A stretch of 64,000 nt of DNA from Heteronotia binoei (Eukaryota). Location: assembly GCF_032191835.1 (NCBI RefSeq), contig NC_083225.1, positions 45,818,001 to 45,882,000 on the forward strand, written 5' to 3'. How positions within the stretch are numbered: the first letter of the stretch is position 1; the number at the start of each line of letters is the position of its first letter. Under the pieces are notes generated by a model. The model was not told the DNA's origin. It searched no databases and saw only the letters and a list, made by a program, of their open reading frames with translations. A program made the position numbers and the translations under genes. Below, in pieces: positions 1 through 64,000 of this stretch.

Positions 1-800
1 CCTAAATAAAGTGAATTGCAGTAGTCCAATCTGGAGGTGACCATTGGATGGATTAATGTGACAAAGTCTGACCCAGACAAATAAAGAGCTGGCTGGCAGG
101 CCTGGCATAGATGAAAAACTGCTAACTGTGCTATCATGGACACTTGTTTATCCATGATAGTGCAGAATCCAACCACATCTCAAGGCTTTTTACAGAGACT
201 ACCGCTGTCAACTGAACACCATCATGTCTTGGGGGTGACTTTCCAACTAGCATCAGTCTTTCCCAGCCACATGACCTACATCTTGAATGGATTCAGCTTC
301 AGCCAGCTCCCCCACTCCCCCAATCATTGGACTACCACATCCAGGCACTGGAATAGTGCTGAGAGCCCTGCCACTGCCTGGTTATCCAGCAGGAGGAAGA
401 ACTGGATATCTCAGCATATTGATAGCACCCAACACCAAACCTTCTGTCAATCTTTTCAAGAGGGTGGGTGTGTATATATCTCAAAGTCAATTCATTGAAC
501 AAACTGTCGGTAGGTCCAGATAAATCCTGCAGAACATTTTGGAAACCACTGGGATCCATTAGTCTCCATGAGCAAGCATAAATACACTCATCACCCCTAC
601 ATGGAGGAATGGCCACTCCCAAATGACCCTTACAAGGAAATGGTCTGACCATGGTACCTATTCACAGACAGCTGCATTATTCAGATCAAACCTTGTGCAG
701 AAGATCAAATCTAGCACGTGGCCTGCTTCATGTGTGGCATCTATACAACCTGGGAGAGTCTCAGTGTTGTCATGGCAGCCATGAAGTCTGAGACTACACA
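1..800 (-). mobile_element. Degraded, internally deleted L2-type LINE
   Basis: Minus strand: endonuclease-end motifs ATHEAGHVLDLIF and PWSDHFL, linker RLMDPSGFQNVL, then RT motifs PLEKIDRRFGVGCYQYA and WLKLNP. Confidence 0.75.
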
Positions 801-2081
801 GGTAAGGAAGTAATTGAGTGAATGTTAAAGTCCCCCAAGACCAACAGTCTTGTAAAACGCAGTGTCCACTCAGCTACTTCCTCCGATAGTTTCAGAAGGG
901 AGTCCACTGGTGAGCTGGGTGGTACACCAGCAGGACTTCCACCCTTTCCCTGACACCCCAAACCAGGCCAATATACCCAATGTCAATTATGTTGGGTGCA
1001 AGGATCCTGTGGAAGAAAAAACACTGATTCTATTGGCTTGATTTTGATAGAAAGTGTTTTGGGATTACATGTAGGTTTAGATATATAGGCACACCCTGAA
1101 TCTAAGTGCCCAAGTCAAATCATTGCAATAATCAATAAAACCACTGCAAGTAAAGATATGGGATTAAGACCAATGGCATGTCTAAAAGAAGCCTATTGCA
1201 ATCTCACTGACCATGATCCACAATATTTCCTTCTTCCTTTCACCTCTCCACTTCCCTTTCCAACTATGTTTTCAATTGAATTTAATGTGATTTTTTTTTT
1301 ACATCTTGTAATAGCAAGGGATTAAACAGTTACGCTGAATGAAAAATAAAATACATCACATGGGCAGACTGGATAGGTTGCTTGGCAACCTAACAGGCAA
1401 AATCCATAGCTGCATGGGAGCAGATGGGTTGTGAATGGCAGACTGAGCAGCGATATTCAAAAATTAGAACAAAAAATGAAAATGGCCATTCTGCATTGCC
1501 ACAAGTTTTTCTAAGCAGACCCTGGAAGATTACTGATTGCTATTATTTAAATTTTGAAAACATATGCTTTAACTCAGGCCTAGAGGAACTTTAATGCAGC
1601 AAGAACTTTGATACACATCTTCTGGTTCAGCCATATGAGATGCGCTTCTGAGATGTACTATGCCCGATACGCAGAAGATACCAGTTAATTCAGGGCAATG
1701 TAGAGCGACTGCCTGAGGCGTGATGGTGCACTAGGAAACTCTCCATTGTGTTATGGCTCAAGATCTAAAAAAAAAATAAAAAAAAATGGGATATGTGTTT
1801 CGTTAGGAAAAGCTATTATGCCCCAACATAACCGACAACTCATCTTTTAGTTGTCACATAGAAGAATTAAGGGTATTCATAGGCCTGTCCAATTTGTCTT
1901 GTAATCTGTCACCTGAGAAAGAAACAAACATGTCTTCAAACTGTAAGCCAAATGAGCTGAGCGGCGAGGAGGCATCATGGAGGAAAAAAGTGTTTGATCT
2001 TTATAGCAAGACAATAGGTGTCCATTGCAAGAAACTATACCCCAGTCTGAAAAGTTAATAGCTATTTCAGTTACTTACACA

Positions 2082-2251
2082 CAGAGCTGGCTCTAGACTG
2101 CCTGGCACCCTAGGCAAGGCTAACCTCTGGTGCCCACCCCCACCCCCAACTGATAATGTCACCAAGTCACATGGGGGCACCCAGTTCAGTGACCTAGAAG
2201 GCTAGTGCCCTAGGGAATTGCCTAGCTTACCTAGTGGCAGGGCAGGCCCTT
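2082..2251. mobile_element. Non-autonomous hAT-type MITE (CAGGGCCGGC-like ends, MER45-like)
   Basis: Degenerate TIRs cagagctggc / gcaggccct with an internal ggcaccctaggca motif also seen at 19856-20362. Confidence 0.55.
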
Positions 2252-4670
2252 CTTGCATAATGGATTTAAATACTCTCTGAAATCAACATCCCCACCCTTC
2301 CTACCTCGACAAATACAAGGTAGCAATAGATTAAAAAACAGGACAAAAAGCACAATGTGAAAGGCATGTTAGATGGGATCGCTACTTGCATTTAGATCAC
2401 AGCACCATCAAGATGATGCCACACAGGAGGCTTAAAACCAACATAACTTTATTGTGACTACAAATATACAGGAAACCTTGAACTACCTTGAATTACCTGC
2501 TACCAGAATTACCTGAACCAGAAATGAAAAGATATCTTAAATTTGTTGTTTTTAATTTGATATGTTTTATTTATTGTTCTTGAAATGTTTTAATGTTGTA
2601 AGCTGCCCTGAGCCAGCTTTGCAGGATAGGGTGGGGTAAAAATCGCAAATTAAATTAAAGTGAAACTGTTTTTACCAAGATGGAAGACTCCAGCTCTTCT
2701 TGCTGTGACAAACCAAGATACTTCATAAGTGATCATAATTGCATGGCTGCCTCCACCCTGCATTACAAAAGGTCATTTGAACAAAGAAATTTGGATGACT
2801 CAAAGAGGCTGCAACTGCTGAAAAAAAGCCAATGGAGGGATATCACTAGTACAAGGTGCAAAAGAGTAGAGGAAGCATGGTGTGTCATGTATTGTGCAAG
2901 CATCTGAGTAGAGTTGGCCGCTGGTCAGTGTGGATTGCTGATATCAGTGCTCATACATTGCTCTCAGCAAGTCAGCATTTGTACACTTCTGCAGGTCTGA
3001 CTACATCTGTCACTGCCATCTTGCATCTTCTGCTAGTGCAGGCATCAGGGTCTGCTGCTTACCTTCAGTTGCTACTTCTCACTGGCCACTGCTTTATCCT
3101 AGTCAGAAGCCTGCCTGCAACCCCTGACAGACTTGGGGGATGGGGGTGATTCACAGGGAAAAACTGAAGTTGTGTATGTGACAATATCAGTTCCAGTTAC
3201 AACCCTAGAAGTGGTGTTACTAACACCATAGAATTTCGCCAGGCTCTGCCATAATTGGCGAAATCCCAGAGCATTGGTGACATCACAGCCGGGCTTCAGC
3301 CAAAAGTGACATCAACATGTACACAACTTTTCTTTTCCCTCTTATTTTCCCCAGCTGACCGTTTGAACAGCAGTGGGAATTAGGAGGTGTTGGCAGGAGA
3401 TCATTCACCATACCAGGTGAGTTGGCAAGCCTGTTGGAATTTAGGACTCATAATCTGAAGCATACACAGATGAAATAAACCAGTCAGTAACACTTTTTTA
3501 AAAACATTATTGTTAAACTATTTATGAAAGAAATAGTATGTGGCATTGCAATTTCACCTACACTTAAAATGCCTTGGTTTTAGGCTTTATTGGGAATGAC
3601 ATTATGCCCCAAAGAAGCCCAAAACAGACTCTGGGACATTAGTAGTTATAGATTTTCCGGGCTGTATGGCCGTGGTCCTGGCATTGTGAGACCTGATGTT
3701 TTGCTAGCAACTGTGATTGACATCCTCGAAGGTATAACCCAGAAACTGGAGTTCTCTCTGGGTCAAAGCAAGAAGATGGTAGGCAGGTAATTTATATCTA
3801 TTCAGGAAGCTGGGGTAGGGCTGAGTCATTACTTTGTAGGAACTTCCCAGGCTGTGACATGCTAATGGAGGAGTTTTCCTGAGGAGGTTCTTTTGTATAT
3901 GGAGACAGACTCTGGGACAGTTAGAAGTGTCTCACACCCTAACAGAGTTCTTCCTGTATGGCTGTTCCAGGTTTTCATAGTGGCTAGCAGGGCTGCTGAG
4001 AACAAAGACCTCCAGAGAAAGATTATCTCTTCTCTCCCACTCCTGCCACAGTTTGAAAGGCAGTAGACACCAGTATTCATGTTGTGGAGCATGACATCCC
4101 CTTTTCTATTCATCCCATCCCAGTGTTCATACAGTGCTTTTTGTAGGAACTGCTTCCTGGTTTTTCTGCTTTTGAAATTGTACTCTATGATTCCATGCAG
4201 CTAGTATGTACATGAAGGGGGGCTCCTTTTGGGAATGCAATGCAGGCTGTTTAATGCAGTCCATATAGTAAACAGCACTTGAGGGAAGAGTCTCAGAAGT
4301 GCATTTAATTGCATTTTCCGCTTCTCCAAACAACAAGAGATTAGACCAGAATGAAATGTAATGGAACCAGTGCCTTTCCATCTACTTGAAGAAAGATGGG
4401 CAGCTTAGTGAATAGGGGTTATTAATATGCTAGGAAAGGGCTAAGCCTGCCTAGAACTAATAAAATTCAAACCTGTTTTTAAAGGTGAATTTTTCAGTTC
4501 AGCTCTGAAAGGCAATTCCTTTGTTAATTTATCTGCAGAGCCTGTAGATAGCAGGAGGACTCATTGGGGCCAGGCCTGGCAGCGTCAAATGGGCAACTTG
4601 CTACTATGCGACTTGCATAACTCACCCTTGACTGGCTGATTGCTACTATTCAACCGAAACTACCTAACAA

Positions 4671-4822
4671 AAGCCAATGTGGTGTAATGGTTAGAGTTTC
4701 AAACTAGGATTTGGGGGACCTTGCTTGGAATCATCACTCTGCTGTGGAAGCTCACAGAGTGACTTTGGGCCAGTTAACATATTCTCAGCCTCACTTACCT
4801 CACAGGGTTGTTGTGATAAAAT
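4671..4822 (+). mobile_element. tRNA-derived SINE (MIR/Squam3-like), truncated
   Basis: A-box-like tggtgtaatggttag head and core gtgactttgggccagt...ctcagcctcacttacctcacagggttgttgtg. Confidence 0.7.
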
Positions 4823-4844
4823 GTTGGACATATAGAGGATGGTG

Positions 4845-5920
4845 TGGAATTGTTTTCTGTGATCCCAGAAGGTAGAACCAGAACCAATGGGTTGAAATTA
4901 AATCAAAAGAGTTTCTGGCTCAACGTTAGGAAGAACTTTCTGACCATTAGAGCGGTTCCTCAGTGGAATAGGCTTCCTCGGGAGGTGATGGGCTCTTCTT
5001 CCTTTGAGGTTTTTAAACAGAGGTTAGATGGCCATCTGACAGCAATGAAGATCCTGTGAATTTAGGGGGGAGGTATTTCCGAGCTTATTGCATTGTACAG
5101 GGGTTGTCAGGGGTGTCAAACACCCGGCCCACAGGTCGCATCCAGCCTGCCCAAGGCTTTGATCAGGCCCCTGGGGCTCTTTTCTCTCTCCTCCTCCCCC
5201 TCCTGTCCTTACCTTTTGAAGCTCCCAGGTTCTTTGAAGCAGGCTGAGTTCCAGGTTCTTCCTGCCTTTCTTTGCTGGCTGCTGCAAGGAGAATGTGGGG
5301 TGGATTTTAATATCCATTCCACATTTTCCTCGCAGCTTTGTCTGTACTCTGCAATGGTTTCAAATGGAGTGGAGATGGTTACATTTTCAGCTTTCCTATA
5401 GCTAACTGAAACTCATGCTTCCTGGAGTTCTGTCCTTGCAAACAGGGGTTGATGCTTTCAGCCAGCTTATCTCTCCTGAATGCACCTAACCTAGTGAGTA
5501 CTCTAATGTGGAAACCCACAGCCAAAGGAGGATATTTTACTGGAAAGGTTTTGCCAATCTGAGTAGACTGGTGGGGAGAAGTTTACAATGCCATTTCATT
5601 GTTTCCACAGAGTCAGAGCCTTGAGCTTTTTCTTGATGTTTTATTTTAAAAATTGCATTGCCAAATTCCACTTAAACCATTGGAAGAGTTTTAAGCATGT
5701 TTGTATTTTAAGTTTTTAAAAATATCTTTAGTTGCGTTTGTCTGTGTCCATTATAAAGTTAATATCTCCACTATCTGACATATTTTATGACACTCATGGC
5801 TCAACCCCACAAAGTCCCATTTGTGTCAGATCTGGCCCTCCTAACAAATGAGTTTGACACCCCTGGACTAGATGACCCTGAAGGTCCCATTCAACTCTAT
5901 GATTCTATGACTCTCTGATT
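4845..5920 (+). mobile_element. CR1 LINE 3' end, interrupted by a hAT MITE
   Basis: ELFSVIPEGRTRTNGLKLNQKSFWLNVRKNFLTIRAVPQWNRLPREV...FKQRLDGHL, then a 3' UTR that resumes at 5866 and ends in (attctatg)-like repeats. Confidence 0.9.
5108..5865. mobile_element. hAT-Charlie-like non-autonomous DNA transposon
   Basis: Perfect 14-bp TIRs caggggtgtcaaac / gtttgacacccctg; right flank gactagat; the left TSD copy appears mostly deleted. Confidence 0.85.
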
Positions 5921-7536
5921 CTAAGAGAATGATATAAGCTGCTTTGGTCTACATTGTGGAGAAAGGTGAGATATAAATAAAATAAATATAGCTAGAGAGA
6001 GGAGGCAGATGAAAAGTAGAAGCATGGAAAGGTGAGGAAATGGGGGGTTGCTAGTTGGAGGGAAGAGGAAAATAGTACAGGAGAGGGGATACAAGGAAAA
6101 ATGAGGTGCTTCTTGCAAGTCCTTGCAGGTTTCCCACAATGCAGCTAGAAATTGGCCCAGCTTTGTAGCCAGCACTGTATAACTAGCCTGGGTCATAGCT
6201 TTCCTGGGCAGCTGCTGCCGGGTGAGGGAAGAACGGAAAGCTGAGGGGGGGGGGGCAGATAAAGGGAGGTTGACTGGTGAGTGGGAAGGAGAGATGGAAG
6301 CAGGAAAAAGGGAGGGACTAAAGGGCTTCCAGGGTAGGCAAAATGGAAATAATGGGGGAGAAGAAATGAGATGTCCCTTGCAAATCTCCTACTTATAACA
6401 TTGTAATCCTAAACCATCTACATGGCAACAGCACCCTTCAAAGCAGTTTGCTATACTTGGCCCTGTCAAACAAACACAGCACAGATATGCAGACTACTTC
6501 CAGATACATAGCAAGGTCCAAGGGAACTCATGCATCGCACCTGCACAGCCCCATGAAAGTCACCAGCACTCAAGTGTGGCCAGTGAGTGCTGTGATCTGA
6601 CCAAAGGTATAATGTCATGCACAAAGAATTTCTCTAGATCATGACGACTCTATAAAGAATGCAAAGTTGAAGGCTGATACTGGGACCTTAAGAGAAGTTA
6701 AGCCTTTCTAATGTTGATTTAAGTGGATTTAGAAGGGGATAATTTTGTTTAGGATCGCACTTCTAATGTGTTCATCTGAAGTTGGGTCAGTGTCGAAAAA
6801 GAGCACCTAACCCTTTTCACCCTGCAGATTGTTGAGGCTGATTGATAAGTTGCTGTCATTTGTTTGGGTTAAAATGTGCAAAAAACCCTACAACCACGTA
6901 TTAATGCTATGCTTAGTCATTTTCTCATTCCCTCTGGTTCTGCTCACTTGCTACCCATAATCTTCCTTGAAAGTTTTGCTTTTGGAAAATTATAGCCTCT
7001 GCAAATTGGAGATTCTGTGGCCATAACATTATTCTTCAAAGTATCTTACCTTGGAATTAGAACAAGGGTATAAAACATTTGTCCTGAGGCAAGCAAAGTC
7101 AGAGGCATAAAATACATGTCTCATAAGTTAGCCAGCACTTCCCCCTCCTCTCCCCTCTCTAAGATAATAAAACTTTATTGCTGTGGATTAACACGGTGTG
7201 TAATACTATAATTTTGGGCTGCTGGTGGCAAGGATACCCTTACCTAGGCCTCTGGGACAAAGCGGGGCGGAGGGGAGCAAACAAGTGTGGTCACATGACT
7301 TACTCCTCTGACTCATAAAGCTGAGGCAGTTCTTCAGAGCAACATCTATTAGTAGTCCAAATGAATGACTCGATCCTGTGATGCTCAACTCCATCTTCAG
7401 AATTTCATGGGTCCTGGAAGTTATTGGGTGTAATCTGTGAACAAATGTTCTGTGTGAATGAGCCTGGACCTTCCCAAACTGGACTCTGTATTATGCAAAA
7501 GAATCAGCATGGCAGAGAATCAGACTTGGATCTGAG

Positions 7537-7655
7537 AAGGTAATGGTAGTCCCCTGTGCAAGCATCGAGTCATTACCAACCCACGGGGTGACAGCACATC
7601 ACAATGTGTTCTTGGAAGACTTTTCTTATGGGGTGATTTGCCATTGCCTTCCAAA
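7537..7655 (-). mobile_element. Sauria-type SINE 3' tail fragment inserted in a MIR-like SINE (7499-7850)
   Basis: ggtagtcccctgtgcaagca...ggggtgatttgccattgccttcc is the reverse complement of the tail of the SINE at 61119-61510. Confidence 0.7.
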
Positions 7656-8154
7656 AAACCCCATTCAAATCCCCAGCTTGCCATGGAAGACTCGTGGGGG
7701 ACTTTGAGCCAGTCACACACTCTTAGGCTAACCTACTTCACAGGGCTGCTGTGAGGATATAAATGAAGGAGAGGACAACAATGGAAGCTACTGTGGGTCT
7801 CTATTGGGGAGAGAAGGCAGGGTATAAATGAAACAAATAAACAAAAAAATAGTCCAATAAGGAAGAAACCCTTTCCTGTGCTATTCCTCACTCTGATGGT
7901 AGCAGGAGCTGCTGATGCAGGGCTGGTCCTACAAGCCCCTTCCACTAAATTGGACTTGGTGATATTTTCAGCTGTCATCCTTCAACAGAGAATGGGGAAT
8001 GACTTTCAGATGGCAAATGGCTTCCTTTGATGAAGTCTTTTCCTTTGTTGAAAAGTGTCTCTGCCCAGGTCATAGAGTCCCATAGGTTTTTAACACTTGG
8101 CTCGAAGAGAGCAGCAATCAGTCAACAGGTTATGAGTCCAGATAAGGGAGTTAG

Positions 8155-8341
8155 CGGGGGTGGAATTCTAGCAGGAGCTCCTTTGCATATTAGGCCACAC
8201 ACCTCAATGTAGCCAATCCTGCAAGAGCTTAAAAGGCTCTTTTTTGGAACACCCCATGTGTAGCTAATTCTTGGAGGATTAGCTGCATAAGGGGTGTGTG
8301 GCCTAATATGCAAAGGAGCTCCTGCTAGAATTTCACCCCTG
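8155..8341. mobile_element. Palindromic hAT MITE
   Basis: TIR-extended hairpin ggggtggaattctagcaggagctcctttgcatattaggccacac / reverse; perfect 8-bp TSD ggagttag (8147-8154 / 8342-8349). Confidence 0.92.
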
Positions 8342-8784
8342 GGAGTTAGAGACAGATACTAACAAAATGGTGTCTTTCTGGGGCTCATGGCAACTTCAGT
8401 CAATTCCCTTTTAGAACTAAACATGTAAACTAAAATCCTCTCATAATGCTTCTGGCCATTTTGACTGTGAACCCTCTGCCAGTCTGAGGGCTTCACCACG
8501 TGACTCTATGAAGACGGCTCCTGATCACTCTGGAGCAAAGACCTATTGCTGGCCCAAGGCCTAACAGAGTAGCAACACTAAACATTGTTGCGTCAATAAT
8601 CTTAACTAATAATCTTAACAACATCAGTCCTTCCTGCTTCACAAAGTGCCTGCTGTGGGGAGAGGAGGAGAAAGTTGGGAAGGGTGCTGCTGGTTCTGGT
8701 GGTCCAGATCCTCCCTTAGTTAGCAAAGTGCACAAGGCTTTAATGCAGCAGAGCTTGTATTAGACCTGACCATGTGCTTGCAAG

Positions 8785-9592
8785 GTAGGGATCCCAATCC
8801 CCTGGTCCGAGTGGGGGATCCCCCAATTTGGGGAGGGCTTTCCCACCACTGGCCAGCAGGGGAAATACCACCCCAAAATGAGGTTTCTCGGGCCATTTCT
8901 GGTAAAACCGGAAATGGCCTGAAAAACTGGAAGTGCTGCCCCATAGCAGCCATTTGAGTGGGGAAGCACAAAGGACCACTCAAATGGCTGCTAAGCAACT
9001 TGAGTGATCCCTTTTGCTTCCCCTAGGGAAACAAAAAGGACCACTCAAAATGGCTGCAAAGCTTCAGTGATCCTGATCACTGAGCAGGCTTAGTTTACGC
9101 TAGCAACTATCCCTTTTCAGGGATCAGTTTTGCTCCTCCCCCCCCCCCCCCCCCCGATTAGAAGCAGGGAGGAATGAAACTGCCAATGAAATGGCTGGCA
9201 GCCATTTGAGTGGTCCATTTTCATCCCCCTAGATACCACTCAAATGGCTGCCAGCCATTTCCTGTTTAGGCTACTTCTGATTTTACCAGAAGTGGTCCAA
9301 AATGTTGTTTGCATACCCACCCACCTCCCAGAACACCCCCCCCCCCAAAGGCCTCCACCGGAAAGGTAAGGGGGCTTGGCAACCTTAGTGAGTGTGTGTG
9401 AGAGAGTGTGTAAGTGCAGCCAGCTGCTGGGGAGAACGAGGAAATGACTGTATTCAGGGGAAATGTACCGCTGTATATTTATTTATTCATTTGTTTTAGG
9501 GAATGGGAAAGTCTTTTCACTTCACCCCCAAAGTCTCCTGGCCACACTCCTAAAGTCCCCAGGTATTTTCTTAGTTAGACTTGGCAGCCCTA
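8785..9592. mobile_element. Composite hAT (TAGGGTTGCCA-type, MER53-like) elements
   Basis: Ends tagggatccc / tggcaaccttag plus a second terminus ttggcagccct at ~9590 that is shared with 18600-18740. Confidence 0.55.
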
Positions 9593-9734
9593 TTGCAAAG
9601 TGACAAAGTTACACAGAGCCACTGTTTCAAGTTGAAACAAAATAATATCTACTTTATTCTATGTAGTGTGGGGTTAAGAAACAGAGACAGTTCTTATGCT
9701 GTCTAACAAGCAAATGAGAGTGAATGTAGAGAGG

Positions 9735-9950
9735 ACAGGCTGCCAGGTCTGTGTTGGAAAATACCTGGAGACTTTGGGAGTGAATCTGGGAGAGGGCAGG
9801 GTTGGGGAGGGGAGGGACCTCAGCATGGGACGATGCCATAAAGTCCACCCTGCAAAGCAACCATTTTCTCCAGGGGAGTTGATCTCTACCAGCTGGAGAT
9901 CAGTTGGAAAAGTGGGAGATCTTCAGGCCCCACCTGGAGGCTGGCAATCT
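9735..9950 (+). mobile_element. TAGGGTTGCCA-family hAT MITE; further copies at ~10840-11000, 11547-11750, 14030-14270, 21792-21973, 28740-28895, 44070-44200, 54197-54433
   Basis: Shared body ggaaaatacctggagactttggg...ccattttctccaggggaactgatctct...cacctggaggctggcaaccta with (t)agggttgcca / tggcaacccta termini. Confidence 0.8.
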
Positions 9951-12900
9951 AAGAGAGGAGCATCCTGGATCCCCTATCTTGTGTGTATGGAGGGGAGAGA
10001 GAAAGAGAGAGATGCTGTCAAATTGCTTTGGATTTATGGTGAGTGTAAGAATTAATGTTCTCCAAAATGTCCCGTGGTTAACAGCCTTGCCCAAGGCTTG
10101 CAAACTGAAGGGGGGGGGGGGGGGGGCGGTACTGATTGTACTGTGTCCATACAAGAAGTTTACGCAGTTACAGACTGAACAAATGAGGAAAAAATATTCT
10201 CCCTCAGCCTTTTGCAGTTGCATTGCTGGATTGCAGCCTGAGTAGATGGCTGCTGAGTCTGCCTTGCATGTTACAATCATCCCAGTCTTGGTGGGAGAAT
10301 AACGAATAACTTCAGCTTGCACTTTTGGCACAGAAAAGTGCACAGGACTCCCCTCCCCTTTCAATTCCCCCTTTTCCACATGCAAAAGTTAAAAGTTAAA
10401 TTGGATTGAATCAGGTAAGGATTCCAAGAATCAGTGCATCAGTTTTATTTTCATTTGTTTTGGGGACCCCTTCAGGAGAAGCATAGCAGTGATGGCATTT
10501 GGGCTGGTATCAAATGGGAGTATTTGTGGAAAAGCAAATTGGTTTTAAAGATAGAACAGCAGTGCTATCTAGTGGCCAGTTCCAGCATATCAAGCAGCCA
10601 GAAAATGCTTTCCTAATGCTGCTCCTTTTCTTGGTTTTAGCTACCGTACTTGCAAGGGAAATGAAAGAGACAGTGTGATGTGTTAGTCTGCATGCTTAAG
10701 CTTCCTTGTTACAAAAATATTACATGTACTCAAAAATGTATATTGTAAGAAAGCACTTTCTACCACCTGATTTTGCTATCTCTATACCAGAGGCCTCACA
10801 AAATGATCAAATGGGGGGGGGGGGGGGGTTGCGGCACAGGGGGAGATTCCTCCTCTGTCTCTTGCAGTTGCATTATTGGGTTAAATAGACAATGCCATAG
10901 AGTCCACCCTCCAAAGCATCCCATTTTCTCTGGAGGAACTGATCTTTGTAATCTGGAGATGAGCTGCAATTCCAAGGGATCCGCAGGTCCCACTTAGAGG
11001 TAAAACAACACAAAACTAACCTGTAACAATACAAAACTAACCCATTAAATGCAGAAGACCCTGTGATGTCTTTTTTCTCCTTCTCCCAAGACCGTGACCA
11101 CCCCTCTATCCTACTAGGCCAAATATGAAGTCTGAAGAATTTGTTTTATTTTTTAGATTCTGCTTGATGCAAGACAAATATATGAGTACAAGTGGGAACC
11201 CAGAAGAAACTTACGGGGTGACTATCCCATTCCCTAGCCTTTGCTTCCTCCCCTGTTTTGTCACAGTTTTCTCCCTCCTGCCACTCCTCTTCTTACTCTC
11301 ACTCTCTCTCCTCCACAGCTATCACTTTCTCTCTTTCTGCCTCTTCATCACTCTCTTGATTTTTCTGCCTCCCCACCTCATCACTCTTTCGCTCTCTTTC
11401 TGCCCCCACCCCATCACTCTATTTCTTTCTTTCTGCCCCCACCCCATCACTGCCCCAGCCTCTCAGCTGCTTACTCTTACTGCAGTGGCGGCAGCAGCTG
11501 TCCACGAATCACAGTGGATTTCTTAGCTACAGAGATCAGTTCCCCTTAGGGTTGCCATCTCCACGCTGGGAAATTCCTGGAGATTTGAGGGTGGAGCCTT
11601 TGGGACTGTGAGATTTGGGAAGGGAAGCAACCTCAGCAGGACATATCCAACCTCCAAAACAACCCTTTTATCCAGGGGAACTGATCTCTGTCATCTGGAA
11701 AGCAGATGCAATTCTGGGTGATCTCCACCTCTCACCTGGAGATTAGCAATGGTAATTCTCATGGAGGAAATGGCTGATTTGGAGGGTGGAGTCTATGGTA
11801 TTACATCAGCTTATATTATTGAGTGGTCGGGTATGTACATTTTATTAAAAAGCTATACAACTAGTGACTCATCAAGGTGAATCTAGACCACCATCCATAT
11901 GGTGGCCTGTCAGGTGTTTGACAAGCATCTGTTTTGTAGTCCCAGGTAGGCAGCAGGTGGTTTATTGAGCCTAGCAGGCTGCCATACATCAACGGAGCAG
12001 TGCTTTCTGTTTGCTGGGTCACAAATCATTTTGTACAATTTCTCAGATCACCCAAGATTGTATCTTTAGGCAACTCTTAGACAGGAAAGTGCAGGACAGG
12101 TAGAAGGGAATAAATGATGTTGTCAGGGAGGAAGATAATCAAGGAAGGCAGAAGGACATATGACAAAAATCTTCAGAATACACAGATTTCAGTTGTAACT
12201 GATGGGCAGTATGGCTCGGGCTGGAGGAAGTTCCTCTAGCCTAAGGAGACTTCCTCTAACTTAAGTGACTCTTCGGTTGGAGACAGAGCCACTTAAGCTG
12301 GAAAGCATAGTACTTTGCTTAGAGGAGTGCTAGGATACAAGCCAGTGAAGTTGCAAAAACAGGCCAGCATGCTGGTCCTACTCAAATCCTCAGGGAGGAC
12401 ATTCCAAAGGGCTGGAGCCACTATTTGGGGGGGGGGGGAGAGGGAGTGAAAGCAGCCACCAACTAGAGTTTAAACAGAGGGTTCTAAGTAGATGGAATTC
12501 TCCTTCTACACATCCACTTCCTCAGCTTCCTGTTGTATTAATTCACTAAAGAAGTCTGCATGCAAATTGCCATTATTTCAGTGGAGCAAATACTAACTTA
12601 GCTCTTACCTTTCTGATTAGATAACTGTAGATATAGCCATAGATATAAACATTACCTTTTAGACTCTTTGGCCCTGGGAATCACTGGACATTCCACAGGG
12701 TTACCAAAAAGTGAATCAAATGGACCACCAAGTTTACAATTTAAAACAACAGTTGACAACAGAAAGGGGGAAAATAGTTAATTTAAATTATTTATTTATT
12801 TTGCAGGCAGATGTAACTGGTAGACTAGTGGTTATGGTTTAGCAGTAGCCTCACATCTTTCAGTATAAGAGTACCCCCCTCCCCCGGAGTGAGTTCTTGC

Positions 12901-13335
12901 AGCTGTTGGGAGTGTTTCTATATGAATGGGGAAGGGCCAACTGTGAACAGCATCAGTTGGCTAATGCCTGTGACATCAGCAATATACCTCCACCCCAGTC
13001 CTACAGCAACTTTACACTTGTTTTTAAAACACTGTGGGGGTTTTTTTAATTAGGTCAGGATGAATTAGGACATACATTGATATTCTGTCCTTAAAATAAG
13101 TCTTTTAAAGATGGATGGGCCACTATGCATGAGCTGAAGGGCAAGACTGACAACTAAATTAATGCTTTGCACATTGGCACATTCAAGTGCAAATCAAATC
13201 CAGAGCCTGGGATCACACTTCATAATGCAGATGAACTGTGACTGCTGTTAAATTTTTTACATCTATCTTCATTCTACCTCAAGTATTCCATGTTCTTTGG
13301 TTTTAGAATAATTCATTCCTTTCTTTTATTATCAA

Positions 13336-13700
13336 CTAGGAATAAGGCCTGTTGTGAGGAAAAATACAATGGGCTCTAGAAAGACTCGCTGGGCGAGTGC
13401 CCCCCACCCCTGCTGTCTTCCTACCCACCCACCCAAGTGAAGGCATTCACTCAATCCACCCTTGGTGTCTTCCCACCCTACCCCCAACCACCTCTTCCTC
13501 TCAACTACCCCTGCACCCTTGGCATGACACTATTCCCCCCCACCCATGACATTTACTCACTCCACCCTTGCTGTCTTCCCACCCACCCTGCAGCCGAAAC
13601 AGATGTTGGCTTCCTCCCCTCCCCACATGTGTGGGTGTCCCCATGTCTGTGATGGCTCAAAGCCCTGAAAGAGACCAAGAATGGAGATAAAGAAGAATAA
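13336..13700 (-). mobile_element. Helitron-like element 3' terminus (5' boundary uncertain)
   Basis: Minus strand ends in a hairpin (arms 13347-13355 and 13366-13374), 7 nt, then CTAG|T, the canonical Helitron 3' end. Confidence 0.5.
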
Positions 13701-15908
13701 TTATTGGGGGGGGGGGGCATGATGACAGTCACACAGATGCTGAACCTCAGCATTCCTTTTTTTCTGCAGTTCATTTTTGCTGCCTTTTCCTGTCATATTC
13801 ATCCTTGTGGCATTTAGCATCAGCATGAGCTTGTGGTGTGATCCAGGGTTTTTTGCCTGGCTTGGTTGTGTTATGGTATACCAAAGAGTATGCACCTCAA
13901 GGTGGCCGTTTTCTGTAAGGGAACTGATCTGACTTCAGCTTTCCATTTCCTTCCCCCTCCTTGCAACCTCTACCTAAGAAAAGTACAATCTTTCTCCACA
14001 GTGTGGACCAAAGCAAGAGGGAAGTGACCTTAGCAGGGTACAATGACACAGAATCCAACCTGCAAAGTGGCAAATTTTTTCCCAGTGGAACTGATCTCTG
14101 CAATTTGGAAAGCAGTTATAATTCTGAGTGATTTCCAGCCCTCACCTGGAGATTGGCAACAATGGTTCCCCTGGAAGAAGTGGCTGGTTTGGATGGTAGA
14201 GTCTATGTATCTGTCTGAGGTCTCACCCCTCCTCAAACCACACCCTCTCCAGACTCCACCTCTCAATCTCCTTCGCAGCAGCAAACAACCAAGCCTAGGG
14301 TAGCCAACCTCCAGATGGAGCCTGAAGATCTGGTATCACAACTGAACTCCAGACAATAGATTTCTCTCCCCATTATGAGCCAAATCCTCACCGCTGATAT
14401 CCAGAAGAGACTTGTGAGCTAACAGATTTTGCTGTTGAGCGCTCCCTTTAACTGCATACCTGTTGGAGCTCAAAACAGGCTTGGGAACTCCAAGGTTGCT
14501 TGAATTTTTCTTAGATTCGAACAGCTCATCAATCTTTAGTTTATTGGCATCTTAATTTGCTCCTAGAACTCAGAGTCCAACCAGCAGCATTTTTAAAAAC
14601 TAATTTAAAGCAAGGGGTAGAAACAAAACTTCAAGTAGTTTGCGAAAAATGAGCAGGTAAGCGTCCAGGTGTCTGGAGTAAGTGCTCATTAGTATCTTCC
14701 AATATCTTTCAGATCTTGAGATAATTAGCCAGTAGTTATTGCAATCAGCATCTCCACTCTAATTTAGTCAGTTCAGTAAAGCTAAAGATAAATCTAAATA
14801 GGACCTAAATAATGAAAATAAAACAGGGTTTGAGAGCAAAACATGCAAATGCTACTAGCCTGACTCCATTTTGCTGAAAGATCCTTGGTTTAGGTTTAAT
14901 AGTAAAATGCTTCCATACCATCTGACCCTATACCTGTTAACTTACCAGAGAGTGTTTCTGCATACAGCAGTATAGATGGGCAGACACACATTATAGTGCA
15001 GTGAGCACTTAACACAGGTGAATGTGTGTTTCTGGTCTCTGCACCTACCAAAGGTGGGGTGATAAAGTTGTTCTCCCCTAGTAAGCACTTTGGCCACTTT
15101 TAAGGGGGTGTTGCTTCATCAAACCACTTTTGGCATACAGGGAGGAACACCAGATGAGAGGCAGACTACCTAGTGAGGCTGCCATCGTGGTCTTTTGTAG
15201 GGGGTGGCAACATGGTGCATTAGAACTAGGCAATAGGAATCTGGGTTCAAATTGCTATCTTTTAGTGGGTTAGAGTGAATGACCATGGCCCTGCCATTCA
15301 TCACAGCCTATTCTACTTCACAGGGTTTTAAAAGAGGGAATAGATCCATCAAACAGGAACTTCCATTTTCAGAGTAAGCCTCTAAATTCCACTGTTAGGA
15401 GGCATCATTAGGGGCTTCTGTGCCTGGTTTATTGACCCTCCAGAGCAACTGATCAACCTCTGCGTGAAACAGGATGCTAAACTGGATTTAACTCTGTGCC
15501 CTAAAAAGACCAAATTGCTGTTTACATTTTGGAAGTTTTTTTTAAAAAGGACACTGTAAAACCCATCCTGAATAGTAATTCTACTCTTTGTGAAATTGTC
15601 TCAGAATATATTTTCATCCATCGATCCATTATGAGGCTTGGTAGAAGGATTCAGATGAAGAGGGAGATTAGCAGCTAAAAGTTTGGGCTCAAATTCAGTG
15701 ATGCATGCAGTTTCGACAAATTATTAAAGATATCTCTGATTTTAAAAATCCCAAACTCTGATTGATCAGCATTCAGTTGTTTTGGGGAGATTTGTGGTCC
15801 TCCAAAGGTCTTTCCATTGAATGAGGACACCCATCACATTCCAGACAGATGTCTTGGGCCAGGAACTGATTTATCGCCTCTCAAGTGTCTGGAAGCAATA
15901 GGTACCTC

Positions 15909-16076
15909 CAGGGGTGGAACTCTAGCAGGAGCTCATTTGCATATTAGGCCACATCCCCAGTGTAGCCAATCCTCCAAGAACTTATTAAAAAGAGCCATGT
16001 AAATTCTTGGAGGATTGGCTACGTTGGGGTGTGTGGCCTAATATGCAAAGGAGCTCCTGCTGGAATTCCACCCCTG
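15909..16076. mobile_element. Palindromic hAT MITE (same family as 8155-8341)
   Basis: caggggtggaa...ttccacccctg; TSD ggtacctc / ggtccctc. Confidence 0.9.
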
Positions 16077-17789
16077 GGTCCCTCTTATTTTGCCAATGTC
16101 TTGAAATAACACCACACAGCGCTGGTGCTGTCCCATTATGTCATTCATAGGAATGAAAGTGTGAATACTGATAATCCATCTGCCACTATATTATCTGGCA
16201 GAATACCAGCTGAATCTTAGAGCTTGAGTTGCTTTTGAGAGGAGAAATGTGAAGATTATAGGAGAGAAAAACAAATAGCTTTTTTTTTTAAAAAAAAGTG
16301 AGAATATTTTACCTTTTTGCTGTTTTCCCAAGGAACAAGAAATGGTCACCTCCTCCTACGCCTGCCTTTTGCTGTGAATGTGTCAGTGATCTCTTTTGAT
16401 TGTATGTGTCCCAAGAGGCTCCTGAGTCAGAAAAGCCAACGGTCACGCCATGTGTGCTGGGTAAATATGGCAGGTACTCTTGAATGCTTTTCTTCTCTCC
16501 AGGGTTGAAGGTCTTCCTTGAACTTTTGGCAGGTCACCCACCCTCCCCTTTGAATCTTTAGCAAGCTTCACTCTTGGGTGTAACCATTTTGATTCACATG
16601 CTAAAACTTTCCACGCTAAAACAGCCACTGTTAGCCGCCTTCCTGACCCATGTCTGTGGTCATGCCCAAGTCTGTGGTGAGCTTTAGAGTTGCTATAGCC
16701 CTGATAGGGCTCAGTATGCTTCATGCCAGTGTGACAAGACAGCAGCAGGCAATGCGCATAGCTTATGTTAATTGTCATCTCCAGGATCTGTCCTGCCAAG
16801 TCCAAAGTGAGCCCCTTCGATACTTATCTGGGAGCTCAGCAGTGGCCCTCACTCACAGCAAAGACACTTGCATGAACTGTCTGTAATTGAAATAAACGAT
16901 ACAATCTGTGAAGACTTTCAATGTAGTTGCATTTCAATATAATGAAAACTTTAGAAGCTCAGTTGAAGAAGATATTTAAGTCGAAGAGACAACCTAACAG
17001 GAAGATGGATTGAAATTTTTATTTGAAATAGCATTTTTGTGCAAGTCAGATATTGGTAACAGCACGGTTCCAGTCCTGAGTCTGCTTTGTTGTTAAAATA
17101 AGAATATTAAAAAGGAAATATATATAAAAAATGAAAGTTTGTTGGATTGGACCAGTCACAGTATTATCAAAGAATCAAATATTGATATTTTCAGTAAAAC
17201 ATTTGGTTTGATATATAGCCCCTTTGTACACAGTAGTTCTAGCTTTCAGAAATTCTTGATGGTTAATATATGGAGGTCGAAATGTTTCAGTTTTTCTCCA
17301 TGGGGTGGAAATTCCTTCTGCTGAGATACAGCTCTGTCATCTTTATGACATATTTCAGATGTTCTGACACATAAGGAGAACAGGGGATTATGTGTTAACC
17401 TGGAGATCATATAAGTGCTGGTTAAAGGTGCCAGAACTCTCCATATTCTACCATAGAGTCCCCCCCAAAACCAGAGCATTGCCCCCCAATGTCCTTGACA
17501 TGCCTATATCACTTCCAGGTCATGTGGGCATGTCATGTTTATTTTCAGTGTTCCTCCCCACTCCTGTTAAATTCACTTTCCATTCCCTGCTGGCAGGTCT
17601 GAGGGACCTGGCAACTCTTTGCTCTTGGTCCTCCATTCACCATTACTAGATGAAACAGTAGCAAGAAAAAAGATGTTGGACAGTAGGAATAGTGGCTACT
17701 CAGTGTGATCACTCCTGACTAGTCTTAAGTATTAGATGACATCCTAGAGTAAATTCTACAATTGGTGAGTGGCTTCAAATGGCTTCATT

Positions 17790-19372
17790 TTTTATTTCTG
17801 CTCCTCTGTTGCCTTGAACTAACAGTGAATCTTAGAAGACCTGTGACATCCCTGATCCTCTGTTCCTTTGAACTGGCAGTGAGGCCTTGGGAAACTGTGT
17901 GTGATGTCAATGTTCCTCTGTTGCCTTGAATTGGCAGTGAGTCCTCAAAGAACTGTGTGTGATGTCCCTGATCCCCTGATGTTGCAGGCTCCTTCCCACT
18001 GCCAACCAGCTGGCCAGTGGGAGGAAACCCTGCCCCAACAATCACCATGCACCTTTAAATCTTGGCAGGTTTAGAAGTTTGGAAACGGCTTGTTTTGGAA
18101 GGAGTGTCCCTTTAAATCTCAGTAGAAGGAAAGCTGGACAGGGGTGGGGTGAGAAGGCAGAGCCATGTGGCTCTTCCCAGTGAGTGTGTGAAGTTGTGAG
18201 AAACTAAGAGAGCACAGTCCCTCCATTTGTTTTGCAGTTGTTTCAGAAGACATTTGCATAGTGAAACAGAAAAGAATATAGAACCTGATTATGGGATGGA
18301 GGAAAACTCCACCCCTTAGACTGCTTTGTTCTTTACTTTCATTTTCTTGAGTTAGTCTGAAGAAGTTGGTTGAAATACAGTGGACTGTTACATTCAGCAA
18401 CTCCTGTGAATAAATTCTCCCAGTGAGCTCATATCACAAAAGTACAGGATTGCAAACTGTGTTTATTATGGCTTCTTTGCATGTGTGTGCATGTGACCCT
18501 TAATAAAGCCATGGCAAGGGACTTGTGGGGTATGACAACTTTCACCCTCCTTTAGTGGGAGTGCCTAGATGGGGAAGCCTTTGAAAATAAAAAAGAGTAT
18601 GAGGAAATGAAGACTATATTCAGGGGAACTGCACTGCTGTATTATTTTTAGGGAATGGGAAAGTCTCCTGGCCCTACCCCAAAGTCTCCAGGCTACACCC
18701 TCAAAGTCCCCAAGTATTTCCTGAGTTGGACCTGGCAGCCTTGAATTGGCAGTGAGGCCTTGGAGACCTGTCTGATGTCACTGCTCCTCTGTTGCCTCGA
18801 ACTGGCATTGAGGTCCTGGAGACCTGTGTGTAATGTCCCTGTTCTTCTCTTGCCTTGAACTGGTAGTGAGGCATTGTGGACTTGTGTGTGATGTTCCTCC
18901 TCCTGTTGCCTTGAACGAGCACTAAGGCCCTGCAGACCTGACTGTGATGTCCCTGTTCCTCTGTTGGCCCAAACTGACAGTGAGTCCTTGGGAACCTGTG
19001 CGTGATGTCCCTGTTCCTCTGTTGCCTTGAACTGGCAATGAGGCCCTGGAGACCTTGCTCTTCCTTTGCCTTAAATTCACAGTGAGACCTTGGAGACCTG
19101 CCCATGATGTTCATGCTCCTTTGTTGCCAATGAGCAGTGTTCCCTCTAAGCTTAGTGTGAGCTACCTCACAGCTTTTTAGCCTCCGGCTCACACATTTTT
19201 GTCTTAGCTCAGGAAGGATGACCCCAGAGCACAATGATTTATGCAGTAGCTCACAACTTTAATGCTAGTAGCTCACAAAGTAGACTTTTTGCTCACAAGA
19301 CTCTGCAGCTAAGAGGGAACATTGCCAGTGAGTCCTTGGGGGCATGTGTGTGATGTCCCTGCTCCTGTGTAG
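17790..19372. repeat. ~58-bp minisatellite, about 12-13 degenerate units, split by two insertions
   Basis: Unit approx. ctgttcctctgttgccttgaactggcagtgaggccttggagacctgtgtgtgatgtcc at 17790-17980, 18740-19134 and 19325-19372. Confidence 0.85.
19135..19324. mobile_element. hAT MITE inside the minisatellite
   Basis: TIRs cagtgttccctct / agagggaacattg; 8-bp TSD ccaatgag / ccagtgag. Confidence 0.9.
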
Positions 19373-19855
19373 GAGGGGAAAAAAAACAAAGTAGGAACAA
19401 GGTGCAAGGCAGAATACTTTACTTGACCTTTTAGACTTCAACACATTTTCCATTAAGTTTCATCAGCGTATCTAATAAAATAAATAGATACAATCACACA
19501 GTATAAATAATATAAAATACATAAATGAGGAAACAAATATTTCATGTTAAGATATTTAAAATAAATGTATAGAATAACAATTAAATAATTTTTAAAGTTA
19601 TTCCAAATAATAATTGTAAGATGACAAATTATTTGTATCCACATTTACTGATGTAGTGGTCTCTATTTTATTTTAGTAGTTCCTCAATGAAGCTCTTCAT
19701 GAAATATGTTACCATCTTAAAAGTCAAATTAACTTTCCCAGGCACCTTGTTCCTTCTTTTTTATTCTCTTTCTTACTCAAGTAGTGCCCCCATTTCCCAC
19801 CAGAAACAGTCAGAAACATGATCCAAAGGGCTCCTTGCCATCTCACTATCTTATA

Positions 19856-20362
19856 CAGGCAGTGCCACCCTTAGGATGCGTGGCACCCCAGGCAGGCTGT
19901 CTGCCTGCTCCCCCCCTCGCTGCTGCTGCCCCCACCCATTCTCTGCAGCAGTGCAACATGGCATCACGCTCCATCACCCACCGCCCGGTGTGACCAGAGG
20001 AGCGCCATGATAAGACTCAGTCCTACTTGCTTCACAAGGGCCTGGGCTTTTTCTAAGTTGTTCGAAGAGCACATTTGAGGAGGCTCCTCCAGTGTGCTCT
20101 TCAAACAACTTAGAAGAAGCCCAGGCCCTTGTGAAGTAGGTAGGGCCGAGCCTCGTCACTCCTCTAATCGCGTGTGTTTGGGGGGAACGGAACATGGTAC
20201 GGTCCTGCACTGTGCTGGGGAAGGGAGGGGAGGTGGCGGATGGTGGTGGCAGTGGGGGGAGACAAACAGGAAATTGTCTTGGTTGGGGGGAGCCCAATTT
20301 GTTACCACCCTTCCCGGCACCCTAGGCAATTGCCTAGTTTGCCTAGTGGGCAAGCCAGCCCT
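19856..20362. mobile_element. MER45-like hAT non-autonomous element
   Basis: ggcaccccaggca 5' motif and ggcaccctaggcaattgcctagtttgcctagtgg...gccagccct 3' end shared with 2082-2251. Confidence 0.55.
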
Positions 20363-20378
20363 ATATACAGCCTGGCAC

Positions 20379-21010
20379 TGTTGCTCTACCTGGGGTTTCC
20401 AGGATCCACAGATACAGTGACAATGATCACACCAATAGGTACAGAGGTAAGGTCTACAAACCATTCTGGAATCAGAGGTCAAACATCCAGTCCAAGGGTC
20501 AGGGTAAGGAGGGTTGAAGATTCATGGGTCTGGTTCCAGGTTTGGGAACAGGTGCAGGATACAGGGTCTGGGTCCCAGGCTGTAGGAAGAAGCACAGGTT
20601 ACCAGAGACAATGTACAAGGCAGCAAGTCAGGGTAGAGCTCTATTTGCTAGGCAAGTCAGCTTTACAGAGGTGTGGCAAGCAAGGTAGCTTCCACAATGA
20701 GTTTTGCTCAGCATGTTCCTTTTATCTGCTTTCTTTGCTGACTCATCCCCTAAGACCCAGATGGACTTCTTACAGTTGTGTTCACCTTCCTACAGGTGCA
20801 GGTGTTTACTGTTTTCATATCAGCCTGTCAGTCCTGGCAAGGACTCCACTCCAGGAATTAACAATGATCATTGCTGAGAAAACAGATGAGTGCATCTGCC
20901 TTCTCTCTAGCAATTTCAGCACTCTTTCTTCTATGCTCTGCTGGTTCCTGATGCTTCCCCTGTTGGGTCTGCTGCTGGACCCGGCTGCTCAGATAGGAAT
21001 TCCATCAGTG
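20379..21010 (-). mobile_element. Possible solo LTR (Gypsy-like)
   Basis: Repetitive ggtcag/ggtccag-rich segment followed by ccttttat (minus-strand TATA-like) and tgactca. No matching TSD found. Confidence 0.3.
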
Positions 21011-21448
21011 CGTGGCTCAATTCTTCTGATTCCTCCAAGATGAGGAATTCAATTCAATTCAATAACCGCTATTGGCATGCTATTGAACATAACAAGGAAT
21101 CAATCCATCCATCAAATGGCAATTTGCAAATGCATTAAGTGCCTAAGGAGGAGGAAGTGGCAGGTGGCTGGCTCATGACACCTACCTTCTTCCTGGTTGT
21201 AGGCATAAAGAACGCAAGAGAACTTGATTCCCTTTGGATTGCCATGAGCAGCACACTCTTTCTTAATGGAATTCCAAATTACTGCCCCTTAGCTCTGAAG
21301 TGTGGGTTTGTCCTATATTTTGGAAAAGACATGCCCATGTTTCCATTTTGTTCTGTCTCTCTGTTAGAATTTCTCTTCTTTCATTAATATTTAATATCCA
21401 TGCCTTCTGTGGGTTGGTATAATGCATTCTCCTCCTGAGTCTCCTTTG

Positions 21449-21660
21449 GGAGTAGGTTTGTAGCTCAGCTGGCAGAACATGTTTTGCACGTAGAAGGTCC
21501 CAAATTCCTCTGTCCCTTGCATCTCCAGTTAAATGGCTCAGGTAGGGGTTGATGTGAAAGAATTCTGCCTGTGATCTTGGAGATCTGCTGCCAGGCACAG
21601 TCAACTATATTTACCTTGAGAGACACATGGTGTGATACAGTATAAGACAGCTTCATGAGC
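21449..21660 (+). mobile_element. tRNA-Ala-derived SINE, old copy
   Basis: tagctcag...ttgcacgtagaaggtccc...gcatctcca head and gagatctgctgccag body shared with 45011-45218. Confidence 0.7.
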
Positions 21661-22440
21661 TGCTCATTTTTTATGTTTCTCAGTTGGTATCACTGGCTGC
21701 CAGCCTTCAGGTGGGGCCTGGAGATCTCCTGGTGTTGTGGCCATGAGGTGGGAGGGGGTTGGGAAAGCTACTTATAGAGTGAAGAATATCCTAGGGCTGC
21801 CACGACAATGTTGGAAAATACCTGGAGACTTTGGGGGTAGATTGAGGAGAGGGCAGGGCCTCAGTATGGTACAATGTCATAGCAGCCATTTTCTCCAGGG
21901 AAGCTGACCTCTGGAGGTGGAGATCCATTGTAAAAGCAGATCTCCAGGCCTCACCTGGAGGCTGGCAACCCTAGTTCCAGTCCTCCACTCTGGCCTTCCT
22001 TATAGATTCTTTATATCCTAACCTCCCACAATCAAAATGGGAGACAAAAAGCTTTAAAATGAATATTAGCAGCATGTAAACTCTGTGCTCCATAAAGGTT
22101 AGACATAAATCTGTATTTATATGTGAGGTAAACTGTGACTCCTGCTTTTTTAGATTTTTGGCTTGACAGACATGGCATAGATGGAGATGAGCAACAAAAT
22201 TTAATAAGATAAATTTGATGTGTGGCTAGCATACATAAAGTAAAGCTAGCTCTCAAATGAAGTAAATAACCTCTGAGGGGAAATTTGATTTCCCTTTTCT
22301 CGGAATAGATTACCTCAACAGACCTGCCCTTTCCCCACACAGAGCATCTTTCCACAGAACCTATGGTTAGGAATGATAGGCCCTTAACAAGATGCTTGTC
22401 ACACAAAAATAAGTTTTCTTCCCTAAGCCAACTCCCAAAC

Positions 22441-23315
22441 CCTAACTCTCTCTCTCGGCTTGACTTCGCGAACGAAGATTTAAGAAAGGTGCAGTAGTCC
22501 ACGTCTGTTGCAGGCTCGCTGGTGGCTGACAAGACCAATGCGGGACAGGCAGGTCCGGCCACAAAGGCTGCAGGGAAAAGTCTGATTTGGGGTTGATGCT
22601 GTAGCAGTACGATTCTTCCTCAATCTCCTTTTGTCCTCAAGACCAGCTATGCGTGCGTTCTCAAAGGAAGAGACAGCCTGGTGGATGGTGTGCCTCCATG
22701 CTTTGCAATCTGAGGCTAGGTCAGACCACTGGTGATGGTTAATGCAACAGGTACCAAGGGATTTCTTCAAGGAGTCCTTGTACCTCTTCTTTGGTGCCCC
22801 TCTATTTCGATGGCCGTTGGAAAGTTTGCCATACAGGGCAATCTTGGGAAGGCGGTGGTTTTCCATCCTGGAGATATGCCCTGCCCAGCGCAGCTGCGTC
22901 TTCAACAGCAATGCCTCGATGCTTGTAACCTCTGTCCGCTTGAGGACTTCAGTGTTGGTCACAAAGTCACTCCAGTGGATGTTGAGGATGGTGCAAAGGC
23001 AGCGCTGATGAAAGCGCTCAAGGAGTCGCAGGTGATGACGGTATAACACCCACGATTCGGAGCCGTAGATGAGGGTTGTCATCACAACCGCTTTGTAAAC
23101 ATTGATCTTTGTGCCTTTTTTCAGATGCTTGTTGCTCCACACTCTTTTATGCAGTTGGCCAAATGCACGGTTTGCCTTTGCCAGCCTATTGTCGATCTCC
23201 TTGTCGATCTTGGCATCTGAGGAGATGATGCACCCCAGGTAGCTGAACTGCTGGACTGTCTTCAAAACTGATTCACCCACAGTAATACAAAGAGGGTGAT
23301 AATCTTCCTGGGGTG
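22441..23315 (-). mobile_element. RTE (BovB-like) LINE, 3' part, left of the ERV insertion
   Basis: ORF 22480-23280: FSYLGCIIS...DKEIDNRLAKANRAFGQL...WSNKHL...TKINVYKAVVMTTLIYGSESW...QLRWAGHISRM...CGRTCLSRIGLVSHQRAC, typical of the RTE RT C-terminus; short microsatellite-like 3' tail at ~22441-22460. Confidence 0.93.
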
Positions 23316-23834
23316 TGTGGGCATTCAGTTTAAGTACAGAGAAGTACAGAGAGTGTTGGAATGCAGGCTAGAAGACAGAAAGAGATAAGAACTTGGACGG
23401 GATGTTTTGCAGCCTAGTTTGATTTATGTCTCAAAGAAACTTGCTGTTGTTTTTATTGTACGCATGTGTGAGCTACTGTCTCTGGGCAGAATACACAGGG
23501 TAATTAATTGGCTGGTACAGGTGGCATGTTATTAAGTCATGAAAGATATAAAAGGCAGCCCTCGATATTGGGAGGGGTTCTTCTTTTGTAGCGTCTTTGG
23601 TCTTTTGTCTTTTGTAAGGCTCTTTGGAGGAACTAAGAATGTGCCAAGAAGATAATAAAGAGTTTTTGAGTTTTGAAGAAGCTTCTGACTGATTTGCGCA
23701 GCACTAGATAACTTTTTCCAGGCGCCTCCTTGTGTGCATGTGTGTGTGTGTTTTTCTTTTGGTGTAAATCTTTCTCTCATCACCAGTGCGTGGGCTGGAC
23801 CTACACACTCGGTCCCAGCTTCTGCATTACGACA
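23316..23834 (+). repeat. 5' LTR (519 bp) with TATAAAA 23547-23553 and AATAAA 23654-23659
   Basis: Direct repeat of 27748-28266; begins TGTGGG and ends CGACA; followed by the PBS. Confidence 0.97.
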
Positions 23835-23836
23835 TT

Positions 23837-23857
23837 TGGTGCCCCTCAGGGAGGCTC
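23837..23857 (+). promoter_or_regulatory. Retroviral primer binding site TGGTGCCCCTCAGGGAGGCTC
   Basis: Starts with TGG two bases after the 5' LTR end, the canonical PBS position. The cognate tRNA is uncertain (elongator Met-like or decayed Lys). Confidence 0.8.
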
Positions 23858-24007
23858 AGAAGAGATAGCATGACAAGATAACCTGATTTATTGATCATCA
23901 CTCACCTCCCGCCCGGCGAGGGCCAACGACGTCGAACTTCACCTGGCCAAGGTCTCAACGGGGTGAGTTGGCTTGTCAAGTTAGACCACACACACACTGT
24001 AGTGAAG

Positions 24008-25096
24008 ATGGGGTCTACGTTATGTGCTGCTCAGGCTAATTTAGTGCTTGAAAATCACTCCACTCCGCTTCAAAGACATTTTATTCATCCGGACAAGGAT
24101 CCCGACAGTGGGAGTGATTTGTCAAGTAAAGAGCACACAGACCCTGAAAAAATGGGTTGTTCCTTATCAGCTGGCCAAGCCAGCCTCAGAAAATATTTAC
24201 ACTGTCTTCTTTCCAAAGAAGGACTTGTTGTTAGAAAATCTGATGTTTCTGATTTGGTGAAATCTATTACAGATATTTGTCTGTGGGTTCCTGAGAGTAA
24301 AACTTTAACAATACAAGACTGGCAAAAAATAGGGAATGCTTTTCAGGATCATCCAAAAATCACAGCCAAAGTTCTGTGCACCTGGGGCAAAGTAAAAGCT
24401 TGTTTAGAAGGGCTTAAGCCTACCAACATTCTATTTAATCAGCAGACAGAGGTTGGAGCAATGCTTTCTGGAGCCTTACCTCAGATTCTGCTACCATCGA
24501 CTTCAGAGTTTTGTGTTACATCTTCTGGCTGTGATGAAATTCATCTACCCCCTAAATCACCAGATGGCTCAGAATCGAATGAGCAGCTACTCAACAGCAT
24601 TGCTCTTGTTCCAAAAATGCAGAGGCCAGCACAATTAACTACAAATCTCCAAGCTGCTGTGCTGAAGGAGGGGGGTGAAAATATTCGAGGAAGCCCAAAT
24701 ACAGAACATCAAGGCCAAACTGAAGTTGTTTTTCCAGAAGGCTCATGTGAGGGAGGACAGCTAGCTGTTTGTGGCAGATTTGATACATTCCAGAACACAA
24801 GCCAAGATGCTACAGAACCCTATGCTGAATCTGTTAATGGACTTATGAGGGCAGTGCAGAGGCAGATTGACAGTGCTGGGGCTGGAAAGCAATTGGCTTT
24901 TGAAAATGCTAATGAGGATTGCAAAGCAGCTTTGACACCTATCTACAGCAATCCCACCACTGATATTCAATCTATGCTCAAAGTGTGCCACAGTGTGGGG
25001 TTTTGCCTCCTGTTGGCTGCAGTTTTAGCTGCTCAAGGATCATTAAATCCAGCAGTGTCATTACATGCCCTGCCTATACACTGGAAATATGGATGA
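24008..25096 (+). CDS. gag: Open, internally deleted ERV gag ORF (matrix-like region plus capsid C-terminal part; no NC zinc knuckles)
   Basis: From ATG 24152, MGCSLSAGQASLRKYLHCLLSKEGLVVRKSDVSDLVKSITDICLWVPESKTLTIQDWQKIG resembles betaretroviral matrix (LxxxLxxxGxxV...CPWFPxxGTxxxxxWxxxG). QDATEPYAESVNGLMRAVQRQI...QLAFENANEDCKAAL resembles the major homology region and CA-CTD. A second in-frame ATG lies upstream at 24008. Confidence 0.85.
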   Translation: MGSTLCAAQANLVLENHSTPLQRHFIHPDKDPDSGSDLSSKEHTDPEKMGCSLSAGQASLRKYLHCLLSKEGLVVRKSDVSDLVKSITDICLWVPESKTLTIQDWQKIGNAFQDHPKITAKVLCTWGKVKACLEGLKPTNILFNQQTEVGAMLSGALPQILLPSTSEFCVTSSGCDEIHLPPKSPDGSESNEQLLNSIALVPKMQRPAQLTTNLQAAVLKEGGENIRGSPNTEHQGQTEVVFPEGSCEGGQLAVCGRFDTFQNTSQDATEPYAESVNGLMRAVQRQIDSAGAGKQLAFENANEDCKAALTPIYSNPTTDIQSMLKVCHSVGFCLLLAAVLAAQGSLNPAVSLHALPIHWKYG

Positions 25097-26935
25097 CATT
25101 CTGCTGGCTGGAAGTGGACATTAAGTCATTATGTGGATTTTTTTTTAGTAACAAGTGTTTCAAGAATATGGCCTTATGATTGCACCAGAAAAGATTCAAC
25201 GTCAAAGTCCTTATATGTATTTAAGGCACAAGCTTTCCACAGCTTCATTAATTCCAGTTTTTCTACAAGTACAGCTTTTAAAGACATTGACAGTTATACA
25301 ATTACAAAGTACACTGGGAAATATTAATTGGGCTAGGCCTTCCTAGCGTTTACAACCATGGAACTGTCACCTTTATTTTTAGCACTTGCTGGACATTCAT
25401 CTCCTGCAGAAAAGATTGAAGTCTACCTTTGAAGAAATTGCTGTCGTGGAATGGATTCATCTACCACATACTTTTTAAAAGAACTTGTACTCAAAGCTTA
25501 TAGCAATCTCTGACTTGTTTTTTAAATCCAGAAGTAATCCAATCCAGTTAACAGGAAGAGATATTAATGTTGTTTATTTTCCCTTTTCACAGGTTGTTGC
25601 AGACTGCTTCAGAGTTCCAAATAGCTTTTGAGGGTTTTCTGGGAACAATTCTTTGTAACACCCCCCCAAAGATAAATGTTTGTTGTTGTTTGTCCAAATG
25701 TCTTACTAACTAATAGCTTGTTTTTTCCATACCATTTGCAAGATGTGTTAACTCTTTTTACAGATGGATCTCCAGAGTGTGGGAAGTGAACTTTACTGAT
25801 TTACAGTCATCAGCCCAGTGGTCAAAATTGGCTGCTGTAATTTTAGCATTTCAGTTGTTTAAAAATAATGATTTTACTCTTGTAGTAGATACTTAATATG
25901 TGTTCTGATTAATGATGCATTTACTTTTGTTTTATTTGGTTTCATCTATTGACAAAGAGTTGTATGAAATGTTTTGTCAGTGCAGTTTTTATTACAGGAA
26001 AGAAGAGCTTTCTGTTTTGTCACGCACATTCGTTTCTACTCTGGTCTACCAGGGATGTTGGTAAAAGAAAATGCACATGCAGATGCATCTCTTCAGAATA
26101 ATGTTTTTTCCTTATTTGACAATCCTATTCAGTCACATGCTGCATTCCATCAGTCTGCAAAGACCTTGCACAGAATGTTTTTCACCTCGATGTTACAAGC
26201 AAGAGACATTGTATCTGTGTGTTTTTCTTATTGTAAGACTTCTATTAGCTTTCTTTTGATGCAGTGAATTTTCAAGAAGCTCAGGCCAACCAGGTTTGGC
26301 AAATTGGATGTGATTCCTGTGTCAGCATTAGCTCCTTTCAACACATTGCATCTTACAGTAAACACATCTTTGGGTATTATCTGGACTAAAGAAGAAACAT
26401 CATGTCATGTTATTCAACATTGTATTTGAGCTTTTGCAGTTATGGAGGCCAGGATGTTTAGAAATGGACAATGTGCCTAGCTATGTTTCTACAGCATTTG
26501 CAGATTTTTGTCAATTGTGGGGAACAAAATTAACTCATGCTATTCCTTTCAATTCAACAGGTCAAGCTATTGTGGAGAGAGCTCATTTGATCTTTAAATC
26601 GCTATTGTATTGCCAGACGGAGGGGAAAGAGATTCCAACAGCAGCTATCCCCACAGTCATGGCTAAAGTGCTTTGTGCATTAAATTTTTGTTTATTTCCC
26701 ATAACAGGGTCTCATATTCCTGTTGAGCTTTATTTTAGGTCAGAAGAACAACTGTCTAGACCACTTGTCACCTATCAGAAGTTTCCTTATCCTGAATGGA
26801 AAGGTCCTGTCCTCCTGATCACCTGGGGAAGAGAATATATTGTAGTAGCATTAAAGAAAGCACTTCTATGGATTCCCCCTACGTGGCAGGGTGTTCTATG
26901 GATCCCTGCTTGATGTGTCAAACCATGGCGTAAAG
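25086..26935 (+). pseudogene. pol: Degenerate ERV pol: RT C-terminal half, RNase H, integrase (many stops and frameshifts)
   Basis: (N)MDDILLA at 25086; GLMIAPEKIQRQSPYMYL; LGNINWARP; RNase H FTDGS at ~25757; integrase HAAFH...C..C zinc finger; MDN...IVERAH with 35 residues between D and E; WKGP...TWGR C-terminal motif. The pieces lie in different frames. Confidence 0.92.
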
Positions 26936-27747
26936 AATTTGGATTGTTTTTGTAATCTCAATGTTAAGAGTAACAGTTGGAGATGGAAATGTAATTCTGA
27001 AATCAAAGACAAACGTGGAAACAACTGAAAATTATAGTTATGGTTTGAAAGATGGTATATTTTTGTTTGTAAACATAGTGCTTATAAGGTTTTGTTTTCT
27101 TATTAGAGAAGCAAATGTACTCTAATTGCTCTTAGTTCTTATGACATGTATACTGTTAAGCATTCTGATATTATGGTATCATATAATCCTCACACACACA
27201 TATATATGTATAAGCAAGCACTGAATAAGTTACAGATAGTATTATTGGATATTATAAGTTTTTATTCTTACTATGATTTTTGTTAGTAATGATTTGATAT
27301 TGTTAACCATTTCTAAAGATATAGAACTATTTACTAATGCTTTAAAAATAGCTATTGCTGCTTTGCTGATTGAAATGAATTTTGTAATGAATACTGTTTT
27401 TTAGAATTGTCTTGGTTTAGATTTCTTACTTTTATAGAATGAGGTTTTGTATCTTTTTAAATCAATCTTGTTGTTTTTATATAAGTGAATCAAGGGTTAT
27501 AGAGGAAGCCATGGTTAAAATATGATCCTGGTTTCAAAATTGGGAGTAGTTGGGAAATTTTGTAATGGCAGTGATTATGATATTCATATTATTAATAGCT
27601 TGTTTTTATATTCAATGTATTCCTTCATTAATCAATGTATTTAGGTTATGTAGTTAATGTTTTCCTTTAGCCTTAATAGTTGACAATTATTCCAACAAAA
27701 ATATCAAACACTTCCACTAAAGATAAAATAAATAAAAACAGAGGAGA

Positions 27748-28266
27748 TGTGGGCATTCAGTTTAAGTACAGAGAAGTACAGAGAGTGTTGGAATGCAGGC
27801 TAGAAGACAGAAAGAGATAAGAACTTGGACGGGATGTTTTGCAGCCTAGTTTGATTTATGTCTCAAAGAAACTTGCTGTTGTTTTTATTGTACGCATGTG
27901 TGAGCTACTGTCTCTGGGCAGAATACACAGGGTAATTAATTGGCTGGTACAGGTGGCATGTTATTAAGTCATGAAAGATATAAAAGGCAGCCCTCGATAT
28001 TGGGAGGGGTTCTTCTTTTGTAGCGTCTTTGGTCTTTTGTCTTTTGTAAGGCTCTTTGGAGGAACTAAGAATGTGCCAAGAAGATAATAAAGAGTTTTTG
28101 AGTTTTGAAGAAGCTTCTGACTGATTTGCGCAGCACTAGATAACTTTTTCCAGGCGCCTCCTTGTGTGCATGTGTGTGTGTGTTTTTCTTTTGGTGTAAA
28201 TCTTTCTCTCATCACCAGTGCGTGGGCTGGACCTACGCACTCGGTCCCAGCTTCTGCATTACGACA
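27748..28266 (+). repeat. 3' LTR (519 bp) with TATAAAA 27979-27985 and AATAAA 28086-28091
   Basis: Same as the 5' LTR except A23805 vs G28237 (compared by eye); preceded by the purine tract aataaaaacagaggaga. Confidence 0.97.
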
Positions 28267-28415
28267 GGGGTGCAGGCTGGTGGAGAACTTCTGTCTTCTT
28301 CAGACTAACTTCTAGGCCGAATAGCTTGGCAGCCTCTGCAAAGCAGGATGTCATATGCTGCAGAGCTGATACCGAGTGGGAGACAAGTGCAGCATCATCA
28401 GCAAACAGTAGCTCT
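28267..28415 (-). mobile_element. Same RTE LINE, 5'-truncated part, right of the ERV insertion
   Basis: Minus strand reads ELLFADDAALVSHSVSALQHMTSCFAEAAKLFGLEVSLKKTEVLHQPAP and joins in frame to QEDYHPLCITVGESVLK at the other side of the ERV. Confidence 0.93.
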
Positions 28416-31400
28416 GGATAAGTTTTTCCATTGTCTTGAAGTGGGCCTTTAGTTGCCTCAAACCCTAACTAAAAAGCAAATAAACACCTAGCTAAGATGA
28501 TGCTCCTTTCCAGAGTCATGAAATCCCTCTCTAAAAGGGAAAAAAAGGTTTTCTTTACTCTTCTTAACCTGAGGCCGGCTCACCCCCACTCATCCCGTGG
28601 TGTTCCATGGGCTCTGATTGGCTGGCAGTCATGGGTTTGCACGAATCCTAAATCACAAAGATTAGTTCAGAGTCCTGGGGAAAAGGTAGGATTTTTAAAA
28701 ATGATTGCCACACTGGAATAACAACCTATTACAGGACAACAAAGATCAGATCCTCTGGAGAAAATGGCTGCTTTGGAGGGTAGGCTGTTTGGCATAATAA
28801 CCAGCTTGAAGTCTCTCCCCTCCCACAAAGCCCATCTTCTTCTGGATCCACTCCCAAATCTCCAGAAAATTTCTAGTCAGGATTTGCCATCTTTAAAGAG
28901 AACTGGCCTGAAGCCTCCTTGATAGGTCTATGACTTAAGTAGGTGAGCATTCCTTATCCAGTGGTTATTATGAATAAGAGCATGTTTCTAATTATTTGTC
29001 AATGTACAAAAATTAGAATTATTACATAATGACTCAGGGGGAATGACAAAAGAATGTTCAGGGTAATGGAACTGTACAGCAGAGCAGTTAGTGTGTGATC
29101 TAATGTTATTGGAACAATTCTAAAGACAAAATAAGACCTCTGTAATTGTTAATGTGTTTATTATCCCAGCTTGACTGAGATAGGAGGCATTAACTAAGAG
29201 AAAGTAACAGAATTGATCCTGAGACCCACTTTAAAAATTTCTAGCTGATCATTTCTATAAAGACCTGCATTTCAGTTCTCATTGCATGTAGTATTGTGAG
29301 ATCTTGAGTTTCTCACAACCTGGGAAAAACAAAACAGAATAATACCCTGCCCTTTACAGAGGCTTAATGAGTTCAGTTGAGCCAAAATGTTTCTGACTAT
29401 TAAGGGAGTACAAAAAGAAAGTTGGCAGATTTATAAGTGAGTTGTGTATCATTTTAAATACTTGAGTCAGATGATTTAGTTCTGGAGTTAAAACTAGTCA
29501 TATTTGGTAATCAATCTGATAGTTGTGCCCCTTGGTTTCAGTGGGACATACATTTTCTCCTTATCCTTCCTCACCCATCCTATTGGGAATAAATTCTCAA
29601 CCCCCAGCCACTGACTGGCTAGGCGGTTCAGGGCTCACTAACTGCTGACGGGTCAGGAGAAAGACTTTATCATACAGAGTTGAGAGATTCTTAAAGCATC
29701 ATCTAGAAGTGGTGTTATTTCTGGGTTCCGATGCAATCCCCTCCCCTCCCCCCACTTTCTTCTACTACATTGGAGATCAAGTGAGGAGAGAACCAGCTCT
29801 GTTTTCTCTTGTCTTTGCTTGCCTGCCAAATAATACAAGTAACTCATTTACCTCTGTCCCCTGCTGAGAATGCAGACGGGCTGGTTGTCTGCCAATCAGG
29901 AGAAAGTGAGGAGTCCTGTCCTTTGACTCTGCATACCTTTAGGCATCCTTGTATTATTGACATTATGGCTACTGAGTTTCTGTACTCTTGATTAAGGGGG
30001 GAGGGAAAGAGAAAGAACCAATTTTCAGTGTAAATAAATGTTTAGCTATGCCTGGTTATTATTATTATTATTAATTTTTTTAAAAAAAATGTTTTAACTA
30101 ATCAGTGATGCAAGTCAAAGAAATCCCAAGTGGGATCATATTATCCTAGATGGTATCTACTTATCTCTGTTTGGACTCTGGGGTAGATTCCTTTCCAATG
30201 TGCTTAGATAGGGGTATCTTTGGACATAAATGTACTGTAGTCCACCACTCAGATATACACAACGTCTCTCACAAAAACAGAGAATAAATTTGCTACAAAA
30301 TTTGGGGGGGAAAATAAAGATTGATATATTTTTCTCTTCACTTACCTTATACCTTTACCTTTCATAATTGAACATATAAACATTATTAGCACACTTCTGG
30401 ATCAGTCTCACCACCATCCATGTTTTAGGTGTCTTCTCAAATTCCAATAAGCAAGCTTACAAAACAGCAAGTGAATGACTTGTCATAAACAATTCCAAAT
30501 ACTTTCTACTTGCTATACCTGTGACAATCATACTATGAGATCTGAGAATATTTTGCATAATTCCACCCCCCCCCCCCTGTAATTGAGGACTTTTCTTAAA
30601 TTGTCTTCTGTGGCAAAACTGATAATCAAAATTACAAAATGTAAGGCTTATAGTGTCGTCTTATTTGTCAGTTTAGAAGTGTTGCATATGTATAGTGTCT
30701 TTCAAAGAGTACTGTCAGCATTTATGATGACTTCCAAGTGGTAGGCACTCTCCCTACCCTCAAAGAACAAATTCATGAGCCCCTAGAAATATGCTAGATA
30801 TTATAATACATAGTTTCAGTATGATACAGTGACAAATGTTGGACTAATCCTGGAAAGATCAGAGCTGTGAGCCTTTGGCAAGCCACTGTTGTGATGGTCC
30901 TGAGAATACTAGGCTAATGCCATTTTACATTTCTGAAAATACCTATGGGGCAGTCTACATAGTTTGCAAAGTGATCAGTTGTAATCTGCTCCTCTCTACA
31001 CTGACATCCCTTTGTGTAATTTCACATCTCTCATACAGTTTTTTCCTGATCAAGCTTTTTCATGAAGCAACTGTCTGTCTTCCTTTCCCATCCCCCAGGA
31101 AGGGGGGGAGAAGTATAAGCATCATGCAGATTTATATGAGAGTAGTCCCATTGACTTCAATACATTTACTCTTGTGTCAATATGGGATGCTCTCAAACAG
31201 CAACTCTGAAACTGGAAAAAAATGGGAGACTAACTAGATACTCTTTCCACAGGAGAGTGAGGGGGGGGGGTTTGGGGGGGAGTTGTCACTCAAAGAGAAC
31301 TCCTCTGGGGGTTCCCGGTCCTGACAGAGTGTTTGGGCGCAGAAACACACAAGCGGTGATTCAAAACCCTGGAGTGAAGATCCACTTATACGCACATCAC

Positions 31401-32199
31401 TAACTGAAAAAAAAAGGAGGTGAAAATGGAAGGCAAGATTCAGACTTCTCAAACAGCTTAACTTTGCAACAGGGGAGTTCAGACAGCTGGAAATGTAGGG
31501 TAGAAAAGCCGACATCCATAAAGACCAGACTTTCTTTGGTGTCAGAGAACTCCAATTTGAAGACAGGTCATAACAGGGTGCCAACAACTGGGGAGCAGGA
31601 GGCAGATGTTGCTGTCTGATCATGCATTTCAAAATCCAGAAGGGAACAGCAACAACACCAGATCAAACAGTTTGTCTGATTGCAGCCTTAGAGTTGTCAC
31701 CCTGATGTAGTAATTCTGATGTGTGGAAAGGATATTAAACCATATTCACCTCCTTATGTCCATGGGTAATCTTTACACCCCATGGTTGCAAAAATCTTTT
31801 TCTGCTATCAGAGATTGCAACTTGCTATTGTTTACATGGTGCTACCTCTACATATTAAAGTGTGTTGAGTCAAGAGACACTAATTTTACTCAGCAATTTT
31901 TTTCTACCTTTGAACTCACAAATCAGAAGTTGAAGGGAGTGAAGTGATTACTGTTGTAGGTAAAATGTCGAAAGACGGAATAAACAGTTGTCCTTACCGA
32001 CATAATTTGTCTGGATTGTGGTCAGTGTGGGGACCCTTTTCCCCCCGCAGCTGCTATTATAGCTAGTTATATTTCCCATCCCTTTTAGGTGATTCATAAT
32101 TCCTTTTATCTTTCATTGCATTCTATACTTTCAGGAAATTCAACATGATGGTCCTTCGGGGAAATCCATCTTCAGTTCATCTTTGGTCTTCCATTTTTT

Positions 32200-35100
32200 G
32201 ATGTTGATGGCTCTCTTGCACTTTGTACAGTTCTCAATCTTTATTGCATTTTTGGTTGAATAGATATTTGAGTGCAGAAGGACAGCCTTCAATTGCTATA
32301 TTTGCAAAAAAAGTATTCTATCTCTTTAATGAAAGGAAAAGTCAATATAATGTATTCTCAAATGTAAATGCAATAAGGAAATAACATAGCTCTGATAGTG
32401 ATCTATGACATTTGGCTTTGCAGTATTCATATATTGCACAAACTCTCAATTTTCCCTGCTTCAGAAAATAAAACAATAAACACATGGTGGGGGGAAAAAT
32501 CTGCTCTATATGGCTGCGAAATAGATACCACTTTTGTCACTTTGCTAATGTAATTTGAGCATCATTTCTTTGAAGCCAGTTCTTCATCATGTATGTCCAA
32601 GTCATACAGTACAAGGAGAAATGGAACAAGATGGCGGTTACAGCGGCAAGATGCAAATTTATTCGGGCAAAAGTAATCGATGCACAATATCAAGCATGCT
32701 CAGGTTTGTGCCAAGAAAACTGTTACGGATGAGGAATGGATGGGATGAGGGGTTGTTGCATCATACATGATTACGTTTCTCTGAACTTCATAAAACGAGT
32801 CTTTTTGTCTAGGTGTGGTTTCTTAGCTGCCACCAAGAAAAGATGCAGATCCCACTGCTGGAGTAAAAATACCCTGGCTCAAACGATAACATACATCACA
32901 GCAGCAGTCTCCCCAGGAATGTAATATTATTCCTTTTAAAAAAATCAATGAAAGAATTAAACTGAAAAAGGAAAAAAATATGACAGAGAATTCACAGACC
33001 ATGTAACTGCAGGCACCTATTTGGAAAGGTTGATAGTACTTATTACACCTTTAATTTAAATGGTTTGTGCTCCTGTTTTATTTGACTCATTGTCTGTTGG
33101 GTTTTTTAAAAATCCATGTGATTAAGGTGGCTACTGTTTTTACCTCAGCTTTCTCTTACACCACTGACTGAAGCCAAGGAGTGGTACACATGAAGCTGCC
33201 TTATACTGAATCAGACCCTTGGTCTGTCATTATTGTCTACTCAGACTGGCAACAGCTCTCCAAGATCTCAGGCAGAGGTCTTTCACATCACCAATTCTGC
33301 CAGATCTTTTAACTGGAGATACCAGGAATTGAAATGCTTGAATTGTATTCTCTGCAGTAGGTCACCGTGAGGCAAAATAGAGTCCCATTGAGTACAGACA
33401 GCATCTTATCTTCAGATGCCAATTTAAATCTGTGGGAGGAATATAACTCACTGTTGTATTGGCGCAATGCAAAAAAAAATGGAAAAAGAAGATGGAGGCG
33501 CATGAAGTTGATGAGCGAACCCAAATGATTCCATGAATGCCACAGAAATGGATGTCGTTGAATGGCCTTTGCACAGCAGAGGTAGATCAAGGTTTATAAC
33601 AAACTGTTTACTGACCCTTTACATTTAAGATCAAGAGAAGTCAGTTGAACAAGAGCTCACCTACGTGCTTTCTCCCTTGTGGGACTCTAGTTTTATCCCT
33701 CTGGTGCTGCAATCCAGCCCTGTTATTGCTGCATTACTCTTTACCAAACAATCCCACCCCACCCCCATGTTCTTTGAAATCTACATTCTACCATTGATTA
33801 AAGCTTTCTCTCCCCACCCTCCCATTTCAGAGCAATTTCACAGTACAGCGTAATTCATAAGACGTGCTCTTCCAGGAAAAAAGCACCATTTTTTTAAAAA
33901 AAATGTGGAGTAGAATACTTGTGTGTGCGCATGTGCAATGGGGACGGTAGAAGGGAAGGGTAAGGAAACAAACTGAAGCTGAAGAATTCTGCATTTTACG
34001 TGCTTTTTCTGTATTTGCACAGGTCATTTTAAGATCCTCATTCTCAGTCATAGCAAAACACTATCAAAACAAGAAGTCTTGCAAAATAGTTGAGCTTATA
34101 CATCTTAACAAATGCATTATTTTAACCTGCTAAAGCAGTAGGGAATTTTTTTTTGTTTGTTTTTCTTTTTTTGCAGAACTTCACAAACCATAAAACATGA
34201 ATAAAAATGCATATCCACACCGCAGTGATGAACAGAAATGTTTCTCAAAAGGGGGCGAGACGATGGGATTTCATAGCTAGAAAGTAGGTAACTGGTTTGC
34301 TAAGAGAATAGCTCCTATCTTTTTCCTTCATCTCTCAGCTACACAGCAAACAGCTCTAAAGTGCACTTTCCAAGTGTAGTTAGAGAACAGGAAGGAATGA
34401 AAAGTTTTTTTAAAAAACAGCCCTTATTAACTTTTCCTTCCATTTATTCTAGTGTAAACTCTAAAAAGCCTTTTTAAAAAGCAAGTTCTCATACACTTAG
34501 CAGGTGATATGATCCTACAAAAAAAGCAATGAAAAAGGCCATTTTATTATTCCGTTTTTTCTCCTTCATGACTACTTATAGCCGTCATAATAAGTTTTAT
34601 TGCACTCTCATCAAAATGGTTGATCTGTTAATTTTTTTTTAAAAGACAGGGTGTTCTCCCTCCCCCCATGCTTAACATAGAATTCTATCGCTTTCCCTCA
34701 CAATGCCCCTGTTCACCTTGAGCTCCAAAGGTAGTTTTAACAGAATGTAGCACTTAGAGAAATAATGTATAAGGCGCAGCTTCATAGGTCATGAGTGCTG
34801 TTGAAAATGCTAGTCTTAGGGTTTCATTTCACAAGAGGTGAAATGTGAGTCGGTGAAACCAACTCATGTTTCATGGCTGATCTGGACTCACGATCAAAAT
34901 AGTGGGGAGTGTCCCAATCATCAGTGAAGCACCGTCTGGCAGCAAGATGGTGTTCAGCCTGCCCTCCCTTCGATCTTACACCACTTCTGACAGCAAAAAA
35001 ATGGCCATTTGTCTTGTTTGTTCCACTTGCCTGCCTACATGTCCTGGGCAGACGTGGGACTAGCAGTGGGACCAACGGTCTCTCAGTTGCCATTTTTGGC

Positions 35101-36748
35101 TGTCAGGGGTGGTAGGGGATGGAAAGGAGGGGCCTGCAGACCCTCCTGCTGCCACACCATGCTCCGCAGCCAATTTTCTTCCCCTTCACTATGTAAATCT
35201 GAGTCAGGTTGGGGAAATCTCTAACCTGGCCTGCATTTCTCATCTTGTGTAATGAGAACCTTATACTAGTGTTTCCCTCAGCAAACATCCAGCATGTCAC
35301 TTCACACAGACTGGGATCCCATAAACAAGTTCCATGTGCACGAGATCTCTTCTGGGGAGCACACTTCTTGATCCACTAGCACTTCCGTTTGTGCATGGCC
35401 TCATTGAAAAACATTGACCTTGCACAAATAGAAGTGCTCCACAAGAGGAAGCGTGCTTCATGGCAGAGACCATCTAGCACACACATAGGATCCAAACCAC
35501 AGGATGGTATACACTTCTTGAAACATAAGTGTACACCCATCTGGGAAAACTAAGGGCCCAAGAATGACCAGAAAGGTATGTCCTGGAGATTAAATTACAT
35601 TCACTGTGATACTCATGTGATATCCAAACATCATGTGTTTTTGTTGGGTATATTGGTACTTTCCACAGCATTCTGAATGTATGGAGCTAGTGTAAGTTAG
35701 ATGCTTGTAAGCGTTTCTCTGTATTTTTTTTCTGGGGGGGGGGGAGACTTTATTTCTCTGAACCTCTTTGCATCTACAGATTACATTAACATCTGCCGGT
35801 TGTGTGACTGCATTGGACTTGAATTCGTAATTCACAATGAATGCCAAACTTTCACTACCACTGTAAAGGCCTCTTGTCTATTTCACTAGGTGAGCTCTTT
35901 AAAGTAGGTTTCCACAGACCAGGTTTTCAACCAGGCTGCTCCTGTTCAACTGACCAGTGAGAAAGGACTGGACTTCTTTGAAAATGGGAATTGGAGCAAC
36001 AGTTTGTTATAGGTTTCTTTACGTTAAAAGTTTACCGTCCGATCCCACCTAATGAGGAGAGTACTTTTTTTGTCTTGCTAATGCCCCCCCTCCCACACCC
36101 CCATTTTGGGCTTACTCCAGTCAAGTGACTTTCTCAAGAGTGGCAGAGGCTCATCTGAATTGGGCACCCATTCATTGTGATTACACAGACGGAAAGCAAG
36201 CGGGCACTGTCTGCTCGGGGCACTGGTAGAGAAAGGGCATCGGGGAGGAGATCCATTTTCTATGGACTAGAGGGCTGGGTTCAATTCAGAATTTTTCTTC
36301 ATCTGTTTGTTAGGTACGCCATGGAACCACAGCAGTTCTTTCCTCAAATAGAAACTGACAAGACGTAAAAGACAGAACTATTGGATGAACACACACAATG
36401 ACTAGAAATAGATAAGACAGTGAAAAGACTTAATTTAGCTCTGAGAAACTGTCCGAAAAATAAAATCCTGTATTAACAAGTGCAAAAAACAAACCAAAAA
36501 AAGAAACTCCAAACATTAAAACACAGTGTATAAAATGGTGTGAGAAATTTAAGTCACCAGACAGCCTTTTAGTCAATAAAAAGCTGTGTTTGATGTGTCC
36601 TTGTTTGGATTGTGGCCCATTTGTTGAGAGTTTTACCCAGAAGGCCTTTGGAGAAGTGAGCAGAGGGCAAAAGGACCCAGTCTCGTGTAGCTGACTGCAG
36701 TACATATGGGCCTGCTGTGTGCCTGTGGGAGGAGATGAATTGGGTCTT
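32200..36748 (-). other. NALF1: Probable long NALF1 3' UTR with alternative poly(A) signals
   Basis: Repeat-poor, U-rich (minus strand) sequence after the stop codon. Minus-strand AATAAA at 34596-34601, 32658-32663 and 32240-32245. The distal boundary is inferred, not demonstrated. Confidence 0.55.
33187..33370 (-). mobile_element. tRNA-Ala-derived SINE inside the probable NALF1 3' UTR
   Basis: Reverse complement of the 45011-45218 body (tgaagctgccttatactgaatcagaccctt...). Confidence 0.8.
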
Positions 36749-37044
36749 TTATTCCTCATTGGCTGAATTATCTTCCAAAGTTGTTATGCCTCCAAAACCC
36801 AGGTCTGTTGAGTTCTGTGCTGCTGAGACCGTGAGTACTGTATGTAGGAGAATTAATACGAGAACACACAGTTTAAGTCTGCTATTACACAGTCTTGATG
36901 CTGATGAAACTGTGAGTGATGTCCGGTGACACATCATGGAGTCACTTGTTTTTATAGTCCCTTTGGATTGGTAATCTGGTAATAGTCCCCATCTGACATC
37001 ACAGCATTCTGGTTCTGCATTGGTTGGATAGTTGTCATAGAGCC
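36749..37044 (-). CDS. NALF1: NALF1/FAM155A terminal coding exon (exon 3 CDS part)
   Basis: Acceptor aaatcccacag|GG completes the split Gly codon from exon 2 (phase 1). Reads G-LYDNYPTNAEPECCDVRW...CHRTSLTVSSASRLCNSRLKLCVLVLILLHTVLTVSAAQNSTDLGFGGITTLEDNSANEE*, matching the recalled FAM155A C-terminus including its hydrophobic segment. Stop TAA at 36749-36751. Confidence 0.96.
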
Positions 37045-38221
37045 CTGTGGGATTTAAAGAAACAGAAAGTGAATTCCCATAGCTGTTATGAACATAGTAG
37101 TTTTCTAAATATCTTGGCACAAACCCCACAGTTCAAAAGTTTTCCAGAAGTTGTGGTTTTGAGGCAGGTCAGACCTTTCAGAAGAGCACTTCATCTGCCA
37201 CAGTCATAGTGACCTGAACTGTGTTTAATCACATCAAAAGTTGGTAGACAGGTATAAAATTACATTGCTGGACAGTTTTTAATTGTTTTACAACTTCTAC
37301 ATGTTGCATATTTTACTTCCATAAAGGAGTGTTCAAGGATAATCTGAATGAGAAATAACAATGGTTGTTATGATTGCAAAGAGTGGTTTATCAGTCTGTT
37401 CAGGGCACTCGGAAACCAAAAATTGCTGATGTACTTCCCTGCTCCAAAATGCATGGTCTTAAAAGTCACTTAAATCAAACAGCTTACTCCCCAGAATCTC
37501 AATCATTAATAAATTATTGCATATATTCACTCTATAATCACTTTCATGTCATGATTGAACTTTCAGGCCCATTTTACTGCAAGAGTGATCTGAAATATGC
37601 TTGTATGGAAGAGGCTGAATGTGGAGAAAATCGTCTTTTCTCAAAATCAATGGGACTGGATTTTGAGACACTGTCATTAGGATTTAGGTTTAATCATATG
37701 ATCTGAAGACACTTTAGAAAGTGTATTAGCATTTAATCTAGTTCAATTCAGTTAATGATACTAGCAAAAATACCAGTGGACAGTATAATTACCATTTATT
37801 TAGCTATTAGTTACTTTTTTCTTGTAACTCTACTTACTGTTGCTTCTTGTAGAATGCTATCAGAGCTGCAAAGAAGTCCAGCATGTACATACTTTGGCAT
37901 AGTATGTTAGACCTGAGTGAGGCTCTTAAAAATAGGATGTTTTTGAGGTCATGAATTCATAGGGTCACCATAATTTGGTAGTAATTTAACAGCACTTAAC
38001 ACACACACATATATACTATATTACATTTTTACTCTTGAAATTTTAACCAGGAAAAGCCACTAAATATTTTAGGAAGGGTTTCAAAATGGAGGGCTGAATA
38101 TTATCATTACCAGCCTACCGGTGGAAATAGTTGCTCATGAGTTTTCTACCTATATGTGTTGTGGAGCACAGAAGGAGTTAACTGACGAAATACTGCAATT
38201 CCTTTTCTTCTGATTTTTCTT

Positions 38222-38700
38222 TAGAAAAGAGAAGGACTAATAAAACTTGTGGCAGGGTATGAGCTTTCGTGAGTCACTGCTCACTTCTTCAGAAAGACCT
38301 AAGAATGTGAGTCAATCTGTCCTATATATTGGAAAATGGAGTGATTTCAGATGCCGAATTACATTAGCAGGCAAAAGACAACAATAGGATTAGGCATGTG
38401 ATTGGATTAGGCATGATATGCAGAGAGGTAATAGGTGTGGAGCAATCAGCATTGTTAATGAGACAGTAAACCTAGGTCTCGATTCAGTTCAGCTGGATGC
38501 ACTGTCTTGAGCTTTGTCATCAATTGCAATTCAGCAGTCTCCCTAATCTCCCTTTGAAATTTCTTTGTAAAATAACTGCTACTTTTAGGTCAGGAACTGA
38601 ATGCCCTGGAAAGTTAAAATGTTCCACCACTGGTTAAAATGTACCCTCTACTACAAATTTTGTTAAAGTGCTACTAGACTCGTGTTCTTTTCTACTGCTA
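38222..38700 (-). mobile_element. Penelope-like element 3' fragment
   Basis: Minus strand reads EHFNFPGHSVPDLKVAVILQRNFKGRL...AELQLMTKL (region downstream of the GIY-YIG nuclease motif), plus the typical ctgaagaagtgagcagtgactcacgaaagctc terminus. Confidence 0.8.
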
Positions 38701-38769
38701 CAGAAAAACTAATACATAAGAACATAAGACACTTTAGAAGAATACAGCTACCCATTTTAATTTTTCATT

Positions 38770-39044
38770 AGAAGAAGATACTGGATTTATATCCTGCCCC
38801 TATATTCTGAATCTCAGAGTGGTAACAATCTCCTTTACCTTCCCCGCCCCCCCCCCCAACAGACACCCTGTGAGGTAGGTGGGGCTGAGAGAGCTCTTAC
38901 AGCAGCTCCCCTTTCAAGGATAACTCCTATGAGAGCTATGGTTGACCCAAGGCCATTCCAGCAACTGCAGGTGGAGTGGGGAATCAAACCCAGTTCTCCC
39001 AGATAAGAGTCCACACACTTACCCATGTCACCAAACCGGCTCTC
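38770..39044 (-). mobile_element. Squam3-like tRNA SINE
   Basis: Near full-length; same family as 43704-43976 and 46581-46812. Confidence 0.85.
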
Positions 39045-39713
39045 TAGTTATAGGGAAAAGTTATAGAATTTTATAGAATGTTAGTTATAGAAGAATGTTG
39101 TTCTCTGATTTTACTCCAACCATGCTAAGAAGATAACATGTATGAACAGCTATTTCCACTGGTAAGTGCCCCTTCCCATACTAACACAACTACTAGTTTG
39201 TTTTCCCACCCCCACACACTTTTAATACATTTTCAGGGGCCAGTACACAAAAGATAAAGCATCATGCAAGAACTTATATAAAAGAAAATGAACTTCAAAA
39301 GAACTTGTCTGGCTGTGACCATGAGTGAGGAGAGATCAGCAGGTGCAGGTGGGCTGGATCTTCAAACCGTGGCACCCCATTTGGGGAATAATCTCCTTGA
39401 AGATGCCCATATTGTACCAACCTCTCACTGGCTAGTAAGAATTTACTTATATAAATACATTTAAACTAATGCTGAGCTGAATTATGTTGGGAAATGTTTT
39501 TGCTCTTAAAGGGGAAGCGAAGAACATTCTTCTTGTCATATTCAGGGAAACATCTGTACTATATACACAATTGCTTCTCTACCAGCATAAAGGTCAAAGA
39601 GTCCTTCAAAGCATCCTGGGAGCTGTAGTTTGACAAGGTTGCAGAGGATTCTCTGCTGGGAATCATTCCATCCCTTTGCAGCTTCTCAGAAAGTGGGCCC
39701 ATGGATTGGGTAG

Positions 39714-40420
39714 GGGCCTCAGCTCAGTGGAAGAGCATCTTCTTGGCATACAGAAGATCCCAGATTCAGCCTCTCCAGTTAAAGGGATCAGAGGTGAGTA
39801 GGTGATATGAAAGACCTCTGCCTGAGACTCTGTGGTAGGGTTGCCAAGTCCGGCACAAGACATATCTGGGGACTTTGGGGGTGGAGCCAGAAGACTTTGG
39901 AAGTGGAGCCAGAAGTAAGGGTGTGGCAAGCACAACTGAACTCCATAGGGACTTCTGGTCATCACATTTAAAGGGACCACGTTCATTTTAAATGCCTTCT
40001 CTCCATTTGGAATAATGGATAGGGGCACTTTCTTTGGGGGCTCACAGAATTGGAACCCCTCAATCCAATCTTTTTGAAACTTGGGAATTAGTTTAAGGAG
40101 AGTCACCAGATGCTAGGCTGAAAATGTGATGCATCTACCTCAAAAAACAACTCCCTAGAGCCCCAGATACCCGTGGATCAATTCTCCATTATACCCTATG
40201 GGAATTGTTCTCCATAGGGAATAATTGAGAGCCCAGCAGACATTTCCTCCTCCCCCCACTTTCTGATGACCCTGAAGCGGGAGGAGGGCCTCCAATTCGG
40301 CGGATCCCCTACCCCCACCTGGGGATTGGCTACTCTACTCTGTGGAGAGCTGCTGCCAGCAAGAGCAGATGATATAGTACAGACCAATAACCTGACCTGT
40401 TATAAGGCAGCTTCATCTGT
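39714..40420 (+). mobile_element. tRNA-Ala SINE interrupted by a hAT element
   Basis: Head at 39714; the body resumes at 40346 (agagctgctgccag...aaggcagcttcat). Confidence 0.8.
39836..40337. mobile_element. 502-bp TAGGGTTGCCA-family hAT element
   Basis: TIRs tagggttgcca / tggctactcta; perfect 8-bp TSD ctctgtgg (39828-39835 / 40338-40345). Confidence 0.92.
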
Positions 40421-42233
40421 TTCTGCGAGAGGGAATATATATTAAACACACTTAAGTTTGTAAAGGAGCTACAAGCTCTCTCCAGTCCAAAGATTTCTCC
40501 GTTATCTAACAGGTTTGAAACTTGAAATGTTTATTGTTCTCCACTAGGTGTCGCTAGTCACCTACCACAACTGATAAAAACAGGGTGGTGAGGTGATCCT
40601 TGTGCATAACTTACAGAATTTAAAATACAACTAAAGTTCAGCAAGATGGGTTGTATCTTTTGCACTGGCTTTTAGAAAAATGCTGTGTCTGTGCTCTGTG
40701 ACACAGGGACTGAATTTCCAAGTTTAAACTAAAACAGTCTTACATGGATCTTGTAGAACGGTGAGACCTAAAATATTAGTTCCAACTATTCTGTTGTTAG
40801 GGAAGGAAGCTGCAATGGCTGGTCTTCTGCAAACTGCATCTCAGCTTGCTTCTTATTTCTTTGTATTCAGGATAAAACAGCTGTGTGCATGTGCCCAGTC
40901 TCATGGCTGCCTAAAATGAATTTTCAGTCCTTTAAAAGAATCAAGCCCTGACCCATCTGAACACATATGGGCAATTGTTCTATGAGCACAGCTCTTTCTG
41001 CTCATGGGGAAGGCATCCAAGAGGGAGACAGTGATAGGAATCTAGGGTACCAAGTTCACAGCAGGGATGAAAGATTCCAAAGGAAGTGTGATTGTGCCCT
41101 GGGTCTCTAGCACTTTATGAATGGAGGCAGGCGGCTTTTCTATGCAGTGATTGTGCTCAACTTCAATACTTCCACCTGTGAGTTCCAATGGGTGATTGCC
41201 ACAAAAGTGGTAATTATTTATTATAATCAAATTTTAATTCCATCAGTGTTTAATTTTGTACTGCAGAAATTATACAGCTCCATAACTGTCTTTAAATTCG
41301 ATTCACATAATGGGTGAATAGGCGGGATTTAAGACCTGAACTATACAATACATTTGACCACAAGTCAGGCTGGGGTTACCATGACCTGACTTGTTTTCCC
41401 TGTAGCCCCATGACAGCTGGAGGGAACATACTTCCCGAAGCAGAGCTCAATTTGGATTGGAAAGCAACACAGGAGAAGGAGGAGAGATTCCAGCTTTCTT
41501 CTGCACATTCTTTTCCTAAGTGAAAATGGCTCTGACGGGGTGCTTTTGCCCTGTTGTTGTGGAGTTACGTGGACAGTAGAGTTCCTGCTGATGGCAATCT
41601 TAAACCATCGCATTTCTGTCTAAGCTTGACAACCTCCAAGTACGACCTGTGGGATATTCCTGTCCTCCCTCCTCTTGCTTATTTTGAAAAGCACCCCTTT
41701 AAAAGCCTAAATGCAGCGGGGATCCCTAGTCTCAGAAAATGTGCCTGATACTTGCCCCCAACTCCAAGGAATACGTAATACAAGGAGATCTCGAAGTGGG
41801 CATCCCTTTTCTGCGAGAAGGTTTTTCTGTCTGAAGGTTTTCCCATCCCTCTTACATTAAAGGTTTTCTTTTTTTCGTTTTTAAAATAGTTTTGGAAGTT
41901 TCAGCTATTAACTTGCACCATTTTTAAAGGAAAAACCCACTGTTTTAAAAAGGTGTTTTGTAAAAGAATTTTGTTAAGTTTTTGGCTATTTTTAAATCCT
42001 CACAAGGATATTTAGTGTTATTCTTCACAGAATAGGGTTTTTTCTGTCTTGTTTTCTTTTTTGAGCACTGTTCCTCTACCACACTTTGAACATGAGCTAT
42101 TGTGACTCTGACCTCACCTCTCTGTGTCTTCTTATGGTGTCTCCTCTCTTTTTCTACCCAGCTGTCAGCTAAAAAGAAGACTTTTTTGTACCATGTGGTC
42201 AGATCCTCATGACACAGATTTTTAAAAAACTAA

Positions 42234-42520
42234 GGGCGTTTTCGCACTGACCTTCAAGTGGCGCGACCACCCTCTTCACACCGGAGGATCTGCCCGGATT
42301 TCACACAAGAAGCGCCGGCGCACCCAAAAGAGCCGGCGACTTCCGTCGCAAAAGCCGCTCAAACGTTTTCCTGCTTCTTGGCGGTTTCCGTTTGAGCGGG
42401 TTTCGCGACGGAAGTTGCCGGCTCTTTTGGGTGCGCCGGCACTTCTTGTGCGAAATCCACGCAGATCCTCCGCTGTGAAGAGGGTGGTCGCGCCACTTGA
42501 AGGTCAGTGCGAAAACGTCC
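42234..42520. mobile_element. PIF/Harbinger-type MITE, near-perfect 287-bp palindrome
   Basis: gggcgttttcgcactgaccttcaagtggcgcgaccaccctcttcac... mirrored at the other end; 3-bp TSD TAA on both sides; CpGs intact. Confidence 0.9.
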
Positions 42521-43703
42521 TAACTGAAATAAGTCCAAAAATGCAGACTTTCCTCTTTTCATTCAACCCCTGAAGGTAAACTAAACTAAACGAGGTGCAT
42601 CAGCCAACACCCCACTCTTTCTGCTCTAGTTTTTTCATCGGCTGTCTCTCTCCCCACTTCCCCCTCTCTTTCTCCATAAATGTTACTCTATTGTGGGTCA
42701 CCACTAAGTCCCAGTGAGACCACCAGTCCAGCACATTAGATGGCAGTCGTCACAGAGGCACATCTTGATTTTGGTCCTTTAGGTAATTTCTAGCTGGCAC
42801 TGCTTCAGTCCAGAAAACCATCATCCTTTACTCCTGAGCAGCCTGTCCCAAGGCAATTCATAAGGCAACTGCACAGAATTCAGCCCACTGCCCCTGCCTT
42901 TGAGACGTTTTACTCTCTCACAGCTGTGTGAGAGAAATCTGTTTCTTCCAAAGGGCTCCAGTTATGGGCTCTTGACCAAAGTCACTTGGAGAGGGAGGGG
43001 CTCTAGTGATGGGTTTCCTCCTTACTTTGGGCTCTTCTCTGTCCATCATACTGCTTTCATTCCTCAGAAATCTCCACAAATGGACCACTTTGGCCCAATG
43101 AACTCCCCATTTTGAATCTCCTGTGCCACCAACCAGGCTCGTTGTGTTTAATGGACTCAACACTCCTCTTTGCTTTGTTTCATCCACCCAGCTCTACCTG
43201 TTGAATTATTGACTGTGTTGTTTGGGTTTCTGTACCCCCTCCCATGTCAGGCCCTACAGTTATTTGTGAGCACCATATCTTGGACAATAACTATTGTTAT
43301 ATGGACTCTTTATTGCCTGGAATGATACATCCAGGACCTTGGAAGCAAATTGCTTGTGTATATATTTTTGAAAAACATTTTCTCTTTGTATGTCTTAATT
43401 AATCAAATCAACAATTATTTGTACATGTATGATTGAGTGTGCAGGCCCACTCTCCTGGGTTTGGGAAACTTCTGTCACTTTTTTCTAAATGGAGTTTGAT
43501 TATTGTGCTTTGAAATTGCCCCATTTGACCACCAATTTCCATGCTAAGCTTTGGTTTGTTTTTCATTGCTAGGCAATTGTTTATTTTGCTTTGCCTACAG
43601 CACCAGCTTTTGCATAGAATGCTTGACCTCATGCAAAAAAGAAACCAGAGGGATTCAAGGTCAAGTACCACTAACACAGGCATCCATTTACCCACTCCAG
43701 CAA

Positions 43704-43976
43704 AAGAAGATGACGACATTGGATTTATACCCCACCCTTCACTCAGAGTCTCAAAGCGGCTTACAATCTCTTTTATCTTCTTCCCCCAAAACAGACACCC
43801 TGTGAGGTGGGTGGGGCTGAGACACCTCTCCGAGAAGCTGCGGTTTTAAGGACAGCTCTGTGAGAGCTATGGCTGACCCAAGGCCATTCCAGCAGATGCA
43901 AATGGAGGAGTGGGGAATCAAACCCAGTTCTCCCAGACAAGAGTCCACACACTTAACCACTACACCAAACTGGCTC
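43704..43976 (-). mobile_element. Squam3-like tRNA SINE
   Basis: Minus strand head agagccagtttggtgtagtggttaagtgtgtggactc...gggtttgattccccactcc; 3' tcttct tail. Confidence 0.88.
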
Positions 43977-44249
43977 TGTCTAGCACCAATCCTTGACCCT
44001 CCTGTCCAGAGACTAATGCCCTGCAGACAAAGTTCCCAAACCATCAATCACACCATCCCAGTTTCCCTGAAGAAAATGGCAGCTTCAGAATGGACTCTAT
44101 AGCATTATACCCTGCAGAGGTCTCTCCCTTTCCCAAGCCCTGCCTTCAGCAGGCTACACTCTCAAATGCACAGGCATTTCCCAGCCTAAATTGGCAAGCA
44201 TATGGTTCCATCCATGTAGCTCCTTTGTTTCTGTACTGAAATACTGTCC

Positions 44250-44830
44250 ATCATAGATTCACAGAGTTGGAAGGGGCCATACAGGCCATTTAGTCCAACC
44301 CCCTGCTCAATCAGCCTAGAGCAGGGCTTTTTTTTTGTAGCAAGAACTCCTGATGTAGCCAATCCTCCAAGAGCTTACAGGGCTTTTAGTACAGGGTCCA
44401 CTGTAAGCTCTTGTAGGATTGGCTACATCAGCGGTGTGTGGCCTAAAATGCAAAGGAGTTCCTGCTACAAAAGAAAAAAAAGCCCTGGAGCATTCTAACA
44501 AGTTTTTGTCCCGCTCCTGCTTAAAGACTGCCAGTGAAGGGGAGCTAACCACCTCCCTAAGTTGATGATTCCGCTGCTGAACAACTCTTACTGTAAAGAA
44601 GTAATATATCCTGATATCCAGCCAGTACCTCCCCACCCTTAATATAAACCCATTATTGTGAGTTCTATTTTCTGCTGCCAACAGGAACAGCTCCCTGCCC
44701 TCCTTGAAGTGACAGCACTGCAGATACTTCAAGAGAGCAATCATGTTCCTACCCCTTGACCTCCTTTTCTCCAGACTGAACATTCCCAAGTCCCTCAGCC
44801 TTTCCTCATAGGGCTTGGTTTTGATAGGCT
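44250..44830 (-). mobile_element. CR1 LINE 3' fragment containing a hAT MITE (44322-44487)
   Basis: LGMFSLEKRR...LLKYLQCCH...GRELFLLAAENRTHNNG...WLDIR...FTVRVVQQ...SPSLAVFKQ; MITE TIRs cagggcttttttt / aaaaaaaagccctg. Confidence 0.88.
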
Positions 44831-45010
44831 ACATGAGGGCCAATGAGGCCTCATTCTATTTTGCTTGGGGGTTTTTGTTTCACTAGTCACCTTCTACAAT
44901 GAACTTCATACTCTACAATAAAAAATCTCCATAACTTTTCCTTTGATCTGCGATTACCAGTACTTACTGCAAGAACTCAGGTGTGCCTTCTGCATGCGAT
45001 TTGGCTGTAA

Positions 45011-45218
45011 GGGCGGGATGGTGGCTCAGTGGTAGAGCATCTGCTTGTTAAGCAGAAGATCCCAGGTTCAATCCTCGGCATCTCCAAAAAAGGGTCCAGG
45101 CAAATAGGCATGAAAAACCTCAGTTTGAGACCCTGGAGAGCCGCTGCCAGTCTGAGAAGACAATACTGACTTTGATGGACCAAGGATCTGATTCAGTATA
45201 AGGCAGCTTCATATGTTC
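45011..45218 (+). mobile_element. tRNA-Ala-derived SINE with intact Pol III A and B boxes
   Basis: tggctcagtggtagagc (A box), ggttcaatcc (B box), head ending gcatctcca as in tRNA-Ala, followed by ~130 nt of non-tRNA body. Confidence 0.88.
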
Positions 45219-46348
45219 AACCCCTGTATGTGACTGGACTCAGATCTAGGAGAATGGGCCAGCTGTCTGCTCACTATGGCAGCTTTTAAAAACTAACTTT
45301 TTGGTCTTTATAGTTTATGTTGCTGTCGCTACAAGCTGACCTTTATTTTAGGATAAAAGTCAAAGAGAAGAACTGGATAGCTCCAATAGCCAACCTTGTA
45401 CCAAGTTATAAATCATCACATTTCAAAGATTAAGTTCCTTTTTTTCACAATAACAGTAAATTGATTTGTCTTGTTATCAGCATAAACATTGTATCCGTTA
45501 ATGACTGCAGTATCTTTTGTTGTTATAATAAAGCTAACATTTGAAATTAGTTGGCCATTGTTTAACCAATATTTGACCAGTCAGTCGATAATATTTGCTT
45601 CGCCAACCCTGTGTGTGTGGAAGTTGTGCTCTATGAAAAACGATTTACAGACTTTTGTGGACTTGCTGTGAACCACATTACAATCTTAATCCCAACTGTG
45701 CCTCTTTAAAAAGTGAGCAATAAGTTCTGCCTGGGACGTTCAACAGATTTAATGAGCTGTGATATCATATGCAGACGTTAGAATTGATAGCACTGTCAAA
45801 ATGCAGTATAATAAAGGATAGCTGCTATTCAGTTTTAACGATTCTCTTTTAAATATCTCAAAACTGAAATATTTCCCCCCTTCTCATCATGTTAAGATGA
45901 CCAAATGACCATAGATGGCATTTTTTAAGAAATGTGATTTGATTGCTAAGCTATGGAAAAGTGACTATTAAATAGGACCAGTTTGTTCATACAGGATTTG
46001 AGTGTGTGCATTCCATGTGTGTCAGATCTGTTGGGGGAGGTTAGGCTCTGGGACGTGTGGTTATTCCTCTGCAAGGGGTTCAGGTTAAACTAGCAGGAGC
46101 CTCTCACAAAAGCTCTAGCCATACAGCCCACTTACCACCACCACCCTGGAGCCAGGGTATGCAAGGGCTAAATGGACTGTACAGATGGCAAAGAAAAAAA
46201 TCAGGGACTTTTCCTTTTCTGTGTCTCAAGTATGCTCTTAGAGATAACTCTCACCATTACCTACCAATGTGAACAGGCACTATTTGTTCTGGGCAGGGAG
46301 GGGACTAATGCTGCCAATCCACAACTGGCAGGCAATAGCAATTAATAT

Positions 46349-46554
46349 GAACATATGACCATATGAAGCTGCCTTCTACTGAATCAGACCCTTGGTCCAT
46401 CAAAGTCAGTATTGTTTACTCAGACTGGCAGCGGCTCTCCAGGGTCTCAAACTAAGGTTTTTCACACCTATTTGCCTGGACCCTTTTAGTTGGAGATGCC
46501 AGGGGTTGAACTTGGGACCTTCTGCTTACCAAGCAGATGCTCTACCACTGAGCT
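46349..46554 (-). mobile_element. tRNA-Ala-derived SINE, inverted relative to 45011-45218
   Basis: Clear reverse complement of 45011-45218. Confidence 0.88.
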
Positions 46555-46580
46555 GGTTGGTATCCTTCCAGGTCTTTGAA

Positions 46581-46812
46581 AAACAGTTTGGTGTACTGGT
46601 TAAGAGCGGAAGATTCTAAGCTGGAGATCTGGGTTTGATTGCCCACTCCTCCGTGTGAAGCCAGCTGGATGTCCTTGGGTCAGTCATAGTTCTCTGAGCT
46701 CTCTCAGCCCCACCTATCTCACAGGGGAGAGGTGGAGTCATGAGGAGAGGAAGGGAAGGCAACTGTAAGCCACTTCCTTTGGGTAGTGAAATGTGGGGTA
46801 TAAAACCAACTC
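46581..46812 (+). mobile_element. Squam3-like tRNA SINE
   Basis: cagtttggtgtactggttaagagcgg...gggtttgattgcccactcc...ctctcagccccacctatctcacaggg...ggggtataaaacc. Confidence 0.85.
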
Positions 46813-47672
46813 CTTGTCATCTTCTGCTTGATTTAGCAAGGTTTTCCCCTTTCTGTACATACCACACATTTTGGTTTAGCACACAAGCATTCAGCCAAGA
46901 GCACAGGAAACTTGATAAGGTTTGTCTCTGAAAGAGCACTGGCCAAAGGGATCTGGCCTCATGGAACTCCTGGGCGTAAACCACATCAAAATGAAATTAC
47001 TGTCAAGCAGCAACAGGTAGAATAAAGAAGAGGAGCCTGTACTGTCTTCATGATGTCATGTTTAGGGACTGTGAGTCAGGCTGGTACAGGATAGAGAAGG
47101 AGAGAGAATTAATAAGTATTTAGCAGTAAGGCTGTGACACAGAAGAACTAGAGGGGGATTACAGAGCTGTCTTTTGGTAGAGAAAAAGAAGAATTGCTTT
47201 TAGAATTTTCCATTTGTTGCTAGCCTGTTATAGAAATGTAACTGGGATTAGTTTATCTATTTATTTTCCCATTTGAAACATTAATTCCCTGCACTCTGAA
47301 CCAATACTTCCAAAGATGGCTTATAAATCTCTAATAATGCAGCCTCAACTCTTACAACAGCCAATGAGATCATAACAAATAGCAACTCTTTGTCAAAAAG
47401 AACCCTACAGAAGCACAAATAATTATAGTGAAATCCAGCAGCTGATAATAAAAAATAATTCATGCTGCAATCTTAAGGCCGCTTTCCTGAGAGTACACCC
47501 CATTGAATACCATAGAACTTACTTCTGAGAAGATTAGGGCTGCTTCTTCAACATGCCCTAGCAGCAATAAAATATGCTAAAATACTTAGACAACAAAGGA
47601 TGGTAGAATAAAATTACATTAAGATACAAGAGAAATGAAAAAATGTTAAAACTTTTAAAAGTAGCCCAACTA

Positions 47673-47775
47673 CTGTGAACTTAGAGGGAGGTATTTGTGA
47701 ATTTCCTGCATTGTGCAGGGGGTTGGACTAGATTACCCTGGAAGTCCCTTCCAACTCTGTGATTCTAGAATTCTA
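47673..47775 (+). mobile_element. CR1 3' UTR terminus (short 5'-truncated copy)
   Basis: gggaggtatttgtgaatttcctgcattgtgcagggggttggactagat...ccaactctgtgattcta, homologous to 5060-5920 without the MITE. Confidence 0.85.
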
Positions 47776-48259
47776 ACTAAACACATATGATCAAGATGTC
47801 AGGAGAAAAACAAATAAGTGACCAAAAAAACTCCGACACTGAAAACTTGTAAAGTTTGATGCCATGCAAACATGTGGGGACAGAGTTTCAGAGACAAGGC
47901 AGCATGTTAGGATTATTTTAACCACCATCAAACTCTCAAGAAGTACATTTCTGAAGCAGCTCACAACTATAACTTACGTGAAGATTAAAATTAAAATTAA
48001 CTGCAGTACAAAATGGCAAACAACTAGCAGCTACAATGAATGAATTGAAAACAATGTAGTAAAAATAATTTTAAAATGAACGAAAAGCTCAGGTGAATAA
48101 GAGGGTCTTCACCTAGTACCCAAAGTTCATAAAACTAGGCACTGTGAAGAGAGAATTCAACACCAAGAATGCTACTGAAATACTGAATTCCACGAACAGA
48201 ATGCTATTGCTGCTGGTAGGCCCCCACCAAACACTCATGAACCTTCTCATGAAAATTTT

Positions 48260-48800
48260 ATTTTTATTTATTTTATTTTATTCGATTTATATCCCGCCCT
48301 ACCCCACCGAGGTATTCTGCAGGCCTTCTCATGAAGAGGGTAACCAAAGTTCAGGAACATGTGGATACATGTGGCCTTTAAGTAAGTAACAATCAGGAAT
48401 TTAAATTGTTCCTTGAAGTTAATAGGCAGTCCATACAGTTCTTTTGGAACTGGCAAGACTTGTTCCTGATATTTGGCCCAGTTAATACTCTTGCTGCTGT
48501 ATTTTGAAGCAATTAAAGCTTCTAAACAGTTTTACATAGAGCTCAGTATCATAGTCTGCTCTGCATGAGACTAGAACAAGGATAATCAGAGTCAAATCAC
48601 ACTTCTCATGAAAAACCACCACTGGCAAACCAAGCAACGTGGGGCAAAGGCACTCCATGTCAAAGAGCAGACCTGAACTTCCAACAGTAGGCTTGGACTT
48701 AATATTACCTCCAAACTACGAATGTACTCAGTCAAAGGGAGTGTAACTTCATCCAGAACAGGCTTCATAATCATCAAAGACACCTCAGTATTGTCTAGAC
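48260..48800 (-). mobile_element. L2-type LINE 3' fragment
   Basis: EVTLPLTEYIRSLEVILSPSLLLEVQVCSLTWSAF resembles the L2 LPLKDQVRSLGVLLDPSL motif; the tail gggcgggatataaatcgaataaaataaa lies at 48260-48310. Confidence 0.7.
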
Positions 48801-49621
48801 AGAGGTACTATGTCTAGTGACTACCCATAACCTTTCATCTCAGGGGATGATCTCAATGGACTGGTAAATTTGTATGTGAACAATTAACTTTTAGGTAACC
48901 CTGCTGTTGGGCCATTGAAACCTTTAATGGTATGAAGTGGGAATGGGCCTGAAAACAAATCAGCCCCTTAAAAAGGTTATTTTAAAACTGTTATCTATTA
49001 ACAGGAACAATTCCCCTCCATTGTCTATTAACAGGGACAATTTCCCTCCAATACTATTATATTATTATTTCAGAACCATCTTCAAAGACAGCATCACATA
49101 AACAGACTGCATCCATCTGACTTGAATCTGATCAGAGCATAGCCAAATCCTGCTTCTTAAGGAAAGGCTACAATTGCTGCATGAGCTAAAGCTGGACAAA
49201 GGCATTATGTGCAACAGAGAAGATCTATGTTTCCGTATGTAGGCCTGAATGCAACATTCGTAGCCAGCTGTGAGTCTGTTTCTTTTATGGAGTGTGCAGC
49301 TCCATTCATGCATGGTTCACATATGAGAGTTCCCCAGTGAAGACTGTAGACACAGTGAGAGAGACCCACAATAAGGGGGGCGGGTTGTAGTTCATGGCAG
49401 TGAGAAAACAGCGGTAGTTTCAGAATGATGGGAAGAGTGACAGAAGCCTACCTACAAAGGAGGACAGCTATCAGGTGATTCTCAGCCATATCCATACTCT
49501 TGATATTATTCCTTTCAAACCTAGATGCATTTGGCCATCCCTGCTTTTAAATCTTTCAAAAATCTTTCCCATCTCTAGTAATTACTATGAAACTTACAGA
49601 GCTATGTACAAAAAGAAGCTA

Positions 49622-49852
<231 letters not shown>

Positions 49853-50742
49853 TCAGATGTATAGATGAGCAAAACCAACACAGGCAGGATGAGACATGTA
49901 TAATATACTGAATGCCAGCCTGAATAAAATTCTAAGCGACTCTTGCTCAGGCAAAAGAAGCCCTTACTGTATTACTCTCTTTTCATTTTCCGAAAACCAT
50001 TTCCCTAAATTACACAGACAAAGGTTTGTTCATTCTATGATCACGCCAGCTGCTCAAGTTCCCTTGGAAGGTGACATATGCTTTGACCGGTGGTACCAAA
50101 TATTTGCAAAATTCAGGAGCCAAGGAAGTTTTCTTAGTCCCTGTGTAGAGAGAAAGGCCTAAGTATGCCGCTAAAAGGAATGATTCTATCAGCAGGAACG
50201 TTCACAGCTCAACACATTCCTTCAAGCACTGCGTCACCGACACGGACCAGGGCTTGAAATATAGCTTCCAACATGGAAGGGCTCCTGCTAATGAGTGGCT
50301 GCTGGTTGCAACTAAGTGCTGAGCGAAGCATATTCTGCATATGCTCACCAGGCACAATCATGACCATGCCATGCCTTCACGTATCTCAAAGCTGAGCCCT
50401 ACCTCTGAAAGAAGCTCCAGACTGATGTTCTGTTCTGCTGCCTGGCCAGAAAGCAACAATGAGGGAAAGCAAAGTTAAAAAATGAGGGAGGGAAACTATG
50501 CAGAAGAAAAATAAAAATAAAACTGAAGAAAAGAGAATTAGAGAGGGAAAGCAGGGTTTGAGGCTGAGACATGCCTCATTAAAAGAACAACCTAGTGAGG
50601 CACTGAATGCAAGGGATGAAATAATAAAAACAGCCGGAGACTACTACACCCGAGAGGGAGGAATGGGATCCTAAAACAGAAACCACAGTAAGTGACTACA
50701 TAAGACATGTTGAGTTGAGGCCCTACTCTATGTCAAGTTCAA

Positions 50743-50940
50743 GGGATCCCTGACCTGGATAGCGCAGGCTAGCCTTATCTTGGAAGCTAAACAGGCTAGT
50801 ATTTGGATGGGAGACCATTGTGGAATACCAGGGTCATATTACGGAGTGAGGCAATGGCAAACCAACTCTGAACATCTCTTGCCTTGAAAACCCTATAGGG
50901 GCATCATAAGTCAGCTGTGAATTGACAGCACTTTCCACCA
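50743..50940 (+). mobile_element. 5S rRNA-derived SINE with a Sauria/RTE-type tail
   Basis: ggaagctaaacagg...tagtatttggatgggagacc is the 5S internal promoter region; tail ggcaatggcaaacc...gaacatctcttgccttgaaaacccta. Confidence 0.8.
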
Positions 50941-52089
50941 TCAACGCATTACCCAAAAATGTTAATTTAGAAATATTTTTTTATTCAGAGGATCCACATA
51001 AACTGAGGTCCTAACCTATAGCTTACTTAGCTTGTGCCTAAATCCAACTTTGCATACATATTTTAAAGATAATGCCTTGTCCATCCTTCGGCTGCACAAA
51101 GACCCGATCCACTCCAAGTCTCAAGCAGGTACTGCCATTACCCAGCCCAGAGGCCCTCTTTAGCAGCTCCAGGAGCACAGCTGGGCTATGATGTATAAGG
51201 TCAGGAGAAGGCTGTGGCCAACCAGAGAGAGCCACACCTGCTGCCACTAATGCTAACCTGGAATCTTACATCTCTGGCTATGACTACATCTGAAAAATCC
51301 TGGCCCTTAACAGAGGAAATTTAAAATCCACAATCCAGCACTGATTCTAGATGGCAAACACACACACACAGCTGAATTCTAGAAATGAAAGGGTTTCTGT
51401 GAGAGAGACACTGATCTGCTTTCCTTTTACACTTTCACTTTGTAAAGCAAATCACACATATTCTCAGAAGGTGGTGCTGGTTCCCTGCTTCTGAAGATCA
51501 CACTCAGGCCAAAGAAATTAAAAGGACTGCATCTCTAGAGAGCTGAGCACTTAAGAACTGTGCTATGCAAATACTATTATATTATTATTCGAACACTCAG
51601 ATCTCAGAATGAAAGCATCAGTCTGTAAAAAGCTGAAGAAACAATCACTCTTGCATTCATATCCAGGACTTAAACCCTCTTCCCCCAATCTTTCTGCTGA
51701 TGCCATTCAAAGCTAAAGTAATCTGCATCTTTAATAACAATTTGATGGCACCAATTTGCAATTTGTAGATTTATTACTAGCAAAAGTCCATGCTCATGTT
51801 TGTATTCATAAATGCTTTGGCTATGCACACCTTGGAGACTACCTCCTTTCCTGGAGTTCCATTGAAACTACTGCAATCAGAACCCTTTTAATAATATTTC
51901 CTGTGTACCTCTATATTTGAACAGCATGGGCATGTAATTAAGGACTGTACAAATTTTTGTTTTCATTTCAAAATTAAATGCAATTCAGTTAGTTATTCAG
52001 CATGTTCATTTGTGTTCTTTATTTCCATTGGTTTTGGGGGAAGGGGGGACAATTCTGGCTGCAATGTTTCCAACTGGTACAAAATTCTC

Positions 52090-52770
52090 AGTCTGTGTCT
52101 TTCAGTCCTTAATCAACAGACACAAATCTAGCATAAGAAAAAGCAATACTAAGAAACCAGTGGGTGAACCTTTTCATCTTCCTGGACATACAGGTGCAGA
52201 TCTGAAAGTCACTGTTCTACAAAGAAACTTCAAAAGGAATATACAATGTGAAAGTGCTGAATCAGAACTTATCAAGAAATGAAATACTTTCACTTAAACT
52301 AAGTCCTAAACTTCCTCACTCTGTAATTTTGAATAACCCAACAGAACCCACTTTTCAGAAATGTTTATAGACTGTTCTTAACATATTGTTCCATACTGTA
52401 TCTCTCCACTGACTATGGTTATTTTTTTTCATGCATCAGACTGCCTCTTCCTTTGTTATTTTGTTATCTACCCTACTTCACTCCCCTTCTGTTTAGTTTC
52501 ACTGCATGAGAAAGTGGCTAAAAACTCTGACCTCTCTCATTATTCATTATGTATAATTAGAGAACCACGCCTGATTTACACAATCGGCCCTCTCTTTGCT
52601 TCTCTATCTTTTCCCCTTCCTTTCTGCAACTTTCTTAAAATGAAATATATTTTCTTTCTTTCCATTGTACCTGAGGAAGTGAGTTTTGACTCACAAAACC
52701 TTGTGCTGGAATAAATGTTGCTGGTCGTTAAGATGTCCCTGGACTTTTGTTTTATTTTGTACCTCTGTCA
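52090..52770 (+). mobile_element. Penelope-like element 3' fragment
   Basis: INRHKSSIRKSNTKKPVGEPFHLPGHTGADLKVTVLQRNFK...ESAESELIKK, plus terminus cctgaggaagtgag...actcacaaaacc...gaataaatgttg. A further reverse terminus lies at ~54810-54930. Confidence 0.82.
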
Positions 52771-55236
52771 CCCAAGGGATCCTCCTAACAAATTTCAGAG
52801 GAATAACAGAAATGGTCCATTTTATATGCAAAGGGGGAGACATCTGGTATCCAATAAAGCAGGTAGCTTGGCAGAGTGGACACAAATTGTTGCTGTCATG
52901 TTTTGCATGATCATGAAGCCACGTCTGTACCAAGCACACCAGCATTAGGTGAAGATATTGCTGATAGAACTATCACATAATAATCCTTCTAACAGCTGGG
53001 CCACATAAAGTGTTGATTCTTCCACCTTTCTCTTAATAGAGTTTGTTTAATTGTAAATAATCCCGTGATCCTATGTTCCTGTAAATAATCCTGTGATCTT
53101 AACCATTGCTTCTTTGTTTTTAGCCAGTGTGTTGCTATGGGGGATAGAGAAAGAGAGGCTTCTTTTTTTCCCTGAACACTCCATACTGTAGCCTCACCAA
53201 AAATTCAGTGTTTTTACCTCTGCAGGAGAAAAAATTCTTCAAGGCACCCTGTTAACAGGTCTGTCTGTATTATTGATTGAAGTGCACACTCAGTTTTGAG
53301 AAAACATTGCTTGACACCCAGGTGTCAGGTACGAGTCCCTGATAAGGATTTGTTTCAAACTTGTGGGCTGGAAACAGTTTGCTGATTAATAGTATTGTCA
53401 TTGCTGATAAAGAGCCAATTATCCAAAGTGTATTCATACATCCATTACTGTATTGTTGTCTGTAGTTATATTTGTCATTATACACATATATTCATGACTG
53501 CACTAGCCCATGTATTAGAATACTGGTATTCACTAACTAGCCGCCCTGAGCCTGCCCCGGCGGGGAGGGCGGGATATAAATAAAATTATCTAATCTAATC
53601 TATCTAACCTTATATATGTTCCTTATATTCTTTAAGATGTTATGTGGAATAGTATTGGCAACAAGAGAGGTCACCTTGGAGGGTGAGTCCTGTGGGAAGC
53701 CAGGGCCAAATCTCATCTCTCTGGTAATGGAAGATAGGTACCAACGAAAGATGTCTGTGAGGTGGAATGCAACCTTGAAGAAAGTAACACTGCAGCCTGA
53801 GAAATAATTCAAAGACTTTTGAGTGGGAGAATTAGGCAGGAGGGGTGATGGGCTGTTAACCTGTAACCTTTATTTGGATTGCAAGTTTCATTTTATATCA
53901 GTCTGGCAAAGAAAGTAGCCTTGCATATACATGCTACTATATGTTTCTTCATTAAAGCTTCTTCTGCATTTACTCAAGAAGTCTTGTGATAGATTCTGGG
54001 CCAAACCTTTCACCAGGGGATGGGGGCAAGTGATCTGTTTCTCTTTGTTCCCCTACCTGATCTCCAATGTTGCCTTTGAGGATGCATGCAAACCACTTGC
54101 CTCTGCCATTCCTCTCCCCAGATTACAGCACTGCTTGTCAAAAGGATGGGAAGTACCCCTTCTTCCCCATCTGCAGCAATGCTTGTGGCCAAGGCTTAGG
54201 GTTGCCAGTTCCCCACTGGCCACAAGCAGGGATAGTGTGTTCATATCGAGGTTGGAAAACTCCTGGAGATTTGGGGATGGAGCCTGCCAAGGACAGGGAC
54301 TTCAGAGGGGTACATTGCTGTAGAGTCTACCCTCCAAAGCATCTGTTTTCTCGGGGAAACTGATCTCTGTAGTCTGGAGATGAGGTATAATTCCAGGGGA
54401 TCCCTAGGTCACACCTGGAGGCTGGCATCCCTAACTGGGGTTCAAGCAAAACATCTGTCTTTCTGCCTGGTAAGCAGCAAAAGAGTACAGAAAGCAAAAA
54501 CAGCCATGGTTTATGCAGAATCAGTTAATATCACCAATCCAGTGAGCCAGCAGTATGGTTAGTATAACTATTTTGGAAAGCATTTCCTCTTTGGTAGCAA
54601 GGTCTGTGTAGCTACTGATTGGGGGAAAAAACCACACACTATCGGTTCCACCATCCACTTATTCTTCTCATTCTCTCATGCCCTTTGACCTTTGTGAACT
54701 CTACGCCAGACAACTAGGATGAGAATAATGAATAGAGCCCAGAATACCAAATATCTTTATTTCTTAAAATTATTGTCTGTATAATAGCAAGGCTAATGAA
54801 AATGACTGCCAAGAGGTAGCCACATTAGCCTGTTGCAGGAAAAGAAAATGAAAGTTCAGTGGCACCTTGAAGAGTAATAACATTTTATTTCAACATAAGC
54901 TTGCCTTGAGTCACTACACACTTCTTCAGATAAGAATGGAAATCAAACTGAAAATCTTTCTCATGGGGCAGGTTACAGGGAAAGACAAAAAGGAATTAAG
55001 GCAGAGGGTTAATGCCGGATCAGCTGCCTGCCTTAACTCCTGCCCTTTGGTAACCTGCCATTTAAGAAGTATTCTTAGTTTGATTTCCATACATATCCAA
55101 AGAAGTGATCTCTGACTCATGAAGGCTCATATTGAAAAAAAGTTAGGTTTTAAGGACTTTTCTTTGAAAGAAAATGGTGTTTTATCATTTTATTAATTAA
55201 TATTAGAATGCACGTTCCTTCCATAGAGGTAGTAGC

Positions 55237-57356
55237 TAGGTGTATGCATTCGGTTCGGCCGAACCGAATCAACCGCCAAATCACCCCTGATTCGGCTGTA
55301 TGCGGAATCACATACAGCCGATTCCAATTGGGGCCCATTATGCGGGAGCCGAGTATAGCTCCCCGTATACTTCCATATAAATATTCGGAAGTATACACAT
55401 GTCAATGCAAAAGGCGGGAAAGTGGCTTCTGCAGCCTCAAGGGAGCTGCTAGCCTCCTTTCCTGCCTTTGGTAGCAGTTTCCTGCCTCTCCCATAGCCTC
55501 CCTGAGATTGGGGAAGGGGGGGGGAAGAGGAGCCCCAGCAGCCAATCCAAAGCATGCATTTACAAAATGCATTGCAAATGCATGCTTTGAAGGGCTTTTG
55601 TGTAGCTGATCCTCCAGCCATCAGCAACAATGTTGTTCTTTTGTCTCTGTGTGAGAGAGATTGTTCTGTGCTGGCCCTTGGCCTCAGCCTTACCAGACTT
55701 GCTTGGTGTAAGAGAACACATCTAAAAGGTAAGATGGGGTTCTTGTTTTTATTTTAGTTGGTAAAAGATCTTTTTAAGACTCAGAGTCCCTTTACTTGTC
55801 CAGATTTGGGTGGTGGGTACTAGCTTATTTGGGGTTAGGGGGTTCTGCTGGGGTGGGGGGATTTTGCCAATTTGCCCATATCTTACTTTAGTGAAAGGAC
55901 TTTTAAAAGTGCAGCGTGCTTTTACTTTTCCTGATTTGGGTGGCTTGGATTTCTTGGAGTTAGGGTGAAGGTTTTTTTGGGGGGGGGAGGGGTTGGTAAA
56001 GTTCCTGTATTGTTAAAAGTTAAGTTTTTTACTGTTTTAAAAGGATTCTGTGTTTGATTTGTTGCTGCTTGTTGTGCTTGGCCAGCTCTCCCCATTCTTT
56101 GGGGCAGGGCTGGAGAGCTGGGATCTGTAGATTGTGTGTTCTGTGGCAGGGAAGCTGGCACCTGGGTGAGAGACCCAGAACCAGCAGGCTTGTTGTGTTT
56201 GGCCAGCTCTCCCTGTGTTGTTTGGGGCAGGGCTGGAGAGCTGGCACCTGGGTTTACTGCAGCCAGGTCTGCAGAGCAGACCTTGAGCAGATTGTGTTTT
56301 GTGTGGCGGTGATGTTGGCAACTGGGTTTATATTGGTTCCAGGCCTGCACTGCAGGGTTCATAGAGTAGATAGAGGGAAGTAGTGCATTTGGGTCCTATA
56401 GAGATTATCTGGTGTGAAGTTAGGTTTGGCTTTGGGTGCCCCAGGAATTGGACCCCCTGGTCCAATTTTTGTTTTGGCCTTATGGGTTTTGTATGGGACA
56501 GTGCCCTGAAGCTGCACAGCAGTTTGGGGGGCTCTCCTCAAAACCTCCTGCTCCCCAGAGCCACTTTTCCCATGACAATTACAGTGAGGAAGTGGCTCTA
56601 ATTGGTTTTTTCTCACCATTGGGAGCAGTGTTCCTTTTGGGGTGCCCACAGATGGGTGCAGTCTTTTTGGGCCAGGGGGGTTTCATGCTGGGGAGTTCCC
56701 TGAAGCTGCCCTGCAGTTTTGGGGCCTCTCTCTCAAACCCCCCTCTGGCCAGAGCCACTTTCCCCACAGCAATTATAGTGGAGGAAGTGGCTAATTGGGC
56801 TTTCCCCAGCATTGGGCCTTTTGGGGAGCCCAAAGACAGGGACCCCTTGGCCCAATCTTTTTGGGACTTGGGGGTTTTGTAGGGGAGAGTCCCCTGCTGG
56901 TTCCCTGCAGTTTTTGGGGCTCTCCCTCAAACCCCCTGCCCCCCAGTAAGCTCTAATTATGCCCTATGTTGCCATTGATTTCAATGGCCCATAGGGTACA
57001 ATGGTAGAATAGGGGCACCCTCTTTGGGTGCCCCTGGAATGGGATCCCCTGGGCCAATCTTTTTGGGACTTGGGGGGGTTGTAGGGGAGAGTCCCCTGCA
57101 GGTCCCCTGCAAATTTGGGGGCTCTCCCTCAAACCCCCTCCCCTCCAGGTGGCTTCAAATACACCCTATTTGCCATTGATTTCAATGGCCCATAGGGAAT
57201 AATGGGGCCGTATATTCGGAAATAGCCGCACATCTACCGTATATGTGGCTATTCTGACTACGGAATTCAGAAATATACGGGATTCTGAATTTTTCCCCCC
57301 CTGTATACTTCTGAATCCATGTAATTCTGAATTTATTTATTTTTTGCACATCCCTA
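55237..57356. mobile_element. 2.1-kb non-autonomous hAT element with internal tandem modules
   Basis: TIRs taggtgtatgca / tgcacatcccta; perfect 8-bp TSD gtagtagc (55229-55236 / 57357-57364); four ~190-bp units at 56430-57200 and two shorter units at 56050-56280; no transposase motif found. Confidence 0.88.
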
Positions 57357-59921
57357 GTAGTAGCCTCCCACCATCATAAGTCTACCAAACTCTTTTCCCA
57401 ATCCATAAGATTCCCCTCAGTCTTCCTCCCCTCCACTTACCAGACTCTGGCCTGGCTCTAACCAAGGCCCCTTCACATTTTTCCAAAATGGATGTTATTC
57501 ATGGTTGGCCTGATTCAGAGTAAAGCTATACAAGGATGGAGGTTTCATACTGCGAATTTCATCCCATTAATGAACCATCTCTGAAGTGATCTGGCCATTT
57601 CAAGCAGCACCATGCTTCCCACTCCATTTCACTTTTCCCCATCTATTTTTGAACATTTTAAGTTGAGCTCTATAGTGCTAAATCAATATAGCGCTTCTCA
57701 ATGTATCTCAATGGTGCCACTGTAACTCTGCTACATTGGTCTAGTGCTACAGTGTTCAACTTAGAATGTTCAAAAAAAGTTCAAGGAAGATCATACAATG
57801 AAAAAAGGGTAGGGGGGAGCGGAGCACTATTGGAAGAACTGCAGATATTTTAAACAGCACACTACAGTGATTCAGAAGCGAAAAGAAGAGATGAAAATGG
57901 AAGAAAGCAATTTACAAGAAAGGCTCAACCACACTTTGCTAACCGGACACGAGTGGCTTTGTATGGAAAGGTAAACAAAATCCATTAGCAGCCAGCTACT
58001 ATGACGGTTGTGTCTGAAATGACACACACACAAAAGAACCCATTACTAATTGGCTACCAAAACAGATTACAACAGCTGTCTGAAAGGGCCTTGAGACTCA
58101 CCAAATTCTGCTACCAACCTCTGCCCACTAGATTTCATTCCTGCCTATCCTTGGAAAGTCTGTGGCAAAAATCCTACCAATACACTAACCAAAGTCTGAA
58201 GTCTTCCTCCAGGCTTCCTGCAACTGGTGGCTCTTCCTCCAATAGAGCAAGTCACCAGAGTTGGAGGTTCGATCCACAATAATATCTCTTACACCAAATG
58301 CTGGTGAGTTCAAACGTACCTCTTTCCTTAAATGTTCAGCAAAACTCAAAGCCAAACTTCTTCCAGAAGCACTGTATGAACTTTCACTGTAGGCTGGGAT
58401 TTCCTGACTGTGGTATTTTGAAACTTTCCTCTCGGCCTCTGTTGGGAAATCTCCTCCCTTGCCCTGCAAAAGCCTCTAGAACTACACAGGATGCACATTT
58501 AGATAAATAAAATAATGTGTGTGTGTAGGGAGGGGAAACATTACCTGCTAAGATTTCTTAACATTATTATTATTTTTTATCTAGGCTGTTGGCTAATTTA
58601 AACATCTGAGAGGATCTGGGAGGACATTTTCCCCACCTGAAAGTGTAAAAAGCAATATAGACTGGCTGATCCCCTCCTTTAAATTTAAAAAAAGTGTCCG
58701 GGGGGGGGGGGAGGGGAATAAACCTGCAAATGCAACAGCTGGAAGATTGAAAAGTGTGTAATTTTCCAGAGAACCTGGTTCAATGTAACCTATTTCATTT
58801 TTATCTGTGCTAGTTTTAATTTGTGTCAGTAAAAGTTTAAATTCTATAATTACTCACAAAGCTGTTATCTTCGGCTTATTTGCAATGGCAGCAGGTAGTG
58901 GCAAAGTTGCTAGGTGACCAGTTTTAAAAAAAATCTTGCTAATCTGCGGTTTATGATTACCACTTCCAGGTGGGTTTTAGTCATTCAACCATGAAAGGAA
59001 AAATATTCTCATTACAAATGCACATTACAAATGCAATATTAATTACACAAGGAGAGTTTCCATTAAAAACTATTTACAAGACAGCAGGCTAGGTGAAACT
59101 TCTATTGTTTTGTTTCTAAAAGAGCTTTTAAATTTTGCTGGGTTCTGAAACAGATGACTGTGTATTCTCTCTTGAGCTCTCAGTACTTTCACTGATCTTA
59201 TCTCGTATGCTTGCCCCTGCTGGCAAAGTTCAAATATGGAATAAATTATTCCTATTACATTCAACTCCACGGTAGCAAAGGAAGCGGTTGTTGAATCTCG
59301 AGGATTTACAGATGCTAAGAAACAGGTCAGTGTGGCTGCTAACTCAATAGATGACCTTAACAATCCTAGATGGGTGCCTTCTAGCTAGCAACAGAAGGCC
59401 TGTTTACATATTATGTTTCTGTTGCCTGGAATCCTTATTGAATAGTAGTTTCCACTTCCCCTAATGCAGAACAGATGTGGCATATTTCTATGAATCCCTG
59501 GACAAACTAGATTCCCTTAATTCACTCTTCATTGGTGACACCTCACAATAAGAATGATCATTCTTGCTAGGTCAAGCCAAGGTTCATCCATCCCAACATT
59601 GTCCTCAGCAGTGCCCAACCAATGCTTTTGGGGCGCTTTCAAGGGGGCTATGAACTCCTTTGGGCTCCCATCACCTGGTCTTCAGGGACAATGCTTCTCT
59701 ATATGGAAGTTCTGCTTGGCTATCATGGCTGATAGTTGTTGATGGAACGTACATGACATGAATTTGTCTAATCTCTTTTTAAAGTTTTTTGGAATTAAAA
59801 AATGGGAGAAGGGTCATGGTGCATAAAAGAGATCCCAGGTTCATTTTTTCAATAAAAGGTACCCCAGATAACCAGGGTATAGGAAGATCTCTTTCTGATA
59901 CCTTAGAGCAGAGGTCCCCAA

Positions 59922-60905
59922 TAGGGGTTTGCACTTTTTCCCTGTTTGGGTATACTGGACCCCAAAAATATCTGTATTCCCAATATTCCCAAATTCCAAA
60001 TACCAGTATGGTATTCAGGATTTGGGGTTTTCTATGTTTCCAAATGTTTAAAATCCATTATTTCCTATGGGGAAATTTCTCAAGTAGCAAGGGTGTTTTT
60101 AAAGGCACAGGCACCAAAATTGCAGTGGAGCCTATAAATAACTTCAAGCCATCTTCCATTAGTTCCTATGGAAGGGGGGCGGTTGCTTCTAGAGCAAAAG
60201 CCATGCCTGCAAGTAGCAATCACTGCTCAAAAGTCTCCCATGGAAGAACCAACAATATGCCCAAGTCCAGCAAAACCCAGTAATCCCAGCAGAACCACAA
60301 GCCAATGTGTCAAGCCAAACGAAGCCAAAATCAAACCAGAGAATCTCTGCAGTAGAAACTTTTGCAAGCCCAGCAGAACTGATTGCAACATACAGAATGC
60401 CCTGCAGAACCAGTGCCACTATGGCAGTGCAAGCTCAAAAGGATTCATGTCAAATCAGAGAATTCTGCATTACAAACTGAAGAGGGGTATTTTTGTAAGC
60501 TCAAGCAGTGCAATATATGGAATGGTCAGCAAAACCCAGTGCCACTGTGGTAAGCTCACCAGAACCAAAGTGAAACCAAAGAACAAATTCGAGGGAGGGT
60601 AGATTTTGCAAGCACTGTGCAAACCCCCCCCCCCCCAAAACAGCAAAGGGGATGCCTTGACAAAAGCTGCCTGGGAAGCCCATAGAAACCCTCCAAGACA
60701 CAGAAACAAAGGGGAAAGAAAAGAAACAGGCATCCTGAGTATGCAAATGCTGGCTCCTAGTCTTCCCAGTAAATCCTGAATAATACCAGGATTTTTCAGG
60801 AACATTTTTTTCTGGTTTCTCCCCAAATCCTCATGTGTATTTGGGATGCCAAATATATTCAAAAAATATTGATAAGGTTTGGGTGTATCTGAATGCACAC
60901 TCCTA
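59922..60905. mobile_element. 984-bp non-autonomous hAT element nested in the end of another hAT MITE
   Basis: TIRs taggggtttgca / tgcacactccta; TSD gtccccaa / gtacccaa. Removing it restores cagaggtccccaacctttttgagcctg. Confidence 0.85.
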
Positions 60906-61118
60906 GTACCCAACCTTTTTGAGCCTGAGGGCACTGTTACAATTCTAACACAGTATAAGAATATCAAAATCCACTTGCAAACAGTTGCCATGTGAAAGCA
61001 CCACTTGTTGCCTCCTCCCCAAATGAATCTAAAAAGCTCAACCTCAGGGAGGTGGAATGAAGAAGATGTTGCTGGTAACAATGCAGCCGCAGTAGCTCAG
61101 TTCTATCTGGGATGTGAT

Positions 61119-61510
61119 TATGTGCCTGGTGCAGAGTGGTAAGCTGCAGTATTGCAGTCCAAGCTCTGCTCATGACCTGGGTTCGATTCCAGTAGAAGCT
61201 GAGTTCAGGTAGCCAGCTCAAGGTCAACTTAGCCTTTCATCCTTCCAAGGTTGGTAAAATGAATACCCAGCTTGCTGGGGATAAAGTGTAGATGACTGGG
61301 GAAGGCGATGGCAAACCACCCCGTAAAAAGTCTTCCAAGAAAACATTTATTTGTTTATTTTAGTATATTTCTATTCTGCCCATTCCCTGTAGGGCTTAGG
61401 ATGGAGTTGTGATGTGATGTCACCCCAGGGGTTGGTGTGATATGATGTGATGTCACCCAAGGGGTTGGTAACGACTCAGTGCTTGCACAGGGGACTACCT
61501 TTACCTTTTT
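61119..61510 (+). mobile_element. Sauria-type SINE (Squam1-like) with a short insertion at ~61346-61410
   Basis: gcagagtggtaagctgcagtattgcag...ggttcgattcc...aggttggtaaaatgaatacccagcttgctgggg...ggcaaaccaccccgtaaaaagtc...tgcttgcacaggggactacctttaccttt. Confidence 0.85.
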
Positions 61511-61689
61511 ACCTTCATGTTCTTGTAAGGACTCTAAAGCTAAGGCTTGGCCAGAGGAGAGCTGAAGGCCTCTTGGCCCTTTGGTTCTTTGTCTATGGTT
61601 TGCTCCCTGTGACTTCAGATGACAGGTGACAGGCACTGAATCTGCAACCAGACCAAGTTCTAGTGTATTGTTTAGTATATTTATTGATG

Positions 61690-61882
61690 CCTATACCTGG
61701 CTAGCCCAGTCTCTTCAGATCTCAGAAGCTAAGCAGGGTTGGCCCTGGCTAATACTTGGATGGGAGACCACTAATACTGAGGTCATAATGCATTGGCAGG
61801 CACTGGCAAACCACCTCTGAACATCTCTTGCCTTGAAAACCCTATGATGGCACCATAAGTAAACTATGACTTGATGGCAAAC
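61690..61882 (+). mobile_element. 5S rRNA-derived SINE (second copy)
   Basis: cagatctcagaagctaagcagggttggccctggctaatacttggatgggagacc is clearly 5S-like; same tail as 50743-50940. Confidence 0.85.
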
Positions 61883-63107
61883 CCCACCCTCCTCCAACGT
61901 TGATTTTTTTAAAAATGCTGCAAGCTGCTTTGTGTCCTTTTGGAGAGAAAAGTGGGGTATATTTAAACAAACAAAAAAAACTGCACAGAGATAAGCCAAA
62001 AATATCTGGTGAGGAATCATCCCAGCAGCTACCAGAGGTGAGGGAACAGTTGACTCATGAAGTTTGCTTCTTCACTAAGTGTGATCAAAAGGGGACAGTG
62101 GCCTTCCTCCATTTATATGCTGCTATAGAATTTGCATGACACTAAGCTAATGCATTACTTCTACACACTAGGTGGTGAACTGGTAACCAGTCCATTCTGG
62201 GCTATCAGTCCAATTGGTGCACATTAGCTATAGCAGCTAGTATGCCTTGTTTCCTGGGGCTGGTGAAGAGGCTTATCTCCTAGTGGGCCTGACTTTGCTC
62301 TGCATATTCCATTGGTTCTTGTATATGCAAATTATCCGATATGACCAATAACAGCCAAGAAGCACCTTAGAAATCCCACCGCTCTTATTCTACCAATAGC
62401 AAAGGATGTTCTTCACCAGTAGAAGAGAGATGAGGAGGAAATTTTGTCTGACATTATGCAATTTCCCACGTTGTAATGCATCAGGATGTCCTGACACTCA
62501 GAGGAGGATTTTGGGTACCACCAGGAAAAAGACCAGGTAGGAAAGATAAGGACCACCCCCTTTCTGGGAACTTTGCTGTATAATCCAACCCACATCTGTC
62601 ACCACAGCCAAATTTATTTCATCAAGTTTTAAACAAAATTGACCTTAAAACAGTGGTGGCAATAAAGAGCCATGCTTGGGGGGTGGGGTACAATAATAAT
62701 TTTGATGACATTAGGGATTGTAATATAATATAGCACAATTGCAATCCTGGTAACAGTACATAACTAATATTCAGCACAGCACTCAGCGGTGGAACAATAA
62801 TTAATAAAAAGAAATATAGAAAATGCTATGTTTAATTACAAAAACATTAATTGAATATGCTGTCAGAAGTTCAGTCATGTAAATTAAAAGTGACAAAGAG
62901 TCAGCATTTACAAGAATCAGAAGAAAGAAGATGAAATCAGGAGAGCACTTGGCTTATCATTATATTGCCTAGCAATCATAAATACGGTAACTTTCTTTTT
63001 TACATATTCGCCATTCTTTGCCCCTAATGTGGGACAACCTCAGAGAACAAGTGCTTTAAAATATTCTACAATGCAAACTGTAACTAAGCATATTTGATAA
63101 TGTAATG

Positions 63108-63266
63108 CAGGGGTCATTTTGTAGAAAAATAGGTGGTGGAGTTCATCCAGGGATTGTTGTGCAGCTGCACCTACTATTCAATGGACAAGGTGGGGAAGAG
63201 AAGGTGGAACTCTCAGAAAGGTTCAGGAGCTGTGCTCCTGTGAGCTCCTGCTGAATTCAAGGCCTG
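63108..63266. mobile_element. hAT MITE
   Basis: Termini caggggtc / ggcctg; TSD atgtaatg / atataatg; terminal gagctcctgctgaattc shared with the 8155-8341 family. Confidence 0.75.
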
Positions 63267-64000
63267 ATATAATGTAACAAATAAGTTTCCATGTGTACAT
63301 CTCAAGCTGGAAGCAGAATTGCATATACAAACAGCAACTTATGTCTTCCTCTGCCATTTTCCCTAACCAGCAATGGTCTTGGGAGTGCATTATTCCCCTG
63401 CTGGAGAAACTCAAGTGTACCCTATGTGGTTTCCCCAACAAACCAAACAGTGCCCCGACCAGACCATTTCAGGTCAGGAAAATGGTGCAAGTTGCAAAAT
63501 GGTGATGTACCTTCTCCACATGTGCCACAGCTGCAATCCAAATTGAATATCTCCTTTGGGAGAACTGAGGAGAACCTAACACCTAATGTGAGACTCTTAC
63601 ACAGGAGTAACCCAGACTCAATCTGTTCTTTGTAATGTATGGATTTGCCTTATAGTAATCTTATAGGCAGCCTTTAGAAAAGATGTCTACTCAATACAAA
63701 GAAGTCCATGAGTTCTCCTGACACATGCTGTATGCTGTGGGAATATCCAGAAGTGCTGCTGGGCTCACAACCCCATGGGGATCATGTGAACTCACCAAGT
63801 ATCCTATAGACAAGTGGATGTTCAGCTCTGCTGCCTAGTCAGATTACCCATTAAAACAAACACAAAAATCTAATGTAGGTTATGAAACTCTTCAGCCCCC
63901 CAAGGAAAAGCCAGAAAATTGGAAATGATGGGCTTTCAGCTCCTAAAGACGTCTGTTCTCTTGGAATTTGAGCAGCGGCAGGAATAGCCAAGTTATAGCT

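Follow-up and report, generated by a model that had tools for sequence, protein, structure and literature searches.

Helper-dependent copying of defective endogenous retroviruses (ERVs) is established in mouse, cattle and koala, and the element described here is very probably a reptilian example. Much of its organisation recalls the mouse IAP 1-delta-1 element, which is likewise a class II, non-autonomous ERV with an internal gag-pol deletion and one open fusion frame (PMC1331978, PMC6466679, PMC7411935); IAP 1-delta-1 needs Gag-Pol in trans and its fusion protein acts in cis (PMC6466679). However, IAP 1-delta-1 as described in the same texts carries one 1.9-kb deletion and a fusion to a large part of Pol, whereas the present element has several deletions, only a 7-residue stub resembling reverse transcriptase (RT), 6-14% decay and an env remnant.

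The ERVK[2-1-LTR] D-type of cattle, koala recKoRV and mouse ETn/MusD elements share with it near-identical LTRs and leader that enclose an interior which is old and non-coding (PMC10924933, PMC6112702), and young ends on old middles thereby have a precedent (PMC10924933). According to these papers, a relative that is competent mobilises each of them and the helper has been identified, but their interiors stem from a different retroelement, whereas in the present element a single decayed class II genome makes up the interior. Mouse VL30 is comparable in its length of about 5 kb, its stop-ridden gag and pol remnants and its non-autonomy, and exists as many copies with identical LTRs; it differs, in the available portion of the source, in its MLV-type helper, its 4-bp target site duplications (TSDs) and the lack of env and of an open gag (PMC4859993).

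Among squamates, the Python molurus ERV and the reptile beta-related clade Shui combine class II gag-pol with a gamma-type env, a lineage that also occurs in turtles; the accessible portions of PMC3758190 and PMC6001957 describe no non-autonomous form. The initial annotation of this locus raised the possibility of an undescribed squamate helper/parasite system, a suggestion that has to be narrowed, as beta-related ERVs of squamates and turtles have already been reported (PMC6001957, in its available part) and helper/parasite pairs are well described in mammals. In title listings and opening lines of abstracts from the open-access literature, no helper/parasite pair of ERVs was seen to be described for squamates.

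Structure and affinities of the provirus

The window, i.e. the whole 64-kb stretch of DNA analysed, holds a provirus of 4,951 bp on the plus strand, to which all proviral coordinates below refer. Two LTRs with TG...CA ends, a short TSD and a polypurine tract are all present. The LTRs (23316-23834 and 27748-28266, 519 bp each) differ at one of 519 positions (A23805/G28237), a transition at a CpG site in U5, and their similarity ends exactly at the LTR boundaries; this near-identity, like the perfect 6-bp TSD (GGGGTG, 23310-23315 and 28267-28272), agrees with what had been annotated. The 5' LTR carries TATAAA at 23547 and AATAAA at 23654 and has a CpG observed/expected (o/e) ratio of 0.41. Two nucleotides beyond it lies an imperfect primer-binding site (PBS, 23837-23855), whose best match among four published 18-mers is tRNA-Met (15/18 with a 1-nt bulge, the first nine positions exact; Lys3, 13/18). 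An 8-nt CpG-rich palindrome in the leader (23927-23934), mostly unpaired in folding models, is a candidate dimerisation site, the folding stability of the whole leader being no better than that of shuffled sequences (z=-0.12). A splice-donor consensus is found 5' of gag (23961-23968), and the polypurine tract (27729-27747, 16/19 purines) adjoins the 3' LTR.

The provirus sits within an intact-looking LINE that had been overlooked and that we take to be of the RTE type. It is a 5'-truncated element on the minus strand, whose ORF2 is divided into a 3' part (22448-23315; no stop or frameshift, CpG o/e 0.51) and a 5' part (28267-28458; Pfam RVT_1, E=6e-5), with the codon phase running on across the provirus once one TSD copy is discounted. 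The LINE is flanked by its own perfect 12-bp target duplication (22436-22447 and 28459-28470).

The pol remnant (25089-26930) comprises the C-terminal part of RT, a deleted connection, RNase H and integrase. Its description as broken by many stops and frameshifts, with NC/protease and the N-terminal RT lost, stands: NC, protease and most of the N-terminal half of RT are missing, and 18 lesions were counted in 1,825 nt, 12 of them frame changes (near 25122, 25163, 25344, 25425, 25590, 25654, 25728, 25778, 25975, 26253, 26303 and 26445) and the others stops (25476, 25707, 25894, 25906, 26427 and 26911). Eleven frameshifts come from a frameshift-aware alignment to the Komodo dragon ERV Pol and one, a frame-changing deletion of about 50 codons, from tblastn frames; five stops come from the alignment, and one more, near the integrase end, was read by eye.

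The env gene, previously held to be absent, has left a gamma-type remnant at 26925-27690, with SU largely deleted and several stops and frame changes, in which one can locate the TM heptad/immunosuppressive domain (ISD) region (27306-27434), a CX6CC motif at 27448-27474 and, at 27559-27612, a hydrophobic membrane span. It is detectable in targeted reads only: Pfam gave no match to any of three whole post-pol frames, and the ISD stretch searched alone had no match either. When read with X at the breaks, the remnant gave ten PDB matches, all ten of them TM ectodomains of gamma-type Env proteins (Syncytin-1 scoring best, E=5e-4), and a Pfam TLV_coat match at E=0.002, short of its curated cut-off. 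The env start looks signal-peptide-like by eye and has no database match.

Pfam Gag_p10 and Gag_p24_C both exceed their cut-offs, and Gag and Pol are closest to alpha-, beta-, delta- and lentiviruses, which places the element in class II. The best PDB matches of the integrase (E=7e-14 and 2e-12) are presumably MMTV and RSV integrase; the best match of RT is 7SR6. Pol groups with class II ERVs of the Komodo dragon, a lacertid and a turtle, not with mammalian betaretroviruses (31% identity to SRV-1), and a tree constrained to place it among the latter is rejected (AU p=1.7e-5) in a 30-row comparison (SRV-1, SRV-5, prosimian retrovirus, Desmodus ERV and others) without an alpharetrovirus or lentivirus outgroup, a setting that still allows a sister relationship between the reptile clade and the betaretroviruses. 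The label 'betaretrovirus-like' thus holds only loosely. A dUTPase-protease region is a betaretrovirus feature, and the corresponding region is deleted here. Instead of a beta-type TM with two cysteines and no ISD, the element has a gamma-type ISD region with CX6CC, an env type compatible only with a D-type or PyERV arrangement; the joining of class II gag-pol to a gamma-type env corresponds to a PyERV-like recombinant as defined in the available part of PMC3758190.

The nearest proteins found, 45-64% identical, are from other lizards. The nearest named relatives are Komodo dragon ERV proteins (UniRef A0A8D2IRU6, A0A8D2JAS0, A0A8D2IV37 and A0A8D2J6C6; Pol 62%, MA 56%), unnamed database matches, which may include closer ones, having been excluded from alignments and trees. 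The element falls at or inside the Komodo dragon ERV group (inside versus beside the Varanus group, AU p=0.26), whose copies, unlike it, are 91-93% alike and little decayed. The presence of a monitor-lizard-like ERV in a probable gecko suggests host switching.

Elsewhere in the window, Pfam searches of 19 other long frames revealed no credible host gene, and Rfam gave one weak match, well under the family threshold. The earlier assignment to a lizard is supported by a SINE (about 43703-43979) that looks by eye like the rows given for Squam3B in PMC7983390 (row labels matched by order), a family which that paper found in squamates only; its length and CTT tail would point to a gecko.

The open gag frame

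The gag gene is a single open frame (23882-25096, stop at 25094) of 314/362 codons, the longer figure including 48 codons (24008-24151) from an upstream ATG in strong context. This extension keeps its CpGs, and its first 12 codons resemble the gag start (shuffle p=0.005); none of the five relatives compared gave a significant match to it. The matrix domain (24152-24445) is a beta-type p10 with a myristoylation-type start and 56% identity with the Komodo dragon ERV across 98 residues. It is followed by a linker and the site of the lost capsid N-terminal domain (24446-24778), a deletion missed by the initial annotation; the frame there is open, and its distal part is unalignable in any frame, comparisons with the capsid N-terminal domains of four relatives all falling within the shuffle range. 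In the capsid C-terminal domain (24779-25000) the major homology region is degenerate and four codons are deleted in frame. At the end of the frame (25001-25096) NC and protease are deleted and gag is joined in frame to the RT-like stub, whose seven residues (25067-25087) resemble the RT start by eye against turtle Pol. An ESM Atlas search returned generic Gag clusters alone, at 0.90 or less.

Over 942 nt, gag has no lesion against 9.3 expected (P=6e-4; P=0.006 on the alignable parts alone, 0.001 when scaled to gag's own decay), in a post hoc test on one copy whose unalignable middle could hide compensating frameshifts. The frame stays open across four deletions: there are no frameshifting and four in-frame indels in gag, versus 12 and two in pol (p=0.005; by-eye tallies), a count that excludes the frameshifting deletion ending the gag frame and that, with it, gives p of about 0.02 by hand. 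Invariant residues are kept at 18/21 positions in the matrix, 21/24 in the capsid C-terminal domain and 99/122 in pol, proportions that are not different (p=0.49), and the CpG o/e of gag is 0.07. None of 12 relative-rate tests on gag was significant, and gag may therefore simply be younger or less decayed.

By analogy with mouse IAP 1-delta-1, the openness of the frame suggests that there may be selection for its translation in cis. We lean, by a modest degree, towards the reading that what keeps it open is selection for the RNA to be translated in cis, whether to stabilise that RNA or to let the product co-assemble with helper Gag, with the protein sequence itself not under selection; in RSV, premature stops in gag trigger decay of the unspliced RNA (PMC2925335). 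Maintenance for the sake of a truncated protein of matrix and capsid C-terminal domain, such as a dominant-negative restriction factor used by the host or by the element, strikes us as improbable. The long open frame, with its myristoylation-type start, LTR promoter and strong ATG context, would suit such a use, as would the non-significant relative-rate tests, but invariant residues, the major homology region included, have been lost at pol-like rates and CpGs are strongly depleted, a young insertion in a LINE is unlike a long co-opted gene, and a dominant-negative Gag would work against the element's own mobilisation.

Age of the insertion and manner of copying

Decay of the interior amounts to about 0.06-0.14 substitutions per site; for each LTR the figure is about 0.001. 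Stops yield an estimate of 0.075 (95% 0.03-0.16) and lost invariant residues one of 0.06-0.10; of the 291 sites that Varanus and turtle have in common, 76 (26%) are changed, all nine relative-rate tests on pol are significant, and the terminal branch measures 0.57 versus 0.01-0.05 for the Varanus copies, a length inflated by neutral decay at slow sites. The substitution spectrum is symmetric between G>A (18) and C>T (17), with an excess of GC>AT (38) over AT>GC (11), which indicates decay as double-stranded DNA.

The interrupted LINE provides a clock that is independent of the LTRs. It has no stop or frameshift in 1,035 nt, against about 10 predicted from the density in pol (P=3e-4), and its state limits the age of the insertion to at most 0.02-0.04 substitutions per site. 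CpG retention is also higher in the LINE (31/67) than in the coding interior of the element (14/118; p=1e-5), though their starting contents may differ. The coding decay predates the insertion, and because the LINE is free of lesions this holds even without the LTR identity from which the initial annotation had argued.

We consider it very probable that the element was already dead when it was reverse-transcribed and integrated by means of helper proteins. It has no capacity to make Gag-Pol, lacking protease, NC, a complete RT and an intact integrase frame, yet it possesses integrase-type ends, which argues for mobilisation in trans. As to the earlier proposal of a defective genome mobilised in this way, the lesion-free LINE supports that it was dead when copied, while a helper, like a multi-copy family, is something that we infer. 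The ancestor would have been a reptile class II virus near the Komodo dragon ERV, with a gamma-type envelope, whose interior resided in the host genome and decayed, this decay being shown by the sequence. An LTR-driven transcript with the PBS, leader palindrome and polypurine tract would have been packaged, reverse-transcribed and integrated by the Gag-Pol of a different, intact retrovirus or ERV; reverse transcription would reset both LTRs to identity, and the new copy would have landed in the young LINE. Counting against this course of events, no sister copies, solo LTRs or interior matches occur elsewhere in the 64-kb window, and the PBS fully matches none of the four published primers, while repeated reverse transcription should tend to restore it; an active bovine ERVK likewise has PBS mismatches. 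Exact look-up of four window proteins in the protein collection found none of them, and LTR plus leader had no match among plasmids.

An old provirus that decayed in situ, with its LTRs recently homogenised by gene conversion or collapsed in assembly, would require no helper and would agree with the imperfect PBS and with the lack of a sister copy in the window; the perfect 6-bp TSD is weak evidence of youth, having a probability of 0.19-0.49 even if old. We nevertheless regard this account as quite unlikely, since the LINE must predate the insertion and yet is free of lesions, has kept more of its CpGs and retains its perfect 12-bp duplication. Moreover, conversion of two old LTRs would not restore the CpGs kept in LTR and leader, and a CpG transition as the sole LTR difference is what is expected after integration.

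Far less credible still is a young and mostly intact provirus whose pol lesions were introduced by sequencing or assembly. Frame changes, a typical long-read error, do make up 12 of the 18 lesions, but they lie away from long homopolymers (longest runs of 2-5 nt, not unusual against a background mode of 2-3); the lesion-free LINE argues against assembly indels, as do the unbroken gag frame and the lack of any indel between the LTRs, where 6.8 would be expected at pol's rate (P=0.005), and indel errors cannot yield large deletions, stops, CpG loss or the 26% GC>AT-biased change at conserved sites. Damage to a young provirus in one replication round, by deaminase editing and template jumps without long decay, is just as hard to credit, for although reverse transcription can give deletions and G>A changes, with an APOBEC-type signature in the available part of PMC10924933, it is largely refuted by the symmetric spectrum without strand bias, and neither the 12 frame changes nor the sparing of LTRs and leader would fit.

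For a dead element copied by helper proteins, the distribution of CpGs bears on the origin of its ends. LTR plus leader have 20 CpGs versus 41.6 expected, the coding interior 14 versus 117.9 (p=9e-5), with a step near 24110-24150 (p=9e-5 and p=0.009); a further start resembling that of gag is also present. A chimeric junction, as in recKoRV-type elements, is only suggested by this pattern. That LTR and leader came from a younger virus by recombination, as in recKoRV and the bovine D-type, and were not instead preserved by selection in a long-lived parasite family, seems to us an evenly balanced matter; retroviral leaders may be natively CpG-rich, which weakens the younger-donor reading.

Probable retroviral activity in the lizard germ line

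The element is a sign that class II retroviruses were recently active in the germ line of a lizard, and its LTR is a probe for the helper. If sister copies keep gag open while its residues drift, they would offer a naturally occurring test of what makes non-autonomous ERVs retain a frame that is translated, a cis effect of which has so far been shown, in the available parts of the sources, in mouse IAP and RSV. More tentatively, a parasitic ERV family of geckos might have been riding on helpers for tens of millions of years, with its cis-signals and a meaningless open gag alone being selected and the protein drifting. If true, the germ line of this lizard would have seen activity, during roughly the last million years and perhaps up to the present, of a class II retrovirus that was competent, bore a gamma-type envelope and was related to a monitor-lizard ERV.

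Architecture and affinities of the provirus

The provirus (4,951 bp; 23316-28266, plus strand) is bounded by 519-bp LTRs that begin with TG and end with CA. Its PBS is imperfect, the best match among four published motifs, taken from one table of PMC1084362, being tRNA-Met (15/18 with a bulge); this speaks mildly against reverse transcription having recently gone through many rounds. The leader between 5' LTR and gag holds a CpG-rich 8-nt palindrome followed, before gag, by a splice-donor consensus, and a polypurine tract adjoins the 3' LTR on its 5' side. In gag, two domains score higher than their Pfam cut-offs, a matrix of beta type and the C-terminal domain of capsid; the capsid N-terminal domain, found in all five lizard Gag relatives scanned, is gone from the element. 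The gag frame terminates right after a stub that, by eye, resembles the start of RT. As the initial annotation had proposed, NC and protease are deleted together with the N-terminal part of RT, pol restarting only inside the RT catalytic region and continuing through RNase H and integrase, and pol is broken, its 1,825 nt containing 12 frame changes and 6 stops (one of each placed by hand). Toward the C-terminus of integrase (26860-26915), some 10 codons are apparently duplicated in frame, as judged by eye.

The same annotation had taken env to be absent and the element to be betaretrovirus-like; the first view did not survive, and the second is true only in a loose sense. A deleted and broken gamma-type env lies at 26925-27690: all 10 PDB matches of its TM stretch are gamma-type ectodomains, and a CX6CC motif, which by itself has a probability of 0.016 in shuffled sequences, is present at 27448-27474 (for env context, see PMC9967133 and PMC13568524). 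The nearest named proteins are Komodo dragon (Varanus komodoensis) ERV products (Pol 62%, MA 56%), followed by those of Pogona, Podarcis and Zootoca for Gag and of sea turtles and snakes for Pol. In a Pol tree of 30 rows, restricted to named proteins with unnamed matches omitted and lacking an alpharetrovirus or lentivirus outgroup, the element groups with the Varanus copies in a reptile clade separate from mammalian betaretroviruses. A tree constrained to place the element among the latter was rejected (AU p=1.7e-5), and positions inside and beside the Varanus group are both compatible (AU p=0.26). Judged by its sequence, the element is a class II ERV with a gamma-type env and should not be filed under Betaretrovirus. 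This arrangement has been described for the python PyERV (PMC3758190), which the element resembles in this respect, and the same lineage has been noted in squamates and turtles (PMC6001957). Such proximity to a varanid virus would point to host switching if the host is a gecko. In the same reptile clade, a full-length Pol of Natator depressus (P0116; 897 residues) is the representative of a 42-member cluster, a hint that sea turtles carry a class II ERV family that is coding-intact and expanded recently.

No second copy of the element was found elsewhere within the 64-kb window. Other repeats there include Squam3B-like SINE copies at 43703-43979 and about 38850-39045 (both minus strand), probably a gecko form of this squamate-specific SINE (reference in PMC7983390), from which a squamate and probably gecko host is deduced; a degenerate tandem array of at least 10 copies of a 56-58-bp unit in two blocks (17799-19370) and another repeating every 194-202 bp or so (56430-57170); and short palindromic MITE-like elements with 47-51-bp terminal inverted repeats (8157-8342, 15908-16077 and 44353-44470). 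Long inverted repeats occur at 20008-20158 (75-bp arms, 1 nt between), 42233-42521 (133-bp arms, 23 nt between) and 45024-46553 (arms about 200 bp, more than 1 kb between), the last coinciding with a tRNA-Asn-like call (45015-45085) that is possibly a SINE head. A stop-free frame of 291 codons (20168-21040, plus strand), which overlaps a palindrome and has no Pfam match, is probably a low-complexity repeat.

Age of the insertion and decay of the interior

The LTRs differ at one of 519 positions (A23805/G28237), a CpG-site transition in U5, and the 6-bp target duplication is perfect, both as first annotated. Divergence per branch is 0.001 (upper 95% 0.005), or roughly 0.5-1 million years (limits roughly 0.01-5) at assumed rates of 1-2e-9 substitutions per site per year. 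The insertion is also young by evidence apart from the LTRs, which strengthens the original claim. The provirus lies inside a 5'-truncated minus-strand LINE, which we take to be RTE-type (computed assignments are to RVT_1 and chordate clusters), the nested pair spanning 22436-28470. The LINE reading frame runs unbroken across the insertion site from 22448-23315 to 28267-28458, and its 1,035 nt are free of stops and frameshifts vs 10 lesions expected at the density of pol (P=3e-4). The LINE also has a perfect 12-bp target duplication of its own. The age of the LINE therefore caps that of the insertion at 0.02-0.04 substitutions per site, below most estimates of interior decay but overlapping the lower end of the 95% range given by stops. 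Conversion between two old LTRs would leave the lesion-free LINE and its perfect duplication unexplained.

For the interior, by comparison, the stops give a decay of 0.075 substitutions per site (95% 0.03-0.16), and the lost residues that are invariant in relatives give 0.06-0.10; Varanus and turtle are in agreement at 291 sites, 76 of which are altered here (about 0.14 by the same formula). This is 11- to 145-fold the LTR divergence, so that the coding decay does predate the insertion, as had been argued. G>A and C>T changes are equally frequent (18 and 17) and GC>AT changes exceed AT>GC (38 vs 11), which largely excludes strand-specific editing during one replication round; the decay is old and occurred within the genome. 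Assembly error is an unlikely source of the pol lesions, as the frameshifts lie away from long homopolymers and no indels occur in gag, in the LINE or between the two LTRs, for each of which the rate in pol predicts 7-10 lesions.

Probable movement of a defective genome

Lacking protease, NC, a complete RT and an intact integrase frame, yet possessing integrase-type ends, the element very probably moved by means of another virus's proteins. A putative helper would have copied and integrated a genome that was already dead. Of the initial proposal, old decay and young insertion stand on observation, and the helper step is highly probable. The same mode of movement is reported for mouse IAP 1-delta-1, ETn and VL30 (PMC1331978, PMC4859993, PMC10924933, PMC6112702) and for bovine D-type ERVK and koala recKoRV (PMC10924933, PMC6112702). 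An exact look-up of four window proteins in the protein collection returned none. Among titles and abstracts of the open-access literature, no account was found of a comparable non-autonomous ERV from squamates; subscription papers, repeat databases or supplements may already list the family as a repeat.

The LTR and leader retain 20 of 41.6 expected CpGs vs 14 of 117.9 in the interior (p=9e-5), the step lying near the gag ATG. An upstream ATG in frame with gag opens 48 codons (24008-24151), the first 12 of which echo the gag start (compared with the gag of the element itself, p=0.005; with each of five relatives, not significant). An old duplication, a helper-derived stub and a native pre-gag frame are candidate origins. 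The CpG step and second start fit an old interior that acquired young ends by recombination, a pattern seen in three mammalian pairs (PMC10924933), to which we give an even chance; cis-signals kept by selection in a long-lived family fit too.

The open gag frame

A single open frame spans gag across four in-frame deletions. It carries no lesions in 942 nt, a count that includes its unalignable middle, vs 9.3 expected (P=6e-4; 0.006 on alignable parts, 0.001 after scaling), in a post hoc test of a single copy. Of 14 indels in pol, 12 shift the frame, vs none of 4 in gag (p=0.005 from tallies made by eye; about 0.02 by hand when the frame-ending deletion is counted). Invariant residues are kept at 39/45 in gag vs 99/122 in pol (p=0.49), and gag is CpG-depleted (0.07). 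Given an open frame combined with pol-like residue loss and CpG depletion, the simplest reading, which we favour by a little, is that translation was selected and the protein sequence was not. Alternatively, gag may be a little younger or under constraint, in line with relative-rate tests that were significant in none of 12 cases for gag vs all 9 for pol. Regarding selection for translation, a cis action of the IAP 1-delta-1 fusion has been reported (PMC6466679, PMC7411935), and premature stops in RSV gag are reported to cause decay of unspliced RNA (PMC2925335). The element is a real and well-supported reptilian addition to an already established type of ERV, and the open gag frame is its testable twist.
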